Below the pieces are notes generated by a model. That model did no database searches and was not told the origin of the DNA. It worked only from the letters and a program-made list of their open reading frames with translations. The position numbers and the translations under genes were made by a program. Positions 1 to 60,208 of a stretch of 60,208 bases of DNA are shown here, in pieces. Source of the DNA: an uncultured Anaerolineae bacterium (GTDB taxonomy: Bacteria > Chloroflexota > Anaerolineae > Fen-1058); contig CAZYXV010000012.1 in the NCBI GenBank assembly GCA_964651475.1, positions 64,001 through 124,208 of the forward strand, in the 5' to 3' direction. How positions within the stretch are numbered: position 1 is the first letter of the stretch; every line of letters begins with the position of its first letter.

Positions 1-1217
1 TCAAAGTGCTCTTTACGCTGGCCAAAGAAAGAAAAGAGGGACACAAGCCCGAGATTGCCTCCGGCGATTTGCGCTTCCAGGATTTGCTTAACAAGTACAG
101 CGCCGCCGAGCGGCCCAAGGTCGAAATTGGCCCGGATGACATGGCCTTGCTGCAATACACGGGCGGCACGACGGGTGTGTCCAAGGCGGCTGTTGCATTG
201 CACCGCAACCTGGTGGCCGACGCGCTGCAAATCAAAGCCTGGATTCACGACACGAAGGAAGGCAATGAGACGGTCTTGATTGCTATCCCGCTGTTTCACG
301 TATATGGTATGGTGGCCGGCCTGTGCTACGGCATCTCGGCGGCGGCGCGCCTGCTCCTGGTGCCTAATCCACGCGATATTGTGACGCTGCTTTCGGCTAT
401 CAATCAATACCAGCCCACCATCTTTCCGGGCGTGCCTACCATGTACAACGCCATTAACAATTATCCCGATCTCGGCAAATACAACATTCGCTCGATCCGC
501 GGTTGTATCAGTGGCAGTGCGCCGCTGTTGGCCGAAACGCAAAACAAGTTCGAGTCGCTCACCGGGGGCAGTTTGCGCGAAGGGTACGGTTTGTCTGAGG
601 CGCCCACGGCCTCGCACTGCAACCCGCTTACAGGCCAGAATCGCCAGGGCAGCATTGGCATGCCCTTCCCAGACGTGGATTGCAAGATTATGAGCCTGGA
701 CGATGGCGTGACGGAACTGGGGCCGGAAGAAATTGGCGAGCTGACCATCAGCGGCCCGCAGGTGATGCAGGGTTATTGGAACATGCCCACCGAAACAGCC
801 AACGTGCTGCGCCAGGGGCCTGACGGCAAAGTCTGGCTATACACCGGCGACATTGCCAAGATGGACACGGACGGCTATTTTTATATTGTGGATCGCAAGA
901 AGGATATGGTCATCGCTGGCGGCTATAACATCTATCCGCGCGAAGTGGAAGAGGTGGTCAAGGAACACCCCAAGGTATTGGATGTGGCGGCGGCTGGCAT
1001 CCCGGACCCGCATCGCGGCGAGACGATCAAGGTATGGATTGTGCCCAAGCCCGGCGAAACGCTGACGGCGGACGAGGTTAAAGAGTTTTGCAAAGATAAA
1101 TTGGCCAAGTTCAAGATCCCGACCCACGTCGAATTTCGCCAGGAATTGCCCAAGACGATGGTGGGCAAGGTGCTGCGGCGCATGCTGGTGGAGGAGGAAA
1201 AGAAGAAGCAGGCGTGA
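1..1217 (+). CDS. Long-chain fatty-acid--CoA ligase (AMP-binding enzyme), 5'-truncated by the window edge
   Basis: ORF 6..1217. AMP-binding signature YTGGTTGVSKAA, conserved GYGLSE and a C-terminal KIPxxV...LPKTxxGK motif. The frame is open to base 1, so the N-terminus lies outside the window. Confidence 0.8.
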   Translation, partial: KVLFTLAKERKEGHKPEIASGDLRFQDLLNKYSAAERPKVEIGPDDMALLQYTGGTTGVSKAAVALHRNLVADALQIKAWIHDTKEGNETVLIAIPLFHVYGMVAGLCYGISAAARLLLVPNPRDIVTLLSAINQYQPTIFPGVPTMYNAINNYPDLGKYNIRSIRGCISGSAPLLAETQNKFESLTGGSLREGYGLSEAPTASHCNPLTGQNRQGSIGMPFPDVDCKIMSLDDGVTELGPEEIGELTISGPQVMQGYWNMPTETANVLRQGPDGKVWLYTGDIAKMDTDGYFYIVDRKKDMVIAGGYNIYPREVEEVVKEHPKVLDVAAAGIPDPHRGETIKVWIVPKPGETLTADEVKEFCKDKLAKFKIPTHVEFRQELPKTMVGKVLRRMLVEEEKKKQA

Positions 1218-1250
1218 CGTGCGGAATGTGAAACGCGAAACGTAAAGCGC

Positions 1251-1292
1251 AAGCGCCCTCCGAGTACGGCCGGGAGGGCGCTTGTTGTTTCG
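1251..1292. terminator. Bidirectional intrinsic terminator between the convergent acyl-CoA ligase and ftsH genes
   Basis: Perfect 11-bp stem AAGCGCCCTCC / GGAGGGCGCTT with an 11-nt loop, followed by GTTGTTTCGGGTATTT on the + strand and a T-rich run on the - strand. Confidence 0.5.
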
Positions 1293-1333
1293 GGTATTTA
1301 CTCGATATTCACAAGGCGCGTTACCTGTGTGTT

Positions 1334-3157
1334 TTACATCTCGCCGTTGACTAGTTGCTTGAATTCTTCCGCTTCAATCGTTTCCGCTTCGATCAAGCGG
1401 CGCGCCACCACGTCCAGCGCATTGCGGCGCTCCGTCAGGATGTGGTGGGCTTGCTCGTGCGCTTCTTGGACAATTCTGCGCACTTCTTCGTCAATTTCGT
1501 GCGCCACCGCGTCGCTGTAATCGCGCTGCTCACCCAATTCTTTGCCCAAAAAGACCAATTCTTCTTTCTGGCCGTACACCATCGGCCCCAGCTTGTCACT
1601 CATGCCGTAGCGCGTGACCATCGAGCGGGTAAGCTCCGTTACGCGCTCCAGGTCGTTGCTGGCGCCGGTCGTCACGTCCCCAAAGACAATCTCTTCGGCA
1701 GTGCGCCCGCCTAGCATAAAGGCCAGATCGTCCAGGAATTTAGACTTGGAAACCAGCGTGCGGTCTTCTTCGGGCAGCGCCAGGGTATAGCCGCCAGCCA
1801 TGCCGCGAGAGATGATCGAGATTTTGTGGACCGGGTTGCAATTGGGCAGGCTGTGCGCCACGACGGCGTGGCCGGCTTCGTGGTAGGCAAAAATCTCCTT
1901 TTCCTGCGGGCTGATGAGGCGGCTTTTGCGTTCCGGGCCGGCGATGACGCGCTCGATGGCTTCTTCGAATTCTTTCATGCCGATTGTTTTCTTGTTGCGC
2001 CGCGCTGCCAGGATGGCGGCCTCGTTGACCAGGCTTTCGATGTCGGCCCCCACAAACCCCGGCGTGGCTTTGGCCAGCACACCCAGGTTCAAGTCGTCGG
2101 CCAACGGCTTGCCTCGCACGTGTACTTTGAGGATTTGCTCGCGCCCTTTCATATCGGGACGGTCGAGCACCACGCGCCGGTCAAAGCGTCCGGGCCGCAG
2201 CAAGGCCGGGTCGAGGATGTCGGGACGGTTGGTGGCGGCCACCACGATGACGTTGGTGTCAGTGTCAAAGCCGTCCATCTCGACCAGAATTTGGTTGAGC
2301 GTCTGCTCGCGCTCGTCGTGGCTGCCGCCCAGCCCCGCGCCGCGGTGCCGCCCGACGGCGTCAATCTCGTCCACGAACACGATGCACGGGCTGTGGCGCT
2401 TGGCCTGGTCGAACAAATCCCGCACGCGGCTGGCGCCCACGCCCACAAACATTTCCACAAATTCCGAGCCGGAGATGGAAAAGAACGGCACGCCCGCTTC
2501 GCCCGACACGGCCTTGGCCAGCAGGGTCTTGCCGCAGCCGGGCGGCCCCACCATCAACACGCCTTTGGGGATGCGCGCGCCCAGCTGGATGAATTTTTCC
2601 GGTTCTTTGAGGAACTCGACGATTTCGGCCAGTTCTTGCTTGGATTCGTCCACCCCCGCCACGTCGTCAAAAGTCACCGTGGGCTGCTCGCCGGTGAACA
2701 TGCGCGCGCGGCTCTTGCCAAAGCTGATCGCCTGGTTATTGGTGCCTTGCGCCTGGCGCAGCATGAACCACAACATGCCCACCACCAGCAAAGCCGGCAA
2801 TCCGTACAGCGCAAACTGAGCCAGGATATTGCCCCAGTCGCTGGGCTTGTCCACCTTCAGTTGAATGGTCGCCAGCATTTCTCTGGGCACGCCCAACAGT
2901 TCCAATTGTTCCAATGTCGTCAGGTCAGGCTCTTTGCGCGATTGGACAATCTTGCCGTCCTGGTATTCAATGCGCACTTCATTCTCGATGGTCGTAATTT
3001 GCTTGATCTTGCCTTCCCGCGCATCTGCGGCGATCTGGGAAATATCTACGGTGTTGATGGTCGGCGTTTGGCCGCGTATGAAATACATGGCGGCAAATGC
3101 CACCACGGCAATAACGATAATCACGTATACAAAACTATGCGATGGCGTCGAATTCAT
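1334..3157 (-). CDS. ftsH: ATP-dependent zinc metalloprotease FtsH
   Basis: 607 aa. N-terminal TM helices, AAA Walker A GPPGCGKT, Walker B VFVDEIDA, Zn-binding [10 protein letters not shown] and the FtsH C-terminal protease domain. Confidence 0.95.
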
Positions 3158-3212
3158 ATCTCACTTTCTCACTCTCCCGTAATCACTCCGTGCAGTACAC
3201 AGTATATCCCTG

Positions 3213-5132
3213 TCACGGTCCAACCATTATTTCTTTTACCAAAATGCTATCACCTGACGCGCTGGTTCTGCCGGCGTCCATCACGGGCAGGCGTCCCGAG
3301 AGGGTGTTGGCAGGGTACATGCCGACTTGCAGCGTGTATTTGCCGCGCGGCGCATTGGCCGGAATGTACAAAGAGTACAGGTCCACTATCGGCGCGCCTC
3401 TGTTCCACGTGGAGGTGGGCGCCAGGCCGCCTTGAGGCTCACTATCGGCCTGCGCCACCGGCCGCGGGTTGTTGGGACCAATAAGGTGCACAAACACTTT
3501 GTAATCGGCCGGTACGCTCCTGACCCGCGACCGCCACGTAAAGGCCACCTCGACGTTTTCTCCGGGGCGAAACGCATTGCTCGTCAGGTCAGCGCTCTCT
3601 AGCGTAATGACGTTGCCCAGGTTGACGCTGAGCGAGATGACGCTGCCGCTGCTCAGAACCAAGGTGAGCGGCATACCGCTGGTGAGCGGCATACCAGGCG
3701 GCGGCACCTGGCTCAAGATGCGTCCCACGGGGTCGTTAGGGCTCCACTGTGAATCAAAGTGCATGACCCATCCGTAGCTTTCCAATCCTTTACGCACTTC
3801 TTCGTTGTATTGCAGCCCGATGACCGAAACCACGTTGGCCACTGGCGGGCCTTTGCTGATTACGACGCTGACGGCGTCGCCCCGCCGCGCTTGCGCGCCC
3901 GGCGCGGGCGATTGTTCCATCACCGCACCTGCCGGTATTTTAGAGTCGTTGCGTTCCTCCTTAATCGCCATCTGCAGGCCGGCATCCGCCACCAGCTTTT
4001 CGGCTTCTTGCTTGTTGTGTCCTACCAGGGTGGGAACGTTTGTCTGCTCGCCGACGCCGGCGATAGTGGGTGTGATGGTTGGCGCCAGCGTGGGCGTGGG
4101 TGTGGAAGGGATGCGCTCGCCGCCATAGAACTTGTCGTACACCAGCGAGTAGAGCGGGATCAGGCCAATGACCATCACCGCCGCCACGGCAGCCAGCAGC
4201 CATACCGTCCAATCAAAGCTGCTGCGTTCGGCAGTGATGTGTTGCGAGGTGGTCCCCGTCACCGGGCCGGTGGGGAGGGGACGCTGGTAGCCGGTGGCTT
4301 GCTCGCTGCTGTGTTGATATTCGTACAGCAGGCGTCCCAGTTGATCGGCGTGGCGGTAGCGCTGCGAAGGTTCTTTGGCCAGGGCGCGCGTGACGATTTG
4401 TTCGAGTTGGGCGGGGACGGCTGAATTAAACTTGCCGATGGGGGGCGGCTGGTCGCGCAAGTGCGCCATCGCCAATTGCTGCTGGGTATCGCCTTCGAAT
4501 GGCAGGCGGCCGGTCAGCATCTCGTACATGATGATGCCGATGCTATACACGTCTGAAGCGGGTGTGGGGGGATTGCCGGCGGCCTGTTCGGGCGAAAAAT
4601 AGTGCGGCGTGCCCCATACGCCGGTCGTGACGCCAGTGGCCGAGACGCTCGAAAGCGCGCGCGCAATGCCGAAATCCGTCACCTTGGCGCGCCCGTCCGG
4701 CGTGACGAGCACATTTTGCGGTTTGACGTCGCAGTGGACGACGTTCGCGCGGTGCGCGGCGCCCACCGCCGCGCAAATCTGGATCGAGAGATTCAACATG
4801 CGGGGCAGGCTAAAAGGCGCTCCGTGGCGAATCAGTTGCTTGAGGTCGCTGCCCTCTACGTATTCCATGATGATGTATTGTTTGTCGCCGTCCAGGCCAA
4901 AATCGTGCACCGTGACAATATTGGGATGCGATAGATTTGCCGCCGCTCGAGCCTCGCGTTGAAAGCGCGCCTGAAATGACGGGTCTTCGGCAAAGCTTTC
5001 GCGCAAAATCTTGACGGCCACGATGCGGCTCAGCATGGTATCTTGGGCCTTGTACACCACCGCCATGCCGCCGCTGGCGACGCGCGCGATGAGCTGATAG
5101 CGATTGTTGAGCAGCTGACCTTCAGTTGGCAT
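3213..5132 (-). CDS. Ser/Thr protein kinase with a TM segment, Pro/Thr linker and extracellular PASTA domain (PknB-like)
   Basis: 639 aa. N-terminal Hanks kinase motifs (VAVK, HCDVKPQN, DFG, SPE). TM helix WTVWLLAAVAAVMVIGLIPLY. PASTA-like segment VPTLVGHNKQEAEKLVADAGL...VVISKGP, plus a further C-terminal beta-rich domain. Confidence 0.85.
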   Translation of the reverse strand: MPTEGQLLNNRYQLIARVASGGMAVVYKAQDTMLSRIVAVKILRESFAEDPSFQARFQREARAAANLSHPNIVTVHDFGLDGDKQYIIMEYVEGSDLKQLIRHGAPFSLPRMLNLSIQICAAVGAAHRANVVHCDVKPQNVLVTPDGRAKVTDFGIARALSSVSATGVTTGVWGTPHYFSPEQAAGNPPTPASDVYSIGIIMYEMLTGRLPFEGDTQQQLAMAHLRDQPPPIGKFNSAVPAQLEQIVTRALAKEPSQRYRHADQLGRLLYEYQHSSEQATGYQRPLPTGPVTGTTSQHITAERSSFDWTVWLLAAVAAVMVIGLIPLYSLVYDKFYGGERIPSTPTPTLAPTITPTIAGVGEQTNVPTLVGHNKQEAEKLVADAGLQMAIKEERNDSKIPAGAVMEQSPAPGAQARRGDAVSVVISKGPPVANVVSVIGLQYNEEVRKGLESYGWVMHFDSQWSPNDPVGRILSQVPPPGMPLTSGMPLTLVLSSGSVISLSVNLGNVITLESADLTSNAFRPGENVEVAFTWRSRVRSVPADYKVFVHLIGPNNPRPVAQADSEPQGGLAPTSTWNRGAPIVDLYSLYIPANAPRGKYTLQVGMYPANTLSGRLPVMDAGRTSASGDSILVKEIMVGP

Positions 5133-5137
5133 AGTGT

Positions 5138-5212
5138 TTAATCCAGACTCAAGAATTCTTCTTGGAAAGCTTTGACGGCCTCTTGCCCAGAGATGTTGGT
5201 TAATCTACTCAT
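5138..5212 (-). pseudogene. Truncated HicA-like mRNA interferase toxin remnant (24 codons)
   Basis: My own translation of the - strand gives MSRLTNISGQEAVKAFQEEFLSLD*, which resembles the N-terminal 'L-SGKE-IK-L' start of YcfA/HicA toxins and then stops early. It lies 4 nt downstream of hicB and ends 6 nt before the kinase start. Confidence 0.35.
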
Positions 5213-5215
5213 TGG

Positions 5216-5425
5216 CTATACTGTCACCATAACGGGCTGTGCAAGTTTTGACAAAGTTGCTGTCGCTTTTTGATCTTCGGCCCACAGCCAAGCTATTACG
5301 GCTTCCTTGATATTGTCCAAAGTTTCCTTTTCGTCTTTACCTTGAGATACACAGCCTGGAAGCGCCGGACACTCTGCAACGATCCACCCATCTTCCGCTT
5401 GTTCAAGTGTAATGTGAAAGATCAT
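5216..5425 (-). CDS. hicB: HicB-family antitoxin (UPF0150, short form)
   Basis: 69 aa. MIFHITLEQAEDGWIVAECPALPGCVSQGKDEKETLDNIKEAV matches the characteristic 'E-DGxYxAxxPxLPGCxSQG-T-EEA' HicB N-domain. Confidence 0.6.
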   Translation of the reverse strand: MIFHITLEQAEDGWIVAECPALPGCVSQGKDEKETLDNIKEAVIAWLWAEDQKATATLSKLAQPVMVTV

Positions 5426-5494
5426 GTTTTTCCTCTGGTAGTTACAGTTTGTCCATTCTATCCATCTGCGGCTTATGTTTGGGCAAGTGTGTGG

Positions 5495-7018
5495 CTAGTC
5501 CAAGTTCCCCACTACTTTTTCAACCTCGTCCAAAATCTCGCACGATTTGACCAGCTCCATCATCCGCGTATGGTCGGGGTAGAGTGGCCGGTCTATGTCG
5601 AGGTGTTCCACGTATTTGCGAACGACAGCCCGCGCTGCCTGCACGCCGTTGCCGGGGGTAAACGTGCGAAAGTCTAGCGCCTGGGCCGCGGCCATAAACT
5701 CGATGCCCAGCACGCCGTAGGCGTTTTCCAGGATTTGGGCGTTCTTGATGGCCGTGTTCATGCCCATCGAGACAAAGTCTTCCTGATCGGCGGCGGCGGG
5801 GATAGATTGGATGCTGGCCGGCATGGAAAGGATTCTTTGCTCGACGATGAGGCTATCGGCGGTGTACTGGCTGAGCATCATGCCAGACATCATGCCGGCG
5901 CCCTTGGTCAGGAACGGCGGCAGCCCAATGCTCAGCGCCGGGTTGGTCAGGCGGTTGAGGCGGCGTTCTGAAAGAACGCAGACCATGGTGATGGATGCGC
6001 CGGCCATATCCATCGGCAGCGATATCGGCGATCCCTGAAAATTGGCGCCCGTCAGCGTCAGCTTGTATTCCGGCAGAAAGATGGGGTTATCGGCCACGGC
6101 ATTCAACTCGATTTCTACCTGGCTCCTGGCATAATCCAGCGCGTCGTGAGCGGCGCCGATGACCTGCGGAGACGAGCGCATCGAATAGGCGTCTTGGACT
6201 TTGATCTTGAGCTTGCCCGTGAGCAGGTCGCTGCCTTCGACGCATTTCAGGATGGCGCGAGCGGTGCGGACCGCGCCGGAAAATCCGCGCAGTTGGTGCA
6301 GCCGCACGTCGTAGGGCTTCATATTGGCGTACAGCGCCTCTAGCGTCATGGCGCAGGCGATTTCAGCTTGCTTGAGCCAGCGATTCATATCATACAACTG
6401 GAGCGCGCTCATGGCGGTGATGAGGTTGGAGCCGTTGATCGCCGCCAGGCCATCGCGAGCTTGCAGGTCGGGGATGGGGATGCCGGCCTTGTCCATGGCT
6501 TGCTTGCCGGGCATGCGCTGGCCCTGGTAGTAGGCTTCTCCTTCACCCATGAGCAGCAAGGCAATCTGAGACATTGGCGCCAGGTCGCCGCAAGCGCCGA
6601 CAGAGCCTTTCTGGCAGACCACCGGCGTGACGCCCTTGTTCAGCATGTCTACCAACGTTTGGGTGATTTCAGGGCGGCAGCCAGACTTGCCCCGAGCGTG
6701 CACGTTGATTCGGCTGGCCATCGCGCCGCGGACATATTCGATGGGCGCGGGAGCGCCAATGCCGGCGGCGTGATTATAGATCAGGTAGCGTTGAAATTGC
6801 TTGACTTGTTCGTCGTCCAACACGACTTCAGAAAATTCACCGATGCCGGTGTTGACGCCGTACATGATTTCGTGCGCCTGGATTTTTTCTTCCAGCATGT
6901 TGCGGCAAACCTTGATTCGCTCTACGGCTTCGGGGTCGAGCTCCACATGTTCTCCGTGCCGGGCAATCCGCACCAGTTTTTCGACGGTCAGATTAGAGCC
7001 GTCTAGGACGATAGTCAT
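5495..7018 (-). CDS. Histidine/aromatic amino-acid ammonia-lyase family enzyme (HAL/PAL/TAL-like) with an Ala-Cys-Gly in place of the canonical Ala-Ser-Gly MIO triad
   Basis: 507 aa. GVNTGIGEF, NHAAGIG, GSVGACGDLAPMS and PIFLPEYKLTLTGANFQG family motifs. The prosthetic-group precursor reads ACG. Confidence 0.8.
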   Translation of the reverse strand: MTIVLDGSNLTVEKLVRIARHGEHVELDPEAVERIKVCRNMLEEKIQAHEIMYGVNTGIGEFSEVVLDDEQVKQFQRYLIYNHAAGIGAPAPIEYVRGAMASRINVHARGKSGCRPEITQTLVDMLNKGVTPVVCQKGSVGACGDLAPMSQIALLLMGEGEAYYQGQRMPGKQAMDKAGIPIPDLQARDGLAAINGSNLITAMSALQLYDMNRWLKQAEIACAMTLEALYANMKPYDVRLHQLRGFSGAVRTARAILKCVEGSDLLTGKLKIKVQDAYSMRSSPQVIGAAHDALDYARSQVEIELNAVADNPIFLPEYKLTLTGANFQGSPISLPMDMAGASITMVCVLSERRLNRLTNPALSIGLPPFLTKGAGMMSGMMLSQYTADSLIVEQRILSMPASIQSIPAAADQEDFVSMGMNTAIKNAQILENAYGVLGIEFMAAAQALDFRTFTPGNGVQAARAVVRKYVEHLDIDRPLYPDHTRMMELVKSCEILDEVEKVVGNLD

Positions 7019-7095
7019 CGTTTATCTCCTTGATATGATATAAAGTACGTTTATATTCTACCCCAATTCAGCATCCCCGACAATAGGCCATTACC

Positions 7096-8673
7096 CTAAT
7101 CCAACGGCGCGCCCAATGCTTCCTCGACGGCTTGCAGCACCGCGCCTTCTCGCACGAGCTGGCAGGCGGTGTCCAGATAGGGGTGCATCAGCCGGTCGCG
7201 TTCGAGCAGCGGGATATCCTGGCGCAGGCGGCGGTGAGCGGCTTGCGTGCCCGCGCCCAAACGCGCGTGCGGGTATTGGTGCAAGCGCAAGTCCACCGCT
7301 TGCGCGGCGCACACCAGCTCGATGCCGATGACGTGCTCGACGTTGCGCACGATTTCCCACGTGTGGCGCGCCGCGTTCATCGAGTTGCTGATGTGGTCTT
7401 CCTGGTCGGCGGAGGTGGGAATGCTATCCACGCTATCAGGATGGGCCAAGACTTTATTGTCTGCGACCAGCGCGGCGGCGATGTATTGCGCCAGCATAAA
7501 GCCGCTGTTCAAGCCGCCGTCCTGGATCAGCATGGCGGGCAGCCCGTCGTTCAATTCAGGCGCGGTCAGGCGGAACACGCGCCGCTCGGACAGGTTGCCG
7601 ATCTCGGACACGGCAATGCCGATAAAGTCGGCGGCAAATGCAATTGGCTCGCCGTGAAAGTTCCCGCCCGAAAGCGCCTTGTTGACGCCGGGGAGATCCA
7701 GAAAGAGCAGGGGGTTATCGCTGGCAGCGTTGATCTCGTCTTCGAGTGTGGCATGCGCAAAAGCCAGCACGTCGCGCACGGCGCCCATCACTTGCGCGCC
7801 GCAGCGGAGGCTGTAGGCGTCTTGCACTCGCCCGCCTTGATCTATCAGGTTGCTCCCCGCAATCATTCGCCGAATATTGGCCGCCGAGGTGATTTGGCCC
7901 GCGTGTCGCCGCGCGCGATGAATCCGCGCGTCGAACGCCGCCGACGCGCCGCGCACGGCTTCCAGGCTGAGCGCCAGGGCGATTTCGGCCGTGCGCACCA
8001 GGCGTTGAGCGTCGTGCCAGGCCAGGGCGGCCATGGCGGTCGAAAAGGTCGTGCCGTTATTGAGCGCCAGCCCTTCTTTTGCGCCGAGCACCACGCGCGA
8101 TAGTCCCGCCGCCCGCATGGCTTGCGCGCCGCTCATGCGCTCTCCCTGGTAAAGCGCCTCGCCGCTGTCGCGGTCGGGGTCGTGCGGATCGCAGCACAAG
8201 ACCAGCACCAGGTGAGAAAGCGGGGCCAGGTCGCCGCTGGCGCCCAGCGAGCCTTTTTCGGGGATAATGGGGTGGACGCCGGCATTGAGCATGGCGATGA
8301 GCGTATCGAGCGTTTCGGGCCGCACGCCGCTGTGCCCGATGGCCAGCGTGTTGGCGCGTATGAGCATGGCGGCGCGTACCACATCTTGGGGCAATGGGGC
8401 ACCCGCGCCGACGGCGTGGCTCAAGATCAGGTTGCGGCTGAGCGTTTGCGAGTCGGCGCTGCTCACCTGGACGCGCGCAAAGACGCCAAAGCCAGTGTTG
8501 ATGCCATAGACAATCGGCGCGCCTCGCGATACAATCTCGTCAACCCAATTGCGGCAGGCGGCCACGCGCGCGCGGGCCGATTGATCGAGCTGGACCGCCT
8601 GGCCAGCGCGCGCCACCTGGATAACGTCTTGGATGTGAAGCTCCTGTCCATTCAATGCCAATAGGGTGTTCAT
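7096..8673 (-). CDS. hutH: Histidine ammonia-lyase-like enzyme with canonical ASG MIO triad
   Basis: 525 aa. GINTGFGVFA, LSHAVGAG (Ser-His as in HAL), GSLGASGDLAPLSH and SGGNFHGEPIA. The hutH symbol is tentative; an aminomutase or TAL cannot be excluded. Confidence 0.7.
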   Translation of the reverse strand: MNTLLALNGQELHIQDVIQVARAGQAVQLDQSARARVAACRNWVDEIVSRGAPIVYGINTGFGVFARVQVSSADSQTLSRNLILSHAVGAGAPLPQDVVRAAMLIRANTLAIGHSGVRPETLDTLIAMLNAGVHPIIPEKGSLGASGDLAPLSHLVLVLCCDPHDPDRDSGEALYQGERMSGAQAMRAAGLSRVVLGAKEGLALNNGTTFSTAMAALAWHDAQRLVRTAEIALALSLEAVRGASAAFDARIHRARRHAGQITSAANIRRMIAGSNLIDQGGRVQDAYSLRCGAQVMGAVRDVLAFAHATLEDEINAASDNPLLFLDLPGVNKALSGGNFHGEPIAFAADFIGIAVSEIGNLSERRVFRLTAPELNDGLPAMLIQDGGLNSGFMLAQYIAAALVADNKVLAHPDSVDSIPTSADQEDHISNSMNAARHTWEIVRNVEHVIGIELVCAAQAVDLRLHQYPHARLGAGTQAAHRRLRQDIPLLERDRLMHPYLDTACQLVREGAVLQAVEEALGAPLD

Positions 8674-8695
8674 ATATTCCTCCTCTATCGCTATT

Positions 8696-8724
8696 TTGAC
8701 TCGGGTTCAAGTTTGGCGTACAAT
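8696..8724 (+). promoter_or_regulatory. Sigma70-like promoter for the + strand hypothetical gene
   Basis: TTGACT, 17-nt spacer, TACAAT in the divergent intergenic region. A GAGGT RBS sits 8 nt before the ATG at about 8770. Confidence 0.35.
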
Positions 8725-8769
8725 TAATCCAGGCCGGATGCTGCCGGCACTCTAGTGCGAGGTAGACCC

Positions 8770-9264
8770 ATGTTGACAGCGATTCTTACACGTTACCCTG
8801 TGAAAATGATGACGCCCTCTTTTTTGATTCACGGTTTGATGGAGCCGGTCGGGCCGCTGCTGGATTATTTAAATGACGTGAACCGAAACAGTGTGCCCCT
8901 GTACAACGCGACGCTGTATGCGCTCGGCAGCAAACTCGGGCCGTCCACACGCCCCATGGTCGTCATCAAGAAACAAGATATTTGCGGATTGTACGTGGAC
9001 GATGCAAAGGGGCGCGCCACTGTGCAATTGCTCAAGCGGGTTGAAAGGGTGATTGTGCACGTGCCCAATTTGATTTGCCGCGGCGAGATACACGTGGGGA
9101 CCGAGACGCGCCAGCAAGATATTTTTGATGTGCTGATTGGCGTCTTTTTTGGGCTGACCAACGTCTCCGTATTCCCAACGGTTCAATTGCCGGCAGATTT
9201 TCCCAATCAACCCGAGTTGCTGTTGGCCCACAAAGATACCGTGCAGGCGTATTACGCCGAATGA
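8770..9264 (+). CDS. Hypothetical protein of unknown function
   Basis: ORF 8755..9264, which opens with GTG; the first ATG with an RBS is at about 8770. Protein-like composition and a promoter upstream. No motif recognised. Confidence 0.4.
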   Translation: MLTAILTRYPVKMMTPSFLIHGLMEPVGPLLDYLNDVNRNSVPLYNATLYALGSKLGPSTRPMVVIKKQDICGLYVDDAKGRATVQLLKRVERVIVHVPNLICRGEIHVGTETRQQDIFDVLIGVFFGLTNVSVFPTVQLPADFPNQPELLLAHKDTVQAYYAE

Positions 9265-10013
9265 TCCTTGCTGCCCACGACGATAAAAATATCCACTGCC
9301 CCCATCGGCTGGCGGCTGTGAGAGATTGAAAACCCCGCCTCGCGGGCGGCGGCCCACGCCGGAGGAGGCGGAGCGCCACGCTGGCCGGTGATGGTGTACA
9401 GCCACTCGAGGACGCGGTTGAGCAGGTTGTACCCGCCGCGCCGGTTGAACGCAATGCCCGGCACAATCACCAGCCGCCCCGTCGTATTGAGCGCGCGCAC
9501 GGCCTCGCGCAAGGTGGCCGGCTCGACGATAAATTCTGTTGGAAACGTAGACACCACCGAATCGAACGCCCCGTCGCGAAAGGGCAACGCCTGGGCGCGC
9601 GCGCGCACCAATGGCGCCGGCGTTCCCGCCCGTTGCAAACGGGAACGCGCCTGCCGCCCCATGTCTGGCGAGAGATCAAGCCCCACCACCTGCCATCCTT
9701 GTTGGCGCATAGCGGCCAGCAAATGCCCCGGTCCGTGCGCCAGTTCCAAAATGCGCTGCCCGCGCAGGTGAGGCAAGGCTGTGCGCCCCCACGCCGTCCA
9801 CTGCCCCAAAGAGACTACCCAGGCGACGGCGTCATACGCCCACGCCATCTGATGATACAGCAGGCGAAAGAAAACGCGAATCAGCAAACGCACAGATCTC
9901 TCCTGGTGTGGACAATTGCTTGCAAACGTTTGGGGCAAGCCAGGCAGATGATACCACAAGACGTGTAACGCGCAACTGCTACAAATTCTTTTCCGAATGG
10001 TCTTGCCCGTCAA
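9252..10013 (-). CDS. Class I SAM-dependent methyltransferase (UbiE/COQ5-like, type 11)
   Basis: 253 aa. Motif I ILELAHGPGHLL, then VVGLDLSPDM and a post-I acidic loop. Confidence 0.7.
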   Translation of the reverse strand: MTGKTIRKRICSSCALHVLWYHLPGLPQTFASNCPHQERSVRLLIRVFFRLLYHQMAWAYDAVAWVVSLGQWTAWGRTALPHLRGQRILELAHGPGHLLAAMRQQGWQVVGLDLSPDMGRQARSRLQRAGTPAPLVRARAQALPFRDGAFDSVVSTFPTEFIVEPATLREAVRALNTTGRLVIVPGIAFNRRGGYNLLNRVLEWLYTITGQRGAPPPPAWAAAREAGFSISHSRQPMGAVDIFIVVGSKDHSA

Positions 10014-11460
10014 AGCTATAGAGCATCGGCCTGGCTTCGACGGCGGTGGCTAAGTGGACGGGGCGTGTCCAGATAGCGTGGACGTGGGCCAGCGTGTCCC
10101 GCGCCCAATTGAGGTCGAGATCAACGCCTTCGTGTTCGTGGCGCAGAAACAGTTCCGCTCGATTGCCATAGTTAGCGTCTTGGATGACGACAATCGGTTG
10201 GCCAAAGTTGGTGAGAGAAAAGAGCAGTTGGCGCTTGACGGCTTGAAAATCACGGCTGTCAATGACGTATTCGCCCGTCCTGGGATTATATTGGGTGGTG
10301 TAGAATTTGTGGCGGCGGGCAAACTCAGGCGTGAGAAAGGTATCAATAAAGCCGACGTCGTTGTATACGCGCCGCACTTCAAAAACCTTTTGCCGCCCCA
10401 ATCCGAGGCGCCGGTTCCACGCGCGGCGCGCGGCTTGATCCTGACATTCTTCCCACTCTTGGCCAAAGCGGCCTGTATCCCAGCGTTCCTCGATGTCGCG
10501 CAGCAGATCCAGCCCCAGCTTGTAGGGGTTGAGCCGCCCGCCTGAGGTCGCCATGGTGCCGGCGTGATGTTCCGCATAGTCAATCAACTCGTCCGCTTTG
10601 AGAGCGCGTTGAGTCATGATTGTGCTGTGCCAGTAGCTCGCCCAGCCCTCGTTCATGATTTTAGTCTGCCGCTGCGGCGCAAAATAGTAGGCTTCTTCGC
10701 GGATGATGGCCAGCACGTCGCGCTGCCAATCAGCCAGGGGCGCGTACTCGAGCAAAAAGAGCATGACATCTCGTTCCGGGTGTTCGGGAAAGTGTTTTTT
10801 GCGTTCTTGCTGCTCTCTGAGCTTTTGCCGCTGCGCTTCCAGGAACTCGGGCGGATTGACAAAATCATCCATGTAAAGTTTGCTGGGCAACTTGCGCACT
10901 GTTTGTACTGCGCGCTCGTCCTCGTCATCGTAAGGGCCGGGCTGCGGGTGGCGGCGAATGCCGGGCGAATGAATGTCAATGAGATTGTCGAGAGACAGGC
11001 AGGCGTCTATAAAGCGTTCTACGGCGTCGTAGCCGTAGCGGTCAATGTAGCGGCGGATGCGGGCGCCGTGATTGGCCATCTCGTCCATCATCTTGCGATT
11101 GGTGTGGGCAAACCACATATTATTCTTGAAAAAGTCAACGTGCCCGTAGACGTGTGCCATGACCATTTTTTGGTCAACGAGCTTGTTGCTGACCAGCAAA
11201 TAGGCATAGCTGGGGTCGTTATTAATCACCATCTCGTAGATGCGGTGCAAGCCGTAAGCATAGCTCTTGGACATGCGCGTATATTCCATGCCAAAGCGCC
11301 AATGCGGATAGCGGCTGGGAAAGCCGTCGTAAGCGGCGACCTCGTTGATTTGTTTGTAATCCAGCACTTCAAAGATGGTGTCGAAAAAATCCAGCCCATA
11401 CTCCCGGGCGTAGGCTTCGACCTCGACCCGGATCGCTTCGAGTTCTGGTGAAAGGCCCAT
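9979..11460 (-). CDS. spoVR: SpoVR-family protein (YcgB-like)
   Basis: 493 aa. N-terminal IEVLDYKQINEVAAYDGFPSRYPHWRFGMEY and overall length typical of SpoVR/YcgB. Third member of the PrkA-YeaH-SpoVR triad. Confidence 0.85.
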   Translation of the reverse strand: MGLSPELEAIRVEVEAYAREYGLDFFDTIFEVLDYKQINEVAAYDGFPSRYPHWRFGMEYTRMSKSYAYGLHRIYEMVINNDPSYAYLLVSNKLVDQKMVMAHVYGHVDFFKNNMWFAHTNRKMMDEMANHGARIRRYIDRYGYDAVERFIDACLSLDNLIDIHSPGIRRHPQPGPYDDEDERAVQTVRKLPSKLYMDDFVNPPEFLEAQRQKLREQQERKKHFPEHPERDVMLFLLEYAPLADWQRDVLAIIREEAYYFAPQRQTKIMNEGWASYWHSTIMTQRALKADELIDYAEHHAGTMATSGGRLNPYKLGLDLLRDIEERWDTGRFGQEWEECQDQAARRAWNRRLGLGRQKVFEVRRVYNDVGFIDTFLTPEFARRHKFYTTQYNPRTGEYVIDSRDFQAVKRQLLFSLTNFGQPIVVIQDANYGNRAELFLRHEHEGVDLDLNWARDTLAHVHAIWTRPVHLATAVEARPMLYSFDGQDHSEKNL

Positions 11461-11463
11461 GGT

Positions 11464-12567
11464 TCACCGTCCTTTGCCCAAAAATGCCTTGATCGCGTCC
11501 AGGATGTCATCTCTGTCGTCGAGCCTGGCGACGACCAGTTGATCCTTGTCTGCCAGGTCGAGCCCTTTCAATGCCTCGGAAAACTGGCTGGCGCCATACG
11601 AACAGCGAACTTCGCCGTAGCAAAAGAGATTGACGCACGGCAAGATGCTTTCGGCCAGCAGGCGGGCGCACCGGGCGTTATCGTCTTCCCAGTTATCGCC
11701 GTCGGTGAATTGGAAGGGATAGATATTCCAGTCGTCGGGGTTGTAATCTTTTTCGATCATGGCCTGGCAAAGCTTGTAGGCCGAAGAAATGGCCGTGCCG
11801 CCGTTTTCTAGGGTGTGATAAAAGGCGTGTTGATCCACCTCGCGGGCGTTTACGTCGTGGATGATGTAGCGCACGTCTACTTTGTGATATTGTGAGCGCA
11901 GCCAGGTGTCAATCCAGAACACCGCCAGGCGGACGATCTCTTTTTTCTCGTCGTACATCGAACTCGAGACGTCCATCATGTAGATGATGGCCGCGTTGCT
12001 ATCGGGCATGTGATGGCTCTCCCACGAACGATAGCGCTTGTCCTCGCGCACCGGCATGACGTTAGGTTGAGCGTAGCTGTACATCCCCATGGCGATTTGC
12101 CGCTTGAGCGCCTCGCGATACGTGCGTTTAAAGTGGCGCAAGCTTTCTGGCCCGACGTGCCGGATGCCGGTGTAGCGATCCACGTAGCTTTCGATGTTCT
12201 CTTTGCCCTTGGGCTGGATGTTGGGCAGCTCCAGTTCGTCGCTCAAGAGATGGGCCAGTTCCTCCAGCGTCACCTCCACTTCCAAGATGTGGTCGCCGGG
12301 GTTTTGGCCGGCTCGCTCACCGGGCTGGTTGGGGTCAAAGCCGATGGGAGTGCCCGGCTCGCCGTCGCCTTGCCCCACGCCCCCCATCTGCTTGGCCCCA
12401 AAGCGAAATTGAGGGATCTGGATTTCTGGAACGGGGATGCTGACCAGGTCGCGCCCCTGGCGGCCGATCAACTCGCCGCTGCTTATGTATTTGCGCAGGC
12501 CGTCGCGCACTCTACCCTGCACGATGTGTCGGAAACGACTTTGATCTTGTTCAATTTTGGCGATCAT
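11464..12567 (-). CDS. YeaH/YhbH-family protein (DUF444, vWA-like)
   Basis: ORF 11464..12675 trimmed to the ATG at 12567, which follows a GGAGAGGAGG RBS. MIAKIEQDQSRFRHIV N-terminus and vWA-like core (IIYMMDVSSSM). Confidence 0.8.
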   Translation of the reverse strand: MIAKIEQDQSRFRHIVQGRVRDGLRKYISSGELIGRQGRDLVSIPVPEIQIPQFRFGAKQMGGVGQGDGEPGTPIGFDPNQPGERAGQNPGDHILEVEVTLEELAHLLSDELELPNIQPKGKENIESYVDRYTGIRHVGPESLRHFKRTYREALKRQIAMGMYSYAQPNVMPVREDKRYRSWESHHMPDSNAAIIYMMDVSSSMYDEKKEIVRLAVFWIDTWLRSQYHKVDVRYIIHDVNAREVDQHAFYHTLENGGTAISSAYKLCQAMIEKDYNPDDWNIYPFQFTDGDNWEDDNARCARLLAESILPCVNLFCYGEVRCSYGASQFSEALKGLDLADKDQLVVARLDDRDDILDAIKAFLGKGR

Positions 12568-12605
12568 GTCGCACCTCCTCTCTCCTCCGCGTGGCTGCAC
12601 GTTCT

Positions 12606-14645
12606 TTACGTCTTTCCCTTTGGATCCCCTCGAGCAAAGATACTGGCAACATAGTTCAACACGTCGGTGGCGCAAATATCGCAGTACCCATAGTTCTTGA
12701 TGAGGCGAGCCTTGACCACGTCAATCTTTTCTTGTGTTTCTTTATCCACGACGCTGGATACCAGGCTCGTCAACTTGATCGAATCTTTTTGATCCTCGAA
12801 CAGTTTGAGTTCCAATGCCTTGCGCAGCCGCTCGTTCGAATCCCACCGAAAGACGCGGCCATCAATGGCCAGGGCCGCGATATAGTTCATAATCTCGCGG
12901 CGAAAATCATCTTTGCGGCTTTCGGGGATTTCGATCTTTTCTTCAATCGAACGCATCAGGCGCTCGTCGGGTTCTTCGTCTTCGCCGGTGTAGCGGTTGC
13001 GCACTTTTTCGCGTTGAGTGTACGCTTTGATATTGTCAATATAATTCGCGCTCAGGCGAGAGATGGCGGCCTCGTCGGCGGTGATGGCGCGCTGCACCTC
13101 GGTCTTGACGATTTCGTCGTACTCGGCGCGCACCACGGCCAGCAACTCGCGATAGCGCGCGCGTTGCTCTTCGCTGGTAATCAGCGAGTGGTGCCTGAGT
13201 CCGGTTTCCAGTTCGCGCAAGACGACGAATGGGTTGAGGCAGCCATCAACCGCGCCGCTGACCAAAGCGTTCGACAGCTTGTCTTGAACATAGCGGGGCG
13301 ATATGCCTTCCATCCCTTCGCGCGCGGCTTCGTCTTGCAGCTCGCGCACGCTATCTTCGGTAAAGCCGGGGATATTCTTGCCATCGTAAAGCTTGAGCTT
13401 TTGCAACACCGTCAACCCGGCGTGCTTGGGTTCCTCCAGCCGGGTGAGGACCGCCCACAGGGCGGCCATCTCTACCGCGTGAGGGGCAATATGTTGGCCG
13501 ACGACCCGCTCGCCTCTAAAATCGCGTTCATAGATTTTGATCTCGTCGCTGTAACAGGTTACGTAAGGGATGTCCACCTTCATGGTGCGGTCGCGCAAAG
13601 CCTCCATGTACTCGTTGTTGAGTAGTTTGCGGTACTCGGGTTCGTTGGTGTGGCCGATGATGACTTCGTCAATGTCGGTCTGGGCGAATTTCTTGGGTTT
13701 GATCTTGTGCTCCTGCGAAGCGGTCAGCAGGTCGTACAGAAAGGCCACGTCCAGTTTGAGAATTTCGATAAACTCGACCAGCCCACGGTTCGCAATGTTA
13801 AGCTCGCCGTCAAAGTTAAAGGCGCGCGGGTCGCTATCCGAGCCGTACTCGGCGATCTTGCGGTAATTAATGTCGCCAGTCAACTCGGTCGAATCCTGGT
13901 TCTTTTCGTCCTTGGGTTGAAAAGTGCCGATGCCGAGCCTGTCTTTTTCAGATAAAATCAAGCGCCGCACGCGCACGTGCTCGACGACCCTGGTCCAATC
14001 GCCTTGATACTGCTTCATCAGGCGGCGGTACACAAAGCGGCAGGCCGGGCACAACTCGCCTTCGATGGCGATACGCTGCTCGGATGAGCGGGCCTCGTTC
14101 AGGCGGGCCAGCGCCGCGCCGCGAAACTCGACCGGAATGAGGTGGAGCGCTTCTTCGTGCATGGGGCAATCCAGGCGTTCCTGGTCTGGTATGTTGACCC
14201 AGCTCAGGGTATAGAGCGCGCCGTCGTCAGTTTGCGAGTAGGCCTCCAGGCCTTTCTTGAGCAGGCGGACGATGGTGCTCTTGGCGCTGCCGACCGGCCC
14301 GTGCAACAGGAGCACGCGCTTTTCGGTGCCGTACCGCCGCGCCGCCGATTCAAAAATTTGCACCAGTTGCATCAAGGGTTTGTCGAGACCATAGATGGCG
14401 TCCGCGCCGTGATCAAAAGGATCGTCGAAAAAGTTATAGTGGACGATGGTTTCTCGGTTGCGAGTGTACTCGCGGCTGCCGTAAGACAAGATCATGTCGT
14501 ATAGTCGCTGGTAGGCGCCGCAGGCAGCCTTGGGGTTGCGCTGGACAATGTCCAGGTACTCGGCAAAGCTGCCTTCCCAGTACTGCTCGCGAAACCTCTC
14601 GACGTCTTGTAACTCTCCAATCAATGAGATAAAAGTCTCGTTCAT
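12606..14645 (-). CDS. prkA: PrkA-family serine protein kinase (AAA+ N-domain)
   Basis: Walker [16 protein letters not shown], conserved PrkA AAA and C-terminal kinase-like regions. The start is taken at the ATG preceded by CAGGAGG, which is M9 of the listed ORF. Confidence 0.9.
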
Positions 14646-14672
14646 TTCCGCCTCCTGAAAACCGCTCAAAAT

Positions 14673-14710
14673 AACACAAGCCGACCCAGCTTGCCGGGTC
14701 GGCTTGTGTT
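14673..14710 (-). terminator. Perfect 15-bp hairpin in the prkA 5' leader; terminator or attenuator candidate downstream of the anti-sigma gene
   Basis: AACACAAGCCGACCC-agcttgcc-GGGTCGGCTTGTGTT. On the - strand it is followed by AUUUUGAGCGGUUUU, then the RBS 25 nt later. Confidence 0.35.
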
Positions 14711-14897
14711 AGCAAAGAGTTGCTGCATTTTTATGGTGATGATATGTGTTTGCCTGACATTTTTGTTCCTGAAAAGAGTCCCGCCAAGTCTGGCCTTTTA
14801 CCAGTCCTAAACTATTTTTTATTTGTTGTGTAAATTTGACGAGCCAAGGGAGTATAATCTTACTTGGAGGAACGAAACTGGTACTAAAATACTAGCG

Positions 14898-14925
14898 CCC
14901 GGCTGCGAAAACACGGCCGGGTGCC
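14898..14925 (-). terminator. GC hairpin immediately after the anti-sigma stop
   Basis: CCCGGC-cgugunuucgca-GCCGGG stem followed by CUAGUAUUUUAG on the - strand. Confidence 0.3.
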
Positions 14926-14931
14926 AGGGCG

Positions 14932-15267
14932 TCATTTCGGGGCTTGGGGCCTGACGAGTTCCACCAGCTTTTGTTGGTAAGGTGAGGAGGCAAGGTGCAG
15001 GACGATCTCCAGGTACATTTCTGGCCCCGAGATCACTTCCTCGTTTTCTAATAGTGCGACCTCGTGGAGGGTAAGGTAGAGATCGTGACATTCTGCACAT
15101 TGGTTCAGATGATGCCGGGCAGCAGGAAAGCGCAGGTTAGCGTCATCCCCTGCAATTTCTGCTTCTACATACTGGGGAGCAATTTCAAGGAATCCTTCAC
15201 AATCTAGCTCTTTAGCCTGGGTGGCATAAATATGGCGAACAAATTCGCGACACAATTCAAGCGACAT
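14932..15267 (-). CDS. Zinc-finger (ZAS-type) anti-sigma factor
   Basis: 111 aa. HLNQCAECHDLY HxxxCxxC motif. Located 123 nt downstream of an ECF sigma gene on the same strand. Confidence 0.6.
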   Translation of the reverse strand: MSLELCREFVRHIYATQAKELDCEGFLEIAPQYVEAEIAGDDANLRFPAARHHLNQCAECHDLYLTLHEVALLENEEVISGPEMYLEIVLHLASSPYQQKLVELVRPQAPK

Positions 15268-15390
15268 AAATCACAACTCCTTTGGTAAATTAAATCATCA
15301 CCTGAATATAAGACGCAAAATTTCGCAATATTCTTACCAATTTAAAAGAAACCGGTTTTTTCAAAAAAACCTGGTTTCTTACCGGCAAGT

Positions 15391-16041
15391 TTATCGCTCG
15401 CCAAAGATTGCCAGAACGTCAGACTCGGTATAATAGCGCCGTTGCAGGCCTTCTTTGAGCTTTTTGCGAGCGTCGTGCACGAGCTTGTACACGTTATTTG
15501 GCGTAGAGCCTAATTGCCGGGCGACCAGCTCCAATGGCATACCCTGAAAATGCACGCCTAATAGAGCCGCCCGCTGCCGCTCGGTCAATTCCTCGTCAAT
15601 AATTTGGCGGATCAAGTTGAGGATTTGGCGGCGCGCTGCCACTGTTTCCGGGTCGGGCGTTTCCTGGTCGCTGAGGAAAGTGAACAAGGGAACTTGTTTT
15701 TCGCTGACCAGCATTTCCATAGACAGTACGCGCCAGCGGCGGCGGCGCAGCTCGCTGGCGGCTATGTTGATGGCAAAGCAATAGGCCCAGGTGGTGAACT
15801 TGCTCTCGCCGCGAAAGGTCTCCAGCTTGTTTTGAATTTGCAGCAGCGCCTCTTGGGCAAAATCCTCGGCCAGTTGCTCCAGGTCGTGCTGCCCAAGGCG
15901 AGCCAGGTCGTCGCGATGGCGATCCAGGTAGAGAAAGACGGCGCGCAGCAAATACTCGCGCAGGTCGGCCAGCGCAGTGGTTTGCCTTTCTGGGTCGCAG
16001 AGTTCAGCCAGCCACTCCGCGTTGCTCCTCCTGAGTGCCAT
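15391..16041 (-). CDS. ECF-subfamily RNA polymerase sigma-70 factor
   Basis: 216 aa. Region 2 (FAQEALLQIQNKLETFRGESKFTTWAYCFAIN) and region 4 HTH (LTERQRAALLGVHFQGMPLELVARQLGSTPNNVYKLVHDARKKL). Confidence 0.85.
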   Translation of the reverse strand: MALRRSNAEWLAELCDPERQTTALADLREYLLRAVFLYLDRHRDDLARLGQHDLEQLAEDFAQEALLQIQNKLETFRGESKFTTWAYCFAINIAASELRRRRWRVLSMEMLVSEKQVPLFTFLSDQETPDPETVAARRQILNLIRQIIDEELTERQRAALLGVHFQGMPLELVARQLGSTPNNVYKLVHDARKKLKEGLQRRYYTESDVLAIFGER

Positions 16042-16106
16042 TGCCCAGCCCCTTTATTCTCTCTCATCCCGGTATGAACCCTATCCATCGCGCTCAAGCC
16101 AAGAGT

Positions 16107-16949
16107 TTACAGGTTGGCAAACGTGATGAGTTGCACGCCCAAATCCGCAATGTGCTGCTTGATGGTTGGATGGCAAAGCAGCCCCAGCTCTTTTTCTCGC
16201 TGGACGTTATAACTTGATTGTTGGCGCAGCATCTCGTCGGCCAGGCCGGGATGCGTCATCAACTCGGTGCTCCCGTCGTTCAGGCCATCCAGGATGTGAA
16301 GCAGGTGGGTCAAGGTAACGGCTTCCTCGCCGAAAAAGCTCATGATGTAGTGGTCTGTGCTGCGCGCAGGGTATTTCTCGAGCAGCGCCCAGTCGGCGCG
16401 GATGATGGCTCGAAGCTGGTCCGGGGGCATACCAAGTTCGAGGGATGATTGGGCCAGTTCTTTTTCGTTGCGTGGGAAGGGAAGGCGCGTGGGGACGCCG
16501 GCTTCTTTGACCAGTTCCAGGTATACCTCGAAAAAACGAGGCAGTATATGAACAAAGTGGTGCGCGTCCAGGTGATCGGGCGGGCGGCCTACGGCGTTGT
16601 GGAAGGTCTTGATTTGCGCTTTGAGTTCTGATTTTAATTCGCCCAGGTCGAGCCGTTCAGGGTCAGCCAGGATGGCTTCTTGAGACAAAAAGTAGCCGTG
16701 GGCGTCTACCAATGATCCAACCCACTCGCCGGGCAGCAGCGGGCGCCCCGAAGTGAACACCAGGTGCACGCCCAATCCCAGCCTGGGGCAGTCTTCTTTG
16801 GCGCGCATCAGGCCGGAGGCGGCGCCGGGCATGTTCATTAACGCCGTGGTGCTGGTGACAATGCCTTCTCGGTGCGCGCGCAGGATGCCCTCGGTCACGC
16901 CGGGCGTGCGCCCAAAATCGTCTGCATTGACAATCAGCCGTTTAGTCAT
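16107..16949 (-). CDS. YdjC/ChbG-family carbohydrate deacetylase
   Basis: 280 aa. RLIVNADDFGRTPGVTEGILRAHREGIVTSTTALMN and the DxHxHVH-like core (DHLDAHHFVH). Confidence 0.75.
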   Translation of the reverse strand: MTKRLIVNADDFGRTPGVTEGILRAHREGIVTSTTALMNMPGAASGLMRAKEDCPRLGLGVHLVFTSGRPLLPGEWVGSLVDAHGYFLSQEAILADPERLDLGELKSELKAQIKTFHNAVGRPPDHLDAHHFVHILPRFFEVYLELVKEAGVPTRLPFPRNEKELAQSSLELGMPPDQLRAIIRADWALLEKYPARSTDHYIMSFFGEEAVTLTHLLHILDGLNDGSTELMTHPGLADEMLRQQSSYNVQREKELGLLCHPTIKQHIADLGVQLITFANL

Positions 16950-17025
16950 GCGTTCACCTCTCTTTCGATCAACCCGCTACCTGTTTATCAGAGCGACAGT
17001 ATGCGGCTGACGACGATATCGCTGA

Positions 17026-18363
17026 CTAGAGTTTGACGAAATATGCCGCGCAGGCCCGGTCGAGCAAATCTTTCGATAGGGTGGGGGGGATGTTTAAATA
17101 GGTCGCAATATCAATGAGCTGGTCAATCAGGTCGCGTGGATGCACTGAGCGCAGCTTGCGCTGTTGATCTACATAGTGTGTCTTGATAAGATAGGCCAGT
17201 CCCTGCTCGTCGTACGGAATGCCTTTGGCCTGGCAGACGCGCTTGAAAATCTCGCGAAATTCTTCAAAGCTCGGGTCGCCGATTTCGATCTTGTGCCGAA
17301 TGCGCCGCAGAAACGCCTCGTCCACCAAATCCCTGGGCTCCAGATTGGTCGAAAAAACAATCATGACGTCGAAGGGGATTTCAATCTTGCGCCCGGTGTG
17401 CAGCGTGAGAAAATCCATTCGCTTTTCCAGCGGCACAATCCAGCGATTGAGGAGGTTCTGGGGACTGACTTGCTGGCGGCCAAAGTCGTCAATCAGGAAC
17501 ATACCGCCATTGGCTTTCATCTGAAACGGCGCTTCGTAATACTTGTTGGACGGATCGTAAACCAGGTCGAGCGTTTCCAGCGTCAGCTCGCCGCCCACGA
17601 TAATGACGGGCCGGCGGATCCTGATCCAACGCTGGTCGCGCGCGCGGGCTGGCTTGCCCTCGGCGCTGCCCGGCTCGGCCACGATTTGATGATTGACCCG
17701 GTCGTAAATCTTGATGACCTGGCCTTCCACTTCGATGGCGTAAGGGATCAACATGTTCGCGCCCAGCACAACCTGCCCTACCGCTTCGGCGATAGCCGTC
17801 TTGCCATTGCCGGGATTGCCAAACAGAAAGACGGACTTTCTCGAGTTGACGGCCGGCCCCACCCGGCTGAGCACTTCGTCGCTGATGACCAGGTGCGATA
17901 GCGCCTGGCGCATGACGCGCTGGGTGACGTTGGTGCTTTTGACTGATTGTTTGAGGACAGCTTGGTTATAGGCTTGCAGCGAAACGGGCGCAGCGTCGGT
18001 GTAGGTGCTGCGTTCGAGCGCCTCGCGCGCCTTTTCGCTGCCCTTGGAACTGATCACGTATTGGTAAGCTTTTTCGCCAATGCCGCCCGAACCGCGCACC
18101 TCGCACAATTGCTCGCGCTTGAGAAACTCTAACACCTGATCCACCACGCCGCCAAACGGCAATTTCAGCCGGTCGGCAATGGTTGCGCCAGATAGATAAC
18201 CTTCGTAGTACATGACCTTGAGGACCAGGTCAATCATAAAGCCCATGCTCAAGCCCGTCTCTTCGACGTTGCGCGGCACGGCTGGCTCGAATCCGCCGAC
18301 GCTGACGGCGGCTGGGGATAAAGCCCCGGTTGTGCGCTGCTGGGGGAGCACTTGAACTGGCAT
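17026..18363 (-). CDS. AAA+ ATPase, MoxR/AAA_5-like, with an N-terminal winged-helix-like domain
   Basis: 445 aa. Walker A LFGNPGNGKT, Walker B MFLIDDFGRQQVSPQNLLNRWIVPLE (MoxR-like hhhDEhNRa...LL pattern), sensor region DEAFLRRI. Confidence 0.6.
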   Translation of the reverse strand: MPVQVLPQQRTTGALSPAAVSVGGFEPAVPRNVEETGLSMGFMIDLVLKVMYYEGYLSGATIADRLKLPFGGVVDQVLEFLKREQLCEVRGSGGIGEKAYQYVISSKGSEKAREALERSTYTDAAPVSLQAYNQAVLKQSVKSTNVTQRVMRQALSHLVISDEVLSRVGPAVNSRKSVFLFGNPGNGKTAIAEAVGQVVLGANMLIPYAIEVEGQVIKIYDRVNHQIVAEPGSAEGKPARARDQRWIRIRRPVIIVGGELTLETLDLVYDPSNKYYEAPFQMKANGGMFLIDDFGRQQVSPQNLLNRWIVPLEKRMDFLTLHTGRKIEIPFDVMIVFSTNLEPRDLVDEAFLRRIRHKIEIGDPSFEEFREIFKRVCQAKGIPYDEQGLAYLIKTHYVDQQRKLRSVHPRDLIDQLIDIATYLNIPPTLSKDLLDRACAAYFVKL

Positions 18364-18420
18364 GCGTTGCCTCCTCTCAATGGTGCTGTTTTGCTTCCAT
18401 TATACCACACTGGCAAAATG

Positions 18421-18461
18421 GGAAAAAAATGCGACGCACTCGCGCAAGGCGGTGCGTCGCA
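18421..18461 (-). terminator. Rho-independent terminator downstream of the aminotransferase gene
   Basis: Perfect 10-bp stem TGCGACGCAC / GTGCGTCGCA with a 12-nt loop. A run of seven U follows on the - strand. Confidence 0.7.
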
Positions 18462-18485
18462 TCTAAAAATGGCGAGCGTCTGGCT

Positions 18486-19817
18486 TTACAGATATTTGCT
18501 CTCCGCCTCGGTCAGCGCGTCTTCTAAAATTTCCAGCGCTTCGTCGGCCAAGTTCTTGGGCAGCATGAGAGGCGGCATAAAGCGCGTGGCGCTGCGCCCG
18601 CAGCCCAGGGTGAGGAGGCCGCGCTCGAAGCAGCCGTGCACCACGGCGTCGCGCAGGTCTTTGGCCGGCTCTTTGGTTTGCTTGTCTTTGATGAACTCGA
18701 TGCCAATCATCAGGCCCTTGCCGCGCACATCGCCAATCGAGGGATGGCGCATTTGGATCTCGGCCATGGCGTCCATCAAGTGCGCGCCTATCTCGACGGC
18801 GTTTTGCATGTAACCCTCTTCGATTAATTTGATCGTGGTCAGCGCGGCCGTGCAGGCCAGGGGGTTGCCGCCGTAGGTGTTGCCGTGCGCGCCGGGTTTC
18901 CACTTGTCAATGATTGAGGCGCGGGCGACCATCAGCCCCAGCGGCACGCCGCTGGCAATGCCTTTGGCCACGCACACGATATCCGGCTCGGTGCCCCAAT
19001 GCTCGATGGCCCACCACTTGCCGCTGCGTCCCACGCCGCTCTGCACTTCGTCGGCGATGAGCAGGATGCCGTACTTGTCGGCCAGCTTGCGCAGCTTGGA
19101 GAAAAAGTTGGGCGGCGGGACGATGTAACCGCCTTCGCCCTGGATCGGCTCGATAAGAAAAGCGGCTATTTCGTCGCCCGGAATGATATTGGCAAACAAG
19201 ACGTTTTCCAGGTAATTAATCACCGCGTCGCCCGTATCGCCGCCCGGCGGCGGGATGAGCACCGGGCGATACGGATCGGGGTAGGGGACGTGCGTCACGC
19301 CGGGCATGAGGGGAAAGAATCGCTCTTGCTGGGTGTACTTGCTGGCGGTAAAGGCCAGGCTGCCCATCGAGCGGCCGTGAAAGCCGCCCAAGAAGCCAAT
19401 AAAGCGCGGCCGCCCGGTGACGTAGCGCGCCAGCTTGATGGCGGCTTCGACTGACTCGGTGCCGGAATTGGCAAAGAACATGCGCACGTCTTCTTTCATC
19501 GGGGCGATCTCGTTTATCTTTTCGCCCAGGCGGATCATTGTATCGTGATAATAGTCCGACGAGATGTGGATGAATTTTTCGGCCTGCTGCTGGACGGCTT
19601 TGACGATTTCGGGATGCGCGTGCCCGGTTGAAAGCACGGCGATGCCGGCGGCAAAATCTATAAAGCGATTGCCGTCCACGTCCCAACATTCGGTGCCGCG
19701 GCCATAGTCCATCACAAACGCATAATCGCGCGGATACGAAGGCGAGGTGACCTTTTTATCGCGCGCAAGCATAGCCTGGGCCTTGGGGCCGGGCAGACTC
19801 ATTTTTTTGACTGACAT
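18486..19817 (-). CDS. gabT: Class III pyridoxal-phosphate aminotransferase (4-aminobutyrate aminotransferase-like)
   Basis: 443 aa. FIDFAAGIAVLSTGHAHPEIV, DEVQSGVGRSGKWWA and the GabT-like N-terminus (YPRDYAFVMDYGRGTECWDVDGNRFID). The gabT symbol is tentative. Confidence 0.8.
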   Translation of the reverse strand: MSVKKMSLPGPKAQAMLARDKKVTSPSYPRDYAFVMDYGRGTECWDVDGNRFIDFAAGIAVLSTGHAHPEIVKAVQQQAEKFIHISSDYYHDTMIRLGEKINEIAPMKEDVRMFFANSGTESVEAAIKLARYVTGRPRFIGFLGGFHGRSMGSLAFTASKYTQQERFFPLMPGVTHVPYPDPYRPVLIPPPGGDTGDAVINYLENVLFANIIPGDEIAAFLIEPIQGEGGYIVPPPNFFSKLRKLADKYGILLIADEVQSGVGRSGKWWAIEHWGTEPDIVCVAKGIASGVPLGLMVARASIIDKWKPGAHGNTYGGNPLACTAALTTIKLIEEGYMQNAVEIGAHLMDAMAEIQMRHPSIGDVRGKGLMIGIEFIKDKQTKEPAKDLRDAVVHGCFERGLLTLGCGRSATRFMPPLMLPKNLADEALEILEDALTEAESKYL

Positions 19818-20181
19818 TGCAAAACTCCTTTTTTAGCTCACAGATTCACACGGATGAACACGGATAATGTATAAAAATCCGCGTTACCCGCGACCAATCG
19901 GGAAACTCTACGATTATATAAAATTCAAAACGAGATGGCTCTGCATTGCAGAGTTAACGCGCAATCAAGTGCGGCGGAGGAGAGTTCACCTGTCAGCCGT
20001 GGAATGTTTAATGCGGGCGGCCCAGCGTAGGGCCTGGTCGTTGAGGAAATACATGGTATTACTGTGAAAAATTACTCGTATTACATAATCATCGCCGGGT
20101 AGGGTCCCTAGCCGACTGTATTGATTATACAACCCAATGGCGATTTTGTACACCCTTTCCTGGGGCGTAATTTCGTAACTC

Positions 20182-20217
20182 CCGCCCGATATCGGGCGGC
20201 CGCAAGGGCGCCCTTGC
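20182..20217 (-). terminator. Twin GC hairpins directly after the PAP2 gene stop
   Basis: GCAAGGGCGCCCTTGC and CCGCCCGATATCGGGCGG palindromes. No clear U-tract. Confidence 0.3.
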
Positions 20218-21252
20218 TCAGGCGAGGGCCAGTTTCTGGGCAAGTTGGCGCGCCAGCTCAAGCGGCCTATCCAGCCACGTGGCGCGGCTCACGGCCCACG
20301 CCGACAGCCCCCCCAGCCACGCGCCGGCCACGATATCGAGCGGAAAGTGGACGCCGCTGCACACGCGCGCCACGGCCATCGCGCCGGCCAGCGCCAGCAT
20401 CCACGTTCCCCACCGTCTCTCATACAGCCATACCGCCGCCGCCAGCGCCACGCTCACGGTTGCCGCGTTGCTGGGAAAGGACGAGTCGGAGGGATGGTAA
20501 AAGAGCAAAGTGACCGGCCAGGTGGTAAAGGGGCGCGGGCGAAAGTAGATCAGGTTAATCAACTTGAGGATAATGCTGGCTATTGCGAGCGCCAGCAAAG
20601 CTCGCAGCACGGTTGATTGGAGGGCGGCGCGTTGAGCCGGCGATGACCCGGCGAACCACAGCCCGAGCAGCGTCAGGACGAGTGCCGTGGGCACCATATA
20701 ATCGTTGATGAAAAATTGAAATATCCCGTCGAGCAAAGCAGAGCGCCCGGCCAGGCCATTGAGAATGCGAAAGAGCGGCAGGTCATACAGGCCGATCAAG
20801 GCAGAAAGTATCAAAGTGGAAAGTAGAAAGCGGAAGGTGGGATGCCGAAGCTGGTTTTGGAGAAAATGGCTTGCCTGGTCGGTGGAGGGACTGCTGATGG
20901 AGGGTGGGGCATCAACAAACATAGATCGTAACCGGGCCAGCCCGCGCGTCAGCCCTAATGCCAGCAAAACGGATAGCCCGAACAACGCCGTCAATTCTCC
21001 TCCGGCAGGACCCGGGGTGAGCAGTTCGGGTGCCAGGAACCAATAGATGGCGAACGCGCCAGCCGTCCACGCACAAGCCACGACAAAACCCGCACGCCAA
21101 TGATTCGACGGCGCTAAAAAGATCAAGGCTCGATTCTGGCTGGCCAGGGCGGCGGCTTGCAGCACGCCCAGCGCAGCCGCGACCGCAAAGAGTATATAAT
21201 TGATTGCCAGGTAAGCTGGAACGTAAGCGCGCATAGGCTCAATTATACACAA
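20218..21252 (-). CDS. Integral membrane PAP2-family lipid phosphatase
   Basis: 344 aa, multiple TM helices. C-terminal PAP2 motifs KxxxxxxRP (FRPRPF), PSDSSFPSNAAT (PSGH-like) and SGVHFPLD (SRxxxxxHxxxD). Confidence 0.75.
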   Translation of the reverse strand: MCIIEPMRAYVPAYLAINYILFAVAAALGVLQAAALASQNRALIFLAPSNHWRAGFVVACAWTAGAFAIYWFLAPELLTPGPAGGELTALFGLSVLLALGLTRGLARLRSMFVDAPPSISSPSTDQASHFLQNQLRHPTFRFLLSTLILSALIGLYDLPLFRILNGLAGRSALLDGIFQFFINDYMVPTALVLTLLGLWFAGSSPAQRAALQSTVLRALLALAIASIILKLINLIYFRPRPFTTWPVTLLFYHPSDSSFPSNAATVSVALAAAVWLYERRWGTWMLALAGAMAVARVCSGVHFPLDIVAGAWLGGLSAWAVSRATWLDRPLELARQLAQKLALA

Positions 21253-22981
21253 AACTTTTGTACTTGTGCATCAGGTGGTGATATAGCTCGACGGGGCCGC
21301 GCGGCGGTGGTCCCGCCTGTGGATCGGCTGCCGGCACGATGATAAAAGGCTCGTTTTGCAGGCCGCCAATCCCGCCGTGCGTGCCGGCCTGGTCTTCAAA
21401 GGTGATGACGTGGCCATTGGCTTCCCACGCCCCGAGTAAAATCAAATCGCCGCTGTGCGGAAAGTGTGCCAGGCGAATCAGGTCGCGCGCGAAACCGTCT
21501 GGGTCGGTCAATGTTGCCAGTGGATCCACGCCGCTGATGGATACCTGGCCGCCAAAATGCGCGCGCGTTCCGCCGCGCCCGATGATGGATATTTCACGCT
21601 TTCCCTGTTTATCGTCTTCGCGCCCAATCACCAGGCCAATGCCGGGGTGTTCGATGAGGCGATTGAGCAGGGCCGGGTAGAGAACGGCAATCTCGCTCAG
21701 GTTCAAGCGGCGAGGTGTCACGTTAAAATAAACGTGAGCCAGCCCGCCCGAAGAACGCACCACAATATCGCTCCGCCGTCCAACATCCATATCCAGAAAT
21801 TCCGGGTCGGTCGGGGCGCGGCGTTCGAGCGCGCGCCGGGCGCGGCGCACGATGGCCGCGCTGTGGTTCGATAGGCGTGTTTCAAATACACCCAGCTCGT
21901 TGAGCAGGTATTGAGCATGTGCCGCTGGCTGCTTCTCCGCATCGGCGCGCTCGTCCAGGGCGAGCGCTTCGCCAATGCTGCTCAAGATAAATTGTCCCAA
22001 TGTTTGGCCGAAACGCGCCTGGAAGGGAGTGGATGGGCTTGCGCCGTGATCTGACAGAATATACATGTCATAGGCATAGCGCCGGTATTGCTTGCGCATG
22101 CGGTTGATGTGGTGAAAATAGGCGTCTATGTGCCGCAAAGTGCGCATGGTTTCTGGATGGTCCGGCCCATAGTGGTGCGCGCTGTCGTCGTAGCCGTAAT
22201 AGGTTGTATAGATGATGGGCACGCCGCGATAGATGTCCAGCATCACGCCAAAGGTTTGCATTTCGGCAAAGACGACGTCTATGACGATGCGCAGCAGCGG
22301 CGATGACCAACCCGTTGGAGGCAAAACTTGAGCGTGGAATAACGCCGACACACGGTGGGCCAGGTCGCGCGCGTATTCGTGGATGGAGCGGGCAAACACG
22401 CGCAGCACGCGTCCGGGGCTGAACAAAAAGAGCAGCGCAAAGCCCAGCCCGCGCACGTTGTTGAAAAAGGTGCTGCCCAGCGCGCTGACCGTGAACACGG
22501 CCAGGCTGGCGTCGCCGTCGAACAAGTTGGTGTAACTCGATCCGCCGCGCAACAAGCCGCCTTCGCTGCGGCGCAGCCGTTTGCTCATTGCCAGCAGTTG
22601 GTCGGGGCGCTTGCACACGATGGAAACGCCGCGCTCCTTTTCGTACCATCGAAACCCCGGAATGTCATAGTTATCGCCGTACAAGATGCCGGCCTGCGTG
22701 GCGGGGGTAGTGCTGGGCAGCCCGCAATGCCAGCGAGTGAGGTAAAGGTGGTCGTCATCCAGGGCGCGATGTAGATGCGGCATATACCCTTGAGCCAGGG
22801 CTGTTTGAAGATGAGAGTAGCTCAGACCATCTATTTGAATAATGACCGTTCGAGGTGAATCGGGATGGTCGTCTAGCTCCGGGCGCCCCAGCTGATGAGC
22901 CAGGGCGCGGTATTTGCGAGAGTAATAGAACTGGGTGGCCGCACGAGTCAAATCAATGATCTTGCGAGCCAACCAACTCAT
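21239..22981 (-). CDS. Alkaline-phosphatase-superfamily protein (type I phosphodiesterase/nucleotide pyrophosphatase-like), membrane-associated
   Basis: 580 aa. VIIQIDGLSYSHL and GLPSTTPATQAGILYGDNYDIPGF metal-site motifs. Internal hydrophobic segment. The 3' end overlaps the PAP2 gene start by 14 nt. Confidence 0.65.
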   Translation of the reverse strand: MSWLARKIIDLTRAATQFYYSRKYRALAHQLGRPELDDHPDSPRTVIIQIDGLSYSHLQTALAQGYMPHLHRALDDDHLYLTRWHCGLPSTTPATQAGILYGDNYDIPGFRWYEKERGVSIVCKRPDQLLAMSKRLRRSEGGLLRGGSSYTNLFDGDASLAVFTVSALGSTFFNNVRGLGFALLFLFSPGRVLRVFARSIHEYARDLAHRVSALFHAQVLPPTGWSSPLLRIVIDVVFAEMQTFGVMLDIYRGVPIIYTTYYGYDDSAHHYGPDHPETMRTLRHIDAYFHHINRMRKQYRRYAYDMYILSDHGASPSTPFQARFGQTLGQFILSSIGEALALDERADAEKQPAAHAQYLLNELGVFETRLSNHSAAIVRRARRALERRAPTDPEFLDMDVGRRSDIVVRSSGGLAHVYFNVTPRRLNLSEIAVLYPALLNRLIEHPGIGLVIGREDDKQGKREISIIGRGGTRAHFGGQVSISGVDPLATLTDPDGFARDLIRLAHFPHSGDLILLGAWEANGHVITFEDQAGTHGGIGGLQNEPFIIVPAADPQAGPPPRGPVELYHHLMHKYKSFVYN

Positions 22982-23931
22982 TGTGTCGGGGTGGCGTCCA
23001 ACGCCAGGGCCAGCGCGCCCAATAGTCCCACGTCGCCGCCCAACACGGCCGGCACAATGGGCACGACGTATTCGGGGCGCATCACCCGCTCGGTCACCAC
23101 GCGGCGGATCGGTTCAAACAGCAGGGGGCCGGTTTGAGTGACGCCGCCTCCCAGGATGACGATGGAAGGATTAAAGGCGTGGAGCAAGTTGACGATGCCA
23201 ACGCCGATGGCGAAACCGGCGCGCGCCAACAACTCGCACGCCAGCTCGTCGCCCGCGGCGGCAGCCTGCCCTACAATCTCTGCCGTCACGTTGTCCAGGC
23301 GGCCATTGGCAAGTTGCGTAATCGCGCTTGGGCGCCCGGCGGCAAGCTGCGCCGCGGCTTGTTCGGCAATCGCCGGGCCGGCAGCCAGCTTTTCCAGGCA
23401 GCCGTAATTTCCGCAATTGCAGCGCGGGCCGTCGAGCTGGATGCTGATGTGGCCCAGCTCGGCCGCCAGCCCGTGCGCGCCCAGCAGCAGCCGTCCGCCG
23501 ATGATGACGCCGCCGCCAATGCCGGTGCTGATGGTGAGATAGACCAGATCGTCGTGGCCGCGTCCGGCCCCAAAGTGCCACTCGGCCAGGGCGGCCAGGT
23601 TGGCGTCGTTGCCCAGGTGCGTTGGCACGCTAAATCGCTGCACCAGGATATCGCGCAGCGGCACGCGATCCCAGCCGGGCAAATTAGGGCCAGCCAGTAC
23701 AATGCCTTGCCAGGGGTCGAGGGGGCCTGGCGCGGTGATGCCGATGGCAAGAATGCCTTCCGCCGGCCAGACGGCGGCGATGGCCTGTTGGATGCGTTGG
23801 ATAACCGCTGCGGGGCCTTCGTGCGCCAGGGTTAACGTCTGAAAGCGCGCTTCGATGGTTCCATCGGGCTGGCAACGTGCGGCGCGAATCTGCGTTCCGC
23901 CCAGATCCACGGCGATATAGTTGTTGGGCAT
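22978..23931 (-). CDS. glk: ROK-family glucokinase
   Basis: 317 aa. IAVDLGGTQIRAA N-terminus and Zn motif CNCGNYGCLE. Shares a 4-nt overlap with the upstream gene. Confidence 0.85.
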   Translation of the reverse strand: MPNNYIAVDLGGTQIRAARCQPDGTIEARFQTLTLAHEGPAAVIQRIQQAIAAVWPAEGILAIGITAPGPLDPWQGIVLAGPNLPGWDRVPLRDILVQRFSVPTHLGNDANLAALAEWHFGAGRGHDDLVYLTISTGIGGGVIIGGRLLLGAHGLAAELGHISIQLDGPRCNCGNYGCLEKLAAGPAIAEQAAAQLAAGRPSAITQLANGRLDNVTAEIVGQAAAAGDELACELLARAGFAIGVGIVNLLHAFNPSIVILGGGVTQTGPLLFEPIRRVVTERVMRPEYVVPIVPAVLGGDVGLLGALALALDATPTQ

Positions 23932-24204
23932 GGGGTGACCTCCTGATCAACGTTCAGCGATAAGTATACCCCGCTTTGCGGAAAACGCCAAAGTCAATGG
24001 GCGCCCTGGCGCATCCCAATAGACACACGCGCACCTGGCGTCGTCTCACAATGTAGGGACGAACCCTTGTGGTCGCCCTGGTGGGCAGGTGCAAGGCCTG
24101 CCCCTACCCGAATAATTGACAAGATACCGTGTTGGTTTCTTGCGCTTCAGGCCAAAGAGCGTATACTTGGCATGCTGACCTAATTCTACACAGGAGCGAC
24201 CAAT

Positions 24205-25062
24205 ATGATCATTAACTCGCCCAGCGTGCGGATTGTTACAGACACAACCGCGGTCCTTCCGCAGGAATACATCGCGGCGCATCCTATCGAGGTTGTGCCC
24301 CAGGTCATTCTTTTTGGCGAAGAGAGTTATTTGGAGGATGCCGAAATCAGTTATGCCGAATTCATCCGCCGGCTAAAAGCGTCCGCGCAATTGCCCAAGA
24401 CGGCCGCCCCGCCGCCGGGCCTGATGATTGAAGCGTACCGGCGGCAGTTGGCGCAGGCCCGGACGATTATTTCCATTCATCCTTCAGTAGAGGTGAGCGG
24501 CACAGTTCGTTCGGCGCAGATAGCCAAAGAAGAAGCGTTCCCCAATGCCGATATCCGCATCCTGGATACGCGCGCTATTGCGGGCAACCTGGCGACGCTG
24601 GTGATGCTGGCGGTGGCGTGGGCCGAAAGCGGCGTGAGCGCCGACGAGATTATGGCGCGGCTGCGGGCCACGATCCCGCGCGGGCGAACCTACTTTCTGG
24701 TGGCCACGCTGGAATACTTGCAAAAAGGCGGGCGCATCGGCGGCGCGGCGGCGCTGGTTGGCAGCGCGCTGCAAATCAAGCCCATCCTCGAGATTCGGGA
24801 TGGGCGCGTCGAGGCGCTGGAAAAAGTGCGGACGCACAAGCACGCCTTTGAGCGTGTCAAGGAGTTGGTGGCCGAACAATGCCCTCGCGCGCCCGAGTCG
24901 CACTTGTGTGTTATGCAGGCTGATGCCCTCGAGATGGCGCAGCGCTTGGCCGGCGAGCTGGGGGCGGCGTTGAGGTTGGGCCACATTCCTATATATAACC
25001 TGGGCGCGTCTATCACCACGCACGGCGGGCCGGGGACGCTGGCGGTGGGATTTTTTGCCTGA
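24205..25062 (+). CDS. DegV-family (EDD-fold) fatty-acid-binding protein
   Basis: 285 aa. IVTDTTAVLPQEYIAAHPIEVVPQVILFG, GTYFLVATLEYLQKGGRIG. Confidence 0.8.
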   Translation: MIINSPSVRIVTDTTAVLPQEYIAAHPIEVVPQVILFGEESYLEDAEISYAEFIRRLKASAQLPKTAAPPPGLMIEAYRRQLAQARTIISIHPSVEVSGTVRSAQIAKEEAFPNADIRILDTRAIAGNLATLVMLAVAWAESGVSADEIMARLRATIPRGRTYFLVATLEYLQKGGRIGGAAALVGSALQIKPILEIRDGRVEALEKVRTHKHAFERVKELVAEQCPRAPESHLCVMQADALEMAQRLAGELGAALRLGHIPIYNLGASITTHGGPGTLAVGFFA

Positions 25063-25074
25063 AAGGTTAGCGCC

Positions 25075-25905
25075 ATGGAAATCAACTTTGCGCTGAATTA
25101 TTCGCAGCAGGCGGCCGCTTTGCTGAGCAAAGGCGTGATCCAGGTAGATTTGTTCAAGTGCCCCGAATGGCCCGACGCGGTGGCCGCCGCCAGCGCGCAT
25201 TGCCCCGTTTACGTTCATTGGGGGCTTCGGGCCGGTTCGGGCGGTATGGACCAGGTGGATTGGGGAAGCGTCGAGGCGTTTTTGGCGCAGACGTGCACCC
25301 GTTACGTCAATCTTCACCTGTACCCGCGCATTGCCGATTTTACCGACGCGCCGTTCGACCCGGCTAATCCCCCACACATTGACGAAACCCGCGTGCTCGA
25401 GCGCATGTTGGGCGATGTGGCGGGCGTCGTCGAGCGCTTTGGGCCGGAGCGCGTCATTGTGGAAAACGTGCCTTATCCCGACCCAATCAGTGTGATTTCA
25501 CCTTGCGGCGTTTACACGCAGGTCATTGGCCAGATCGTTTCTGAAACAGGCTGCGGATTTTTGTTGGATTTGTCTCACGCTCGCCTGGCGGCCCGCGGCC
25601 TGGGGATGGACGAGCGCGAATACATCGCCCGCCTGCCAGTGGACCGGCTGCGCGAATTACACGTGACGGGTCTGCAGTACGAGGGCGAGAAATTGTACGA
25701 CCACATGCCCATGGCGGATGGTGATTGGCCGGCGTTCGAGTGGGCGCTGGCCAACGTACGCGCCGGGCAGTGGGCCAGGCCGTGGATGGTAACGTTCGAG
25801 TACGGCGGCATTGGCGCGTGGTTTGCCGAGCACACCGACGCGGCCGTTTTGGCGGCGCAGACGCCCCGGCTGTACCAGCTTGTCAAGCAAGCTTTTACCG
25901 CCTGA
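25075..25905 (+). CDS. DUF692/UPF0276-family TIM-barrel protein (MbnB/TglH/HvfB-like putative non-heme iron enzyme)
   Basis: 276 aa. From memory it matches DUF692 landmarks: CPVYVHWGL, VENVPYPD, FLLDLSHA...YIARLPVDRLRELHVTG (compare LLLDVNN...YLDRLPLERVRQIHLAGH in UPF0276 proteins). Starts 12 nt after degV. Confidence 0.55.
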   Translation: MEINFALNYSQQAAALLSKGVIQVDLFKCPEWPDAVAAASAHCPVYVHWGLRAGSGGMDQVDWGSVEAFLAQTCTRYVNLHLYPRIADFTDAPFDPANPPHIDETRVLERMLGDVAGVVERFGPERVIVENVPYPDPISVISPCGVYTQVIGQIVSETGCGFLLDLSHARLAARGLGMDEREYIARLPVDRLRELHVTGLQYEGEKLYDHMPMADGDWPAFEWALANVRAGQWARPWMVTFEYGGIGAWFAEHTDAAVLAAQTPRLYQLVKQAFTA

Positions 25906-27574
25906 GAAACCTTCGTTCCAATTCTTCCAGTTTCACTATGACAAAGACCGGGCGGCCGTGCGGGCAGGCGGCGGGGGAATAAGCCCGCCGCAGTTCGTCC
26001 AGGAGCGCCTGTTGTTGGGCCGGCTCCAAAACGTCGCCGGCTTTGACCGCGCTGAGGCAGGCGGCTTTGGCGGCGAGTTTATCGCGCAGCGCGTCGCCCT
26101 CAAGCGCGCGGTGCCGCGTGTGTTCCTGGACGAGTGCGGTGATGAGTTCAGGCGGGTCGAGTTGGATGAACGCGGGCAGGGCGTTCAGCCGTATAGTGTT
26201 TTCTCCAAACGGTTCGAGATCAATCCCCACAGCGCCATAGTCTTCCAGGTGTTGGTTCAATAATCGCGCCTCGTCTGGCATCAAGGTCAGGGGCGCTGTT
26301 CTGAGCGGCGTCCGGCTGAACATCCCGGCGATCAATCGTTCGTAAAAGATTTGCTCTTGCGCGGCGTGTTGGTCCACAATCACCAGCCCATCGGCGCTCT
26401 GCGCCAGGATAAAGGTGTTGTGAATTTGTCCCACGGCGCGCCAGTCGCCGGCGCTGGGGACAGCGCCGCTGTCCCCAGCGCCGCCGTAACCGGCGGGCGA
26501 TTCGCGCAGCGCCGGGTCGCCGCCTGCCTCCGAAATGGGCGTATCCGCAAAAGGCCAGGCTGTGAATCCTGCTGAAACGGTGCAGGGAAATTCCCGCAGC
26601 GCTTGCGTGACGGCTTGTGTGACCGCGCCATAGATAGCGCGCTCCTGGTAAAAGCGCACCTCAGCTTTGCGCGGATGCACGTTCACGTCCACCAGGGTGG
26701 GATCGAGTTCAATCCACATCGCGGCCAGCGGGTAGCGATTGGGCGGGAAGCGGCCGGCGTAGGGGCGTTCCAGCATCACGGCCAAAAGCCCTGAACGGAT
26801 TGGGCGATTGTTGACGAAAAACGCCTGCCAGTCGCGGCTGGCGCGCGCTAACCCAGGCCGCGAAACAAAGCCGCGCACGCGCAAATCCACGCTAGAATAA
26901 TCTACCGCAATCATTTCCGCTGCGGCCTCGCGGCCCCACGCCATCCCAACTCGTTCCAGCGGAGTTGCGGCGGGCCAGGCAAAACGCTCCCGGCCATCTA
27001 CCACAAAACGGAACGCAACGTGCGGATAGGCCAGCGCGTACAGCAAGACCGTCTTTTGAATCAGCTCGGTTTCGCGCAGCGGCGCTTTGAGGAATTTCCG
27101 CCGGGCGGGCGCGTTGTGGAACAGGTTGCGCGCTGCCACCTGCGTGCCAATTGGCGCGCCAGCGACTTGGGTTTCGATCTTTCCCTCTATTACGCGGGCG
27201 CGCACACCTTCAATCTGATCGCGCGTCCGCGTTAAAATCTCTAGCTGCGTCACGCTGGCAATCGCCGCCAGCGCTTCGCCCCGAAAACCGAGCGTCTTGA
27301 TGGCGCCCAGGTCTTGCAGCGTGCTTACTTTGCTGGTGGCAAAGCGTTCGACGGCGAGCGCGGCGTCTGGCGGCGACATGCCGCTCCCATCGTCGCTCAC
27401 ACAGATGAGAGCCACGCCGCCCTCGCGAATCTCGACGGAAATGGCGCGCGCCCCGGCGTCAATGGCGTTTTCGATCAACTCTTTTACCACCGACGCGGGG
27501 CGCTCGACCACCTCGCCCGCCGCGATGTGGCTTGCGACGGATTTGTCCAGGATGCGGATGTGCTGCTCGCTCAT
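25895..27574 (-). CDS. mutL: DNA mismatch repair protein MutL
   Basis: 559 aa. IRILDKSVASHIAAGEVVERPASVVKELIENAIDAGA GHKL ATPase N-terminus. Confidence 0.95.
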   Translation of the reverse strand: MSEQHIRILDKSVASHIAAGEVVERPASVVKELIENAIDAGARAISVEIREGGVALICVSDDGSGMSPPDAALAVERFATSKVSTLQDLGAIKTLGFRGEALAAIASVTQLEILTRTRDQIEGVRARVIEGKIETQVAGAPIGTQVAARNLFHNAPARRKFLKAPLRETELIQKTVLLYALAYPHVAFRFVVDGRERFAWPAATPLERVGMAWGREAAAEMIAVDYSSVDLRVRGFVSRPGLARASRDWQAFFVNNRPIRSGLLAVMLERPYAGRFPPNRYPLAAMWIELDPTLVDVNVHPRKAEVRFYQERAIYGAVTQAVTQALREFPCTVSAGFTAWPFADTPISEAGGDPALRESPAGYGGAGDSGAVPSAGDWRAVGQIHNTFILAQSADGLVIVDQHAAQEQIFYERLIAGMFSRTPLRTAPLTLMPDEARLLNQHLEDYGAVGIDLEPFGENTIRLNALPAFIQLDPPELITALVQEHTRHRALEGDALRDKLAAKAACLSAVKAGDVLEPAQQQALLDELRRAYSPAACPHGRPVFVIVKLEELERRFLRR

Positions 27575-30258
27575 GGATTACCAGACCACGTAATGACCCG
27601 GCTCTTGGATTGAATGTCGTTCAGCAAGTTGAGCGCCTGGAGCGGCGTCATGTTGGCAATGTCTATAGCCATCAGTTGATGGAACAGGTCTCGCCACGTT
27701 TCGACGCGCGCGTCATAGAGCGCGCGTTCTTCTTTCATCAGCGCTCGTTCGCCGGACGGTATCATGGCCGCCGCGTCGCTTTGCTTTTCTTCTCTTTCCC
27801 GGTTGGCTTCCAGCCCTTGCAATACTTGCTCCGCCCGCCCAATCAGCCGGTCCGGCAAGCCTGCCAGCCGCGCCACGTGGATGCCAAAACTTTTTTCAGA
27901 GCTGCCCGGAATCACCTGCCGCAAAAAGGCAATCTCGTTCCCGCGCTCTCGCACGGCCATTGTGTAATTCTTGACGGCTTGCAGCGTGTTTTCCAGGCGC
28001 GTCAATTCGTCGTAATGCGTGGCGAACAGCGTCTTGGCGCCGACGACATTGCAAATCTCTTCCGCAATCGCCCACGCCAGCGAGATGCCATCGTAGGTTG
28101 ACGTGCCCCGCCCCGCTTCGTCGAGCACGATCAGGCTGCGCGGCGTGGCGTGCCGCAAGATGTAGCTGACCTCGCCCATCTCTACCAGAAACGTCGAGCG
28201 GCCCTGCGACACGTCGTCGCTCGCGCCAGCGCGCGTGAAAATCCGGTCGGTCAGGCCAATGCGGGCAAACGCCGCCGGGACGAAACTGCCCATCTGCGCC
28301 ATCAGTGTGATGAGCGCGACCTGGCGGATGAATACGCTCTTGCCCGACATGTTGGGGCCGGTGAGGATGATGACGCGCTGCGCGTCCTGGTTGAGCCGCG
28401 CGTCGTTCGGAACAAAGCGTTCGCCTTCGCGCAGAAAGCGTTCGACGACGGGGTGCCGCCCTTCGCGGATTTCGATTACGTCGCCGTCGTCTACGATGGG
28501 CATGGTGTAGTTGTAGCGCGCGGCGGCTTGGGCCAATGCTCCCAACGCGTCTATCTGTGCCAGAATCCGCGCCGCCGTTTGCAATAACGTCGAGTGTTCG
28601 GCCAGCGCGCCGCGCACCTGAACAAAAAGTTCGTATTCCAAATCTTTGATGCGGTCCTGAGTGGCGAGGATGCGCGCTTCTTGCGCTTCCAGCTCGGGGG
28701 TCACGTAGCGTTCGGCGTGCGTGATGGTGGCGCGGCGTTCGTAATCTGGCGGCACCCGGTGCGCGGCGCTGCGCGGCACCTCGATGAAAAAGCCAAACAC
28801 CTCGTTGTAGCACACGCGCAGCTTGTTGATCCCGGTGCGTTCGCGTTCCTTTTCTTCCAACTCGTTCAGCCAGTGCTTGTCGCGCGCGGCGGCGCTGCGC
28901 AACTCGTCGAGAGATGCATCATAGCCCGGCTTGATGATGCCGCCTTCGCGGATAAAAATTGGCGGCTCGTCTACGATGGCGCGCTCGATCAACCCCGCCA
29001 GGCGCGAGGCGCCCGGCTCATCCAGGCTCTGTTCCAATTCGCGCAGATGGGTGGAGGAGGTTTGGGCAAGTTGGGTTTTGATGTGCGGCAGGCGCATCAA
29101 CGCGCGTTTGAGCGCGATGAGGTCGCGCGCATTGGCGTTCCCGAATCCGATGCGTCCCACCAGGCGCTCGACATCGTACAAACCGTCGAGCAGTTGGCGC
29201 AGGTCTCCCCTCACAAAGGCGTTGTGGACCAGTTCGTCCACGGCGCCAAGCCGCGCTTGGATCTGGGCCATGTCCAGGAGCGGTTGGTGAATCCAGCGTT
29301 TGAGCAGCCGCGCGCCCATCGCCGTCACGGTGTGATCCAGCACGCCAAACAGGTGGCGCGGCGAGCGTTCGTCCGAATAAAGCGGCGCGGTCAATTCCAG
29401 GTTGCGGCGCGTCGCGGCGTCCAGCGTCATATAGTCGGAAAGCGAAAAAGTCCAAAGCTGGCTCACGTGCAGCAGCGGCGAAATGCTCTGGTTGCTTTTG
29501 AGGTAATACAACGCCGCGCCCGCCGCCGCTGTGGCCAGGGGCAGGCGCTCGCACCCGCAAGCATCCAGCGTTGCCGCGTGAAAATGCTCCAGCAGCGCGC
29601 GCCGCGCCGTCTCAACGTCGCCGGCGCTATCCTCGATGGGCGATAGCCTGGCGGGGCGGATGGCTTGCAGGCGCGCGGCAAACGCCTCGTCGTTCAAAAG
29701 CGCCCGCGGCAGCACGTACTCGCTCACCGGTGCGCGCTCCAGTTCGTCCAGCAGCCCGGCTTCCGCGCCGTCGCCCTCGATTTGCGTTGTGGCAAACTCG
29801 CCCGTCGAAAGCTCTATTAGCGCGAGGCCATAACTTGCTTTGGAGGGGGAGGGGGCGGCGCGGACAATCGCCGCTAAATAGTTTTCGCTCTTGGCGTGCA
29901 GCAGCGCGTCTTCTACGACGGTGCCCGGCGTGATGATGCGAACCACGTCACGCTTGACCAGGCGTTTGACTTTTTTGGCGTCTTCGAGCTGCTCGACGAG
30001 CGCTACCTTGTAGCCCTTGTCAATCAACTTGCCGATGTATGCTTGCACCTGGTGGTGCGGGACGCCCGCCATGGGCAGGCGCACATCTTTGGAAAAGGCG
30101 CGCGCCGTCAAAGCCAGATCAAGCTCGCGCGCCGCGGTTTTGGCGTCGTCCTCGAACGTCTCGTAAAAGTCGCCCAAGCGGAACAGGACAATCGCGTCTG
30201 GGAAACGCGCCTTGATTTGCCGGTACTGCGCGAGCATGGGAGTGGTGCTTTTTGCCAT
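27571..30258 (-). CDS. mutS: DNA mismatch repair protein MutS
   Basis: 895 aa. TPMLAQYRQIKARFPDAIVLFRLGDFYETFEDDA N-terminus, Walker A GPNMSGKS and the ABC-like ATPase C-domain. 4-nt overlap with mutL. Confidence 0.95.
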   Translation of the reverse strand: MAKSTTPMLAQYRQIKARFPDAIVLFRLGDFYETFEDDAKTAARELDLALTARAFSKDVRLPMAGVPHHQVQAYIGKLIDKGYKVALVEQLEDAKKVKRLVKRDVVRIITPGTVVEDALLHAKSENYLAAIVRAAPSPSKASYGLALIELSTGEFATTQIEGDGAEAGLLDELERAPVSEYVLPRALLNDEAFAARLQAIRPARLSPIEDSAGDVETARRALLEHFHAATLDACGCERLPLATAAAGAALYYLKSNQSISPLLHVSQLWTFSLSDYMTLDAATRRNLELTAPLYSDERSPRHLFGVLDHTVTAMGARLLKRWIHQPLLDMAQIQARLGAVDELVHNAFVRGDLRQLLDGLYDVERLVGRIGFGNANARDLIALKRALMRLPHIKTQLAQTSSTHLRELEQSLDEPGASRLAGLIERAIVDEPPIFIREGGIIKPGYDASLDELRSAAARDKHWLNELEEKERERTGINKLRVCYNEVFGFFIEVPRSAAHRVPPDYERRATITHAERYVTPELEAQEARILATQDRIKDLEYELFVQVRGALAEHSTLLQTAARILAQIDALGALAQAAARYNYTMPIVDDGDVIEIREGRHPVVERFLREGERFVPNDARLNQDAQRVIILTGPNMSGKSVFIRQVALITLMAQMGSFVPAAFARIGLTDRIFTRAGASDDVSQGRSTFLVEMGEVSYILRHATPRSLIVLDEAGRGTSTYDGISLAWAIAEEICNVVGAKTLFATHYDELTRLENTLQAVKNYTMAVRERGNEIAFLRQVIPGSSEKSFGIHVARLAGLPDRLIGRAEQVLQGLEANREREEKQSDAAAMIPSGERALMKEERALYDARVETWRDLFHQLMAIDIANMTPLQALNLLNDIQSKSRVITWSGNP

Positions 30259-30353
30259 GGGTCCAGTCTATTTGCTGCATTGATTTCACTATTATTCTAC
30301 CACAACTCAATCATTTTATCCGTTTGCATAGATAAATTAGAACGAATTTTCTA

Positions 30354-30382
30354 TTGACTTTTTTACCTTGGGGCGTTATCAT
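30354..30382 (+). promoter_or_regulatory. Sigma70-like promoter in the AT-rich divergent region upstream of the three-gene + strand operon
   Basis: TTGACT, 17-nt spacer, TATCAT. About 90 nt upstream of the ATG at 30474. Confidence 0.4.
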
Positions 30383-30473
30383 ATTTTATTAACTATAGGA
30401 ACCACGCTTTGATTATTGAGGACGGGGGGAGGATGCCATAACGCGCCGAGAGGGGCGCTTGAAGCAGAGGTGA

Positions 30474-31283
30474 GTGATGCGGGAACTGGCTATCTTGCTC
30501 ATCATCGTAACCATTATAGCCGCTTTTGTGTCCGGCCTGGCGTCGGCGGGTTTCTCGTTCGGCAACCTGATTGTAGACGATAGCGGCCTGGCGTGGCGCG
30601 ATCCACAAAGCGAGGCGCGCGCTGCGGCGATTGCGCAAGAATCGGCAGATATGGCCGCTCAACGCGCGGTGGAGCGCCGGGCATTAGAGTTGCAGAATGA
30701 CGTGGAGCAGCGCGCGCAACCGGCGGCGGTATTGGGCAAGGCGCTCACGTACACTGGCCTGGGCCTGGGCGCGCTCATTTTGGCCGTGGGCCTGGCGTTT
30801 GCGGGCGTGGCGTGGGCGAACAAGCACGCCACCTCAATTTATCCCAATGCGGCAGGGCAATATCCCGTCATCGTCCGGCGCGGATTTGGGTGGGTGACGT
30901 TCCACGATCCCAATCGTGGACTGGGGCCCGCGGCGGTATATCGGACGCCCACTATGCTTGATGTGCTCGCCAGCGCGGTGGCTACGGTCAGGGGATTGGC
31001 TGCGCCCCGGCCTCAGGTGCAGGCCAGCTTTCCGGCGCCGGCCGATCAAGAGGCGATGTTGCAAGTGGCCAGCCAGGCGCAAGCGGTGGGGTTGATGGCG
31101 GCGGCGACGCGGCCCTCCGGTATTCTGAATAGCGCCGCGCCCCACCCCAAAGAGGCGCGGCAATTGGTAAAAGAGATGGTTCAGGGAACGGGGCCGGCTT
31201 TGAGCGGGCGCATGCCGGCCATCCGGGTGATTGACGATCAGGCGCAGGCAGACAAGTTGCTGATGTTGTTTGAGGGAGAGTGA
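30474..31283 (+). CDS. Hypothetical membrane protein (2 predicted TM helices)
   Basis: 269 aa. N-terminal TM ILLIIVTIIAAFVSGLASAGF and a second TM LGLGALILAVGLAFAGVAWA. No recognised domain. Confidence 0.5.
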   Translation: MMRELAILLIIVTIIAAFVSGLASAGFSFGNLIVDDSGLAWRDPQSEARAAAIAQESADMAAQRAVERRALELQNDVEQRAQPAAVLGKALTYTGLGLGALILAVGLAFAGVAWANKHATSIYPNAAGQYPVIVRRGFGWVTFHDPNRGLGPAAVYRTPTMLDVLASAVATVRGLAAPRPQVQASFPAPADQEAMLQVASQAQAVGLMAAATRPSGILNSAAPHPKEARQLVKEMVQGTGPALSGRMPAIRVIDDQAQADKLLMLFEGE

Positions 31284-32119
31284 TGCGGCGAGCAGTTTTG
31301 TCCCTTGCGATATGCGGCGCCGCGATCTTGGGGCTGGCGCTGAGTGTATCTGCCCCGGCGGGCGCACAGGACGGCGGCCCCGGCGCAATTGACGCTTTGG
31401 CGACGCAGGCGGCGATTGAAGCCATGGCGACGGCGCAGGCCCTGAACGCGGGGGCAGCCGCCGGCAACGCCGCCAGCCAGGCCGCTCAACTGGAAGCGCA
31501 AGCCGCCGCGGCCAGGGCGGCTGCCGCTCAACAGGCGGCGGCGGCCACGCGCCAGGCGGCGGATATGCAGGCGCGCCAGGCGCAGGCGCAAGCCACAAGC
31601 CAGGCCGCTATCTTGCAGGCGACGCTATCGGCCCAGGCCACCCGGAGCGCCATCGAGGCGACGGCGACGCAAGAGGCCATGAATGCGGCAGCAACGGCCC
31701 AGGCGCAATCGGCGCAGGCCACCGCGCAAGCGATCCACGCCGCGGCCACCAGCCAGGCGCTCGACGCGCAGGCCACGCGCGCCGTATACGAAATTGCCAT
31801 CGCGCAAAGCCAGGATCAGGCCCGGCTGGGGCAGGCCATGCTTTACCTGGCGGCGGCGCTGGCGTTGGGCGGGGTGGCTTATGTTGTGATCGTTTGGGCG
31901 CGGGCAGCTGCTCGCAAGGTGGTCCAACCCGCCTCAGGCCAGGCCGCGGCAATGGTGGGAGATGTTGTGATAGATGTTACACCTGCCCCGCTTCCGGCGC
32001 TGCCCATGTCTGCGACCCGGATGAGCAGGGTGAAAATCATCAATGACCCGCGCGTGGTCGCGGCGGCGGTGAGATGGTTCGACGGTCAAGACGAGGACGA
32101 TAATGAGCGTGCAGATTGA
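31280..32119 (+). CDS. Secreted or anchored Ala/Gln-rich low-complexity repeat protein
   Basis: 279 aa. Signal peptide MMRRAVLSLAICGAAILGLALSVSAPAGAQ, then about 170 aa of AQA/ATAQA-type repeats and a C-terminal hydrophobic anchor LYLAAALALGGVAYVVIVWA. ATGA overlap with the upstream gene. Confidence 0.5.
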   Translation: MMRRAVLSLAICGAAILGLALSVSAPAGAQDGGPGAIDALATQAAIEAMATAQALNAGAAAGNAASQAAQLEAQAAAARAAAAQQAAAATRQAADMQARQAQAQATSQAAILQATLSAQATRSAIEATATQEAMNAAATAQAQSAQATAQAIHAAATSQALDAQATRAVYEIAIAQSQDQARLGQAMLYLAAALALGGVAYVVIVWARAAARKVVQPASGQAAAMVGDVVIDVTPAPLPALPMSATRMSRVKIINDPRVVAAAVRWFDGQDEDDNERAD

Positions 32120-33290
32120 GCCTGTTTCCAGGCACTTGCCGGCGAGCCTGCCGCGCGAAGTGGAGCGGATGGGATACAGAATCCTTTCGGCGCTCGACCG
32201 GCTAGGCTTTGTGCACCAGAACCGGGATGGCACAGTCTTTACAGTGCGCTTTAGCGAGGCGGCCGTGTTTGGCGACGAACTGGCGACGTACTCGATTGAC
32301 CTGGAGCGCTTGTGGCACTTTCGGGCGGGCGACCTGGCCAGCCCCAAAGTGGTCGAGCATTTGGGCATGGTGCTGCACAAACCCGTGCGAGTCAACACCG
32401 TCAACGGTTTGATGTACGTTGTGCGCCTGAAAACGCCGCAGCCCACGCCGCGGTTGCCGGCGCGCGTTAGCCTCGATTTGGATGCGCGGCCCGCGAGCGA
32501 GTTGGCGATACCGATTGGGGTTGGGCGCTCTGGCCCGGTGTGGCGGGATTTGCCCGACGTTGGCCACGCGCTGATCGCAGGCGCGACGGGCAGCGGCAAA
32601 TCCACCTGGCTGCACGCGGCGCTGGCAAGCCTCTTGACCCACAACAGCCCCGACCGGCTACAGGTGGCGCTGATTGACCCCAAGCGAAGCGAGTTGGCCA
32701 TCTGGCAGAGCGCGCCTCACGTGTTGGCGCCGCTGGCGTACAACGTGGCGGGCGCAACGCAGGTGTTGGCCGATTTGGCCGGCGAGGTCAACGGGCGCGG
32801 CGATTTGTTCGCGCGCGCCGGCGCGCGCGATCTTGCCACCTACAACCGGCGCGCGGCGCGCCCGCTGCCGGTGATTCTGGCCGTGATAGACGAGGGGCTG
32901 GACCTTTTGTTAGATGCGGGAGATCGCTCTGAATTGGTGGCGCATCTAAAGGCGCTGACGATGAGAGGGCGAAGCGCGGGCGTGTACGTGTGGTTTGCCA
33001 CCCAGCACGCCAGCGCCGCCAGCGGCTTGCCGCGCGTGGTGAACGTCAACCTGGTGACGCGGCTGGTCTTTCACGTGGCAGACGGCAACGCGGCCCAGGT
33101 GGCTGGCTGCCCCGGCGCGCAGCACATCCCGCTGGATAGGCCCGGACGCATGCTGGCCAAGGTGGGAAAGGACCCCATCGAGTTGCAAGGATACTGGTTA
33201 GCAGATAAGGACCTGGTGGCGCTGGCGCAACTTGTCAGCGCCAGGCGCGGCTCTATCTTGACCGACGCAATCAACTCGGTGGTGATGTGA
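32103..33290 (+). CDS. FtsK/SpoIIIE-family P-loop ATPase (single ATPase domain)
   Basis: 395 aa. Walker A LIAGATGSGKST, LIDPKRSELAIW, Walker B AVIDEGLDLL, VWFATQHAS. Confidence 0.75.
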   Translation: MSVQIEPVSRHLPASLPREVERMGYRILSALDRLGFVHQNRDGTVFTVRFSEAAVFGDELATYSIDLERLWHFRAGDLASPKVVEHLGMVLHKPVRVNTVNGLMYVVRLKTPQPTPRLPARVSLDLDARPASELAIPIGVGRSGPVWRDLPDVGHALIAGATGSGKSTWLHAALASLLTHNSPDRLQVALIDPKRSELAIWQSAPHVLAPLAYNVAGATQVLADLAGEVNGRGDLFARAGARDLATYNRRAARPLPVILAVIDEGLDLLLDAGDRSELVAHLKALTMRGRSAGVYVWFATQHASAASGLPRVVNVNLVTRLVFHVADGNAAQVAGCPGAQHIPLDRPGRMLAKVGKDPIELQGYWLADKDLVALAQLVSARRGSILTDAINSVVM

Positions 33291-33335
33291 TTTTACGTTT
33301 GATGTGAAAACGTATATAATAACTGGGATGCTGTG

Positions 33336-33370
33336 ACCCCCAGAGTTCCATAAACTCTGGGGGTTTATTT
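33336..33370 (+). terminator. Rho-independent terminator ending the three-gene operon
   Basis: CCCCCAGAGTT-ccataa-AACTCTGGGGG perfect 11-bp stem followed by TTTATTT. Confidence 0.8.
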
Positions 33371-33413
33371 AGTCAAGCGCGATGAATCTAAAATTTACGA
33401 GTGAGGATACAAA

Positions 33414-34571
33414 TTGATGGTATACAACTTTGATCAACGGATTGACCGGCGTTCTTCTGAAAGCATCAAGTGGCGCGCTTACGGCCCGGACGTGTTGCCT
33501 ATGTGGGTGGCCGATATGGATTTTGCGTCGCCCGAACCCGTGATTCGCGCGCTGCGCGAGCGCGTGGAGCACGGCGTGTTTGGCTACCCTGAAGCTCCCG
33601 CCGGGTTGCGCGAGGCGATCGTGGACCGGCTGCAACGCCTCTACGATTGGCGCGTTTCGCCCGAGGCGCTGCTCTTTTTGCCGGGCGTGGTCACCGGCTT
33701 TAACCTGGCCTGCCACGCGATAGGCTCGCCTGGCGATGGCGTGTTGGTGCAGACGCCGGTTTACTTTCCTATCCTCTACGCTCCCGGCAACGCCGGACTG
33801 AGCCGCGACGAGATGGAACTGACGCGCCAATCAGGCGGGTGTTACGAGGTTGATTTTGATCGCTTTGAGCAGACCATCACCGAGCGGACGCGCCTTTTTA
33901 TCTTGTGCAATCCGCATAACCCGGTGGGGCGCGTCTTTGGCCGCGCCGAGTTGGAGCGCATGGCCGAAGTGTGCCTCCGCCACAATGTTGTCATTTGCTC
34001 AGATGAAATTCACTGTGATTTATTGCTCGACGGCCACCGCCATGTGCCGATGGCGTCTTTATCGCCCGAAATTGCCAATCAGACCATCACGTTGATCGCG
34101 CCGAGCAAAACATTCAATATCGCCGGCCTGGAGTGTTCGGTGGCGATTGCCCAAAACCCCGAGTTGCTGAAAAAGCTCAAAACGAGCGGGAAAGGGTTGG
34201 TGGGTGGGGTGAACGTCTTGGGCTACACGGCAGCCTTGGCGGCCTTTCGCGACGGCCAGGCGTGGTTAGACGAGCTGCTGCGTTACCTGGAGGCCAACAG
34301 CGATTTTCTTTTCCAATATGTTGGCAAACACTTGGCCGGGGTGACGGTGTGCAAACCGGAAGGCACGTACCTGGCATGGCTGGACTGCCGCCAGGCAGGC
34401 ATCCCCGGCAACCCGCACGAGTTCTTTTTAAAGCAGGCCAGGGTAGCCGTGAACGATGGGGCGGCGTTTGGCCGGGGGGGCGAAGGATTTGTCAGGCTGA
34501 ACTTTGGCTGCCCACGTTCAATGTTGACCGAGGCGCTCGACCGGATGAAGGACGCGCTGGCTAGCTTTTAA
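33414..34571 (+). CDS. PatB/MalY-type C-S lyase (class I/II aminotransferase fold)
   Basis: 385 aa. MVYNFDQRIDRRSSESIKWRAY MalY/PatB N-terminal hallmark and a PLP-fold core. Confidence 0.8.
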   Translation: MMVYNFDQRIDRRSSESIKWRAYGPDVLPMWVADMDFASPEPVIRALRERVEHGVFGYPEAPAGLREAIVDRLQRLYDWRVSPEALLFLPGVVTGFNLACHAIGSPGDGVLVQTPVYFPILYAPGNAGLSRDEMELTRQSGGCYEVDFDRFEQTITERTRLFILCNPHNPVGRVFGRAELERMAEVCLRHNVVICSDEIHCDLLLDGHRHVPMASLSPEIANQTITLIAPSKTFNIAGLECSVAIAQNPELLKKLKTSGKGLVGGVNVLGYTAALAAFRDGQAWLDELLRYLEANSDFLFQYVGKHLAGVTVCKPEGTYLAWLDCRQAGIPGNPHEFFLKQARVAVNDGAAFGRGGEGFVRLNFGCPRSMLTEALDRMKDALASF

Positions 34572-37005
34572 CTTGCGGCAATTCGACGACGAAACGCGCC
34601 CCGCTCGCCGCGCCCGGTTCCTCAGTTGAGGGGGCGGCGGATTCGACCCAGATATGCCCGGCGTGGCGCTCGACTACGATAGACCAGCATAGCCACAACC
34701 CCAGGCCCGTTCCTTCTCCCACATCCTTGGTGGTGAAAAAGGGTTCGAATATCCGCGCCTGCGCGGCGTGGGGAACGCCCGGCCCGTTATCTTCCACTTC
34801 TAATCGCAGCCAGGTCTTGCTCGGCGTTTCGGCGTCTTGTTTGTATGCGGTGCGCACTATCAAGCGGGGTTTATAGTCTCGGCCCCGCTTTTCTTTCTCT
34901 CTGCCCATAGCTTGCGCCGCGTTGCGGACCAGGTTGAGGATAACCTGTTGAATTTGCTGCCCATCGCACGTCACCGCCGGCAGGTCAGGCGCCAGTTCGT
35001 ACACGATGCTGATATCCCGAAAGTCAAACTTTTTCTTCAGATCATAATCGGTGGCGGCCAGGTCGAGTGTTTTCTCGACCAAAGTGTTCAGGTCGTGCGA
35101 GGCAACATCCACAGGACTCTTGCGCGAAAAACTGAGCAAGTCGGCGACGATTTTGGCGGCGCGCCCCCCGGCGTTGCGAATGCCGTCCACGTAATCCAGC
35201 ACTTGCCGTTCTCGCAGGTAACTTGCCAGGCTCGTGGCGTCAATGCCGCACGTTTTCAGGCGTTCCTGTGTGAGCGGGCGCTCTATATCAAAAGCCAATT
35301 GGAGCATCTGGGCGCTTTGTATGATCGCAGTCAGGGGGTTGTTGATTTCGTGGGCTATGCCGGCCGTCAAGCCGCCGATGCTGGCCAGCTTGGCCGATTG
35401 CAGCATAATGTCTTCCAATTGCACGCGCTGCGTTACGTCGTCAATGCGCAGCACCACCCCTTCGATGCCATTGTCGCCCAGTGGGAAAACACTCGCATCG
35501 CGATACAGGACGCCGTTTTCGGTGGGGTAGGGTTCTTTGTGCCGGTGCGCGACTTGATTTTCTTGGATGACGTGCTCGACCATGTCTCGGTAGCGTGTCA
35601 GTTCGGGACAGACCAGCCACAAGGGTCGGCCTTGCACCTGGCTGGCGGATTTCCCCGTCATCGCCTGGGCGGCTGGATTCCAGGTGAGCACCTGGCCGGC
35701 AAGGTCGAGTGTGATCAAAACCGACGGCATCGAATCGGTGATGTTTTGAAGCAGGTGCTGCAAGCGCGCGATTTCGAGCTCTGCTTGCTTGCGTTCGGTG
35801 ATATCTTCCAGGCTGCCTTCGTAGTACAAAACTTCCCCGGCGTCGTTCCTGAATGCGTGGCTGCTATCTCGCACCCAGATGATGGCGCCGTCGTTTCGGC
35901 GGAGTTGCGCCTCAAAATCATGCACGACGCCCTGGCGTTCCATCGTGGCGCGCCATTGTCTGCGCGCCTCGGAATCCACGTAAGAGTTGACGGCATTGGT
36001 CGCCAGCATCGCTTTTCGGTCCAGAACGCCGAGAATGTTCATCATGGCCAGGTTGGCATCCAGCACGTCGCCTTGGGGAGTGGTGCGATAGAGGCCCGCC
36101 GGCACGCCGTTAAACAGGCTGCGGTAGTGTTCTTCACTGCGGCGGAGCGCTTCTTGCGTCCGCTTGAGTTCGGCGACGCGCAATTCCAGGTTGCTGACCA
36201 ATTGTTGCAGCCGGACGGCCATCTCGTTGAATGCCTCGGCTAACATGCCGACCTCGTCGTGGCTGCGCGTGTATACTTTTTGGTTCAGATGCCCTTGCGC
36301 CATGCGTTGGGCGCCTTGGAGCAAGTCAATGAGTGGAGAGGTCAGGCGACGCGCCAACCACCATCCCACCAGCAATGTGAGCGGCGCGGTGGCCAGGAAG
36401 GAAGTCAGGGCGATGCGGCGGGCTTGCGCTTCGCTGACGAGAACGGTGGTCGCGTCCAGGTCTATTCTCAACACGCCATCCATCTTGTGAAAGCGGTCAT
36501 AAATCGGCGCATAGCCGCTCAAAAACGTGCCGGTCGAGTCGGTATAAAGTGCATCTTCGATAAAGGGGACAGTGATCGAGCCTAGATCCAATCTGGACAA
36601 TCTGCTGTGTGGCGGATAATCTTGGGCCACGTGCGCTGGCTGAACCACGTCAACATCAACTACGTAAACGAGGCGGCCATCGTTTTGCTGGCGCAACGTG
36701 TGAACTCGTTTGATGGCGCTGCTGGTGGCCTGGATGTAGCCAAGCTGCCTGGCAATCACTTCGTAAAACGGGCTGTTTTCATCTTCTGGCGAACGAATCA
36801 GTGAGTGAAAGTCCCCATCTACGAGCGGGGTAGCCAGGTTGATGATGTCATACAGGCGCTCGCGAATCGCCTGGCGCTGCGCCATGCGCAGTTGCCAGTA
36901 CAGGCTATAGGCCAGCGTTCCGCATATAATCAAAATCAAGATTGAATATACGGCTGTCAGCTTGGTGCTCAGCTTCCAATGGCGTTGAGCTTGATTCATG
37001 CTCAT
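34561..37005 (-). CDS. Multi-sensor histidine kinase (periplasmic sensor, HAMP, PAS repeats, HisKA, HATPase_c)
   Basis: 814 aa. HAMP (LARRLTSPLIDLLQGAQRMAQGHL), PAS segments, H-box AHEINNPLTAI, and G1/G2 boxes (GPGVPHAAQARIFEPFFTTK...GTGLGL). Confidence 0.85.
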   Translation of the reverse strand: MSMNQAQRHWKLSTKLTAVYSILILIICGTLAYSLYWQLRMAQRQAIRERLYDIINLATPLVDGDFHSLIRSPEDENSPFYEVIARQLGYIQATSSAIKRVHTLRQQNDGRLVYVVDVDVVQPAHVAQDYPPHSRLSRLDLGSITVPFIEDALYTDSTGTFLSGYAPIYDRFHKMDGVLRIDLDATTVLVSEAQARRIALTSFLATAPLTLLVGWWLARRLTSPLIDLLQGAQRMAQGHLNQKVYTRSHDEVGMLAEAFNEMAVRLQQLVSNLELRVAELKRTQEALRRSEEHYRSLFNGVPAGLYRTTPQGDVLDANLAMMNILGVLDRKAMLATNAVNSYVDSEARRQWRATMERQGVVHDFEAQLRRNDGAIIWVRDSSHAFRNDAGEVLYYEGSLEDITERKQAELEIARLQHLLQNITDSMPSVLITLDLAGQVLTWNPAAQAMTGKSASQVQGRPLWLVCPELTRYRDMVEHVIQENQVAHRHKEPYPTENGVLYRDASVFPLGDNGIEGVVLRIDDVTQRVQLEDIMLQSAKLASIGGLTAGIAHEINNPLTAIIQSAQMLQLAFDIERPLTQERLKTCGIDATSLASYLRERQVLDYVDGIRNAGGRAAKIVADLLSFSRKSPVDVASHDLNTLVEKTLDLAATDYDLKKKFDFRDISIVYELAPDLPAVTCDGQQIQQVILNLVRNAAQAMGREKEKRGRDYKPRLIVRTAYKQDAETPSKTWLRLEVEDNGPGVPHAAQARIFEPFFTTKDVGEGTGLGLWLCWSIVVERHAGHIWVESAAPSTEEPGAASGARFVVELPQVKS

Positions 37006-37069
37006 TCTTTGCTACACGACCTCCATTTCGCTTGCGCTGGGCGGTCTTGGGGGTATTGGCGTCTTGGCT

Positions 37070-37957
37070 TTATCCATCTGTGGTGGGCGATAGCCAGATG
37101 TTATACAGCCGGTCGAATGTACCATCTTGCTTCATGTTTGTCAAGGCCGCGTCGATAGCTTGCAGTAATTCTCGCTCGTTTTTGTGAACGGCAATGCCCA
37201 GGCTGGCGCGAGATAAAAAGTGTACCTGGCCAGCGTCATCCGCAACGATTTTGAGAGCGGAGCGCGAGCTTTTCAGGTAGGCCAACGTGTTGAGATAATC
37301 GTTAAAAATCACGTCTATGCGCCCGACTTCCAGGTCCAAAAATGAATCGAGCGTGTCTTTGTATTCGTGGACGTCCAGGGCGATGCCCTGCGCCGCCAGG
37401 TCGTGAGCGTATGCGTCGCCCGTTGCGCCAATCTTGACCCCCACCTTCAGGCTCGCTAAATCCTGGACGGTCCTGACTTGATTTTGCAATCCAGGGCGGA
37501 TCACCATCACTAATCCCGTATCGAGATATGGCTCGGCAAAATCTACCACAGCTTGTCGCTCGGGCGTGATGTACATTGCAGCAATAATCATATCCACCCG
37601 CTGGTTTCGCAAGGAGGGGACGAGCGCGGCAAAGGGCATTTCAATCCATTCGAGTTCGACGTCCAGTTTACGGGCGATGTATTCGGCAGTGTCTACATCA
37701 AAGCCCACCAGTTGCCCGCTTTGGGGATCGTGAAATTCAAACGGCTGGGTGATAGCCGTGCCCACTATCAGCCTGCCCCTGGCTTTGATTTGGACCAGAG
37801 AAGGTAGGGTGGCAGGCAATGCCGCCGCCGGTGATGGAGTAACGGGCATTGGCCTGGGTTCGATTCGGGAGGCGCATCCAAGCAAAACGAACGTCAACAA
37901 AAGAACCCGGGCGAGCCGGCCAGGTTTTTGTGTGAGGCGCTGTTTCACTTTTTCCAT
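37070..37957 (-). CDS. ABC-transporter family-3 substrate-binding protein (amino-acid-binding type), lipoprotein
   Basis: 295 aa. Signal plus LLGCASR lipobox. SBP_bac_3-like core (LIVGTAITQPFEF...DMIIAAMYITPERQ). Confidence 0.75.
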   Translation of the reverse strand: MEKVKQRLTQKPGRLARVLLLTFVLLGCASRIEPRPMPVTPSPAAALPATLPSLVQIKARGRLIVGTAITQPFEFHDPQSGQLVGFDVDTAEYIARKLDVELEWIEMPFAALVPSLRNQRVDMIIAAMYITPERQAVVDFAEPYLDTGLVMVIRPGLQNQVRTVQDLASLKVGVKIGATGDAYAHDLAAQGIALDVHEYKDTLDSFLDLEVGRIDVIFNDYLNTLAYLKSSRSALKIVADDAGQVHFLSRASLGIAVHKNERELLQAIDAALTNMKQDGTFDRLYNIWLSPTTDG

Positions 37958-38149
37958 GGTTCATCTCCAGACCTCTATTATACTCTATCTGTGGGTTTGC
38001 CCTGCCCGGGCGGGGTAAGCAAACCAGAACCCATAGGGTTATTATACAGTTATCGAGGCCGGTTTGGCAAAAGGGGCTTTTATGCTTCTTGAGATGTTCT
38101 GTGGTATGATAGATACTTGAATCACCAGTTCTATACTGGGCGCGGGCAC

Positions 38150-38283
38150 AATCTGCAATTTTGCTGTCATTGCGAGGGTGCGAAGCACCCGAAGCAATCT
38201 CTGATCTGCAAGCGTACAGATTGCTTCGCCGCTCGCCGCAGGCGGAGCGGCTCGCAATGACAGGATTGTGAAAAATTGCAATT
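38150..38283. repeat. Nested inverted-repeat (MITE-like or REP-like) element of about 130 bp
   Basis: Outer imperfect IRs TGCAATTTTG-CTGTCATTGCGAG ... CTCGCAATGACAG-...CAAAAATTGCA. Inner units each combine CTGTCATTGCGAG, a small GC hairpin (GGTGCgaaGCACC or CCGCTCGCCgcagGCGGAGCGG) and GAAGCAATCT, arranged head-to-head. Confidence 0.5.
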
Positions 38284-38315
38284 TATGACCGCGTGCAGTA
38301 TACGTGAGGGGGAAA

Positions 38316-38711
38316 ATGATCCAAACACTATCTGTCTCAACTTGCCAACGCAGCCAAATGATTGATATTACGGGGCAGGTTCAAGACTTGCTCAGCAAGA
38401 GTGGAGTTCAAGATGGCATTGTGGTGGTGTACTGTCCGCATACTACGGCTGGACTTGCCATCAACGAGAACGCCGATCCATCGGTGCGCGCCGACATGCT
38501 GGCGGCGTTGGACCGGCTGGTACCCTGGCAGGCCGGTTATCTTCACACCGAGGGCAATTCGGCCGCGCATATCAAGGCCAGCCTGATGGGACATTCCGTG
38601 ACGATGTTGGCGGAAAAGGGCAAGTTGGTTCTGGGAACCTGGCAGGGGATTTTCTTGTGCGAGTTTGATGGCCCGCGCTCTCGCCGGCTAGTGGTAAACA
38701 TTCAAAGCTAA
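38316..38711 (+). CDS. YjbQ/UPF0047-family protein (secondary thiamine-phosphate synthase-like)
   Basis: MIQTLSVSTCQRSQMIDITGQVQ...CPHTTAGLAINENADPSVRADM family signature. The ATG with a GAGGGGGA RBS lies inside the listed ORF 38304..38711. Confidence 0.75.
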   Translation: MIQTLSVSTCQRSQMIDITGQVQDLLSKSGVQDGIVVVYCPHTTAGLAINENADPSVRADMLAALDRLVPWQAGYLHTEGNSAAHIKASLMGHSVTMLAEKGKLVLGTWQGIFLCEFDGPRSRRLVVNIQS

Positions 38712-38723
38712 AAGGATAAACAC

Positions 38724-39248
38724 ATGACGAGACGAGTATTGGCTGTGCCCAGAAGCGAGATCGAAGAGCATTTTAACAGGAACGTGCGGCAAGATGTCAA
38801 AATCGTTGCCCCCAACATCCTGACGGTGGAATTATTCAATATCCTCAAAACCAAGGGCAAGGATCTAAAGGCGGAACAATACCTGCAAGGCGACGTCTGG
38901 GAACATTCGGCGGCGGGTGACCCGAACAATTTGTGCGAGTCGAATGATTTCATTGACGCCAGCCTGCCCCAGTACGTTCAGGGGCCGTTTGCTTTGTCTT
39001 TCGCCAATGAAAAGGCCGTGCAAGATGCGCACTATCATTGGCGGCACATCGAGATATATATTTCGGATCACCCCATTACGGCCGAATACAGGCACCTCGA
39101 AAACGCCGAGCGCCACTCGATCAAGCTGGAAAGCGGCGGCGCGATTGTTTTCGGGCCCCAGGTCGTGCATCGCGTGTGGTTGGGCGGCCTGACGGTGGTC
39201 ATCGAGGTGCCCTCGGTGGCCAGCGACAAGTTCAACGAAGACTTGTAA
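38724..39248 (+). CDS. Hypothetical protein, possible cupin fold
   Basis: 174 aa. HYHWRHIEIY and GAIVFGPQVVHRV resemble the two cupin motifs. Lower GC than its neighbours. Confidence 0.4.
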   Translation: MTRRVLAVPRSEIEEHFNRNVRQDVKIVAPNILTVELFNILKTKGKDLKAEQYLQGDVWEHSAAGDPNNLCESNDFIDASLPQYVQGPFALSFANEKAVQDAHYHWRHIEIYISDHPITAEYRHLENAERHSIKLESGGAIVFGPQVVHRVWLGGLTVVIEVPSVASDKFNEDL

Positions 39249-39257
39249 GAGGCGCGC

Positions 39258-41144
39258 TTATTCCACCGTCACGCTTTTGGCCAGGTTGCGCGGCTGGTCC
39301 ACGTCCGCGCCGCGCCGCACGGCCAGGTGATAGGCCAGCATTTGCAGCGGCAGCACGGCCAGCGCCGGCGTGAGCAGCGCCGAGGCGCGCGGGATGTAGA
39401 GCACGTAATCGGCTTTTTGCTGGATGGCCTCGTCGCCCTCGGTCGCCACCGCGATGACTGTGCCGCCGCGCGCCTTGACTTGTTCCACCTGGCTGATCAT
39501 TTTGTCGTATACGTTGTCTTGCACGGCAATCGTCACCACCGGCATCCGCTCGTCAATCAGCGCAATGGGGCCGTGCTTCATTTCTCCGGCGGGATAGCCT
39601 TCGGCGTGGATGTAGCTGATTTCCTTTAATTTCAACGCGCCTTCCAGCGCGATGGGATAATTGATGCCGCGCCCCAGGTACAAAAAATGCTCGCGGTCGT
39701 GAAAGCGATTGGCCAGGTCCTCGTAAATGGTGGGCGGCTGTTTCATATAGGCGCCGCCCGCCACCTGGAAGCGCTGCTGCCCTTGCGCCAGCACCTGCCC
39801 CATCAAATCGGGTAGGCGGCTAAGCTCGTCTGCCCATTCGCGCCTGCCCCCGCCGTTGCGCAACTGCCCCAGGTAACACCCCAGCATGTACTCGGCTACC
39901 AGCGAGGCCGTAAAGGCTTTGGTGGACGCCACGCCGATTTCCGGCCCGGCCTGCATCAAAATCGTCCCATCCGACAGGCGGTGCGCCTGCGAGCCGACGA
40001 CGTTGACAATGCTCCACAACAGCGCGCCCTTGTGTTTGGCTTCTTCCATGGCGGCCAGCGTGTCTACTGTTTCGCCGGATTGGGTGATGGCCAGCACCGC
40101 CGTGCGCGGCGTGATGATCGGATCGCGGTAGCGGAACTCGCTGCCGTATTCCACCTCCACCGGCACGCGCGCCAGCTCTTCGATGATAAATTTGCCCACC
40201 AGGCCGGCATAGTACGACGTGCCGCACGCGACGATAAAAATTTTTTCGATCTGCCGCGCCCGCTCGGCCGCCAGGTGTAAATCGTCCAGGATCATGTGCC
40301 CGCGCGCCAGGTCAACCCGTCCGCGAATCGTATCGGTGACCGAGCGCGCCTGTTCATAGATTTCTTTTTGCATAAAGTGGCGATATTCGCCTTTGGCCGC
40401 CGCGACCGGGTCGTAGGGAATGGTGTGCACGGGCAACTCGATCCGCTCGCCGCTGTCCAGCGAGGTGATCTTGACCCCGTCGCGCAGCACCACCGCCATT
40501 TGCCGGCTCTCCAAAAATATCATCTGCCGTGTGTGGTCGAGGATGGCGGGCATGTCAGACGCGATAAACATCTCGCCCTGGCCGATGCCCACCGTCACGC
40601 CGCCGGCGTTGCCGATGCGCGCGCACACCAGCCGGTCCGGCTCCAGCCGGCTCATCAGCACGATGCCGTGCGCGCCTTTGAGCTGCGCCAGCGCGCGGCG
40701 CGCGGCGTCTTCGAGTGATGCGCCCTCGTTGACGTAACTTTCGACCAGGTGGACGATGACTTCGGTGTCCGTTTCTGACGCGAAGGCGTGCCCCGCCGCC
40801 TTGAGTTGTTCGCGCAGCTCGTGGAAATTTTCCACGATGCCATTGTGGATCACCACCAGGTTGCCCGTGCAATCGGTGTGGGGATGGGCGTTCATTTCGC
40901 TGGGCTGGCCGTGCGTGGCCCAGCGCGTGTGCCCCATGCCAATGCAGCCTTTGAGCGGCTGCTCCAGCAAGGCGCTGCCCAGGTTTGCAAGTTTGCCTGT
41001 GTTGCGGCGCACGCCAATGCCGCCATTGTGCTCGACGACGGCAATGCCGGCGCTATCGTAGCCGCGATATTCCAGGCGATGCAACCCTTCCATGATGATG
41101 GTGGTTGCATCGCGATGACCTACGTAACCTACAATTCCACACAT
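39258..41144 (-). CDS. glmS: Glutamine--fructose-6-phosphate aminotransferase (isomerising)
   Basis: 628 aa. MCGIVGYVG N-terminal nucleophile, two SIS domains, C-terminal ...SVTVE. Confidence 0.95.
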   Translation of the reverse strand: MCGIVGYVGHRDATTIIMEGLHRLEYRGYDSAGIAVVEHNGGIGVRRNTGKLANLGSALLEQPLKGCIGMGHTRWATHGQPSEMNAHPHTDCTGNLVVIHNGIVENFHELREQLKAAGHAFASETDTEVIVHLVESYVNEGASLEDAARRALAQLKGAHGIVLMSRLEPDRLVCARIGNAGGVTVGIGQGEMFIASDMPAILDHTRQMIFLESRQMAVVLRDGVKITSLDSGERIELPVHTIPYDPVAAAKGEYRHFMQKEIYEQARSVTDTIRGRVDLARGHMILDDLHLAAERARQIEKIFIVACGTSYYAGLVGKFIIEELARVPVEVEYGSEFRYRDPIITPRTAVLAITQSGETVDTLAAMEEAKHKGALLWSIVNVVGSQAHRLSDGTILMQAGPEIGVASTKAFTASLVAEYMLGCYLGQLRNGGGRREWADELSRLPDLMGQVLAQGQQRFQVAGGAYMKQPPTIYEDLANRFHDREHFLYLGRGINYPIALEGALKLKEISYIHAEGYPAGEMKHGPIALIDERMPVVTIAVQDNVYDKMISQVEQVKARGGTVIAVATEGDEAIQQKADYVLYIPRASALLTPALAVLPLQMLAYHLAVRRGADVDQPRNLAKSVTVE

Positions 41145-41288
41145 AGTTCCTCCGTATCTTGTCGAGGGGCGGCCGCAAGGGTTCGCCTCTACGTTTTCCC
41201 TTTTTCAACGCGAAAAAGGGCCAGTTGACTTTTGCTCTGCATAGTGGAAAGGGGGGGGATCGGCAAACAAAAAAGGCACGCCAGGCGT

Positions 41289-41567
41289 GCCTGTACAAGT
41301 CACCCCTCTATGCAATTCCACACCGGCGTACCCGCACAAGGGTGCCTGCCAGTGACCACTGCGGGCGTTTTAATCGGCGGGTTACCCGCGCCGTTTTGTC
41401 GCGCCGCTTGATTCGAGGGGAAAAACGCGGGGTGTGGCGCCCCGGGAGGCATCCGCTGATCTGTTCGATTTTCTCCCGGCGAACGGGCCGCTCGCCAGGA
41501 TTAGCCTCGCCTCGCGGCGAGGAACCTCCACCTCGTTATCCTTGCCTGCTTGCAAGGATCCATACGC
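41289..41567 (-). ncRNA. glmS ribozyme (GlcN6P-responsive self-cleaving riboswitch) in the glmS 5' leader
   Basis: - strand RNA: ...AU-AGCGUAUGGAUCCUUGCAAGCAGGCAAGGAUAACGAGGUGGAGGUU[hairpin insert]...AAUCGAACAGAUCAGCGGAUGCCUCCCGG...AGAGGGGUGACUUGUACAGG. This matches the remembered B. subtilis core A^GCG...GACGAGG.GGAGGUUAUCGAA...GGCGGAUGCCUCCCGG...AAGGGGGUGAC. A GC hairpin plus U6 follows. Confidence 0.7.
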
Positions 41568-41605
41568 TATCGTTTCCCGATATATTTAGTTGTTGGATTG
41601 TGCGC

Positions 41606-41633
41606 CATGTTAACGCATCTGGCTCAAAAGTCA
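41606..41633 (-). promoter_or_regulatory. Candidate sigma70-like promoter for the glmS ribozyme-glmS transcript
   Basis: - strand TTGACT, 16-nt spacer, TAACAT. About 30 nt upstream of the predicted ribozyme cleavage site. Confidence 0.4.
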
Positions 41634-41675
41634 AGCGCCCGGCGTTAGGCCGTTAGCCTGCGTGGGAGCGCCCTC

Positions 41676-41701
41676 CCCGGCCTGTCGGCCAGGACAGGCC
41701 G
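41676..41701 (-). terminator. GC-rich hairpin downstream of the lipoprotein gene, upstream of the glmS promoter
   Basis: Perfect 10-bp stem CCGGCCTGTC / GACAGGCCGG with a 6-nt loop. No U-tract. Confidence 0.3.
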
Positions 41702-41799
41702 GGCGCGATAGTCGCGCCTGCCTGCCTGGCGGCTAGACAGGAAAGGCGCTCCTACGAGACTCGTACAGCTTGCCCGGTCGGCGGGCAGGTTTCAGGCGA

Positions 41800-42516
41800 T
41801 TAAGGGATATACCACTTGAACGGGATTTGGATCTCGGTGACAACTTTTACCGTCCCGGGATTGTCCGGCACGGCTGAAAAGATAGTCAGCGTGAGTATGG
41901 ACTCAAAGGTCCCGCCGGTCGGCGCGCCGCCATCCACGTAGACGCAAAAGTCGGCTGTGAATCCCTGGCACTGTTTCTGATCGTCGCATACCCCTTTGGC
42001 GGTTTGGATCTTGATGTTGGGACGGGCGTATTGGGGATAGACTGACCAGTTCCTGTCCCAATAGTACATTCTTCGCTCCGGCTCGCCCACGCCTTCTTCC
42101 CACGGATACGATGCGCTCACAAACTTGTTGACGCAGCTTTCCCCGCCTGGGGGCGCCACCAGGTCTACGCCGGATGGGGCCGGCGGCGCGGTGGGTTGTG
42201 GGGCGGCAGTAGGTGATTTAGTGGGCGCGGGGGTCCTGGTGATGGGGCGCGGCGTGCTCGTCGGCGTTAGCGTGGGCGGCGCGGGCGTCTTGGTGGCCGT
42301 GGGCGGCAGGGGCGTTTGGGTGGCCGTGGGGCGCGGCGTGTCGGTCGAGGTGGGGGTCAGGGTGGGCGTGCTCGTCGGCGTGCTCGTCGGCGATGGCGTA
42401 TCGGTAGGCGGCGGCTCGGTGGGGGTGGCGGTCGGAGCCGGCGGGCTGGCGCAGCCGGCGAGCATAAAGACTGCAATCAGCATGTAGACCCATGAGACAA
42501 ACAAGCGTCGTGTCAT
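41800..42516 (-). CDS. Lipoprotein with a long Pro/Thr-rich linker and a C-terminal domain of unknown function
   Basis: 238 aa. Signal plus lipobox LAGC, about 90 aa of PT-rich linker (TPTSTPTLTPTSTDTP...), and a globular C-domain with 4 Cys. Confidence 0.6.
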   Translation of the reverse strand: MTRRLFVSWVYMLIAVFMLAGCASPPAPTATPTEPPPTDTPSPTSTPTSTPTLTPTSTDTPRPTATQTPLPPTATKTPAPPTLTPTSTPRPITRTPAPTKSPTAAPQPTAPPAPSGVDLVAPPGGESCVNKFVSASYPWEEGVGEPERRMYYWDRNWSVYPQYARPNIKIQTAKGVCDDQKQCQGFTADFCVYVDGGAPTGGTFESILTLTIFSAVPDNPGTVKVVTEIQIPFKWYIP

Positions 42517-42576
42517 ATTCTCCTTCCAAATTTTATTATGACTGCCCTGGCTCGACGTGAGCTTGTTGGCAGTTGA

Positions 42577-43974
42577 TCACAGATCGTTTGCCCGCAGCAC
42601 GCGATGGATGACGTCGCCCATGGTGTCCACCGCGGCTACCGGGCGGTGGAGCGCGGCGGCGATATCTTGCGGCGTCACGTCGTCCAGGCTCGCGCCGCTG
42701 GGATGATCGAACATGATGCGCGGCAACACCAGGCGCTCTCCCAGCTCGCGGCCTCGCAGTTGTTCGATGACGTCTTTCGCTGTGAGCAGCCCTGCCACCG
42801 TCACCGTTTCGCCAAAGCGGCGATTCACAATCGGGATCACCTCTATCCTGGCGCCGGTCAATGCGCTCAACTCGTCCGCGGCCTGGCGCAGCGTGGGCGC
42901 GAACAAGGTTCCGGTTACGAGCGAGATGTCGGATGTCTGATGTCTGATTTCGGATTTCGGATGTGGTCGGTGGCCGGCTTTCACTTGCCACTTTTTACTT
43001 TCTACTTTTAACTTTCCATTTTCCACTTTCCACTCGTCCAGAAACTCGCGCGCCATCCCCAGCCCGTTTTCTTGCAACTGCAGGCCGTCATAGTGAGCGC
43101 GGGGGGGAACGCGCCGCCCCAGGGCCAGGTACCACTCGTCGGTGGCGTACACAAAACGCGCGCCCAGTTCTGGCTTGAATTGTTTTTGCCAGGCGTGAAC
43201 GGACTGGAGCACGGCCTTCATTTCATCCGGCGTGTTGATGCGCTGGCCGCGTTTGTGGCAGCGCGTGATGCCGACCGGGACGATGCTGACCGAGCGCACG
43301 GCGGGATAGAGGCTTGCCAGGTCCAGGATGCTGCGCTCCAGAATCGCGCCGTCGTTCAGGCCAGGCGTGACGACCAGTTGCGTGTGCGTTTCGATGCCGC
43401 GCCGGGCCAGCCAGCGCAGTTGCCGCATCACGTCTGGGGCGTTGGGGTTGCCTAATACCTGGCGGCGCGCCTCGAGCGGCGTGGCGTGGACGCTGATGTA
43501 CAACGGCGATAGATGCTGCCGCTCGATGCGTTTCCAATCGCGCTCGCTCAGATTGGTCAGCGTGACGTAATGGCCGAACAAAAAGCTGTAGCGATAATCG
43601 TCGTCTTTGACGTACAGCGAGCGGCGCATGCGGGGCGGCATTTGGAGCACAAAGCAGAACGGGCACACGTTGTTACAGCGGCGAATGTCCGTATCGAACG
43701 TGGGGTGCGCAAATTCCAGCCCGAGCGTTTGACCGCCGCCGCGTTCGCCGCTCACGGTCAACTCGTCCGCGCCGCGCCGGAGGCGGAGTTCGACGTGCTC
43801 GTCGGCGGCGTAAAATTGCACGTCAATGATGTCTTGGACGGGGTGACGATTTACGGCTACCAGTTCATCGCCGGGACGCGCGCCCAGCTTTTCGGCCAGG
43901 CTGCCCGGCTCGACGGCGGTGATGCGCCCGCCCGGTACATGGTGTTTAGAGGTCACATGCTCTTTGTTTGGCAT
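42577..43974 (-). CDS. PDZ-domain / radical-SAM-like (CxxxCxxC) / DUF512-family protein carrying an in-frame low-complexity insertion
   Basis: 465 aa. N-terminal PDZ (ITAVEPGSLAEKLGARPGDELVAVN), CNNVCPFC Cx3Cx2C, DUF512-like C-terminal region. Codons about 315-350 are encoded by tandem heptanucleotide repeats. Confidence 0.7.
   Translation of the reverse strand: MPNKEHVTSKHHVPGGRITAVEPGSLAEKLGARPGDELVAVNRHPVQDIIDVQFYAADEHVELRLRRGADELTVSGERGGGQTLGLEFAHPTFDTDIRRCNNVCPFCFVLQMPPRMRRSLYVKDDDYRYSFLFGHYVTLTNLSERDWKRIERQHLSPLYISVHATPLEARRQVLGNPNAPDVMRQLRWLARRGIETHTQLVVTPGLNDGAILERSILDLASLYPAVRSVSIVPVGITRCHKRGQRINTPDEMKAVLQSVHAWQKQFKPELGARFVYATDEWYLALGRRVPPRAHYDGLQLQENGLGMAREFLDEWKVENGKLKVESKKWQVKAGHRPHPKSEIRHQTSDISLVTGTLFAPTLRQAADELSALTGARIEVIPIVNRRFGETVTVAGLLTAKDVIEQLRGRELGERLVLPRIMFDHPSGASLDDVTPQDIAAALHRPVAAVDTMGDVIHRVLRANDL
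42925..43032. repeat. Two blocks of degenerate heptanucleotide tandem repeats inside the radical-SAM/DUF512 ORF
   Basis: + strand GATGTCG GATGTCT GATGTCT GATTTCG GATTTCG GATGTGG (6 units), a 10-nt spacer, then CTTTCAC TTGCCAC TTTTTAC TTTCTAC TTTTAAC TTTCCAT TTTCCAC TTTCCAC (8 units). Total 108 nt = 36 codons, frame preserved. The - strand units are GGAAAGT-like and CGAAATC-like. Confidence 0.6.
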
Positions 43975-44161
43975 ACGGAGGGTTGGGTATCAGGTATTGA
44001 GTATTTGACCTTGATCATCGTTTCGGCCATTTTTACCGCAGAGACGCAGAGGTCGCCGAGTTTTCAATTGATTTTCCTCTGCGTTCTCCGCGTCTCTGTG
44101 GTGCACTGCCGCCGCGTGGCCCAAAGGATGACCGACGCCGAGTATTTGGTAGTGGCGGCGC

Positions 44162-44815
44162 TCAAGCGTATGCCCCGCGCATGTCTGGCGGCAACAGCCT
44201 GGCGATTTGCCGCATCGCTTCGTCGGTCATTTGGGTCAGGGCTTCGCGGCGGGCGTGCGGCTGCCCCTTTCCAAGGTAAAACGCCGGCCCAATCACCAGG
44301 TTGACGTTTGTGCGCTTGAAGCGGCGGAGATTGTGTTTGAATTGCGCCGTACCCGTAAAGGCGAGCGGGACGAGCGGCGCGCCCGAGCGAGTGGCGATAA
44401 AGGCCAACCCGCCCAGCCCGCGTTGCAATTGGCCGGATGAACTGCGCGTGCCCTCGGGCGATATCCACAACGGCAAGCCGGCCTCCAGAACGTGCAGCGC
44501 CGTGTGCAGCGCCTGGCGGTCCACCTCGCCGCGGAGCACCGGGAAAGCGTCAAAAGCGCGCGCCAGCGGGCCAATGATTTTGTCTTCCAGGTTTTCAATC
44601 TTGGACATGGGGATGACGGGGCGCGGCAGCATGCCGACGACGAGAACAGGGTCGAGAAAGCTGATGTGGTTGCTGATGAGAATCGCGGGGCCTGTGATAG
44701 GAATGTTCTCGATGCCGGCGATTTTCAAGTTTAACGTGGCCTTGACCACCACGTGCATTGCAAAGGTCAGAACGCGGCGAATCAGGCTAGGGCGATAGTG
44801 TGTAAAATCACGCAT
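44162..44815 (-). CDS. plsC: 1-acyl-sn-glycerol-3-phosphate acyltransferase (LPAAT)
   Basis: 217 aa. HX4D motif NHISFLDP, plus FPEGTRS-like (SPEGTRSSSG). Confidence 0.8.
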   Translation of the reverse strand: MRDFTHYRPSLIRRVLTFAMHVVVKATLNLKIAGIENIPITGPAILISNHISFLDPVLVVGMLPRPVIPMSKIENLEDKIIGPLARAFDAFPVLRGEVDRQALHTALHVLEAGLPLWISPEGTRSSSGQLQRGLGGLAFIATRSGAPLVPLAFTGTAQFKHNLRRFKRTNVNLVIGPAFYLGKGQPHARREALTQMTDEAMRQIARLLPPDMRGAYA

Positions 44816-44911
44816 TTATCTCCTCGGCTATCTACGCGGATTTGCGCAAAGGTAGATAGCGGGCTGACCCGAACGAGGCTAATTATAGCGCAAATCGCGC
44901 GCGCCGCCAGG

Positions 44912-45589
44912 CTACGCCCAATAGCCCCGGTACGCTTGCGGCAACAGTTGCGCGATGTGCTGCATGATGATGCTGTGCGCGGCTTGTATGGACTGGCGCT
45001 GGTGGGCGCCGGCCTGCGCGGCGACGTGAAATGGCGCGCCTACGTTCACGTGGATGCTTGGGCGGGTGCGCTCGCGCCACGCGCTGTAGACGTGTTGCGT
45101 GCCGGTGATGCCCACCGGCACGACGGGCGCGCCGCTTTTCAAGGCCAGGTAGGCTGCGCCTTCGCGGCCTTGTTCCAGGGCGGCCGTGGGGCTTTGACGC
45201 GCCTCTGGCGCCAGGGCCAGGAGCGCGCCTCGTTTCAATACGTCCATCGCGGCGCGAATCACCTGGCGGTCGTATTGATCCCGGTGGATGAGGATGACGC
45301 CATAGGCGCGCAATGCCAGGTTGGTGCCGGGCACGCTCATCAGGTCGGCCAACGCGATACATTCCGGCGCGCGCGGGGCCAGGGCAACCACGAGCAAACT
45401 ATCCAGGTGCCCCAGGTGGTTAAAGGCGATGATGGCGGCGCCATAGGAGGGAATGTGATGCAGCCCTTCGACGTTCAGGCGGGCGGCCAGGCGCAGCCAC
45501 GCGCGCAATGCAGGCCGGATGATTTGACGAAAGGCGCGTTGGGGCGCGCCCACGTTATGCGCCAGGGTCATCTTGCGTTCTTGCATCAT
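44912..45589 (-). CDS. plsC: 1-acyl-sn-glycerol-3-phosphate acyltransferase paralog
   Basis: 225 aa. NHLGHLDS HX4D motif and a PEARQS (PEGTRS-like) block. Confidence 0.75.
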   Translation of the reverse strand: MMQERKMTLAHNVGAPQRAFRQIIRPALRAWLRLAARLNVEGLHHIPSYGAAIIAFNHLGHLDSLLVVALAPRAPECIALADLMSVPGTNLALRAYGVILIHRDQYDRQVIRAAMDVLKRGALLALAPEARQSPTAALEQGREGAAYLALKSGAPVVPVGITGTQHVYSAWRERTRPSIHVNVGAPFHVAAQAGAHQRQSIQAAHSIIMQHIAQLLPQAYRGYWA

Positions 45590-46259
45590 AGACGAGTTGC
45601 TTGATCCTCGCCAGCACCTGACTGATTTCTACGCCGGTGCTGTCTACCAGGACGGCGTCGTCGGCGGGGCGCAACGGCGCGCTGGCGCGCTGGCTATCTA
45701 TCTGATCGCGGCGTTTCATGGACTCGATCACCTCTTTGTACGCGAGCGGTTCGCCGCGCTGCTCGCGTTCTTGCGCGCGGCGGCGGGCGCGTTCTTCGAC
45801 CGAAGCATCCAAATAGATTTTGAGGCCGGCTTCCGGCAAGACTACCGTACCGATGTCGCGCCCGACCATGACCACACGTCCTCTCAGGCCGATGCGCCGT
45901 TGCTGCCGGGTGAGGGCCTGCCTCACGCCAGCGTACGCGCTGACGGGCGACACGGCCCGGTCTACTTCTGGCGAGCGAATCTCCCACGTCACGTCGTCGC
46001 CGTCGGCCAGCACCGTGTATTGCCGTCCATCGTCCACGGTCGGCGCGAGCACGTCAATGGATACGGTTTCGGCCAGAGCCGTAATGGCGGCCCGGTCGTT
46101 TATGGGAACGTTGCGCTGCAGAGCGACCAGCGTCACGGCGCGGTACATGACGCCGGTGTCGAAATACATGTAGCCCAATTCCCGGGCCAGCAAATGCCCG
46201 ACGGTGCTTTTGCCGGAGGCGGCCGGCCCATCAATGGCGATAATAGAAGCAGGTTCCAT
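45555..46259 (-). CDS. cmk: Cytidylate kinase
   Basis: Listed ORF 45555..46460 trimmed to the MEPASIIAIDGPAASGKSTVGHLLAREL start (M68), which sits 2 nt after the rluB stop. P-loop and CMP-binding motifs present. Confidence 0.9.
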   Translation of the reverse strand: MEPASIIAIDGPAASGKSTVGHLLARELGYMYFDTGVMYRAVTLVALQRNVPINDRAAITALAETVSIDVLAPTVDDGRQYTVLADGDDVTWEIRSPEVDRAVSPVSAYAGVRQALTRQQRRIGLRGRVVMVGRDIGTVVLPEAGLKIYLDASVEERARRRAQEREQRGEPLAYKEVIESMKRRDQIDSQRASAPLRPADDAVLVDSTGVEISQVLARIKQLVYDARTQDDPGA

Positions 46260-46261
46260 GT

Positions 46262-47020
46262 CTAGTTTCCCAAACTTGTTTCGGACGCGAGTTCTTTTAA
46301 TTCTCGCTCGGTGAGGTGGCGCCACTGGCCCGGTTTCAGGCTGCCCAGGCGCAGCGGCCCAATGCGCACGCGAATCAGGCGGCGCACCGGGTGCCCCAGC
46401 AGCCCGGCCACGCGGCGAATTTGCCGCTTGCGTCCTTCGCGCATTGTCACGCGCAACCACGCGCCATCTTCTGCGGGGGAAGCGTGGCGCGCGCCGAGCA
46501 GCTCGACCTGGGCGGGGGCCGTCCGCCCGCCGTCTCGCGTGCGCTCGTCCAGGTCGGGCAGCTCCACGCCGCGCCGCCAGCGCGCAAGCGTGGCCTGGCT
46601 GGGATGGCCGGCCACGTAGACGTGATATTCCTTGTCGTGCTCGTAACGCGGGTGCGTGAGTTTGTTGGTCAGCTCGCCGTCGTCGGTGAGCAGCACCAAT
46701 CCTTCGCTATCGGCGTCGAGCCGCCCCACCGGCACCAGATGTCCTTCCAGCGTTACAAGGTCGCGCACAGTCTTGCGCCCCAGCTCATCCGATAATGTGC
46801 AAATGACGCCTGCTGGCTTGTAAAGCGCCACGTAGGTATGCTGCGGTTTGAGGCGCAGCCGCGCTCCATCCACTGTGATAGTATCACGCGCCGGGTCGGC
46901 GCTTTCTCCCAGGCGCGCCTGTCGGCCATTGACGCTCACGCGCCCCTGGCGGAGGATGTCTTCGCACGCCCGGCGGCTGCCATAGCCGGCCGCCGAGAGT
47001 ATTTTTTGTAATCGCTGCAT
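46262..47020 (-). CDS. rluB: Pseudouridine synthase (RsuA/RluB family) with N-terminal S4 domain
   Basis: 252 aa. S4 (MQRLQKILSAAGYGSRRACEDILRQGRVSVNG), catalytic VGRLDADSEGLVLLTDDGEL. Confidence 0.85.
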   Translation of the reverse strand: MQRLQKILSAAGYGSRRACEDILRQGRVSVNGRQARLGESADPARDTITVDGARLRLKPQHTYVALYKPAGVICTLSDELGRKTVRDLVTLEGHLVPVGRLDADSEGLVLLTDDGELTNKLTHPRYEHDKEYHVYVAGHPSQATLARWRRGVELPDLDERTRDGGRTAPAQVELLGARHASPAEDGAWLRVTMREGRKRQIRRVAGLLGHPVRRLIRVRIGPLRLGSLKPGQWRHLTERELKELASETSLGN

Positions 47021-47121
47021 CTCGTCTCTTTCTTCAGTATGATGGCGGGTGGCTGGAAGGTGTGTGTATTCTTGAAACGGGTTGTGTCGGCGAAATAGAC
47101 TGGTCCGGCGCGGGCTCGAGA

Positions 47122-48660
47122 TCAGGCGATGGTCACCGGCGCCAGCGCCTCTTGCCTGGCTGTGGCCAACGTGCGCCTGACGCTATCCAGCAGCTTTTCA
47201 ACGGCAAAAGGCTTGGCGATGTGTTCGGCGGCGCCCCAACTAGGGCCGGAGGTCTTGGGCTGCAGCACCGAGACGATAATCACGGGGATGTCGGCCGTCT
47301 TGGCGTCGGACTTGAGCATGCGCAGCACCTCGATGCCATTGACGTCGGGCAGCATCATGTCCAGCGTGATCAGGTTGATCCGCTGGCGGCGCGCGACGAC
47401 CAGGGCTTCGTGTCCGTGCGAGGTGGTAATCACCTCAAAGCCGTCGCGCCGCAGCGACAGGGCGATCAACTCGGCGATGTCTTGATCGTCTTCTACGACC
47501 AAAACCGTGGGAGCTGTTTTTGCGCCGCCCGTGTCTCCGTTCGTCTCGGCCGCGTGCAGGGGCAAGATAAATGTAAAGGTGCTGCCCTTGCCCAACTCGC
47601 TTTCCACCCACAGGCGCCCGCCGTGCATTTCCACCAACATCTTGGTGATGGGAAGTCCCAGGCCGGTGCCGCTGACTGACTGCACTGTGGAATCCTTGAC
47701 CCGGTAAAAGCGTTGAAAGACCTTGCTCTGGTCTTCGGGCGCAATGCCAATGCCGGTATCGCGCACGTCCACCCGCACCACGCCGTCCGAGCACGATAGC
47801 GCCAGCGTGATGCGCCCCCCCTCCGGCGTGTAGCGATGAGCATTGCTCACCAGGTTTGTCACGATCTGGATGAGGCGGTTTCTATCGCCCAGCACCGGCC
47901 CAATGTTCGGCTCGATGTGAACGTCCAGCGCCAGGTTCTTTTGAGCGCATTGTTGGTGGAGCAAATCGGCGACTTCCTGGATGACGGTTTCCATTCGAAC
48001 CGGGTGAATGTTTAGCTCTAGCCGCCCGCTTTCGATGCGGCTGATATCCAGCAAGTCGTTAATCAGCGTCACCAGGCGGTTGGCGTTGCTCTGAACGATC
48101 TGCAAAAAGCGAGCTTGCTGCTCGTTGAGCGGCCCGACGGCGGGGGAGAGCAGCAGGTCGCTGTAGCCTTTGATGGCCGTGAGGGGTGTGCGCAGCTCGT
48201 GGGAGACGTTGGACACGAAATCGGTTTTGGCCCGTTCGGCTTCCACCTCGCGCGTGATGTCGCGCAGCACGGTGACGATGCCCAGGAATTCACCCATCTC
48301 GGTCAAGACGGGCGAGAGATGCGCCTGGATGACCCGCATGCCGATTTCGATCATTGTCTCGGTAATGCCCTCGCCTGGCGCGTACGAGTAGGGGTCTGCG
48401 TTCAGGCGGTCCAGGGCGTCTACCATGGTCAAACGACCACGGGTCGAGAACGACTCGAACAACTTTCGGACCGGCATCCCCAGCGCGGCGGCGGGGTCAA
48501 CCTGCAACATGCGCCCCGCGGCCGGATTCAGCCACGTCACTTCTCCAGTCACATTGTTAACGATCACGCCATCGGCGATGGACACCAGGACGGCGCGCTC
48601 GATCAACAAGTTGGATTCCGCGTGCGGTACAGCCGTTTGTGTTTGGGTCTCTTTCATCAT
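47122..48660 (-). CDS. Hybrid sensor histidine kinase (PAS, HisKA, HATPase_c, C-terminal receiver)
   Basis: 512 aa. H-box SHELRTPLTAIKGYSDLL, G-boxes, C-terminal REC (TVLVVEDDQDIAELIAL...LDMMLPDVNG). Confidence 0.85.
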   Translation of the reverse strand: MMKETQTQTAVPHAESNLLIERAVLVSIADGVIVNNVTGEVTWLNPAAGRMLQVDPAAALGMPVRKLFESFSTRGRLTMVDALDRLNADPYSYAPGEGITETMIEIGMRVIQAHLSPVLTEMGEFLGIVTVLRDITREVEAERAKTDFVSNVSHELRTPLTAIKGYSDLLLSPAVGPLNEQQARFLQIVQSNANRLVTLINDLLDISRIESGRLELNIHPVRMETVIQEVADLLHQQCAQKNLALDVHIEPNIGPVLGDRNRLIQIVTNLVSNAHRYTPEGGRITLALSCSDGVVRVDVRDTGIGIAPEDQSKVFQRFYRVKDSTVQSVSGTGLGLPITKMLVEMHGGRLWVESELGKGSTFTFILPLHAAETNGDTGGAKTAPTVLVVEDDQDIAELIALSLRRDGFEVITTSHGHEALVVARRQRINLITLDMMLPDVNGIEVLRMLKSDAKTADIPVIIVSVLQPKTSGPSWGAAEHIAKPFAVEKLLDSVRRTLATARQEALAPVTIA

Positions 48661-48665
48661 AGCGA

Positions 48666-50165
48666 TTATAAAATGTTTAACTGGCGCAGTGTTTCCAAAA
48701 GCACTCGATCCGAAAAAGCGTCTTTGGGAATGAAATCAATGGCGCCCAGGTCGAGGCCCTGCGCCAAGACGGGCGGCTCTTGATGAGCCGTCATAAACAC
48801 GATGGGGACGTTGGCGGTTTTGGGCATGTCTTTTAATGCCGTGCACGCTTCCAGCCCGTTCATTTCGGGCATCTCGATGTCGAGGATGATCACGTCCGGC
48901 ACAAATTGTTCCGCCATGAACACACCCACCCGCCCGTTGGGCGCGCAGAGCACCACGACGCCTTCGCGTTCCAGCAACGCCTTGATGGCCAGGGCTTGAA
49001 CCGTGCTGTCTTCGATGACCAGGGCGGTTTTGCGGGCGCCTTCCGGCGCGCGCGCCATGGTGGGCCTGCCGTCTCCAAGCCTGGGAAGGTCTATGTAAAA
49101 CACGCTTCCGCCTTCGGGATTATCCTCTATCCACACCCGGCCACTGTGCAACTCCACAATGCGTTTGACGATTGCCAGTCCCAGGCCGCTGCCTTCCACG
49201 CCGCTCTTGTCGGCGCGTTCAAAGCGGTCGAACACCCGCGTCTTGTTCGCGTCGGCGATGCCGCTTCCCCAATCTTTGACATAGAGCCGATGGTGTTCTC
49301 CAGCCTCGAGAATGCCTACTTCGATCCGGCTCCCTTCAGGTGAATATTTGATAGCGTTGCTCAAAAGGTTGGAAAAGACGGCTTCGATCATAGGATTGAC
49401 CATCGCGTAATATTTGCCTTGCGGCAGATAGACCAGGTACATGGCCTTTTTCTCCAGCAAGGGCCTGAGGGTTTCGGCGGCGGCTCTAAACATCTCGTTT
49501 AAATCGCGCCGGGCGCGCTCCAGTTCGCTCACGTTTCCCAGCCTGGCGTACAGGCTGGCATTTTCGACCATCTCGATGAGCTTGTCTGCGCCGTTTTTTA
49601 TGCGGAGCGCCATGCTCTTTTGAGTGTTGTCGCTCAGGTCGGTTAGCAGCAGCCTGGCAAAATCTCGGATCACGTTGATGGGATTGAGCAAGTCGTGGCG
49701 CATAATGTCTGCAAAGAGCTGCGTCAGGCGGTTGGCGTCTTCCAGTTCCTGGTTGACGCGCTGTAGTTCTGTGATGGTATGCACCAATGTATCTTCTGCC
49801 TGCTGCTTGTAAAGAGCTATTTCGATGGCGACGTGCAGCTCTCGCTCGTCGAACGGTTTAAAGAGATACCCAAAGGGTTGGGTTACTTTGGCGCGCTGCA
49901 AGGTGTTCTCATCGGCATAGGCCGTCAGGTAGATGATGGGGACGTTAAAGTCGTTGCGAAGCTGGCTGGCCGTTTCCACGCCGTCCATCTGGCTTTGCAG
50001 CCGGATGTCCAGCAGAGCCAGGTCGGGGCGCGCCTCGGCTGCCTTGTGGATGGCCTCCTCGCCCGAAAGCGCGGTAGTGGTCTTGTATCCCAGGCGCTGT
50101 AGCATCTCTTGGATATCTTGCACGACGATGCCTTCGTCTTCTACAATCAAGATATGTGCAGCCAT
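48666..50165 (-). CDS. Hybrid two-component protein: receiver, HisKA, HATPase_c, receiver
   Basis: N-terminal REC (HILIVEDEGIVVQDI...LLDIRLQSQMDG), H-box MRHDLLNPINVI, GSGLGLAIV, C-terminal REC (KTALVIEDSTVQ...ILDIEMPEMNG). Start taken at the ATG after an AAGGCGGA RBS; the listed ORF begins at an upstream TTG. Confidence 0.8.
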   Translation of the reverse strand: MAAHILIVEDEGIVVQDIQEMLQRLGYKTTTALSGEEAIHKAAEARPDLALLDIRLQSQMDGVETASQLRNDFNVPIIYLTAYADENTLQRAKVTQPFGYLFKPFDERELHVAIEIALYKQQAEDTLVHTITELQRVNQELEDANRLTQLFADIMRHDLLNPINVIRDFARLLLTDLSDNTQKSMALRIKNGADKLIEMVENASLYARLGNVSELERARRDLNEMFRAAAETLRPLLEKKAMYLVYLPQGKYYAMVNPMIEAVFSNLLSNAIKYSPEGSRIEVGILEAGEHHRLYVKDWGSGIADANKTRVFDRFERADKSGVEGSGLGLAIVKRIVELHSGRVWIEDNPEGGSVFYIDLPRLGDGRPTMARAPEGARKTALVIEDSTVQALAIKALLEREGVVVLCAPNGRVGVFMAEQFVPDVIILDIEMPEMNGLEACTALKDMPKTANVPIVFMTAHQEPPVLAQGLDLGAIDFIPKDAFSDRVLLETLRQLNIL

Positions 50166-50270
50166 AGTCGTTTCCGCCTTGCAACGCAAAGTTATCGCAT
50201 ACGAGTTAGTTGTATCATATTTCAGGCATTAAATCAACTTGTTATTTGTCATTTTATCACGACAAAAGTC

Positions 50271-50299
50271 TTGACAAGGCAAACAAGGTATGATATACT
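50271..50299 (+). promoter_or_regulatory. Near-consensus sigma70 promoter upstream of the XRE regulator / Wadjet operon
   Basis: TTGACA (50271-50276), 17-nt spacer, TATACT (50294-50299), in an AT-rich leader. ATG of the XRE gene at 50327. Confidence 0.55.
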
Positions 50300-50326
50300 G
50301 TGACAAGATTAGAACAAAAGTGCTAT

Positions 50327-50587
50327 ATGGGCAGAATCAGCACACGCGGCAGGCTTACAATATTGCTTGGGCAGCGCCAGGCGCTCACCGGTGAGCGGCT
50401 ATCGCTGCGCCGCCTGGCGGATCTGGCCGGCGTGCCCAAAGATTTGATCTATCGCCTGGATGCCGGCCAGGCGCGTTATGTTGACTTGGATGCGCTGGCG
50501 CGTTTGTGCCGCGCGCTGGAATGTAACCCGAGCGATATTCTGGTTTGGAGCAGCGATGGTCAATCCGCCGGCCCACAATCCGTTTGA
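50327..50587 (+). CDS. XRE-family (Cro/cI-type) helix-turn-helix transcriptional regulator
   Basis: 86 aa from the first ATG. HTH LSLRRLADLAGVPKDLIYRLDAG and the common C-terminal LCRALECNPSDILVW motif of small XRE proteins. Its 3' end overlaps the jetA start by about 30 nt. Confidence 0.7.
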   Translation: MGRISTRGRLTILLGQRQALTGERLSLRRLADLAGVPKDLIYRLDAGQARYVDLDALARLCRALECNPSDILVWSSDGQSAGPQSV

Positions 50588-51992
50588 TATTCTTCCAGCC
50601 AATTTATTCAACCCCTTCAGCACACAGGGCTATGGCAACCTGGCCCGCCACTATATGGCGATCCTTTTGCGCATCTATGCGTTGGCCGAGTTCAACCGCT
50701 TTGGCCTGACGCGCCAGGTCGTGATAGCAGACATTGTGGATTACCTGGCTGCCGAGGGCGCGGAAGAAGCGGTGGCCGCGGCAATGGGTGAGGGAACGGG
50801 CGAACCCGCCGCTTCGATTACGGTGCAATCCGCGCAAGATTACGCCGGGTATTTGCTGCGCCGCCTGGTCGAGACGGGTTGGATCGAGCGCGAGCAGCAC
50901 GCCGATTACACCGAATACATCGTCTTGCCCGATTACGCTTTTACGCTGTTGGAAGCCTTTCGCGCTATCCAGGAGCAAAAGCCGCGCGAGTATACGGGCC
51001 AATTGTATACCGTGCACCAATTGCTCACGCACGAAGACGAAAATTTCGCGCCCGCGCTGGCGCTTACACAAGCCTACGAGAACGTGCGCCAGGTCGTGCG
51101 CGGGTTGAACGAGTTGAATCACAACATTCGCCGCTATATTGAGCGCGCCACGCGCGGGCGCGACGTGGCCGAACTGCTGCGCTTGCAGTATGACGATTAC
51201 GCCTCGGCGCTTGGCCCGGCTTATCACGCGCTCAAAACCTCTGATCACGTGTCGCGCTATCGGCGCGATATTATCAACCAGCTTCAAACTTGGCAGGCCG
51301 ATAGCGAATGGCTCGACCGCGCCGCCGACGAATTGGCGACGCAGGCGCGCATCACGCCGGCCCAGGCCTCCGGCGAGATCAGCCACTATATCCGTTTCAT
51401 CACACAGCAATTGGAAAGCCTCGACCCGCTGCTGGACGAGATTGACCGCCGCCACGCGCAATATCTGCGCACCTCGCTGCGCCAGATTCGCTACCAGTTG
51501 ACAAGCGACGATGGCAGCTTTAAGGATCGGCTGGTTTCGTTGGCGCGGCGGCTGGCGGCGCTGCAAGAAGAAGGCTTGTCCGAGTTGCCGGAAGATGCGC
51601 CCGGTTTGCAGCATTGCCCCATTCGCCTGCCCGACGCCAATAGTTTTTACACCATGCCGCAGCGCCGCGCCCCGTTTGAAACGGGAGATATCCAATTGCC
51701 GACGCTTCACCCGCTGGACGTGGCCGCCTTGCGCGCGACCACTCTGCAAGAAGTGACCCAGAGCATTTCGCCGGACAAGATCAATCGCTTTGTGTGCCAG
51801 TTCCTCAACGGCAACCGGCGCATCCACGTGACCGCGCTGCCGCCCGACGCGCTGGGCAATGTGCCCTGGCTGCTCTATACGATTGCCTACAGTTTCCATC
51901 CCGAAGTGAACTATGGCATTCAAGTCACACCGGGCGAGCCGGTGCAGGTGGGGCCGTATCGGATGGAGCCGTTTGATTTGGTAAAGCTGTGA
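50556..51992 (+). CDS. jetA: Wadjet system protein JetA (MksB-like, DUF3375-type)
   Basis: Listed ORF 50460..51992 trimmed to the ATG (MVNPPAHNPFDIL...) preceded by GGAG. 479 aa and helical, in an operon with JetB, JetC and JetD homologues. Family assignment rests on size, synteny and remembered family features. Confidence 0.7.
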   Translation: MVNPPAHNPFDILPANLFNPFSTQGYGNLARHYMAILLRIYALAEFNRFGLTRQVVIADIVDYLAAEGAEEAVAAAMGEGTGEPAASITVQSAQDYAGYLLRRLVETGWIEREQHADYTEYIVLPDYAFTLLEAFRAIQEQKPREYTGQLYTVHQLLTHEDENFAPALALTQAYENVRQVVRGLNELNHNIRRYIERATRGRDVAELLRLQYDDYASALGPAYHALKTSDHVSRYRRDIINQLQTWQADSEWLDRAADELATQARITPAQASGEISHYIRFITQQLESLDPLLDEIDRRHAQYLRTSLRQIRYQLTSDDGSFKDRLVSLARRLAALQEEGLSELPEDAPGLQHCPIRLPDANSFYTMPQRRAPFETGDIQLPTLHPLDVAALRATTLQEVTQSISPDKINRFVCQFLNGNRRIHVTALPPDALGNVPWLLYTIAYSFHPEVNYGIQVTPGEPVQVGPYRMEPFDLVKL

Positions 51993-52678
51993 TATCGCGT
52001 ACTGCGCAAGACGTAATTACGCAGTACGACATACGGAGAGCGTCAATGCCCTTTGACTGTGAAACGATTTTAGAGTCCACCGCTCTGCCCGACAAATCCC
52101 GCCGCGACGTACCGCGCGTGGTGAACCGCTTGTTGGGCCAGACCTTTTTGCATCAAGATGTGGAGACCGACAAGGATGATTATTACTTTGTCCATCGCCA
52201 CCGCGATGCGTTTGAGACCTTGCTGGCGCTGGCCGGATTCAAATTATTGCACGACGATTATCACCGCATCTTTCAGGCCGTGTCCGAGTTTAGCTATTGC
52301 CGCGCGCATTATCGGCTGGACGAGACGCTGATGATCGTCGTCTTGCGCAAGCTGTACCAGGAGCGCGCCGAACAGCTCAACCTGGCGGCCGACCCGGCGG
52401 TGACGGTGGGCGAAGTGCGCGAAGAATATCGCACCATCACCGGCAAAGAGCGCGACCTGGGCATTATGCAATACGAAGCCATTCTGCGCCACCTGCGCGC
52501 GTTGGGGTTGGTAGACACATTGGATGGCCGCACGATTGACGTGCGCAACAGCGAAACTCGCTTGCGTCTGCGCGGGTCCGTGCGCATGATCCTGCCGGTG
52601 CAGTCGGCGGACGAGATGGAGGTGTGGTTGCGCAAGTATCGGGTGGCGGGAGTGAGCGCTGAACCGGAAGAGGAGTAA
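51989..52678 (+). CDS. jetB: Wadjet system protein JetB (MksE-like, DUF4194-type kleisin-like subunit)
   Basis: 229 aa. ATGA start/stop overlap with jetA. Acidic C-terminal tail. Size and position match JetB/MksE. Confidence 0.7.
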   Translation: MISRTAQDVITQYDIRRASMPFDCETILESTALPDKSRRDVPRVVNRLLGQTFLHQDVETDKDDYYFVHRHRDAFETLLALAGFKLLHDDYHRIFQAVSEFSYCRAHYRLDETLMIVVLRKLYQERAEQLNLAADPAVTVGEVREEYRTITGKERDLGIMQYEAILRHLRALGLVDTLDGRTIDVRNSETRLRLRGSVRMILPVQSADEMEVWLRKYRVAGVSAEPEEE

Positions 52679-52681
52679 CCC

Positions 52682-55600
52682 ATGAAACAACTCACTCGCA
52701 TCCGCCTCATCAACTGGCATTTGTTTGAAAACGCCGCCATCTCGTGCAACGGCACGACCTACTTTATCGGCGTCAACGGCGCGGGCAAGTCTACGATCCT
52801 GGACGCGATCCAGTTCGCGCTGGTGGGCGGGCAGCGCGAGGTCAAGTTTAACCAGGCGGCGCTGGCCGGCGGCAAGCGCACGCTCGCCAGTTACGTGCGC
52901 GGCGAACTGGGCACCGAAGGTCAGCGTTTTTTGCGCGACGACGCGACCGGCGTGGTGGCGCTTGAATTTCGCAATCCCGATAATTCGTACTTTGTGCACG
53001 GCGCGGTGATTGATGCTTATGCCGATGGCCGCGCGCCGGAGGTAATGTATTTTATCGTCAACAATGCCGCGCTCGACGATGGCTGGTTTTTTCGCGAGTC
53101 TCCCATTTCACCCTCTGCGGGGGCTTGCGGGACAGGCGGCAAGCTGTTTGACACGCGCGCCTTCAAGCGCCATCTAGAACATTTCGCTCTGCCCACGGGC
53201 GGGCGCGCCCAGGCCTTTGGCCGCCTGGAAGATTACCGCTTTCATTTGCTCAATCGCCTGGGCCAGCTCAAAGACACTTTTCCGGCCAAGATTGTCAAAG
53301 GGTTGGCCTTTAGCCCGCTCATCAATATCCGCGAATTTGTCCACAACTATTTGCTGGACGAAAACCTGGTGGACGTGAAAACATTGCAAGATCAACTGGA
53401 AACGCTGCGCCACTTTGAAGCGCTGGCGGCCAATGTGCGCGAGCGGATTGCGGCGCTGGACCACATTGAGGAATTGGATCAGGAACGTGTAGCGAATCGC
53501 CGCCGCCGCCTGACCAACGGCCACATTCAACGCCGCGCGCGGGGCGATACACATCTGGCCCAGCTCAAACGCTTTCGCCTGGAATTGGAAGAAGCGCGCG
53601 TCGAGTTGTCCCGCGCTGCGCTCAAGCGCGACATTTTGGACCAAGACCTCAAGCGCGCCCGCCAGGCCTTGCTCGACGCGCAGGTGGCGCTGCAAACCGA
53701 TGCGACCGCGCTGCGCGAAAAAGAATTGCGCGACAAGATTGCCTCTCTGGAAAATGAGGCGCGCGCGCTGGCCGAACGCGAGGCGCGCGTGACTGAAACA
53801 TTGGCCCGCGAGGTCCAAGATGCGCAGATATTGCGTCAATGCCTCGTCAAAGATCGCATGTCTATTCCGCCATCATTAGATGAATTCATTCAATCTGATC
53901 AAAGTGTGGATTGCATTGTCCGGCTGCAAGCCGACTTGGAAATTTTGGGGCACACGTTTGCCGAACAAAACGCATTGTTGGGTGAACAGTCGCGTCGATT
54001 GCGCGACGAGGCCGAGCAGTTGCAGCGCGAGATCGTACAACTGCGCACGGGTGACCGCGACGCCAGCTACGAGGCCGAAGCGCCCGAAGCCGCCCGCCTG
54101 CGTCGCCTGTTGCGCGCCGAGTTGGGGTTGGGCGCAGACGAGGCCGTGTTTCTATGCACCGTTTTGCAAATCCCTGATGAATCCTGGCAAGACGCGGTTG
54201 AGGGCGTATTGGGCAACACGCGCTTCAACTTGCTGGTGCCGCCTGAACATTACGACGCCGCGATGCGGCTTTACCGCGAGCGCCGCCACGCGGACAATTT
54301 GCACGGGGTCGGCCTGCCGGACATTGAGCGAATCTTGAGTCGAACGGGCCAGACAGGTGTTTCGCAAAACCTGTCAGGTCTGGCAAGTGAGGTTCAAACG
54401 CAGCACGCGGGCGCGCGCGCATTGGTAGATTTGCTGCTGGGCCACGCGGTCAAATGCGATACGTTGGACCAGTTGCGCGAGCATCGCACCGCCATAACGC
54501 GCGAGTGTTTTTTGCGCCGCAACTATACCACCAGCCACATGAATCCGCGCGTTTACCGCCGCTGGTTCATCGGCGACCGGGCCGTGCCGCGCCAGATCGA
54601 GCAGCGCGAAGCCCGGCTCGAAGAGATTCGCGCCGAATTGCTGGCGCTGCAAGATCAAGCCAGCGCACTGCGCGAACGCCTGGCGCTCACTCGGGACAAG
54701 ACGCGCCTGTACTTTGACCTGGAACGCGACCTGGACGAGTTGGCGAGCCTGCCCGTCAGAACGGCGCAACTGGCCGCGCTGCAAGACGAGCTATCGCGCC
54801 TGGATACGCAAACCATTGAGGCCCTGCGCGCGCAAGTTGACGCGCGCCGCGCGCAGGCTGACGGTTTGCAAGCCGAGCTTTCGGAATTGGACAAGCATAT
54901 CGGCGGAGTGGACATGCGCGCCAAGACGTTGAATGACGAAACCATTCCCACCGTGGAGCGCGAGGCCGATCAGGCCGCGCAAAGCGCGCTGGCCTTTTTG
55001 CGTTTTGAGCAGGCCGAGGATGCGCTGGACGAGGTCAACAAGGAATATGAACGCCGCCGGGAACGGCAGCCGCTCGAAACTGTGCTGCAAAACGCCACGC
55101 GCTACGAAAGCGAATATCAAAGCGCCGAAACGCGCAGCCGCGACCGCTTGCGCGAGGCCAAGCAAGCCTATAGCCTGAAATACGATTTCGGTTACGACGA
55201 GGACGAAGACGCCGCGCGTTACGTCCGCGAGCGCGACAAGTATATGCAGTCGGAACTGCCGCAGTACGAGGAGCGCATTACGGCGCAGCGCAAGTTGGCC
55301 GAGCAAGAACTGGTGGAAAATTTCATCCATCGCCTGCGCGAACAGATCGAAGACGCGCGCCAGCAATTGGGGCATCTCAATACCACGCTGGCAGGACTGC
55401 GCTTTGGCGGCGAGCGCTTTGAATTTATCACGCGCCCCGAACCCACGCTGCGCCCGGTGTACGATATGGTGATGGACAGCCAGGAGGTTTTGGGCAAATC
55501 ATTGTTCGAGTCCGATTTTCGCCAAAAGCACCAGCAGGGCTGGGATGTGTTGTTCGAGCATTTAACGGTGGGGCAGGCCGGTGATGCCGCCGTGGAACTG

Positions 55601-56032
55601 CGCCAATTGCAGGATTACCGCAACTATTTGCAGTACGACATTCGCATCCACTATCCCAATGGCGACCACGCGCTGCTCAGCCAGATCAACGCCAAAAAAT
55701 CCGGCGGCGAAACGACCACGCCGTTTTACGTGGCCATGGCGGCCTCGTTCGCGCAAGCCTATCGCCTCAACCAGCCGCGCGCCTCGGACACCATCCGGCT
55801 GGCGTTGTTCGACGAAGCATTCAGCAAAATGGATACGGCCCGCACCGCCAGCGCGCTCAAGTTTATGGTCGAGACGCAATTGCAAGTGCTGCTGGCGACG
55901 CCGCCCGACAAGGCGACGGGACTCTTGCCTTACGTGGATTGTGTGCGGACGGTGGTGCGCAAGGATAATCACTCGTTCGTCATCGAAATGGACAAGGCTG
56001 AGCTGGTGGGCGAGTTGGAACGTACTGCGTAA
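52682..56032 (+). CDS. jetC: Wadjet system protein JetC (MksF/MukB-like SMC-family ATPase)
   Basis: 1116 aa. N-terminal Walker A FIGVNGAGKSTILDAIQFAL, very long Arg/Glu/Leu/Ala/Gln-rich coiled-coil arms, C-terminal ABC signature KSGGETTTPFYVAMAASFAQ and Walker B RLALFDEAFSKMD. Confidence 0.85.
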   Translation: MKQLTRIRLINWHLFENAAISCNGTTYFIGVNGAGKSTILDAIQFALVGGQREVKFNQAALAGGKRTLASYVRGELGTEGQRFLRDDATGVVALEFRNPDNSYFVHGAVIDAYADGRAPEVMYFIVNNAALDDGWFFRESPISPSAGACGTGGKLFDTRAFKRHLEHFALPTGGRAQAFGRLEDYRFHLLNRLGQLKDTFPAKIVKGLAFSPLINIREFVHNYLLDENLVDVKTLQDQLETLRHFEALAANVRERIAALDHIEELDQERVANRRRRLTNGHIQRRARGDTHLAQLKRFRLELEEARVELSRAALKRDILDQDLKRARQALLDAQVALQTDATALREKELRDKIASLENEARALAEREARVTETLAREVQDAQILRQCLVKDRMSIPPSLDEFIQSDQSVDCIVRLQADLEILGHTFAEQNALLGEQSRRLRDEAEQLQREIVQLRTGDRDASYEAEAPEAARLRRLLRAELGLGADEAVFLCTVLQIPDESWQDAVEGVLGNTRFNLLVPPEHYDAAMRLYRERRHADNLHGVGLPDIERILSRTGQTGVSQNLSGLASEVQTQHAGARALVDLLLGHAVKCDTLDQLREHRTAITRECFLRRNYTTSHMNPRVYRRWFIGDRAVPRQIEQREARLEEIRAELLALQDQASALRERLALTRDKTRLYFDLERDLDELASLPVRTAQLAALQDELSRLDTQTIEALRAQVDARRAQADGLQAELSELDKHIGGVDMRAKTLNDETIPTVEREADQAAQSALAFLRFEQAEDALDEVNKEYERRRERQPLETVLQNATRYESEYQSAETRSRDRLREAKQAYSLKYDFGYDEDEDAARYVRERDKYMQSELPQYEERITAQRKLAEQELVENFIHRLREQIEDARQQLGHLNTTLAGLRFGGERFEFITRPEPTLRPVYDMVMDSQEVLGKSLFESDFRQKHQQGWDVLFEHLTVGQAGDAAVELRQLQDYRNYLQYDIRIHYPNGDHALLSQINAKKSGGETTTPFYVAMAASFAQAYRLNQPRASDTIRLALFDEAFSKMDTARTASALKFMVETQLQVLLATPPDKATGLLPYVDCVRTVVRKDNHSFVIEMDKAELVGELERTA

Positions 56033-56057
56033 TGCGTATTGCGTAAGGGCGTGCGTT

Positions 56058-57398
56058 ATGTCATCTCCAGCTTTTGTTCCCTCCCCTGATGTGAGCGCCA
56101 TCCTCCACGCGCTGCTGGATATTTGCGAGCGGCGCAATTTGCCTTCATTCCTTCGGCTTCGCTCCCTGGCCTGCCGTCCAGGGCAGGCAGGCCAGGCCTC
56201 GTCCCTTCCAGGTGTGGGAGAGGGAAAAGTAATGTACCGAACGATTCGCTGTGACGTGCAGGCCATGACGTTGCCTGGCTATCACAGCCAGGTTGATCCC
56301 AATCCGCGCCAGGTCGCCAACGAGCAGTTGACGGCGTTGGAACAGCAAGGCTATGTGCGTTTGATTTGGCTGCCGGGCCAGGAAAACCACTTGCTTGCTT
56401 CCATTTTGCTCGCGCCTGAATGCGCTGACGAACTATTCGCCTGGCTGAACCGCACACCCCTTGCCGCGCAACGAGCCTCTCTGCGCGACGTGCTGCTCGG
56501 CGAACGCTTTCGTTTTAAAGATTGGCGCTTGCGCGCAGTGGAGCACACGCTGGCCCAATTGCGCGAAGGCAAATCGCCCGCGCCATTCAGCCTGACCGAT
56601 CAAGATTTCAACCGCGACGTGTTGACGGCGCTGCGCGCATTGAGCGAGGTGCGCGAAGAAACGCCTTATCGGGTTTTTAGCGTGCGCGTGTTCAATGACA
56701 GCAAGCGCTTCGAGTTGCTCAAAGGCGCGCTGGTCACATTGGCGCGGCGCCATCAAGCCGAGTGGACCGACCTGTCCGATGGCGAGTTGTTGCGCGAAGT
56801 GGGCCTGGTGGCAAATCCGAACCACCTGTATTTGTACGGCCCCTGGCGCTTGGTGGATGAGAGCGGTCAGGTTCTTTCGCTGGGCGAATTTTATCCGTCG
56901 GTTGGTGTGCCGGCGGCGCAGGCTGCGCGCGTACAGCATGTGGATGTTGCCGCTGCTTCCCGCGTGGTGTGCGTGGAAAATCAGACGACGTTTTACGAAT
57001 TGGTGCGCCGCGAAAGCGAGGGATTGGCGGCGCTGTGCTTGTGGGGCAATCCGTCCCCGGCTTGCCGGCACTTGTTGCGCTGCCTGATCCAGACTTGCCC
57101 GGAGCATGTACCCTTGTTGGTGTGGGCCGACCTGGATTACGGCGGGCTAAACATCCTGGCGCAACTGCGCAAAATCAGCCCGCGCTTCCAGCCATACCGC
57201 ATGGACATTCCCACGCTCGACGCACACGCGTTGTGGGGCAAGCCGCTCACCCGCGCCGACGAGAAAAATCTGACGCGCCTGGCGCAGCATCCGTTGCTGG
57301 CCGATATGCGCCCGGTTATCGAGCACATGCTGGCAAGGGGAATCAAGTTGGAACAGGAAGGGATTCCGGCGGCGGGCCAGGTTCCGCTAGCGAGATAA
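56058..57398 (+). CDS. jetD: Wadjet system protein JetD (MksG-like; DUF2220/Toprim topoisomerase-VI-like nuclease)
   Basis: 446 aa from the ATG 26 nt after the jetC stop; an alternative ATG lies at about 56232. C-terminal Toprim-like motifs VCVENQTTFYEL (E) and LLVWADLDYGGLNIL (DxD). Confidence 0.8.
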   Translation: MSSPAFVPSPDVSAILHALLDICERRNLPSFLRLRSLACRPGQAGQASSLPGVGEGKVMYRTIRCDVQAMTLPGYHSQVDPNPRQVANEQLTALEQQGYVRLIWLPGQENHLLASILLAPECADELFAWLNRTPLAAQRASLRDVLLGERFRFKDWRLRAVEHTLAQLREGKSPAPFSLTDQDFNRDVLTALRALSEVREETPYRVFSVRVFNDSKRFELLKGALVTLARRHQAEWTDLSDGELLREVGLVANPNHLYLYGPWRLVDESGQVLSLGEFYPSVGVPAAQAARVQHVDVAAASRVVCVENQTTFYELVRRESEGLAALCLWGNPSPACRHLLRCLIQTCPEHVPLLVWADLDYGGLNILAQLRKISPRFQPYRMDIPTLDAHALWGKPLTRADEKNLTRLAQHPLLADMRPVIEHMLARGIKLEQEGIPAAGQVPLAR

Positions 57399-57572
57399 CG
57401 GTTCCCCGGGCCTGACCCGGCCGGGGCCAGCCAACAGGGCCGCTATGGACTGACAGACTCAGTAGATCCATTTTGGGGTTTGTAGTAACAGCTTTAGCCG
57501 GCGAAAGAATCGCTAAAGCGGTTACTGCGAACGAGATTCTGCATCTGCTGAGACTTTAGAAAGGAGAAACCA

Positions 57573-58076
57573 ATGTCAGACTCGATCCTGATTGCTTATG
57601 CGACACGTTATGGTTCCACGCAAGAGGTCGCCGAAAAGGTCGCGGCGACGCTGCGGGAAGGCGGCCTGTCGGTGGATGTGCAACCCGTCAAACAAGTGCG
57701 GACGTTGGACGGCTACCGCGCGGTGGTGGTGGGCGCGCCGTTGTATATGTTCGATTGGCTCAAAGAGGCGCGCGACTTTATATCACGGCACCGCGCGGCC
57801 CTGGCGACGCGGCCCGTGGCGGTTTTCGCCCTCGGCCCGACCGAGGACAAGCAGGAAGACTGGACGGAAACACGGAAGCAACTCGACAAGGTGCTGTCCA
57901 AATTCCCCTGGTTGTCTCCGGTCGCCGTGGAGTTGTTTGGCGGCAAGTTCGACCCGACCCGGTTGACCTTTCCCTACAACCTGGTTCCGGGCCTTAAACG
58001 GATGCCCGTAAACGACATCCGCGATTGGGACGCCATTCGCGCCTGGGCCAACAGTTTGCCCGAAAAGCTCGCCTGA
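57573..58076 (+). CDS. Flavodoxin-like domain protein
   Basis: 167 aa. ILIAYATRYGSTQEVAEKVAATL flavodoxin N-terminal signature, AVVVGAPLYMFDW. AAAGGAGAAACC RBS. Confidence 0.65.
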   Translation: MSDSILIAYATRYGSTQEVAEKVAATLREGGLSVDVQPVKQVRTLDGYRAVVVGAPLYMFDWLKEARDFISRHRAALATRPVAVFALGPTEDKQEDWTETRKQLDKVLSKFPWLSPVAVELFGGKFDPTRLTFPYNLVPGLKRMPVNDIRDWDAIRAWANSLPEKLA

Positions 58077-58340
58077 GACATGTTGGCGCGCCGCTCCGGC
58101 ATTTCGAGCCGCCGCTTGCCGGCGACCTCGATTTGGCCGCGCCCTGCGTGCCCACCGGCGTGACGCCCATCAGCACGTACCCGCTCACATTCACCCGCAC
58201 CCCATGGTGAGTGTAAGCCGCGTTGAGGAGGGTAGCCGGCGCGTCGCTGGCCGTGAAGCACATCCCCAGCACCGTCCCGCCCCCTGAGTTGTTGAACCCC
58301 GCCAGGCATATCGGCAACATCACCAACGCGCCCCGCAAAA

Positions 58341-58463
58341 AAGCCCAACACGAATTTGCTCACGGATGGCACGGATGACACGGATTAGGGGGCGCGCCTT
58401 TCCATGTGTCCGTGCCACGCGCAACGTCCGTGTTGGGCTGCTGCATTGCTCTCAGTGGGTCAG
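58341..58463. repeat. Copy A of a roughly 120-nt structured repeat (three CATCCGTG units)
   Basis: AAGCCCAACACGAATTTGCTCACGGATGGCACGGATGACACGGAT...GTCCGTGTTGGGCT...CTCAGTGGG. GCCCAACACG pairs with CGTGTTGGGC. Homologous to copy B at 60022-60140. Confidence 0.5.
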
Positions 58464-58536
58464 TAGCTCATTCTCACTTACCGGGAAGAGGCAACAAATA
58501 AGAGCCTTATTTGAATATTTGAGACTAACCAAAAGG

Positions 58537-58761
58537 CTATTTTTTCTCCATCTGGAGCAATGTCATAAGACTCAAAATATTCACCAACAGAAATCCTATA
58601 TCTAACATGATCAAACTTACAATGCTGCGCCGTTTAGTTTCAGTTATAGCCTCACTATTTTGTTGAGCATGGTTGATTTTCCATAGGCTTAGAGCGCCAT
58701 AACAAAGAGAAGCAAGATTTATGATCCATGCTGTCAAGAGCAATATCCAAAAGAGGGTCAC
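58537..58761 (-). CDS. Small two-TM membrane protein; candidate immunity protein for the upstream Rhs toxin domain
   Basis: 74 aa. MTLFWILLLTAWIINLASLCYGALSLW...IVSLIMLDIGFLLVNILSLMTLL. Very low GC. Starts 58 nt downstream of the Rhs CT stop, on the same strand. Confidence 0.4.
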   Translation of the reverse strand: MTLFWILLLTAWIINLASLCYGALSLWKINHAQQNSEAITETKRRSIVSLIMLDIGFLLVNILSLMTLLQMEKK

Positions 58762-58819
58762 TTTGTGTCTCCGTACATTTATTTATAATTGGCCAGGTCT
58801 TTTCAAACTTGAAATAGAC

Positions 58820-59977
58820 TTATCGGGAAATAAGTGGCATAAAGACATTGTGACTACCTGTTGTATCCCGATGAATCAAGCCATCCAGTTCTGACCATGT
58901 CCAGAAAGCCTCCGCGGCAAGACTGCCCACAGGCCCCACACGGACTTGTGTCCGGGTAGTTGTACCCTCTGATGTTTCCACTGTTAATCGGTCCATAAGT
59001 ATATTAGTTTCCCAAGTTACACTACCACCATTTCCCATAGGATCGTTGGCGTGCAAATCCGCCAAAGCATTCCGTAAGTTTGACTGGTCATATGATGTAG
59101 CCGCCACATCGACGCCAAATGCAATCCCGGCTGGTCCGGCAGCAGCAGGTAGTGTCAGCCCAAGTGCTTGTAATACGGTTATGGCAGACTTGCCAAATAC
59201 CGTTGTCAGTATCGCCATTACGAGCCCTCCTTTGCTAGTTTGGTCTAAGGAGCCAATAAGTCTTTGAGCATCTTGAGGGGAAAGTTGCCGTTTGTAGACT
59301 GTAACCATTGGCACGGTATCTATCTCTTGCTGGATGTCGACCTTGCCTCCATTCATTCCCTTTCGGGCAAAATAGTCCGCCCAGCTTTCGTCGGTACTTT
59401 TGTCTCCCCAATCAACGTGACCTTCAATCCCGCAACTGCCGCCAGCGGTTTCGCCACACTCGCTCGCATGGCCTGTGGGGTCAACATATTTGACAGGATT
59501 ATTCAGGGCATAAGCATACCTGTTCAGCGATTGCGGGTTCCCCGGACTTGGGACAATCGTATCCGCGCTGAGGAACCGTCCCACGCGGGGCGAGTACATT
59601 CTTGCCCCATAGTCGTACAACGAGCCAAGCCCGGCCTCTGATCTCTGGCCTGTATACCGCAAGTCGGTTGGTAGAGAGCCGCTGGCCCACCTCGACTCGC
59701 CCCAGGGGGTGTACAGTTGCCGCGAGTGCTCCACCCCGCTGGAGGTAGCGGCTACGCTGGTGCTGCCCAGGTGATCCCCCAGTAAAAAGCCTGCCCTGGG
59801 CTGCGCCCAGCGCAGGCCAGGGTATACCACATTTGCAGTGGGGGTTTGCGTGCGCACGGCCACGCGCGTGCTGCCTGCGTAATAGTAGCTGCGCCAGGTG
59901 ATGCCATTGGGCGGCGTGACCGCCGCGGCTGGCGCGGCATTGCCGGAGCGGGGCTGCTCGCGCACAGGGGCGGTCAC
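58820..59977 (-). CDS. Orphan Rhs/YD-repeat protein C-terminal module: core end plus polymorphic toxin C-terminal domain
   Basis: Rhs core terminus ...YTPWGESRW...DLRYTGQRSEAGLGSLYDYGARMYSPRVGRFLSADTIVPSPGNPQSLNRYAYALNNPVKYVDPTGH, then about 215 aa of unrecognised low-GC C-terminal domain. No ATG start: the frame opens at a stop at about 60005 and begins GTG/Val directly after repeat copy B. Confidence 0.7.
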   Translation of the reverse strand: MTAPVREQPRSGNAAPAAAVTPPNGITWRSYYYAGSTRVAVRTQTPTANVVYPGLRWAQPRAGFLLGDHLGSTSVAATSSGVEHSRQLYTPWGESRWASGSLPTDLRYTGQRSEAGLGSLYDYGARMYSPRVGRFLSADTIVPSPGNPQSLNRYAYALNNPVKYVDPTGHASECGETAGGSCGIEGHVDWGDKSTDESWADYFARKGMNGGKVDIQQEIDTVPMVTVYKRQLSPQDAQRLIGSLDQTSKGGLVMAILTTVFGKSAITVLQALGLTLPAAAGPAGIAFGVDVAATSYDQSNLRNALADLHANDPMGNGGSVTWETNILMDRLTVETSEGTTTRTQVRVGPVGSLAAEAFWTWSELDGLIHRDTTGSHNVFMPLISR

Positions 59978-60021
59978 GGCTTGTGAGTGATGGGGTGACT
60001 TGCGTCACACGCCTGCCAGAG

Positions 60022-60140
60022 AAGCCCAACACGGATTTGCTCACGGATGACACGGATTGAAGCGCGCCCGTCCGTGTAATCGTGTCCGCGTGTACTAACG
60101 TGCATAACCGTATTGGGCTAGAGGGTTGCCCTCAGTGGCG
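60022..60140. repeat. Copy B of the roughly 120-nt structured repeat (two CATCCGTG units)
   Basis: AAGCCCAACACGGATTTGCTCACGGATGACACGGATTGAAGCGCGCC...CCGTATTGGGCTAGAGGGTTGCCCTCAGTGGCG. The outer stem is preserved with a C:G to U:G change relative to copy A. Confidence 0.5.
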
Positions 60141-60208
60141 TTAGCGTCTTCAGCTTTCTCTACCGTACATTTTATACTTGAGGGCAGCGTTGGGTCCGGG
60201 GTAGCGTA

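Follow-up and report, generated by a model that had tools for sequence, protein, structure and literature searches.

Positions 41578 to 41355 of the window (minus strand) hold what is, on comparison with related loci, a lineage variant of the glmS ribozyme in the 5' untranslated region (5' UTR) of glmS. The window, the whole stretch of DNA that was analyzed, comprises 60,208 nt of contig CAZYXV010000012.1 (assembly GCA_964651475.1, positions 64,001 to 124,208, forward strand) from a member of the Anaerolineae (Fen-1058). The best explanation of the region as a whole, with a probability of about 0.85, is a glmS ribozyme of full architecture with lineage-specific inserts and a promoter of its own, combined with two separately graded proposals, a helix between leader and linker (P0) and an anti-Shine-Dalgarno (anti-SD) role for the linker. 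By analogy with its family, the element would be expected to cleave itself in a GlcN6P-dependent manner.

The features are collected in Table 1. The original prediction, a glmS ribozyme extended by peripheral hairpins specific to the lineage, was borne out, the helices being present and covarying in relatives from the Anaerolineae, and the gene downstream is a true glmS by its TIGR01135 score. The cleavage site, predicted as AU-AGCG, and the P1 hairpin lie within the element, as do the ACGAGG strand (ACGAGG-U-GGAGGUU, 41536 to 41523), AAUCGAA (41470 to 41464), and the pseudoknot strand GCGGAUGCCUCCCGG (41456 to 41442). The P3.1 pseudoknot and the complementarity of the linker to both the leader and the SD region had gone unnoticed.

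Table 1. Features of the glmS leader and its surroundings in the window
Feature	Positions	Strand	Sequence and pairing
Sigma-70-like promoter	41607..41634	-	TTGACT (41634-41629), 16-nt spacer, TAACAT (41612-41607)
Purine-rich leader	41571..41578	-	GGGAAACG; positions -11 to -4; proposed 5' strand of extra helix P0
Predicted scissile bond	41567..41568	-	between A41568 and G41567 (AUA, then GCG); aligned to the AaAGCG positions of RF00234
Substrate strand, core pseudoknot	41563..41566	-	C-G-U-A; partner 41454-41457 (A-G-C-G, 5' to 3')
P1 hairpin	41538..41559	-	AUCCUUGC / GCAAGGAU, loop AAGCAG; CCUUGC...GCAAGG, 41559-41552 with 41545-41538
Core strand, J1/2 and P2 5' strand	41523..41537	-	A-ACGAGG-U-GGAGG-UU; P2 5' strand 41529-41525; conserved
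HpA	41505..41522	-	7 bp, CCUCGCC-GCGA-GGCGAGG; GNRA loop; inside P2 loop
HpB	41474..41500	-	UCCUGGCGA / UCGCCGGGA; 9 bp; 3' of conserved CUAA linker (41504-41501)
Core strand, substrate pseudoknot 3' strand and P2 3' strand	41445..41472	-	AAAAUCGAA-CAGAUC-AGCGGAUG-CCUCC; P2 3' strand 41449-41445
P3 hairpin	41428..41444	-	CGGGG / CCCCG; 98% paired
Pyrimidine-rich linker J3/4	41408..41427	-	CGUUUUUCCCCUCGAAUCAA; 41427-41418 able to pair with leader
P4/P4.1 domain	41361..41407	-	outer helix 41407-41400 with 41367-41361
P4.1 and L4	41375..41393	-	CGGCGCGG-GUAA-CCCGCCG; 41393-41386 with 41381-41375; GUAA tetraloop 41385-41382
P3.1 pseudoknot 3' strand (ribozyme 3' end)	41355..41359	-	GUGGU; pairs with P3 loop 41438-41434
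Terminator module	41264..41310	-	upstream block UAGAGGGGUGAC; hairpin AGGCACGCC-U-GGCGUGCCU, 41292-41274; U6GUUUG tail
Spacer hairpin	41198..41220	-	CCCUUUUUC-GCGUU-GAAAAAGGG; in MFE and centroid structures
Shine-Dalgarno region	41146..41153	-	GGAGGAAC; able to pair with linker 41426-41419 over 8 bp, 2 of them G.U
glmS CDS	39258..41144	-	628 aa, N-terminal MCGIVG; TIGR01135 771.6 bits (cut-off 418), NF001484 789 bits

Rfam score and comparative evidence

When the entire window was scanned against Rfam with gathering thresholds applied, there was no match. In a permissive scan, RF00234 was the best Rfam match for the element and aligned with it end to end (model positions 1 to 167), scoring 25.4 bits (E = 8.7e-4) against a gathering score of 37 bits, which is an annotation threshold rather than a structural feature. 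A cmsearch with RF00234 had been named in the original prediction as a refuting test, and the score counts formally against it; on the sequences compared here, however, the comparative evidence overrides the sub-threshold score. The alignment carries insertions of 59 and 21 nt, and the low score is attributed to these two large insertions rather than to core mismatches. Among 18 tested relatives of the same architecture, 14 exceeded the Rfam threshold (37.4 to 74.6 bits). Covariance models built from relatives matched the window at this site only; the model of the 5' domain scored 109.9 bits and that of the 3' domain 78.7 bits. These models were used in place of a strict regular expression for the core, which matched the element in just 12 of 80 loci because P2 covaries. 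Other sub-threshold Rfam matches nearby (CrfA, asX2, PreQ1-III, and Atu_C7; E = 0.15 to 3.5) were put down to chance.

The element lies on the glmS strand, with its 3' end 211 nt upstream of the ATG. From that end (41355) to the ribosome-binding site (RBS), the spacer measures about 200 nt; the value of about 110 nt given earlier describes how far the RBS lies from the terminator.

Conserved core and helices

Structure was evaluated on sequence-only MAFFT alignments, except for the outer P4 helix, for which a model-based alignment was used. In the 5' domain, 90.8% of cells were paired, compared with about 43% in slid controls; 22 pairs had changed on both sides, and the covariation score was 0.54, compared with 0.08 to 0.14 in controls. 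P1 was paired in 93% of cells, with both-side changes in 7 of 9 pairs, and P2 in 96%, with the variants GGAGG/CCUCC, GGCGG/CCGCC, and GACGG/CCGUC. In the 3' domain, P3.1 was 88% paired and all five of its pairs had changed on both sides, P4.1 was 95% paired, and all eight pairs of the outer P4 helix had changed on both sides. The internal loop of P4 is A-rich (strands ACAAAA and AUUAAAA), and the L4 tetraloop, GUAA in the window, is GNRA across the relatives.

The P2 loop carries two inserted hairpins, HpA and HpB, between GGAGGUU and AAAAUCGA. HpA, whose loop is of the GNRA type in 26 of 51 loci, was 99% paired, with both-side changes in six of its seven pairs; HpB was 82% paired in the MAFFT alignment, and all seven pairs scored had changed on both sides. 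The single inserted GC hairpin of the original prediction corresponds to HpA (41522 to 41505), whereas the second hairpin (41500 to 41474) was not listed there. Within the lineage the inserts are not unusual, and most Anaerolineae copies carry them.

At the cleavage site, the G, C, and G were invariant in all 15 seed sequences. The predicted substrate pseudoknot consists of C41566-G41454, G41565-C41455, U41564.G41456, and the juxtaposed A41563/A41457. Substrate position +5 (column 15) tracked column 146 perfectly, C or U occurring with G (n = 8) and A with A (n = 7). AUC.GCGGAUGCC was invariant in the seed alignment. The second core pseudoknot, which we take to be formed by J1/2 (ACGAGG) and the AUCGA strand in the register that we assume for the family, involves strands present and invariant in all relatives, and this invariance leaves no covariation signal.

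The same compensatory changes bear on the reading of the region as protein coding. Mechanically called open reading frames do overlap the element (41159..41656 on the plus strand and 41053..41298 on the minus strand), but they have no Pfam match and what is conserved here is an RNA structure, which makes a coding function scarcely credible.

Set against the lineage consensus, the window matched 52 of 55 highly conserved columns (31 of 34 and 21 of 21). It departed at three conserved positions, including an A for G at 41537, the nucleotide before ACGAGG, and it has a U at +4. Ribozyme activity could be reduced by these deviations. It is also conceivable that what remains here is the decaying relic of a ribozyme that has lost its catalytic activity and that glmS is governed mainly by the terminator or other factors, as the three deviations, the sub-threshold Rfam score, the loss of the ribozyme in many close relatives, and the strong terminator in the leader might suggest. 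We regard this as very improbable: in the window every helix is intact, as are the substrate-strand and P3.1 pseudoknots, nearly all conserved columns match, the changes at +4 (U.G) and in P1 still allow pairing, and the Rfam score is explained by the insertions.

Comparison with known glmS ribozymes

The element shares with the canonical glmS ribozyme (RF00234; Bacillus and Thermoanaerobacter) its location in the 5' UTR of glmS, a cleavage site between A and GCG, the substrate-strand pseudoknot, P1, P2, and the core strands ACGAGG, GGAGG, AUCGA, and GCGGAUGCC. P3 with P3.1, P4/P4.1, the A-rich internal loop, and the GNRA L4 are likewise features of the canonical architecture (PMC11602151). 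Unlike the canonical ribozyme, the element in the window has about 50 nt (two hairpins) added in the P2 loop and is separated from glmS by a terminator hairpin.

A literature search on glmS ribozymes with added stems returned no match, and the inserts or P0 may have been described previously. McCown, Roth and Breaker reportedly described, in 2011, glmS variants of Deinococcus-Thermus in which stems are added within or beside the catalytic core and the supporting substructures are altered. Those variants are reported to be likewise rare, lineage specific, and found outside the Firmicutes, although in another phylum.

Proposed pairing between the leader and the P3-P4 linker

The linker between P3 and P4 is about 4 nt long in the Rfam consensus, whereas in the window it spans 20 nt and is pyrimidine rich; the leader, A/U rich and unpaired in the consensus, is purine rich in the window and complementary to the linker. 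Probably, the linker that follows P3 forms a helix with the purine-rich leader directly upstream of the scissile bond, and the resulting P0 would link the substrate strand with the peripheral domain. The comparison of loci suggests that P0 is a helix outside the canonical glmS ribozyme model. A conserved, covarying helix that engages 7 to 11 upstream nucleotides would, if real, be a new architectural element of glmS ribozymes.

The case for P0 is that leaders fit the linkers of their own loci. Among 63 pooled loci, the own-locus duplexes had a mean of -12.65, compared with -10.73 ± 0.26 for permuted combinations (z = -7.3), a comparison from which, as in all own-versus-cross tests here, phylogenetic non-independence was only partly removed. 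The result was replicated in two independent sets, with means of -12.45 versus -10.80 ± 0.34 for the genome set and -12.38 versus -10.43 ± 0.38 for the metagenome set (0 of 5,000 permutations in each). Negative controls gave z values of -0.4 for the CDS and +1.2 for the upstream region, and a further control, the 5' region of P1, reached weak significance (z = -2.5; 27 of 3,000). Matched leader/linker variants were numerous between loci and included GGAGGAAG/CUUCCUCC, GGGAAAG/CUUUCCC, GAGGGAG/CUCCCUC, GGGGUU/AACCCC, and GGGAAGG/CCUUCCC. The position of P0 was also consistent, as in most loci it begins 1 to 5 nt after P3 and finishes 1 to 5 nt before the cut. The duplex in the window (-8.8 kcal/mol) is among the weaker ones.

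Alternatively, the complementarity could be incidental, the linker being nothing more than a structural spacer or an anti-SD that acts constitutively and the leader being purine rich for unrelated reasons, for example as the initial transcribed sequence; no P0 would then form, and the ribozyme would work canonically. In line with this alternative, the canonical glmS ribozyme requires just a single nucleotide 5' of the cut (PMC1635283, PMC8495972), and the linker also complements the SD region and, owing to base composition, the J1/2-P2 strand. Furthermore, the column-wise test for P0 was modest, with 78% of cells paired compared with 59 to 77% in slid registers and a covariation score of 0.320 compared with 0.264; we attribute this weakness to the ability of homopurine and homopyrimidine strands to pair in many registers. 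Incidental complementarity is nevertheless a somewhat unlikely reading given the strong own-locus specificity, the matched variants, and the consistent placement beside P3 and the cleavage site. The J1/2-P2 strand is equally purine rich and could pair with the linker at -10.7 kcal/mol, yet it was rejected as a partner, its own-locus specificity being nil (z = -0.3).

Possible Shine-Dalgarno pairing and a proposed mechanism

The linker was also complementary to the SD region of glmS in a locus-specific manner (z = -4.5), with a duplex of -10.0 kcal/mol in the window, again among the weaker loci. The P0 and SD pairings in the window share six linker nucleotides, and in 48 of 69 loci the segments that pair with the SD and with the leader share at least 4 nt. 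The SD context CAGGAGGG was considered as a ribozyme-specific signature and rejected; it is weakly enriched (21 of 77 ribozyme loci versus 9 of 78 loci without a ribozyme) and thus also occurs in ribozyme-free loci.

GlcN6P-triggered cleavage that lowers glmS expression is established for the glmS ribozyme family. To our knowledge, the route from cleavage to repression is established for Bacillus only, via RNase J1. By homology, rising GlcN6P would lead to cleavage of the leader, which is probably transcribed from its own promoter, and to lower expression of glmS at this locus. In the further mechanism proposed here, the purine-rich leader of the precursor RNA would, by forming P0, mask the pyrimidine-rich anti-SD between P3 and P4. 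Cleavage would detach the short leader fragment, which would be about 32 nt long given the predicted transcription start near 41600, and the freed linker would then sequester the glmS SD; in the window, 41426-41419 would exchange its partner 41578-41571 for 41153-41146. That the freed linker pairs with the SD and thereby blocks translation is a tentative idea, which we consider doubtful. The more general proposal, in which self-cleavage of Chloroflexi glmS ribozymes is coupled with translation in place of RNase J-type decay or besides it, is slightly more doubtful again. If true, a linker that alternates between the excised leader and the SD as partners would offer a testable alternative route of repression for other phyla.

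Riboswitch platforms with an anti-SD and an anti-anti-SD resemble this arrangement in their working only, in that a segment complementary to the SD has a mutually exclusive purine partner upstream. Unlike those platforms, the switch here would be irreversible, depending on cleavage and loss of the 5' fragment rather than on ligand-induced refolding.

Promoter, terminator, and spacer

The ribozyme plausibly has its own promoter. The TTGACT-16-TAACAT site of the original prediction was the sole sigma-70-like match in 800 nt (41050 to 41850), where shuffled sequences gave an expectation of 0.4 by chance. The AT-rich box TAAATATAT (41588 to 41580) was rejected as an alternative, as no acceptable -35 hexamer lies 16 to 18 nt from it. 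The same scan found no promoter between the terminator and glmS.

The predicted GC hairpin with U6 was also recovered, as a predicted rho-independent terminator (41292 to 41274, U tract to 41268) with 8 pairs, 6 of them G-C, a 3-nt loop, the tail UUUUUUGUUUG, and a hairpin energy of -13.0 kcal/mol. The block AGGGGUGAC (41307 to 41299), which had been taken for the P4 domain of the ribozyme, lies outside the ribozyme and belongs to this terminator module, which is common to the window and one related locus, L041. With its flanks, the module can be aligned with that of L041, whose GlmS is just 67% identical. Among 49 ribozyme-bearing loci, these two alone have a terminator of this kind; within the window, it is one of about nine canonical terminators. 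A pattern search for copies of the hairpin gave three matches with 3 mismatches each, which is chance level, and the pattern, with its 3-nt loop, missed the real site too; it yielded no sign of a repeated or mobile element.

The terminator-like hairpin (41292 to 41268) probably attenuates read-through into glmS. That a terminator precedes glmS and no promoter follows this terminator is hard to fit into any simple model. The ribozyme and terminator might form a separate short transcript (41634 to 41268), an attenuator or sRNA-like RNA, with glmS expressed by read-through under the control of an unnamed factor rather than controlled by mRNA decay after cleavage. The canonical form of the terminator, its conservation with flanks in L041, the lack of a promoter-like site downstream, and the use of similar terminators elsewhere in the genome would all fit such a transcript. 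We nonetheless find it unlikely; with a terminator in 2 of 49 ribozyme loci it cannot be a general mechanism, the spacer contains no convincing antiterminator (the MFE structure has an extended alternative helix, but this too stops at the U tract), and the folding of the spacer as a whole is on a par with that of shuffled sequences (z = -0.10).

Distribution among relatives

The two lineage models built here recovered the element in 87 of 160 loci of close GlmS relatives; it was present in 50 of the 80 loci from genomes and in 37 of the 80 from metagenomes. It was absent from the locus with the closest GlmS (L001). This patchy distribution makes the element a poor taxonomic marker, and the marker value originally ascribed to it is doubtful. 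In Chloroflexota, standard pipelines will under-count glmS ribozymes where lineage insertions depress the Rfam score below threshold. The closest relative of the window lineage in the metagenome scan was 76% identical.

Identity and structure of the glmS ribozyme

Every motif listed in the original prediction, which had called a glmS ribozyme with extra hairpins, was found on the minus strand at its predicted position, with glmS confirmed downstream.

Features of the glmS leader in the window
Feature	Position	Strand	Remark
Promoter-like TTGACT-16-TAACAT	41634-41607	-	
Predicted scissile bond, AUA/GCG	A41568/G41567	-	
P1	41559-41552 with 41545-41538	-	
AACGAGG-U-GGAGGUU	41537-41523	-	
HpA, inserted GC hairpin with GCGA loop	41522-41505	-	
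HpB, second inserted hairpin	41500-41474	-	
AAAAUCGAA	41472-41464	-	
GCGGAUGCCUCCCGG	41456-41442	-	
Pyrimidine-rich P3-P4 linker, CGUUUUUCCCCUCGAAUCAA	41427-41408	-	
P4.1 and L4, CGGCGCGG-GUAA-CCCGCCG	41393-41375	-	RF00234 alignment
Terminator-like G+C-rich hairpin	41292-41274	-	then U6 to 41268
glmS ORF	39258..41144	-	TIGR01135, 771.6 bits

At gathering thresholds, no Rfam family matched anywhere in the window. Under permissive filters, the top match was the glmS ribozyme family RF00234 at 41579..41351 (-), with 25.4 bits (E = 8.7e-4) against a gathering score of 37, and the cmsearch check proposed with the original prediction was thus formally negative. The alignment spanned the full model (positions 1-167), with insertions of 59 nt in the P2 loop and 21 nt after P3. 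Since it placed P4.1 and the P4 tetraloop L4 at 41393-41375, the AGGGGUGAC block (41307-41299), listed in the original prediction, lies outside the ribozyme. Of 18 relatives tested, 14 exceeded the gathering score of the Rfam model, which gave 67-75 bits to copies lacking inserts, ~42 bits to copies with a single inserted hairpin, and 37-51 bits to copies with two. The window copy is the low-scoring end of this continuum of recognised glmS ribozymes, its shortfall being due to insertion penalties.

The glmS ribozyme family is defined by a core of P1 and P2 containing a double pseudoknot, and by a periphery of P3 and P4 that includes P3.1, the P4 internal loop IL4, and L4 (PMC11602151); the copies in the window and its relatives likewise show the P1-P2 core, P3/P4 periphery, P3.1, IL4, and L4. 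P1, P2, and both inserted hairpins were recovered unguided by RNAalifold from a sequence-only alignment of the 5' domain. In this domain, including the substrate-strand pseudoknot, standard pairs occupied 90.8% of cells, compared with ~43% when the 3' partners were slid, and both-sided changes occurred at 22 of the 35 pairs; the covariation score of 0.54 (0.08-0.14 in slid controls and 0.20 in shuffles) was reached by none of 500 shuffles. Position +5 after the cut and its partner varied in perfect step (C or U with G, A with A). In the 3' alignment, P3 was paired in 98%, P4.1 in 95%, and the P3.1 pseudoknot in 88%, the last with both-sided changes at all five pairs. The outer P4 helix was misaligned by MAFFT; on a model-based alignment, which leans towards the model, 8/8 of its pairs had changed on both sides. 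L4 was GNRA in all relatives, and IL4 was A-rich on each strand. At highly conserved columns, the window matched the lineage consensus in 31 of 34 positions in the 5' domain and in all 21 in the 3' domain; the mismatches were two P1-base positions and an A for consensus G just 5' of ACGAGG.

The P2 loop occurred in three forms among the relatives: canonical (14-15 nt), with one hairpin (33 nt), and with two hairpins linked by CUAAYC (54-118 nt), the window having the last form at 67 nt. Insertions sit between GGAGG-UU and AAAAUCGA. HpA was 99% paired, with covarying pairs at 6/7, and its loop was of the GNRA type at 26 of 51 loci; HpB had covarying pairs at 7/7. The original prediction included HpA and overlooked HpB. 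The element belongs to the glmS ribozyme class, showing the substrate-strand pseudoknot, P1, P2, and the P3/P4 periphery with P3.1 and falling short in Rfam score alone. It represents an Anaerolineae variant whose P2 loop carries two inserted hairpins; similar variants may have been described earlier. By homology, it would cleave in a GlcN6P-dependent manner and down-regulate glmS.

Distribution among relatives

The GlmS relatives, at 58-77% identity, came nearly all from Anaerolineae or other Chloroflexota MAGs. Covariance models of the 5' domain (built on 15 MAFFT-aligned leaders) and the 3' domain (22 leaders) placed a ribozyme immediately 5' of glmS in 50 of the 80 genome loci (both domains in 47) and 37 of the 80 metagenome loci (both in 36). 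Each model matched the window once, at 41577..41442 (5' domain, 109.9 bits) and 41456..41340 (3' domain, 78.7 bits). By the same models, no ribozyme precedes glmS in L001, the locus whose GlmS is closest to that of the window (77%); there, glmS lies ~90 nt behind a radical-SAM gene with no gene between, and the interval between these two genes in the window is occupied by a Pro/Thr-rich ORF and by the ribozyme. Given this patchiness, the ribozyme is a poor taxonomic marker, contrary to the value first assigned to it.

In L043:1-2870, two genes separate the ribozyme (5' domain 1-164, 3' domain 150-271) from glmS at 2858: one for a sugar aminotransferase of the DegT/PseC type (516-1619) and one for a Gfo/Idh/MocA oxidoreductase with a relationship to UDP-GlcNAc 3-dehydrogenase (1620-2654). 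The arrangement looks like a ribozyme-controlled amino-sugar operon. L045:2868-2940 and L060:2899-3000 retain the core and apparently lack the P4/P4.1 domain, L045 additionally retaining P3 and the CU-rich linker. The near-invariant core strand GCGGAUGCC is replaced by GCGGAAGCC, a U-to-A change at a conserved core position, in about a dozen relatives (L041, L043, L037, L050, L064, L079, L077, L048, L076, L074, L061, and L081). Long P1 extensions and ribozyme-to-glmS spacers in several relatives (L002:2600-3000, L063:2360-3000, L081:260-640, and L008:2540-2790) consist of short, degenerate GAUAGC-, UGAUCA-, and CAGUUAG-type repeats, the L008 spacer containing a duplication of ~100 nt.

A probable helix between the leader and the P3-P4 linker

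Whereas the Rfam consensus has ~4 nt between P3 and P4, the leaders of the window and its relatives have a pyrimidine-rich segment of ~20 nt, with the consensus (U)AUCUUCCCCUCCUG. The 10-14 nt directly 5' of the cleavage site are purine rich (consensus GGGGAAGAYA/GCG, the slash marking the cut) and complementary to this linker. Matched leader/linker variants included GGAGGAAG/CUUCCUCC, GGGAAAG/CUUUCCC, GAGGAAAG/CUUUCCUC, GAGGGAG/CUCCCUC, GGGGGAAG/CUUCCCCC, GGGAAGG/CCUUCCC, and GGGGUU/AACCCC. In the genome set, own-locus duplexes averaged -12.45 kcal/mol, compared with -10.80 +/- 0.34 for permuted pairs (0/5000 permutations as low) and -7.4 for composition-matched shuffled leaders; in the independent metagenome set, the values were -12.38 and -10.43 +/- 0.38 (0/5000). 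Pooled over 63 loci, own-locus specificity reached z = -7.3. With the same linkers, the coding region (z = -0.4), a further-upstream stretch (+1.2), and the equally purine-rich J1/2-P2 strand (-0.3) were negative, and the P1 5' region was weakly significant (z = -2.5, 27/3000).

It is thus probable, at roughly 0.65, that the leader pairs with the linker as a helix, termed P0, which usually starts 1-5 nt past P3, stops 1-5 nt before the scissile bond, and reached -10 kcal/mol or lower in 56 of 69 loci. Its register had modest support column by column, since a purine strand can pair with a pyrimidine strand in many different offsets: 78% of cells were paired, compared with 59-77% in slid registers; both-sided changes occurred in 23 cells compared with 11.5 +/- 4.4, and the covariation score of 0.320 was reached by 1 of 500 shuffles. 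In the window, P0 would join linker 41426-41419 (GUUUUUCC) to leader 41578-41571 (GGGAAACG) at -8.8 kcal/mol. P0 goes beyond the canonical description, which has the ribozyme starting a single nucleotide before the cut (PMC1635283; PMC8495972). These data moderately support P0 as a new architectural element of the glmS ribozyme, although comparable variants may already be on record. The U-rich form of the linker was seen in the window only, where P3 followed by CGUUUUUCC (41444-41419, -) was also picked out as terminator-like, having a G-C stem of 5 bp and U5.

The linker is also complementary to the Shine-Dalgarno (SD) region of glmS, typically pairing CCCUCCUG with CAGGAGGG. Own-locus specificity was significant (z = -4.5), although SD sequences vary little, and the duplex, at a mean of -13.7 kcal/mol, was more stable than the one these SD regions form with the 16S tail (-11.2). 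In 48 of 69 loci, the parts of the linker that pair with the leader and with the SD have 4 nt or more in common. The CAGGAGGG context was also found at 9 of 78 loci without a ribozyme. In the window, the same linker segment could instead pair with SD 41153-41146 (GGAGGAAC) in 8 bp, including 2 G.U, at -10.0 kcal/mol with flanking UCGA/UCGA; its leader and SD duplexes are among the weakest of the loci. These overlaps suggest that cleavage, with loss of the ~32-nt 5' fragment, would release the linker as an anti-SD. Such a switch of partner from leader to SD is a tentative proposal, of low to moderate probability.

Spacer, terminator, and neighbouring genes

The ribozyme ends at 41355, leaving a spacer of ~200 nt before the SD rather than the ~110 nt first estimated; this spacer is not conserved in relatives and folded no better than shuffles. 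The hairpin and U tract at 41292-41268 qualify as an intrinsic terminator (-13 kcal/mol, U6), and canonical terminators occur at ~9 per 60 kb in the window. Among 49 loci, only the window and L041 have such a hairpin; the two are nearly identical, with alignable flanks that include the AGGGGUGAC block. The promoter-like site upstream of the ribozyme was the sole one within 800 nt (shuffles predict 0.4), none was found between the terminator hairpin and glmS, and a search of the spacer for an antiterminator gave nothing convincing. The simplest reading of the hairpin is an attenuator. A 9-bp hairpin, CCCUUUUUC-GCGUU-GAAAAAGGG (41198-41220, -), lies between the terminator and the SD and was stable in MFE and centroid folds.

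ORFs overlapping the leader had no family matches. The N-terminus of the upstream ORF (41800-42516, -; 238 aa) resembles that of a lipoprotein (…LAGC) and a long stretch of the protein is of low complexity and rich in Pro and Thr; NCBIfam and Pfam gave no match. GC skew in the repeat region of this ORF is extreme, reaching 0.44 at 42200-42399 (+ strand). The gene upstream of it (42577-43974, -) matched the radical-SAM model TIGR03279 with 387.5 bits, below the cut-off of 574.7, and a TIGR03279-like neighbour adjoins glmS in L001 and L007.

Follow-up and report, generated by a model that had tools for sequence, protein, structure and literature searches.

A degenerate coding heptanucleotide array in the linker of a DUF512-type radical-SAM protein from an uncultured Anaerolineae bacterium

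Within the gene of a putative cobalamin-dependent radical-SAM enzyme we recognize an array of 16 seven-nucleotide units that is translated without loss of frame, and that is probably a coding microsatellite which arose by slippage, has since decayed, and is tolerated by a permissive linker of the protein. Heptamer arrays dominate the tandem repeats of this clade's genomes and recur in the same linker of the DUF512 gene. The window referred to below is the whole stretch of DNA that was analysed, 60,208 nucleotides of contig CAZYXV010000012.1.

Results

The array is embedded in the following gene.

42577 to 43974, minus strand: host gene, coding for a 465-residue PDZ_6, Radical_SAM_2 and DUF512 protein (open reading frame list, Pfam)

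Apart from its Pfam matches (PF17820, 5.5e-14; PF19238, 1.3e-58; PF04459, 8e-52), the product aligns over residues 18-457 with a solved Clostridium homologue (9cg1_A, E=6e-77). For this csDUF512 protein (9cg1), a DDD motif and domain limits of 1-80 (PDZ), 81-266 (radical-SAM) and 267-443 (cobalamin-binding) have been described (PMC11659888). The cluster cysteines C100, C104 and C107, as well as D124-D126, are invariant in alignment A1. With the CX3CX2C cluster motif, the DDD motif and both terminal domains present, the host protein is, judged by its sequence, a putative PDZ / radical-SAM / DUF512 cobalamin-binding enzyme of the csDUF512 type. Against TIGR03279, an NCBIfam hypothetical equivalog with a cut-off of 574.7 bits, it reaches 387.5 bits, and as this is under the curated cut-off, the protein counts as a relative of that family and, by the NCBI threshold, not as an equivalog. 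The neighbourhood of the gene is conserved, comprising cytidylate kinase, acyltransferases and DUF512; several loci also have a glmS-like gene downstream.

The repeat tract is made up as follows.

42921 to 43032, minus strand: whole heptanucleotide array, 16 units in a single continuous 7-nt register, covering codons 315-350 and 4 nt more
42977 to 43032, minus strand: block A, eight TGGAAAG-type units, predicted to lengthen helix 304-332
42963 to 42976, minus strand: block B, two CGRCCAC units (CGGCCAC, CGACCAC)
42921 to 42962, minus strand: block C, six ATCNNNN units (ATCCGAA twice, ATCAGAC twice, ATCCGAC, ATCTCGC)

Read on the coding strand from 43032 downwards, units 1-8 are TGGAAAG, TGGAAAA, TGGAAAG, TTAAAAG, TAGAAAG, TAAAAAG, TGGCAAG and TGAAAGC, and units 9-16, down to 42921, are CGGCCAC, CGACCAC, ATCCGAA, ATCCGAA, ATCAGAC, ATCAGAC, ATCCGAC and ATCTCGC. 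Tandem Repeats Finder (TRF) reports two period-7 arrays in this region, at 42925-42964 (GATGTCG, 5.7 copies, 87% matches) and at 42978-43034 (CTTTCCA, 8.3 copies, 76%). The coordinates, unit types, peptide and in-frame reading given by the initial annotation are all borne out by TRF, the unit list and the codon coordinates; its 14 units in two blocks are real, but the GC-rich 'spacer' between the blocks consists of two more heptamers in the same register, bringing the array to 16. Codons 315-350 of the 465-residue frame give the peptide WKVENGKLKVESKKWQVKAGHRPHPKSEIRHQTSDI, and the tract is AT-rich within a GC-rich gene, as had been remarked, with a GC content of 0.44 versus 0.64 in the remaining host gene.

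The periodicity is pronounced. Across 42921-43032 the identity at lag 7 is 0.70 and that at lag 14 is 0.64, with 0.22-0.33 at the remaining lags from 1 to 13, while 2994 other 112-nt segments of the same 60 kb have a mean lag-7 identity of 0.252 (sd 0.045, maximum 0.448). A sliding scan recovers three period-7 tracts in the 60-kb window versus none in 10 shuffles. Moreover, adjacent units are separated by a Hamming distance of 2.07 versus 4.41 for non-adjacent ones, a value that none of 10,000 permutations matched. The units are thus arranged head-to-tail beyond chance, neighbours are the most alike, and the units turn over between relatives (see below), placing the tract among the heptanucleotide long simple-sequence repeats (SSRs).

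The AlphaFold model of the host protein has a helix at residues 304-332, a low-confidence coil at 333-348 and a strand at 349-355, with pLDDT below 50 at residues 335-344 and block means of about 72-75 across residues 311-330. According to this model, the tract fills the linker that joins the helix to the strand with which the C-terminal cobalamin-binding domain opens, and block C codes for the low-confidence coil directly preceding strand 349-355. The first unit of block A is made of the conserved Trp315 codon, the Lys316 codon and one further base, W315 being conserved in at least 90% of alignment A1. A linker at this position is present in every orthologue. The net extra length of the tract amounts to about 15-20 of its 36 codons, namely 15 compared with 9cg1, about 20 against the clostridial linker of 33 residues and about 19 against the shortest Chloroflexota loop (L011). 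The 36 codons had been taken for an insertion; an excess in length is indeed found, but the native linker has been partly replaced and the codons are not purely extra. The 15 residues fewer at this site in 9cg1 support its permissive nature.

Several signals that might give the tract a function as nucleic acid were sought. RNA folding of the tract yielded no hairpin (z = -0.11 and +0.68) and no inverted repeats, terminal ones included, were found inside or flanking it, which together rule out a hairpin or cruciform at this location. Rfam returned no family in the whole window at gathering thresholds. Reading of the sequence gave no hint of transcriptional slippage or programmed frameshifting, as A-runs do not exceed 5 nt and a canonical in-frame slippery site (X XXY YYZ) is absent. 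An internal promoter or terminator arising from the AT-rich tract was also rejected: there was no significant signal, and the single weak terminator-like match, at 42964-42976 on the antisense strand, is not meaningful considering that shuffled sequences gave a mean of 2.4 such matches.

We then turn to the orthologous loops of Chloroflexota, 80 of which were scored, HENG/QANG motif variants being accounted for in loop parsing. Among periods 2-12, period 7 scored highest in 45 of these loops versus 95 of 1528 control windows (6%), and 37 of the 80 exceeded the 99th percentile of controls for period 7. One further locus (L006), outside the scored set as it runs off its contig, has an intact, period-7 loop. 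Contrary to the initial annotation, which had deemed such a tract unusual for a gene of this kind, period-7 DNA thus occupies the linker of approximately half of the Chloroflexota orthologues. The linkers of 116 Chloroflexota proteins fall into 35 different lengths, the loop sequence is unconserved between lineages and its length ranges widely, and internal differences in length and sequence of clusters at 90% identity are located in the loop; the reading frame is kept through the loop in all 80 genes. Clostridial orthologues are almost all 444-445 residues long with a linker fixed at 33 residues, and because of this fixed length, period-7 linker DNA was judged absent from them.

The two closest relatives also carry the array, with lineage-specific turnover of units and length differences that are all in frame. 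L081, at 76% protein identity, has a TGGAAAG-type block of 7-8 degenerate units, CGACCTC after the block and then three copies of CGACATC, differing from the window array by one 24-nt in-frame indel and substitutions, and possessing a shorter counterpart of block C. L083, at 65% identity, has three perfect copies of TGGAAAG, then CGACCAC-type units and then nine copies of CAGCAAC. The observation that the initial annotation had named as speaking against its reading, orthologues coding for the same peptide with non-repetitive codons, was therefore not encountered, as these relatives share the repeat. At a larger scale, TRF detected 127 period-7 arrays, 3 period-6 arrays and 22 period-8 arrays in 1.26 Mb of related DNA, period 7 representing the commonest tandem-repeat class.

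These comparisons bear on whether the tract is a contingency locus, in which slipped-strand gain or loss of 7 nt at high frequency would toggle between the full-length protein and a truncated one that ends ahead of the cobalamin-binding core. The unit length is no multiple of 3, and the initial annotation was right that unit changes shift the frame, since simulated gain or loss of one or two units led to stops at residues 319-328. Heptanucleotide phase variation is moreover known elsewhere, as in Haemophilus influenzae, whose hmw1A promoter carries (ATCTTTC)n (PMC8262952), and some orthologues have perfect arrays, such as L075 with 5.7 copies of AATTATC at 100%. The window tract is however degenerate, with a longest perfect run of 17 nt, equal to 2.4 units, and TRF matches of 76-87%, and a similar block A count of about 7-8 is found in L081, at 76% protein identity. 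Furthermore, the consensus assemblies of 14 samples contain one and the same 2308-nt contig, no OFF alleles were found as 80 of 80 orthologues are in frame, and the gene, in its conserved neighbourhood, belongs to neither the surface nor the restriction-modification class. Length alleles were also sought in JGI metagenomes, where no contigs matched exact flanks with an 89-119-nt gap; the sequence cluster of the host protein has a single member. On this evidence, the slipped-strand phase switch that the initial annotation had put forward is highly improbable.

Two additional heptamer runs were noted in the window.

20795 to 20835, minus strand: second GGAAAGT-type period-7/15 array, inside a PAP2-family phosphatase reading frame (TRF, pattern match)
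43985 to 44010, minus strand: weak three-unit heptamer run, AATACTC, AATACCT and GATACCC on the gene strand, seen by eye and below the TRF threshold

The first of these, 22 kb from the DUF512-gene tract, is located in a hypervariable linker of the phosphatase (20218-21252, minus strand; Pfam PAP2, orthologue alignment A2), and PAP2 orthologues in the same alignment display a length-variable linker with 7-residue-periodic peptides, for example SNFKFQISNFKFQ and DDRRPTTDDGRPTTDN. The PAP2 gene hence repeats the pattern of a heptamer array in a variable linker. Other arrays of the two unit types had been suggested as a check; within the 60 kb, this GGAAAGT-type array was the one found, but no second GATGTCK array, the sole extra match at 47287 having two mismatches and being at chance level. 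The weak run lies in the 5' leader of the host gene, 11-36 nt upstream of the start codon, and its significance alone is uncertain. Clear heptamer arrays immediately precede the start codon of the orthologous gene in ten loci (L001, L003, L020, L039, L040, L041, L044, L058, L061 and L076).

A different architecture is seen in 13 of the 80 orthologous loops, where the array halves are reverse complements of each other and form strong hairpins, with stem sequences that vary by lineage; L009, L018, L024, L041 and L076 have loops of the hairpin type. The DUF512 loop of relatives from the Promineifilaceae and Ardenticatenaceae takes the form of a (GGAGATT)n-spacer-(CAATCTC)n hairpin, and the same kind is dispersed intergenically in those loci. 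Such lineage-specific stems hint at something beyond neutral slippage in these lineages, for example mutation mediated by structure, a dispersed hairpin element that became inserted, or selection acting on the structure of the RNA or DNA.

The resemblance between these loop hairpins and the dispersed intergenic ones also lends some credit to a small mobile or dispersed repeat (MITE- or REP-like, compare the Rickettsia palindromic elements) having been inserted in frame into the linker, as do the AT-richness of the tract relative to its host gene, the second GGAAAGT-type array in another gene and the precedent in Rickettsia of palindromic insertions in frame in metabolic genes (PMC10969869). 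The tract itself, on the other hand, has neither terminal inverted repeats nor a fold, no target-site duplication was seen on reading its flanks, the array starts on conserved native codons, unit similarity falls with distance as local duplication predicts, and no further copy of the composite tract sequence exists within the 60-kb window. Since the array is already present, with other unit numbers, in L081 and L083 (76% and 65% identity), any insertion would be ancient and would have evolved by slippage since. The mobile or short-tandem-repeat insertion in a loop suggested by the initial annotation accordingly survives as a tandem repeat in a permissive linker, whereas mobility leaves no sign, given the lack of terminal inverted repeats and target duplication and a first unit that is the native Trp315-Lys316 codons; we regard a mobile origin as decidedly unlikely.

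Discussion

Our preferred explanation for the window tract remains a decayed heptanucleotide microsatellite born by slippage in a tolerant linker. The array would have been born in place, starting on the native Trp315-Lys316 codons, with polymerase slippage on the 7-nt repeats adding units, and the surviving changes would be those restoring the frame, either three units (21 nt, 7 residues) or compensated combinations. Later point mutations would have broken the repeat, and the tract would as a consequence now mutate no faster than ordinary DNA. We infer slippage from the pattern of the units rather than from observed events. The product is probably a hydrophilic helix extension followed by flexible coil, without a specific role, and the tract would then represent a by-product of a lineage-wide mutational bias rather than a regulatory device.

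It may be asked whether the repeat is instead a selected feature, with the peptide (helix extension and flexible tether) or the nucleic acid serving, for example, to space the cobalamin domain, to bind a partner, to pause translation ahead of folding of the last domain, or to provide an internal start at GTG331. Block A is predicted to be helical, with the pLDDT values given above, and because it has kept 7-8 units in the window as well as in L081 although many bases were substituted, the length of the helix extension could also be under selection; the same site is reused across the clade, and hairpin loops elsewhere keep complementarity while the stem sequence changes. Conversely, the loop sequence is unconserved across lineages and wide-ranging in length, differs even inside 90%-identity clusters and is dispensed with by clostridial homologues, the crystallised enzyme included, and the tract lacks RNA structure, an Rfam match and any significant promoter or terminator signal. 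A selected role is consequently unlikely, although tolerance alone does not fully explain the recurrence of arrays in one linker throughout the class.

A broader, tentative proposal, to which we grant somewhat less than an even chance, is that in Anaerolineae-type Chloroflexota the linker before the cobalamin domain is a self-perpetuating hot spot for coding microsatellites, where heptamer arrays keep arising, growing, mutating and giving way to new ones. Other linkers, for instance that of the PAP2 phosphatase, may act alike, and in some families the arrays would take a perfect inverted (hairpin) form, of the kind dispersed in nearby intergenic DNA.

How does the tract compare with known repeats? 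According to the summaries in PMC4692102 and PMC4679880 of Mrazek 2007, heptanucleotides are the most abundant long SSRs in most bacterial genomes and are attributed to polymerase slippage, with examples such as GGGAATC in Xanthomonas and GGGGAYT in Nostoc. As far as these summaries describe them, the arrays here are similar in their head-to-tail 7-nt units, their rank as the most abundant class, their rapid turnover between relatives and the presence of some inverted pairs. In the same account bacterial long SSRs are mostly intergenic, with intragenic ones mainly multiples of 3 (PMC4679880), whereas the 7-nt array of the window is translated in an enzyme; also unlike them, the Chloroflexota arrays recur at one orthologous linker in many species. 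In marine Beggiatoaceae, TAACTGA repeats are abundant and mostly placed shortly before start codons, a smaller share lying within or overlapping reading frames (25 ORFs), where translation in the stop-free orientation gives 7-residue-periodic peptides tolerated chiefly at the protein periphery (PMC4679880). The DUF512 orthologous loci with arrays right upstream of the start codon are reminiscent of this arrangement, but there are many unit sequences here, several per array, instead of one unit favoured genome-wide, and the window tract is placed at an internal domain boundary.

Short tandemly repeated repetitive (STRR) heptamers are known from heterocystous cyanobacteria, by way of a Calothrix report as cited in PMC4692102. 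Shared with them are tandem heptanucleotide families dispersed through the genome, yet phylum and units are different, and we do not claim the window tract as a member. STRRs comprise a few defined unit families, and to our knowledge they have not been reported as translated linkers. The hmw1A/hmw2A tract of Haemophilus influenzae, (ATCTTTC)n with counts of 11-24, is a promoter repeat, polymorphic between isolates, that governs a surface adhesin (PMC8262952); it has the 7-nt unit in common with ours, and slippage alters its unit number, but the window tract is degenerate, coding and invariant in the available assemblies, in a gene whose metabolic neighbourhood is conserved. Rickettsia palindromic elements, finally, sit in frame in metabolic genes at structurally permissive positions (PMC10969869), being likewise repetitive DNA turned into protein; they offer the best parallel to the hairpin-type loops seen in L024, L041, L076 and others. 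They are about 150 bp long, with a conserved peptide and defined families, unlike the window tract, which is non-palindromic and appears locally generated.

A literature search found no publication on heptanucleotide repeats in Chloroflexota. The tempting reading of repeat slippage as an on/off switch of a radical-SAM gene is removed, as no evidence for it was obtained. What is left is a class whose main tandem-repeat type consists of 7-nt repeats that are translated in permissive linkers, yielding 7-residue-periodic low-complexity peptides and large length gaps between otherwise conserved orthologues. Such tracts account for odd AT-rich low-complexity inserts in proteins of metagenome-assembled genomes, are places where assembly or frameshift errors are likely, and flag positions that are structurally dispensable, where a DUF512 enzyme might for instance be tagged or shortened. 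If the hot-spot proposal is true, the linker arrays would be a Chloroflexota counterpart, of which we found no description for the phylum, of the cyanobacterial STRRs and the Rickettsia palindromic elements, and repeat DNA would routinely become protein sequence under the sole constraint of keeping the frame.

Results and Discussion

A heptanucleotide array within a DUF512 gene

The repeat tract resides in the following gene of the window:

42577-43974, minus strand, host open reading frame, 465 codons

Its product combines an N-terminal PDZ domain (Pfam, 5.5e-14), a radical-SAM-like domain (1.3e-58) and a C-terminal DUF512 domain (8e-52), while the TIGR03279 score of 387.5 bits stays below the model cut-off of 574.7. 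The best match among solved structures is 9cg1_A, the DUF512 protein of Clostridium sporogenes (E = 6e-77, residues 18-457), an enzyme organized as PDZ (1-80), radical-SAM (81-266) and cobalamin-binding Rossmann-like (267-443) domains (PMC11659888).

Tandem Repeats Finder (TRF) recovered two period-7 arrays, 42925-42964 and 42978-43034. On the coding strand, however, the tract runs from 43032 down to 42921 as one unbroken 7-nt register of 16 units: TGGAAAG TGGAAAA TGGAAAG TTAAAAG TAGAAAG TAAAAAG TGGCAAG TGAAAGC (units 1-8), CGGCCAC CGACCAC (9-10) and ATCCGAA ATCCGAA ATCAGAC ATCAGAC ATCCGAC ATCTCGC (11-16). As the GC-rich piece shares this register, what was previously taken for a spacer represents two more units. 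The tract occupies codons 315-350, encodes WKVENGKLKVESKKWQVKAGHRPHPKSEIRHQTSDI, and has a G+C content of 44% against 64% across the remainder of the gene. Re-derivation of units, frame, peptide and AT-richness thus confirmed the initial annotation in every particular. Self-identity reaches 0.70 at lag 7 and 0.64 at lag 14, compared to 0.22-0.33 for the remaining lags of 1-13; for 2994 other 112-nt windows of the same 60 kb, lag-7 identity averages 0.252 (sd 0.045, maximum 0.448). Three period-7 tracts emerged from a sliding scan of the window, while ten shuffles gave none. The tract is a true, highly non-random heptanucleotide array.

The tract occupies a linker that is variable in Chloroflexota

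A protein search yielded more than 7000 relatives, the best 120 of which, where named, all derive from Chloroflexota metagenome-assembled genomes (Thermoflexales, Anaerolineales, Anaerolineae; 408-535 aa). In an alignment of 30 orthologues, nearly all length variation falls in a single block between two conserved elements, the ENGLGMxRxFLxxW helix and the (T)LVTGxLFAP strand, and many of these loops resemble translated heptamer repeats (KSQISNLKSQ, KSEIGGPKSEIRNLKS, TSNQQPVTSNQQPATSNQQP, LKARNLKPETRNLK). Loop DNA was analysed for 80 orthologous loci, taken from species-representative genomes that all belong to Chloroflexota. Among periods 2-12, period 7 ranked first in 45 of the 80 scored loops, compared to 95 of 1528 (6%) control windows of the same length drawn from the remainder of the same genes, and lag-7 identity exceeded the 99th percentile of the controls in 37. 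One locus outside the scoring, L006, also has a period-7 loop, its gene running off the contig end. Clusters of >90% identical proteins from other species again concentrate their length and sequence differences in the loop.

Such variability belongs to the lineage and not to the fold, as indicated by 119 full-length clostridial orthologues of the same identity range (61-99% identity to the crystallised protein). These are almost all 444-445 aa long (length sd 3.9, versus 19.5 in the Chloroflexota set), and the examples examined share a constant 33-residue linker, against 35 different linker lengths among 116 Chloroflexota proteins.

In pairwise alignment, 15 residues of the window protein (~331-345) have no counterpart in 9cg1_A, immediately preceding the strand aligned with 'fSLITGq' of the crystallised enzyme. 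An AlphaFold model based on 30 orthologues (mean pLDDT 76.8) predicts a helix at 304-332, coil at 333-348 and a strand at 349-355, with pLDDT below 50 at 335-344. In this model the TGGAAAG block lengthens a helix, and the tract accordingly connects to the strand that opens the cobalamin-binding fold.

The closely related L083 locus (protein P0004) carries a further 41-residue insertion, SNESEGISQPVGHKATAHRRGAENAEETLTTWPLRPCGENGQG, at columns 113-153 of the orthologue alignment, which places it within the C-terminal portion of the PDZ region and ahead of the radical-SAM domain. The N-terminus of this protein is also repetitive (MTTDHRPMTTDASRL).

Probable origin by local slippage

Unit 1, TGGAAAG, consists of the codons of Trp315, at least 90% conserved, and Lys316 plus one base, hence the array emerges from sequence native to the gene. 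Neighbouring units differ by a mean of 2.07 positions, against 4.41 for non-adjacent ones, a value as low as the former arising in 0 of 10,000 permutations of unit order. Neither inverted repeats within or around the tract, nor a target duplication on reading its flanks, were found. The two nearest relatives share the array, which accordingly predates their separation: in L081 (76% protein identity), 7-8 TGGAAAG-type units with other point substitutions precede CGACCTC and (CGACATC)x3, and a single 24-nt in-frame block is the difference from the window; in L083 (65%), the order is three perfect TGGAAAG units, CGACCAC-type units and finally nine CAGCAAC-type units. Judging from these sequences, the array has turned over by gain, loss and mutation of units, with only frame-preserving outcomes seen. 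Taken together, the native first unit, the likeness of adjacent units, the lack of inverted repeats and target duplication, and the shared array favour local slippage over the insertion of a foreign element. The earlier proposal of a tolerated short-tandem-repeat insertion was essentially right, although the mobility and net insertion size it suggested did not hold.

Could the tract instead operate as a phase-variation switch, as also proposed initially? Gain or loss of one or two units would indeed introduce stop codons at residues 319-328, three units preserving the frame. However, no perfect run exceeds 17 nt (2.4 units), in contrast to the 11-24 heptamers counted in the phase-variable tract of Haemophilus hmw1A (PMC8262952). 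Moreover, the number of TGGAAAG-type units (7-8) has stayed about the same since the window and L081 diverged, 14 samples are on record with a 2308-nt contig that is identical to the window, and the reading frame is intact through the loop in every orthologue. The host gene also belongs to a conserved neighbourhood, in which cytidylate kinase and two acyltransferase genes accompany DUF512 and, at several loci, a glmS-like gene lies downstream. A scan of public metagenome contigs found no length alleles of the tract, and the sequence cluster of the host protein has one member. With so short a perfect run, a stable first block and no out-of-frame orthologue, the switch is unsupported. The tract is best read as a coding microsatellite within a linker that is structurally permissive: slippage would have produced the repeats, and purifying selection would hold the now degenerate tract in frame.

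The gene order, cytidylate kinase, one or two PlsC-type acyltransferases and DUF512, is conserved at L081, L083-L086 (further orthologous loci) and in the window (39258-45589). L085 and L086 continue with flavodoxin and a GATase/SIS (glmS-like) gene, and the window with a Pro/Thr-rich gene and a glmS-like ORF. This arrangement may hint at a lipid or cell-envelope setting for the DUF512 enzyme of unknown substrate. Two features flank the host gene:

44035-44102, inverted repeat in the leader between the acyltransferase and DUF512 genes, ACCGCAGAGACGCAGAGG...CCTCTGCGTTCTCCGCGTCTCTGTGGT
41800-42516, minus strand, gene of a 238-aa protein directly downstream of DUF512

The inverted repeat, single-copy within the window, has 26-nt arms (81% complementary) and a 16-nt loop. 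The 238-aa protein has no Pfam match and contains a long Pro/Thr-rich segment (PTxTPTSTP...), its DNA holding 27-nt and 12-nt tandem repeats at 42271-42392. Some 650 nt without a convincing ORF (41145-41800) lie upstream of a 628-aa ORF (39258-41144, minus strand), putatively glmS as read from its sequence; no Rfam family, including the glmS ribozyme, matched anywhere in the window.

Hairpin-type loops in related families

Folding well beyond shuffled sequences (z < -3) was detected for 13 of 80 orthologous loops compared to 2 of 80 control windows. The DNA of these strongly folding loops consists of two heptamer arrays, one per half, that are reverse complements of each other:

L024, L041, L076, L020, L050, L079 (Promineifilaceae and Ardenticatenaceae relatives), (GGAGATT)n-spacer-(CAATCTC)n loops
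L009, GGAGCGA/TCGCTCC loop stem
L012, L018, L046, hairpin loops with other stem sequences

Intergenic sites of the same loci also carry a (GGAGATT)4-loop-(CAATCTC)4 hairpin. Promineifilaceae, Ardenticatenaceae and Leptofilum harbor a dispersed family of such inverted-heptamer hairpins, (GGAGATT)~4-loop-(CAATCTC)~4, at about one per 5 kb, and the DUF512 loop of these genomes is the same structure (RNA fold z down to -7.9). Dispersed copies are located as follows:

L020, 12359-12421
L041, 12333-12394, 18332-18393 and 19255-19314
L043, 4042-4105; L057, 12979-13042
L076, 8095-8162 and 12356-12412

Because the hairpin recurs between genes, the loop in those families may have captured, or may exchange with, the dispersed repeat, reminiscent of the Rickettsia palindromic elements, which are inserted in frame (PMC10969869). 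The same cannot be said of the window's own tract, which forms no secondary structure (z = -0.11 and +0.68). The hairpin-type loops are the part least explained by simple tolerance.

Heptamer arrays across the clade

Across 1.26 Mb (the window plus 80 loci, overlaps removed), TRF identified 127 period-7, 29 period-14 and 9 period-21 arrays, compared to 3 of period 6, 22 each of periods 8 and 9, and 51 of period 12. Long stop-free stretches, 87% of the bases, hold 90 of the 165 period-7/14/21 arrays, which are thus enriched between genes, though many are within them. Other arrays of the window include:

20795-20835, second GGAAAGT-type array (CTTTCCA on the coding strand), in a PAP2-family phosphatase ORF (20218-21252, minus strand)
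56021-56048, CGTAATG-type array of four units, CGTACTG CGTAATG CGTATTG CGTAAGG

PAP2 orthologues have a linker of hypervariable length at the array point, with 7-aa periodic peptides such as SNFKFQISNFKFQ and DDRRPTTDDGRPTTDN. Some also share a recurring segment of ~25 aa (for example 'CHSEPRSGEESLSHKRETL'), suspected to be a translated dispersed repeat. The CGTAATG-type array spans the TAA stop (56030-56032) of a 1116-aa ORF (52682-56032, plus strand), continuing into the intergenic spacer.

Heptamer arrays of up to 9 copies (CGGTAAT, CCGTAAT, TCAGTAA, CGGATTA, TAATGGT and others) also directly precede the DUF512 start codon at L001, L003, L020, L039, L040, L041, L044, L058, L061 and L076 (locus positions about 9850-9996), a placement like that of the TAACTGA repeats of Beggiatoaceae, where 25 ORFs hold or overlap repeats (PMC4692102; PMC4679880). 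At the corresponding site of the window (43985-44010) there is only a weak run of three AATACNN units, and an obvious Shine-Dalgarno sequence is lacking.

These two papers describe heptanucleotide repeats as the most abundant long simple-sequence repeats of most bacterial genomes, for which slippage of the polymerase has been suggested as an explanation, and record few dedicated studies, namely of Xanthomonas GGGAATC, Nostoc GGGGAYT, Calothrix and Beggiatoaceae TAACTGA (PMC4692102; PMC4679880). Our literature search found no paper on such repeats in Chloroflexota. The tract belongs among these already known bacterial repeats, and heptamer arrays are best read as a mutational habit common to this class of Chloroflexota, of which the tract is one instance. 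The more noteworthy by-products are that the DUF512 linker is used recurrently and that related families have hairpin variants.

What the first reader, a model, noticed from the sequence alone, without database searches (positions are those of the whole stretch)
50271..57398. Complete Wadjet (JetABCD) SMC-like anti-plasmid defence operon fused to an upstream XRE-family regulator with a consensus promoter
Four co-directional, translationally coupled genes. jetA (479 aa) starts inside the XRE gene's 3' end. jetB (229 aa) has an ATGA overlap with jetA. jetC is 1116 aa and jetD 446 aa.

Seen in sequence:
- JetC has an SMC/MukB-like head (Walker A GVNGAGKST; signature SGGE; Walker B LALFDEAF) separated by about 900 aa of coiled coil.
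- JetD has a Toprim-like E...DxD core (CVEN / WADLDYGG).
- An 86-aa XRE HTH gene sits directly upstream, driven by TTGACA-17-TATACT, and its stop lies about 30 nt inside jetA.

Established knowledge: JetABCD/MksBEFG (Wadjet, Doron et al. 2018) restricts plasmids by DNA loop extrusion followed by JetD cleavage.

Inference: this locus is a Wadjet system, and the XRE protein may repress it until invasion. A dedicated regulator is not a standard Wadjet component, so the regulatory coupling is the interesting part. The system sits next to two hybrid histidine kinases and an Rhs toxin module, consistent with a defence/competition island.
Basis: partly seen in the sequence, partly recalled or inferred. 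Interest (0 to 1): 0.8.

Follow-up and report, generated by a model that had tools for sequence, protein, structure and literature searches.

The report
Wadjet anti-plasmid operon with built-in regulator
This is a complete type I Wadjet (JetABCD) plasmid-restriction operon. In a whole clade of Chloroflexota it always carries a small XRE-type DNA-binding gene as a fifth, overlapping first gene behind a strongly conserved promoter and operator, which gives a concrete, testable model for how Wadjet expression is controlled.

Summary
The locus is real: a complete type I Wadjet system (PADLOC JetA1 9e-92, JetB1 7e-36, JetC1 6e-267, JetD1 6e-81).

An 86-aa XRE (HTH_26) gene precedes it, and its stop codon lies 32 nt inside jetA. 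A TTGACA-17-TATACT promoter (11/12 match) drives the unit.

- jetA is 478 aa.
- The jetA/jetB overlap reads GTGA, not ATGA. Relatives favour a jetB start at ATG 52046 (210 aa).
- JetD is indeed 446 aa; public gene calls truncate it to 388 aa.
- The "defence island" context is not supported.

New result: the XRE gene is a fixed component of a Wadjet clade.
- 79 of 80 genome loci found by XRE similarity have jetA directly downstream. Almost all are Anaerolineae or Thermoflexales.
- 4 of 4 intact loci found by JetA similarity have the XRE gene upstream.
- Flanking genes differ from locus to locus.

A 16-bp palindrome, TAGAAC-N4-GTTCTA, sits over the predicted transcription start in nearly all loci. 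In one subclade it encloses the ATG, which implies a leaderless mRNA.

Most likely mechanism: the XRE protein represses its own operon at this palindrome, much like a restriction-modification controller protein.

Main rival: the palindrome core equals the Gram-positive/Chloroflexi LexA box, so SOS control is not excluded.

Verdict: new variant of a known kind; moderate interest.

The parts
50246..50267 (+). Conserved upstream promoter element TTGTC-N10-GACAAA (A/T-rich centre), ending 3 nt before the -35. It could be an UP-like element or a second operator.
   Evidence: Consensus tTGTC..(10)..cG.CAAa at a fixed distance from the -35 in 76 aligned promoters. The two arms are not complementary in all subclades (GCCAAA variants).
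50271..50299 (+). Sigma-70-type promoter: TTGACA, 17 nt, TATACT, with TG two bases before the -10.
   Evidence: 11/12 match. TTGACA-17-TAnnnT is present in 72 of 80 distinct relatives' upstream regions.
50310..50325 (+). Operator palindrome Pal-1, TAGAAC-AAAA-GTGCTA (consensus TAGAAC-N4-GTTCTA). It lies between the -10 and the XRE ATG, over the predicted transcription start region.
   Evidence: 74 of 80 distinct upstream regions match at least 10/12 and 62 match at least 11/12. The left half GAAC is invariant in 78 of 79, the other differing only at C. At up to 1 core mismatch it is present near the XRE start in 83 of 94 loci, with only 6 hits elsewhere in 1.1 Mb.
50327..50587 (+). XRE/Cro-type HTH gene (86 aa), with no Shine-Dalgarno sequence and a predicted short or absent leader.
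   Evidence: Pfam HTH_26 6e-12. 688 homologue clusters; the 120 best listed are 66-100% identical. AF2 model pLDDT 85. Best folds are R-M controller proteins C.BclI/C.AhdI, E about 6e-4.
50547..50550 (+). jetA Shine-Dalgarno sequence (GGAG), embedded in the XRE codons around W74.
   Evidence: Read directly from the sequence. GGGAG/GGAG lies at the same place in most relatives.
50556..51992 (+). jetA (478 aa), kleisin-like subunit. Its first 32 nt overlap the XRE 3' end.
   Evidence: Pfam JetA 5.1e-87. PADLOC JetA1 9.1e-92. The XRE stop lies inside jetA in 78 of 81 distinct loci.
52046..52678 (+). jetB (210 aa; alternative GTG start at 51989 gives 229 aa), MukE-like subunit.
   Evidence: Pfam DUF4194 1e-19. 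PADLOC JetB1 6.9e-36. GGAGA Shine-Dalgarno before ATG 52046. Relatives are called at 205-217 aa.
52682..56032 (+). jetC (1116 aa), SMC/MukB-like ATPase.
   Evidence: PADLOC JetC1 5.7e-267 over residues 1-1108. Pfam AAA_29 and SbcC_Walker_B. SMC_prok_B matches residues 244-909. ATPase motifs are invariant.
56058..57398 (+). jetD (446 aa), Toprim nuclease subunit.
   Evidence: PADLOC JetD1 6e-81. Pfam JetD_C 6.5e-18. AF2 model pLDDT 81.5 matches Spo11, Topo VI-A, C. glutamicum MksG and P. aeruginosa JetD at E 3e-7 to 1e-4. E307, D358 and D360 are invariant.
56151..56198 (+). In-frame 16-codon insertion in the variable, predicted-disordered JetD linker. It carries a perfect 11-bp hairpin at 56165-56196.
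   Evidence: Absent from the 91-92%-identical relative (L005/L006) and from all others. Hairpin found and unique in the window. Model pLDDT is 45-49 here.

Best explanation
The region is a single five-gene operon, xre-jetA-jetB-jetC-jetD, from a Chloroflexota genome (Thermoflexales/Anaerolineae-like).

**What JetABCD does.** It is a complete type I Wadjet system. From established knowledge of the family, the JetABC SMC complex loads on DNA and extrudes loops. It recognises small circular DNA, and the JetD Toprim nuclease then cleaves it, which restricts plasmids.

**The promoter (shown).** The operon is driven by one very strong, near-consensus promoter with a conserved upstream element.

**The first gene (shown).** It encodes an 86-aa Cro/C1-type HTH protein. 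It has no Shine-Dalgarno sequence, so its mRNA is probably short-leadered here and truly leaderless in a subclade. Its 3' end contains both the jetA ribosome-binding site and the jetA start codon.

**The proposed mechanism (inferred).** A dimer of the XRE protein binds the 16-bp palindrome TAGAAC-N4-GTTCTA. The half-site centres are 10 bp apart. The site lies between the -10 and the ATG, over the transcription start, so binding blocks RNA polymerase. This gives negative autoregulation: the strong promoter fires whenever the repressor is scarce, for example after transfer of the cassette to a new cell or after dilution. Expression is then clamped to a low, constant Wadjet level.

**Closest logic.** This resembles the controller (C) proteins of restriction-modification systems, which are also the closest structural matches to the XRE model.

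**Shown versus inferred.** Shown: gene identities, operon anatomy, and clade-wide conservation of the xre-jetA overlap, the promoter and the palindrome. Inferred: that XRE is the protein that binds the palindrome, and that the effect is repression.
For: **Identity of the four Jet proteins**
- Pfam and PADLOC hits.
- The JetD model has a JetD/MksG/Topo VI-A fold.
- ATPase and Toprim motifs are invariant among relatives.

**XRE is part of the system**
- All six XRE homologues looked up (66-93% identical) show the gene overlapping jetA, each with different flanks.
- 79 of 80 genome loci found with the XRE alignment have jetA directly downstream. The exception stops at a contig end.
- 4 of 4 intact loci chosen by JetA similarity alone have the HTH_26 gene upstream.
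- The XRE stop lies inside jetA in 78 of 81 distinct loci. The TGA is built from the codons of JetA's conserved NPFD motif, and the jetA Shine-Dalgarno is built from the XRE W74 codon region.

**Regulatory DNA**
- TTGACA-17-TAnnnT is present in 72 of 80 upstream regions.
- The palindrome matches at least 10/12 in 74 of 80 regions. It always lies between the -10 and the ATG, starting directly after the -10 in 32 loci and enclosing the ATG in 19.
- It is near-absent elsewhere in 1.1 Mb of flanking DNA.

**Protein**
- Five-helix Cro-like model with pLDDT 85.
- Best PDB matches are C.BclI and C.AhdI, then ClgR, Stl, the CapH N-terminal domain, HipB, 434 Cro and SinR.
- The HTH residues VPKD-x-x-YRLD-x-G are invariant, matching an invariant operator core.

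**No sensor**
- There is no sensor domain, and no CapP- or WYL-type partner gene next to the operon.
Against: - No binding data exist. Assigning the palindrome to XRE rests on position and co-inheritance only.
- The palindrome core GAAC-N4-GTTC, including an R-N-R-Y spacer bias, equals the LexA box of Firmicutes and Actinobacteria. Variants of that box are reported for Chloroflexi (PMC4951493). A host factor could therefore be the binder.
- I found no covariation between the XRE recognition-helix residues and operator variants.
- In this window the right half-site is imperfect (GTGCTA), as in its closest relatives.
- A second conserved element (TTGTC-N10-GACAAA plus GACAA repeats) could be the true XRE site.
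- The transcription start is predicted, not mapped.
Confidence: 0.6

Rival explanations
1. SOS control. The palindrome is a LexA box and host LexA represses the Wadjet operon. DNA damage, or incoming single-stranded DNA during conjugation or transformation, would induce it. The XRE protein would act at the other conserved element (TTGTC-N10-GACAAA and the GACAA repeats) or have another role.
For: - The core GAAC-N4-GTTC with an R-N-R-Y spacer bias is the LexA motif of Firmicutes and Actinobacteria. Variations of it are reported in Chloroflexi (PMC4951493).
- From my own recollection, Fernandez de Henestrosa et al. 2002 showed that Dehalococcoides LexA binds GAACN4GTTC.
- Some loci carry tandem boxes (TAGAACAAAAGTTCGGAACAGGTGTTCG), as lexA promoters often do.
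- A second conserved upstream element exists that XRE could use.
Against: - The flanking bases are T-A...T-A, not the C...G of the Cheo box.
- The site is fixed in position and inherited with the cassette across all flanks.
- The only recA found in the held Anaerolineae DNA has no such box. This is weak evidence, because Dehalococcoides recA reportedly lacks one too.
- No other good copies occur in 1.1 Mb of flanking DNA.
- The one extra site in the window, next to mutS, is not conserved in 80 relatives.
- No lexA or uvrA promoter was available to test.
Confidence: 0.2
2. Controller-protein switch. XRE both activates and represses, as R-M C proteins do. Binding the upstream TTGTC/GACAA element would activate at low concentration, and binding the start-site palindrome would repress at high concentration. 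This would delay and then cap Wadjet expression after horizontal transfer.
For: - The closest structural matches are C.BclI and C.AhdI.
- The gene lies directly upstream of, and overlaps, the first effector gene.
- The mRNA is predicted to be leaderless or near-leaderless. Leaderless C-gene transcripts are known from my own recollection of the literature.
- There are two conserved cis elements, one upstream of the -35 and one at the start site.
- C-protein logic is summarised in PMC12255303.
Against: - The promoter is already near-consensus (11/12, with a conserved upstream element), so it should not need an activator.
- The two elements have different sequences (TTGTC/GACAA versus TAGAAC/GTTCTA). 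One homodimer is unlikely to read both.
- The upstream element's half-site centres are 15 bp apart, and its arms are not complementary in all subclades.
- There is no C-box (GACT...AGTC).
Confidence: 0.12
3. Damage- or infection-triggered derepression by a protease acting in trans, like CapH/CapP or DdrO/IrrE. XRE would be cleaved by an unlinked metalloprotease on stress, inducing Wadjet.
For: Weak PADLOC capH hit (3.6e-6). The CapH N-terminal domain is among the fold matches (E 2.9e-3).
Against: - No protease gene lies next to the operon in the window or in any of the relatives inspected.
- The protein is only 86 aa, with a variable C-terminal tail that is largely dictated by the overlapping jetA frame.
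Confidence: 0.05

Closest known systems
Type I Wadjet / JetABCD (= MksBEFG, EptABCD), e.g. E. coli GF4-3, P. aeruginosa PA14 and C. glutamicum MksBEFG
   Same: Same four protein families in the same order. All best PADLOC models are JetA1/B1/C1/D1. SMC ATPase motifs are present. The JetD fold and catalytic E...DxD are Toprim-like and similar to Topo VI-A.
   Different: - It carries a fifth, conserved, overlapping XRE gene and a conserved promoter/operator.
- Its sequences are too far from the solved Wadjet proteins for sequence searches of the PDB to find them.
- JetD has a conserved extra N-terminal helix followed by a variable linker.
Restriction-modification controller (C) proteins (C.AhdI, C.BclI, C.Esp1396I)
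   Same: Small Cro-like HTH. The gene lies directly upstream of, and overlaps, a nuclease-system gene. The operator lies at its own promoter. The mRNA is probably leaderless. They are the best structural matches.
   Different: No significant sequence similarity (E about 0.3). The operator sequence is different, with no C-box. The promoter is strong and consensus-like rather than activator-dependent. The downstream system is an SMC complex, not a restriction enzyme.
WYL-domain repressors BrxR/CapW next to defence systems, including Wadjet
   Same: A dedicated transcription factor encoded next to a defence operon. This is the only regulator type I found reported next to Wadjet (PMC11662680).
   Different: There is no WYL or WCX sensor domain. 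The fold is XRE rather than winged HTH. Here the gene is inside the operon and overlaps jetA, and it is fixed in a whole clade rather than sporadic.
CapH/CapP (CBASS) and DdrO/IrrE XRE-protease pairs
   Same: An XRE-type HTH repressor of a defence or stress operon. There is a weak profile hit to capH.
   Different: No adjacent protease gene and no C-terminal oligomerisation or cleavage domain.
LexA (SOS) boxes of Gram-positive bacteria and Chloroflexi, GAAC-N4-GTTC
   Same: The palindrome core and the spacer bias are the same.
   Different: The flanking bases differ (TA...TA). The site is tied to a cassette that encodes its own HTH protein. No link to other SOS genes could be shown.

Membership tests
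Wadjet type I (JetABCD) | JetA (DUF5716, kleisin-like) present | tested here: met
   Pfam PF18982 5.1e-87 over residues 41-475. PADLOC JetA1 9.1e-92.
Wadjet type I (JetABCD) | JetB (DUF4194, MukE-like) present | tested here: met
   Pfam PF13835 1e-19. PADLOC JetB1 6.9e-36.
Wadjet type I (JetABCD) | JetC: an SMC/MukB-like ATPase whose head halves are separated by a long coiled coil and hinge | tested here: met
   PADLOC JetC1 5.7e-267, aligned over residues 1-1108 to model positions 1-1090 of 1097. AAA_29 at the N-terminus and SbcC_Walker_B at the C-terminus. SMC_prok_B matches residues 244-909. Walker A, signature and Walker B motifs are invariant. The coiled coil and hinge were not modelled in 3D.
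Wadjet type I (JetABCD) | JetD: Toprim nuclease with catalytic E...DxD | tested here: met
   Pfam JetD_C 6.5e-18. PADLOC JetD1 6e-81. The model matches Spo11, Topo VI-A, MksG (8b7f) and JetD (7til). E307, D358 and D360 are invariant in 41 sequences.
Wadjet type I (JetABCD) | Genes in one co-directional cluster, jetA-B-C-D | tested here: met
   Gaps are 53, 3 and 25 nt, with no convincing terminator between genes.
Wadjet type I (JetABCD) | Restricts small circular DNA by loop extrusion and cleavage | not testable with these tools
   Function is inferred from family membership only.
R-M controller (C) proteins | Small Cro/C1-type HTH fold | tested here: met
   Foldseek top hits are C.BclI (6.2e-4) and C.AhdI (7.5e-4). 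Sequence similarity is not significant (E 0.26-0.31).
R-M controller (C) proteins | C-box operator (GACT-N3-AGTC type) upstream of its own gene | tested here: not met
   The conserved palindrome is TAGAAC-N4-GTTCTA. The C-box consensus is from my own knowledge.
R-M controller (C) proteins | Controls a restriction endonuclease gene of an R-M system | tested here: not met
   The downstream genes are jetABCD.
CapH/CapP regulator pair | Adjacent CapP-type metallopeptidase gene | tested here: not met
   No such gene flanks the operon in the window or in the inspected relatives.
WYL (BrxR/CapW) regulators | WYL ligand-sensing domain | tested here: not met
   The protein is 86 aa with HTH_26 only.
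LexA (SOS) regulon member | GAAC-N4-GTTC box at the promoter | tested here: inconclusive
   The core is present in most relatives (62 of 80 at 11/12 or better). In the window it has one core mismatch (GTGC). Sequence alone cannot tell a LexA site from an XRE site.
LexA (SOS) regulon member | Same box upstream of lexA, uvrA or other SOS genes of the same lineage, and bound by LexA | not tested
   No lexA or uvrA gene lies in the 1.1 Mb of Anaerolineae DNA held. The single recA found has no box.

The most novel reading that the evidence does not exclude
The start-site palindrome is a genuine LexA/SOS box as well as, or instead of, the XRE operator. This Wadjet clade would then be wired to the DNA-damage response. 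Single-stranded DNA entering by conjugation or transformation would induce the anti-plasmid machinery, and the XRE protein would add a second, cassette-borne layer of control. That would be the first direct link between SOS signalling and Wadjet.
Probability: 0.2. Interest if true: 0.7.

Novelty: new variant of a known kind. Interest (0 to 1): 0.5.

Why it matters
How Wadjet is regulated is largely unknown. The literature I could search assumes constitutive expression or notes occasional WYL regulators (PMC11662680).

This locus shows a whole lineage of type I Wadjet systems in which a minimal XRE protein is built into the operon. Its stop codon, the jetA ribosome-binding site and the jetA start are interlocked. 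The promoter and a 16-bp operator are conserved across more than 100 species.

That gives a small, well-defined regulatory module of about 350 bp that can be tested directly in a heterologous host. It also suggests that an SMC-based defence system is dosed in the same way as restriction enzymes.

Practical point: annotation pipelines miss the fifth gene's role and truncate JetD in this clade.

Tried and rejected
1. **Sequence searches of the PDB.** JetC and JetD, as single sequences and as small profiles, found no Wadjet structures. For JetD this was resolved by structure prediction and fold search. JetC was not modelled.
2. **Looking for lexA, uvrA and recA in all held Anaerolineae DNA to test the LexA rival.** Only one recA turned up, and it has no box. 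The test is inconclusive.
3. **The second palindrome in the window (30338-30353, next to mutS).** I fetched 80 mutS relatives from metagenomes and found no conserved site upstream. I rejected it as evidence for a wider regulon.
4. **Covariation between XRE recognition-helix residues and operator variants.** None was found; both are nearly invariant.
5. **A Verrucomicrobia-labelled copy (P0160/L095) as a test of operator portability.** Its flanks resemble those of the Thermoflexales locus L005 (a BTAD/TPR gene), so it is probably a mis-binned contig and not informative.
6. **The defence-island idea.** PADLOC on eight neighbouring ORFs gave only receiver and ATPase domain-level hits.
7. **Rfam scan of 50000-58300.** Nothing significant.
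8. **NCBIfam.** No specific models for XRE, JetA or JetB.
10. **The 388-aa JetD start used by public gene calls.** Rejected, because the N-terminal helix upstream of it is conserved in all relatives.

Full report
**1. What is in the sequence**

Between 50271 and 57398 the + strand carries a promoter-like site and five co-directional genes.

- The promoter is TTGACA (50271-76), 17 nt, then TATACT (50294-99) with TG two bases upstream. It matches the consensus at 11 of 12 positions. It is the only site of that quality in 49900-57700; the other three hits match 9/12, about what shuffled sequence gives.
- The first gene runs from ATG 50327 to a stop ending at 50587 (86 aa). The alternative GTG at 50300 lies directly after the -10, and relatives do not support it.
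- jetA starts at ATG 50556, preceded by GGAG (50547-50550), and ends at 51992 (478 aa). The XRE stop therefore lies 32 nt inside jetA.
- The jetA stop overlaps a GTG (the sequence reads GTGA, not ATGA). However, ATG 52046 has a GGAGA Shine-Dalgarno sequence. It gives the 210-aa JetB that gene callers and relatives agree on.
- jetC is 52682-56032 (1116 aa), 3 nt after the jetB stop and preceded by GAGGAG.
- jetD starts at ATG 56058, 25 nt after the jetC stop, and ends at 57398 (446 aa).

**2. Identity of the proteins**

| Protein | Pfam | PADLOC |
|---|---|---|
| JetA | PF18982, 5.1e-87 | JetA1, 9.1e-92 |
| JetB | DUF4194, 1e-19 | JetB1, 6.9e-36 |
| JetC | AAA_29 (N-terminus) and SbcC_Walker_B (C-terminus) | JetC1, 5.7e-267, residues 1-1108 of 1116 |
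| JetD | JetD_C, 6.5e-18 | JetD1, 6e-81 |

This is a type I Wadjet system.

- In JetC the Walker A (GVNGAGKST), signature (SGGE) and Walker B (LALFDEAF) motifs are invariant among relatives. The middle of JetC matches the prokaryotic SMC model over residues 244-909.
- In JetD, E307 (CVEN) and D358/D360 (WADLDYGG) are invariant in 41 homologues.
- Sequence searches of the PDB did not reach the solved Wadjet proteins.
- An AlphaFold model of JetD (pLDDT 81.5) matches Spo11, Topo VI-A, the C. glutamicum MksG nuclease and P. aeruginosa JetD at E 3e-7 to 1e-4.

The public gene call for JetD (388 aa, from ATG 56232) is too short.

- The segment upstream of it encodes a helix with the motif FxPSPDVxxILxALLDxYERR. 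This motif is conserved in every relative examined and is modelled with pLDDT 87-96.
- After the helix comes a variable, low-confidence linker. In this genome the linker has gained a 16-codon in-frame insertion that carries a perfect 11-bp hairpin.

**3. The XRE gene is part of the system**

The protein is a Cro/C1-type HTH (HTH_26, 6e-12).

- A protein search found 688 homologue clusters. The 120 best listed are 66-100% identical, and those with names come from Anaerolineae or Thermoflexales.
- All six homologues looked up sit directly upstream of, and overlap, a jetA gene followed by jetB, jetC and jetD. The surrounding genes differ each time.
- A scan of one genome per species with the XRE alignment found 133 genomes. 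Of the best 80 loci, 79 have jetA immediately downstream. The one exception ends 17 nt after the XRE match.
- Nearly all of these genomes are labelled Chloroflexota (Anaerolineae, Anaerolineales, Thermoflexales). The few labelled otherwise are MAG bins.
- In the reverse direction, five loci were chosen by JetA similarity alone. Four are intact, and all four have the HTH_26 gene overlapping jetA. The fifth is a decayed remnant that has lost its 5' end.
- Two distant type I Wadjet operons on Bacillota plasmids lack this gene.
- Identity to the window proteins tracks across all five genes: XRE 62-93%, JetA 56-94%, JetB 67-91%, JetC 57-94%, JetD 45-92%. This fits inheritance as one unit.

The junction itself is conserved.

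- The XRE stop lies inside jetA in 78 of 81 distinct loci, most often by 17 nt.
- The TGA stop is formed by the TTT-GAy codons of JetA's conserved NPFD motif.
- The jetA Shine-Dalgarno sequence (GGGAG or GGAG) is formed by the XRE codons around the invariant W74.

**4. Regulatory DNA**

I aligned 80 distinct upstream regions. They share this layout: tTGTC, about 10 A/T-rich bases, cG(A/C)CAAa, 3-4 nt, TTGACA, 17 nt, TAnAAT, then the palindrome TAGAAC-N4-GTTCTA, then ATG.

- The -35 and -10 hexamers at 16-17 nt spacing are recognisable in 72 of 80 regions.
- The palindrome matches at least 10 of 12 specified bases in 74 of 80 regions and at least 11 in 62. The left half GAAC is invariant in 78 of 79, the other differing only at C.
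- In 32 loci the palindrome begins directly after the -10. In 19 of these the ATG lies inside the 4-nt spacer (TAAAAT-TAGAAC-ATGn-GTTCTA). Transcription should then start at the A of the ATG, which implies a leaderless mRNA.
- In the window the palindrome is TAGAAC-AAAA-GTGCTA (50310-50325). It lies 10 nt after the -10 and 1 nt before the ATG. No Shine-Dalgarno sequence precedes the XRE gene.
- With up to one mismatch in the 10-base core, the palindrome lies next to the XRE start in 83 of 94 loci. It occurs only six times elsewhere in 1.1 Mb of flanking DNA.

**5. Most likely mechanism**

A very strong promoter, an operator centred on the start site, and a minimal HTH protein encoded as the first cistron make up the classic arrangement of a negative autoregulator.

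- The half-site centres are 10 bp apart, which suits a Cro-like dimer.
- The XRE model (pLDDT 85) is closest to the R-M controller proteins C.BclI and C.AhdI. Next come ClgR, Stl, the CapH N-terminal domain, HipB, 434 Cro and SinR.
- Controller proteins are likewise encoded directly upstream of the gene they dose (PMC12255303).
- I therefore propose that XRE clamps xre-jetABCD transcription to a low steady level and allows a burst whenever the repressor is absent.
- The protein has no sensor domain. No protease or WYL partner lies nearby. So I see no support for 'repression until invasion'.

**6. Main rival**

The palindrome core, including its R-N-R-Y spacer bias, equals the LexA box of Firmicutes and Actinobacteria. 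Variants of that box are reported for Chloroflexi (PMC4951493). I could not exclude LexA control.

- No lexA or uvrA gene lies in the DNA I hold.
- The only recA has no box. From my own recollection, Dehalococcoides recA also lacks one, so this says little.
- A second palindrome in the window, next to mutS (30338-30353), is not conserved in 80 relatives.
- No covariation separates the candidate binders.
- Against LexA: the flanking bases are TA...TA, and the site is fixed in position and travels with a cassette that encodes its own HTH protein.

My estimates are XRE autorepression 0.6, LexA 0.2, a C-protein-like dual switch 0.12, and a protease acting in trans 0.05.

**7. Context**

The neighbours are two hybrid histidine kinases and housekeeping genes upstream, and a flavodoxin gene followed by an Rhs-type C-terminal fragment downstream.

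- PADLOC finds no other defence system in eight neighbouring ORFs.
- Relatives have unrelated flanks.
- The 'defence island' reading is therefore not supported.
- The nearest named genome is a Thermoflexales MAG, at about 93% XRE and 94% JetA and JetC identity.

**8. Novelty and verdict**

Wadjet itself is well known. The library searches turned up only WYL regulators described next to Wadjet, and no paper describing an XRE gene as part of the system. An XRE gene that is clade-fixed, embedded in the operon, and paired with a conserved leaderless-type promoter and operator is a new variant of a known kind. It is useful because it gives a compact, testable module for Wadjet regulation. It is not a new type of system. 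Interest 0.5.

Noticed in passing
window 30338-30353: A second copy of the operator-like palindrome (TAGAACGAATTTTCTA, 1 mismatch). It lies in the intergenic region between mutS (27571-30258, minus strand) and an unknown 269-aa ORF (30474-31283, no Pfam hit). It directly abuts a TTGACT-17-TATCAT promoter-like site. It is not conserved upstream of mutS in 80 metagenomic relatives.
   Followed up: yes
window 56151-56198 (hairpin 56165-56196): An in-frame 16-codon insertion (FLRLRSLACRPGQAGQ) in the disordered JetD linker. It carries a perfect 11-bp inverted repeat, CCTGGCCTGCC-N10-GGCAGGCCAGG. It is absent from the 91-92%-identical relative (L005/L006) and is unique in the window. Its origin is unknown.
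   Followed up: partly
window 56058-56231; loci L001-L004: Public gene calls start JetD at ATG 56232 (388 aa). This cuts off a conserved N-terminal helix (FxPSPDVxxILxALLDxYERR), so JetD is systematically mis-annotated in this genome.
   Followed up: yes
window 57479-57532: A long, stable stem-loop (about 20 bp; the 181-nt region folds with z = -3.5) between jetD and the flavodoxin gene. A G+C-rich hairpin also lies directly after the jetD stop (57400-57430). There is no U-tract and no Rfam match. Possibly a terminator or a leader structure.
   Followed up: partly
L025 4905-6909; L062 6837-7618; also L060, L072, L076, L080, L089 (0.9-2.1 kb gaps between jetB and jetC): In several relatives, extra genes are inserted between jetB and jetC. 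In L025 these look like a DNA methyltransferase-like ORF (359 aa) plus a 313-aa ORF. In L062 there are two small ORFs (121 and 137 aa), the second with a retropepsin-like DTGAD motif. These readings come from the ORF translations by eye; no family search was run on them. The jetB-jetC junction may be an insertion hot spot for other small modules.
   Followed up: partly
L097 10001-12749 (GCA_041300525.1, 5.2-Mb contig): A decayed copy of the cassette: jetA is 5'-truncated (415 aa) with no XRE gene, jetB is intact, jetC is cut to 280 aa, and jetD is missing. The same 5.2-Mb contig also holds an apparently full-length JetD homologue (P0253).
   Followed up: no
L095 versus L096 (after jetC, about 15500): Two near-identical contigs differ downstream of jetC. 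L096 continues with a + strand ORF directly after the jetC stop that runs into the contig end (presumably jetD; no Pfam record). L095 instead has a CopG-antitoxin gene and unrelated genes there, suggesting loss of jetD in one population.
   Followed up: no
window 51997-52027 and 56021-56029: A 9-bp inverted repeat, CGTACTGCG...CGCAGTACG, lies in the jetA-jetB spacer. The same CGTACTGCG nonamer recurs at the very end of jetC. Its significance is unknown.
   Followed up: no
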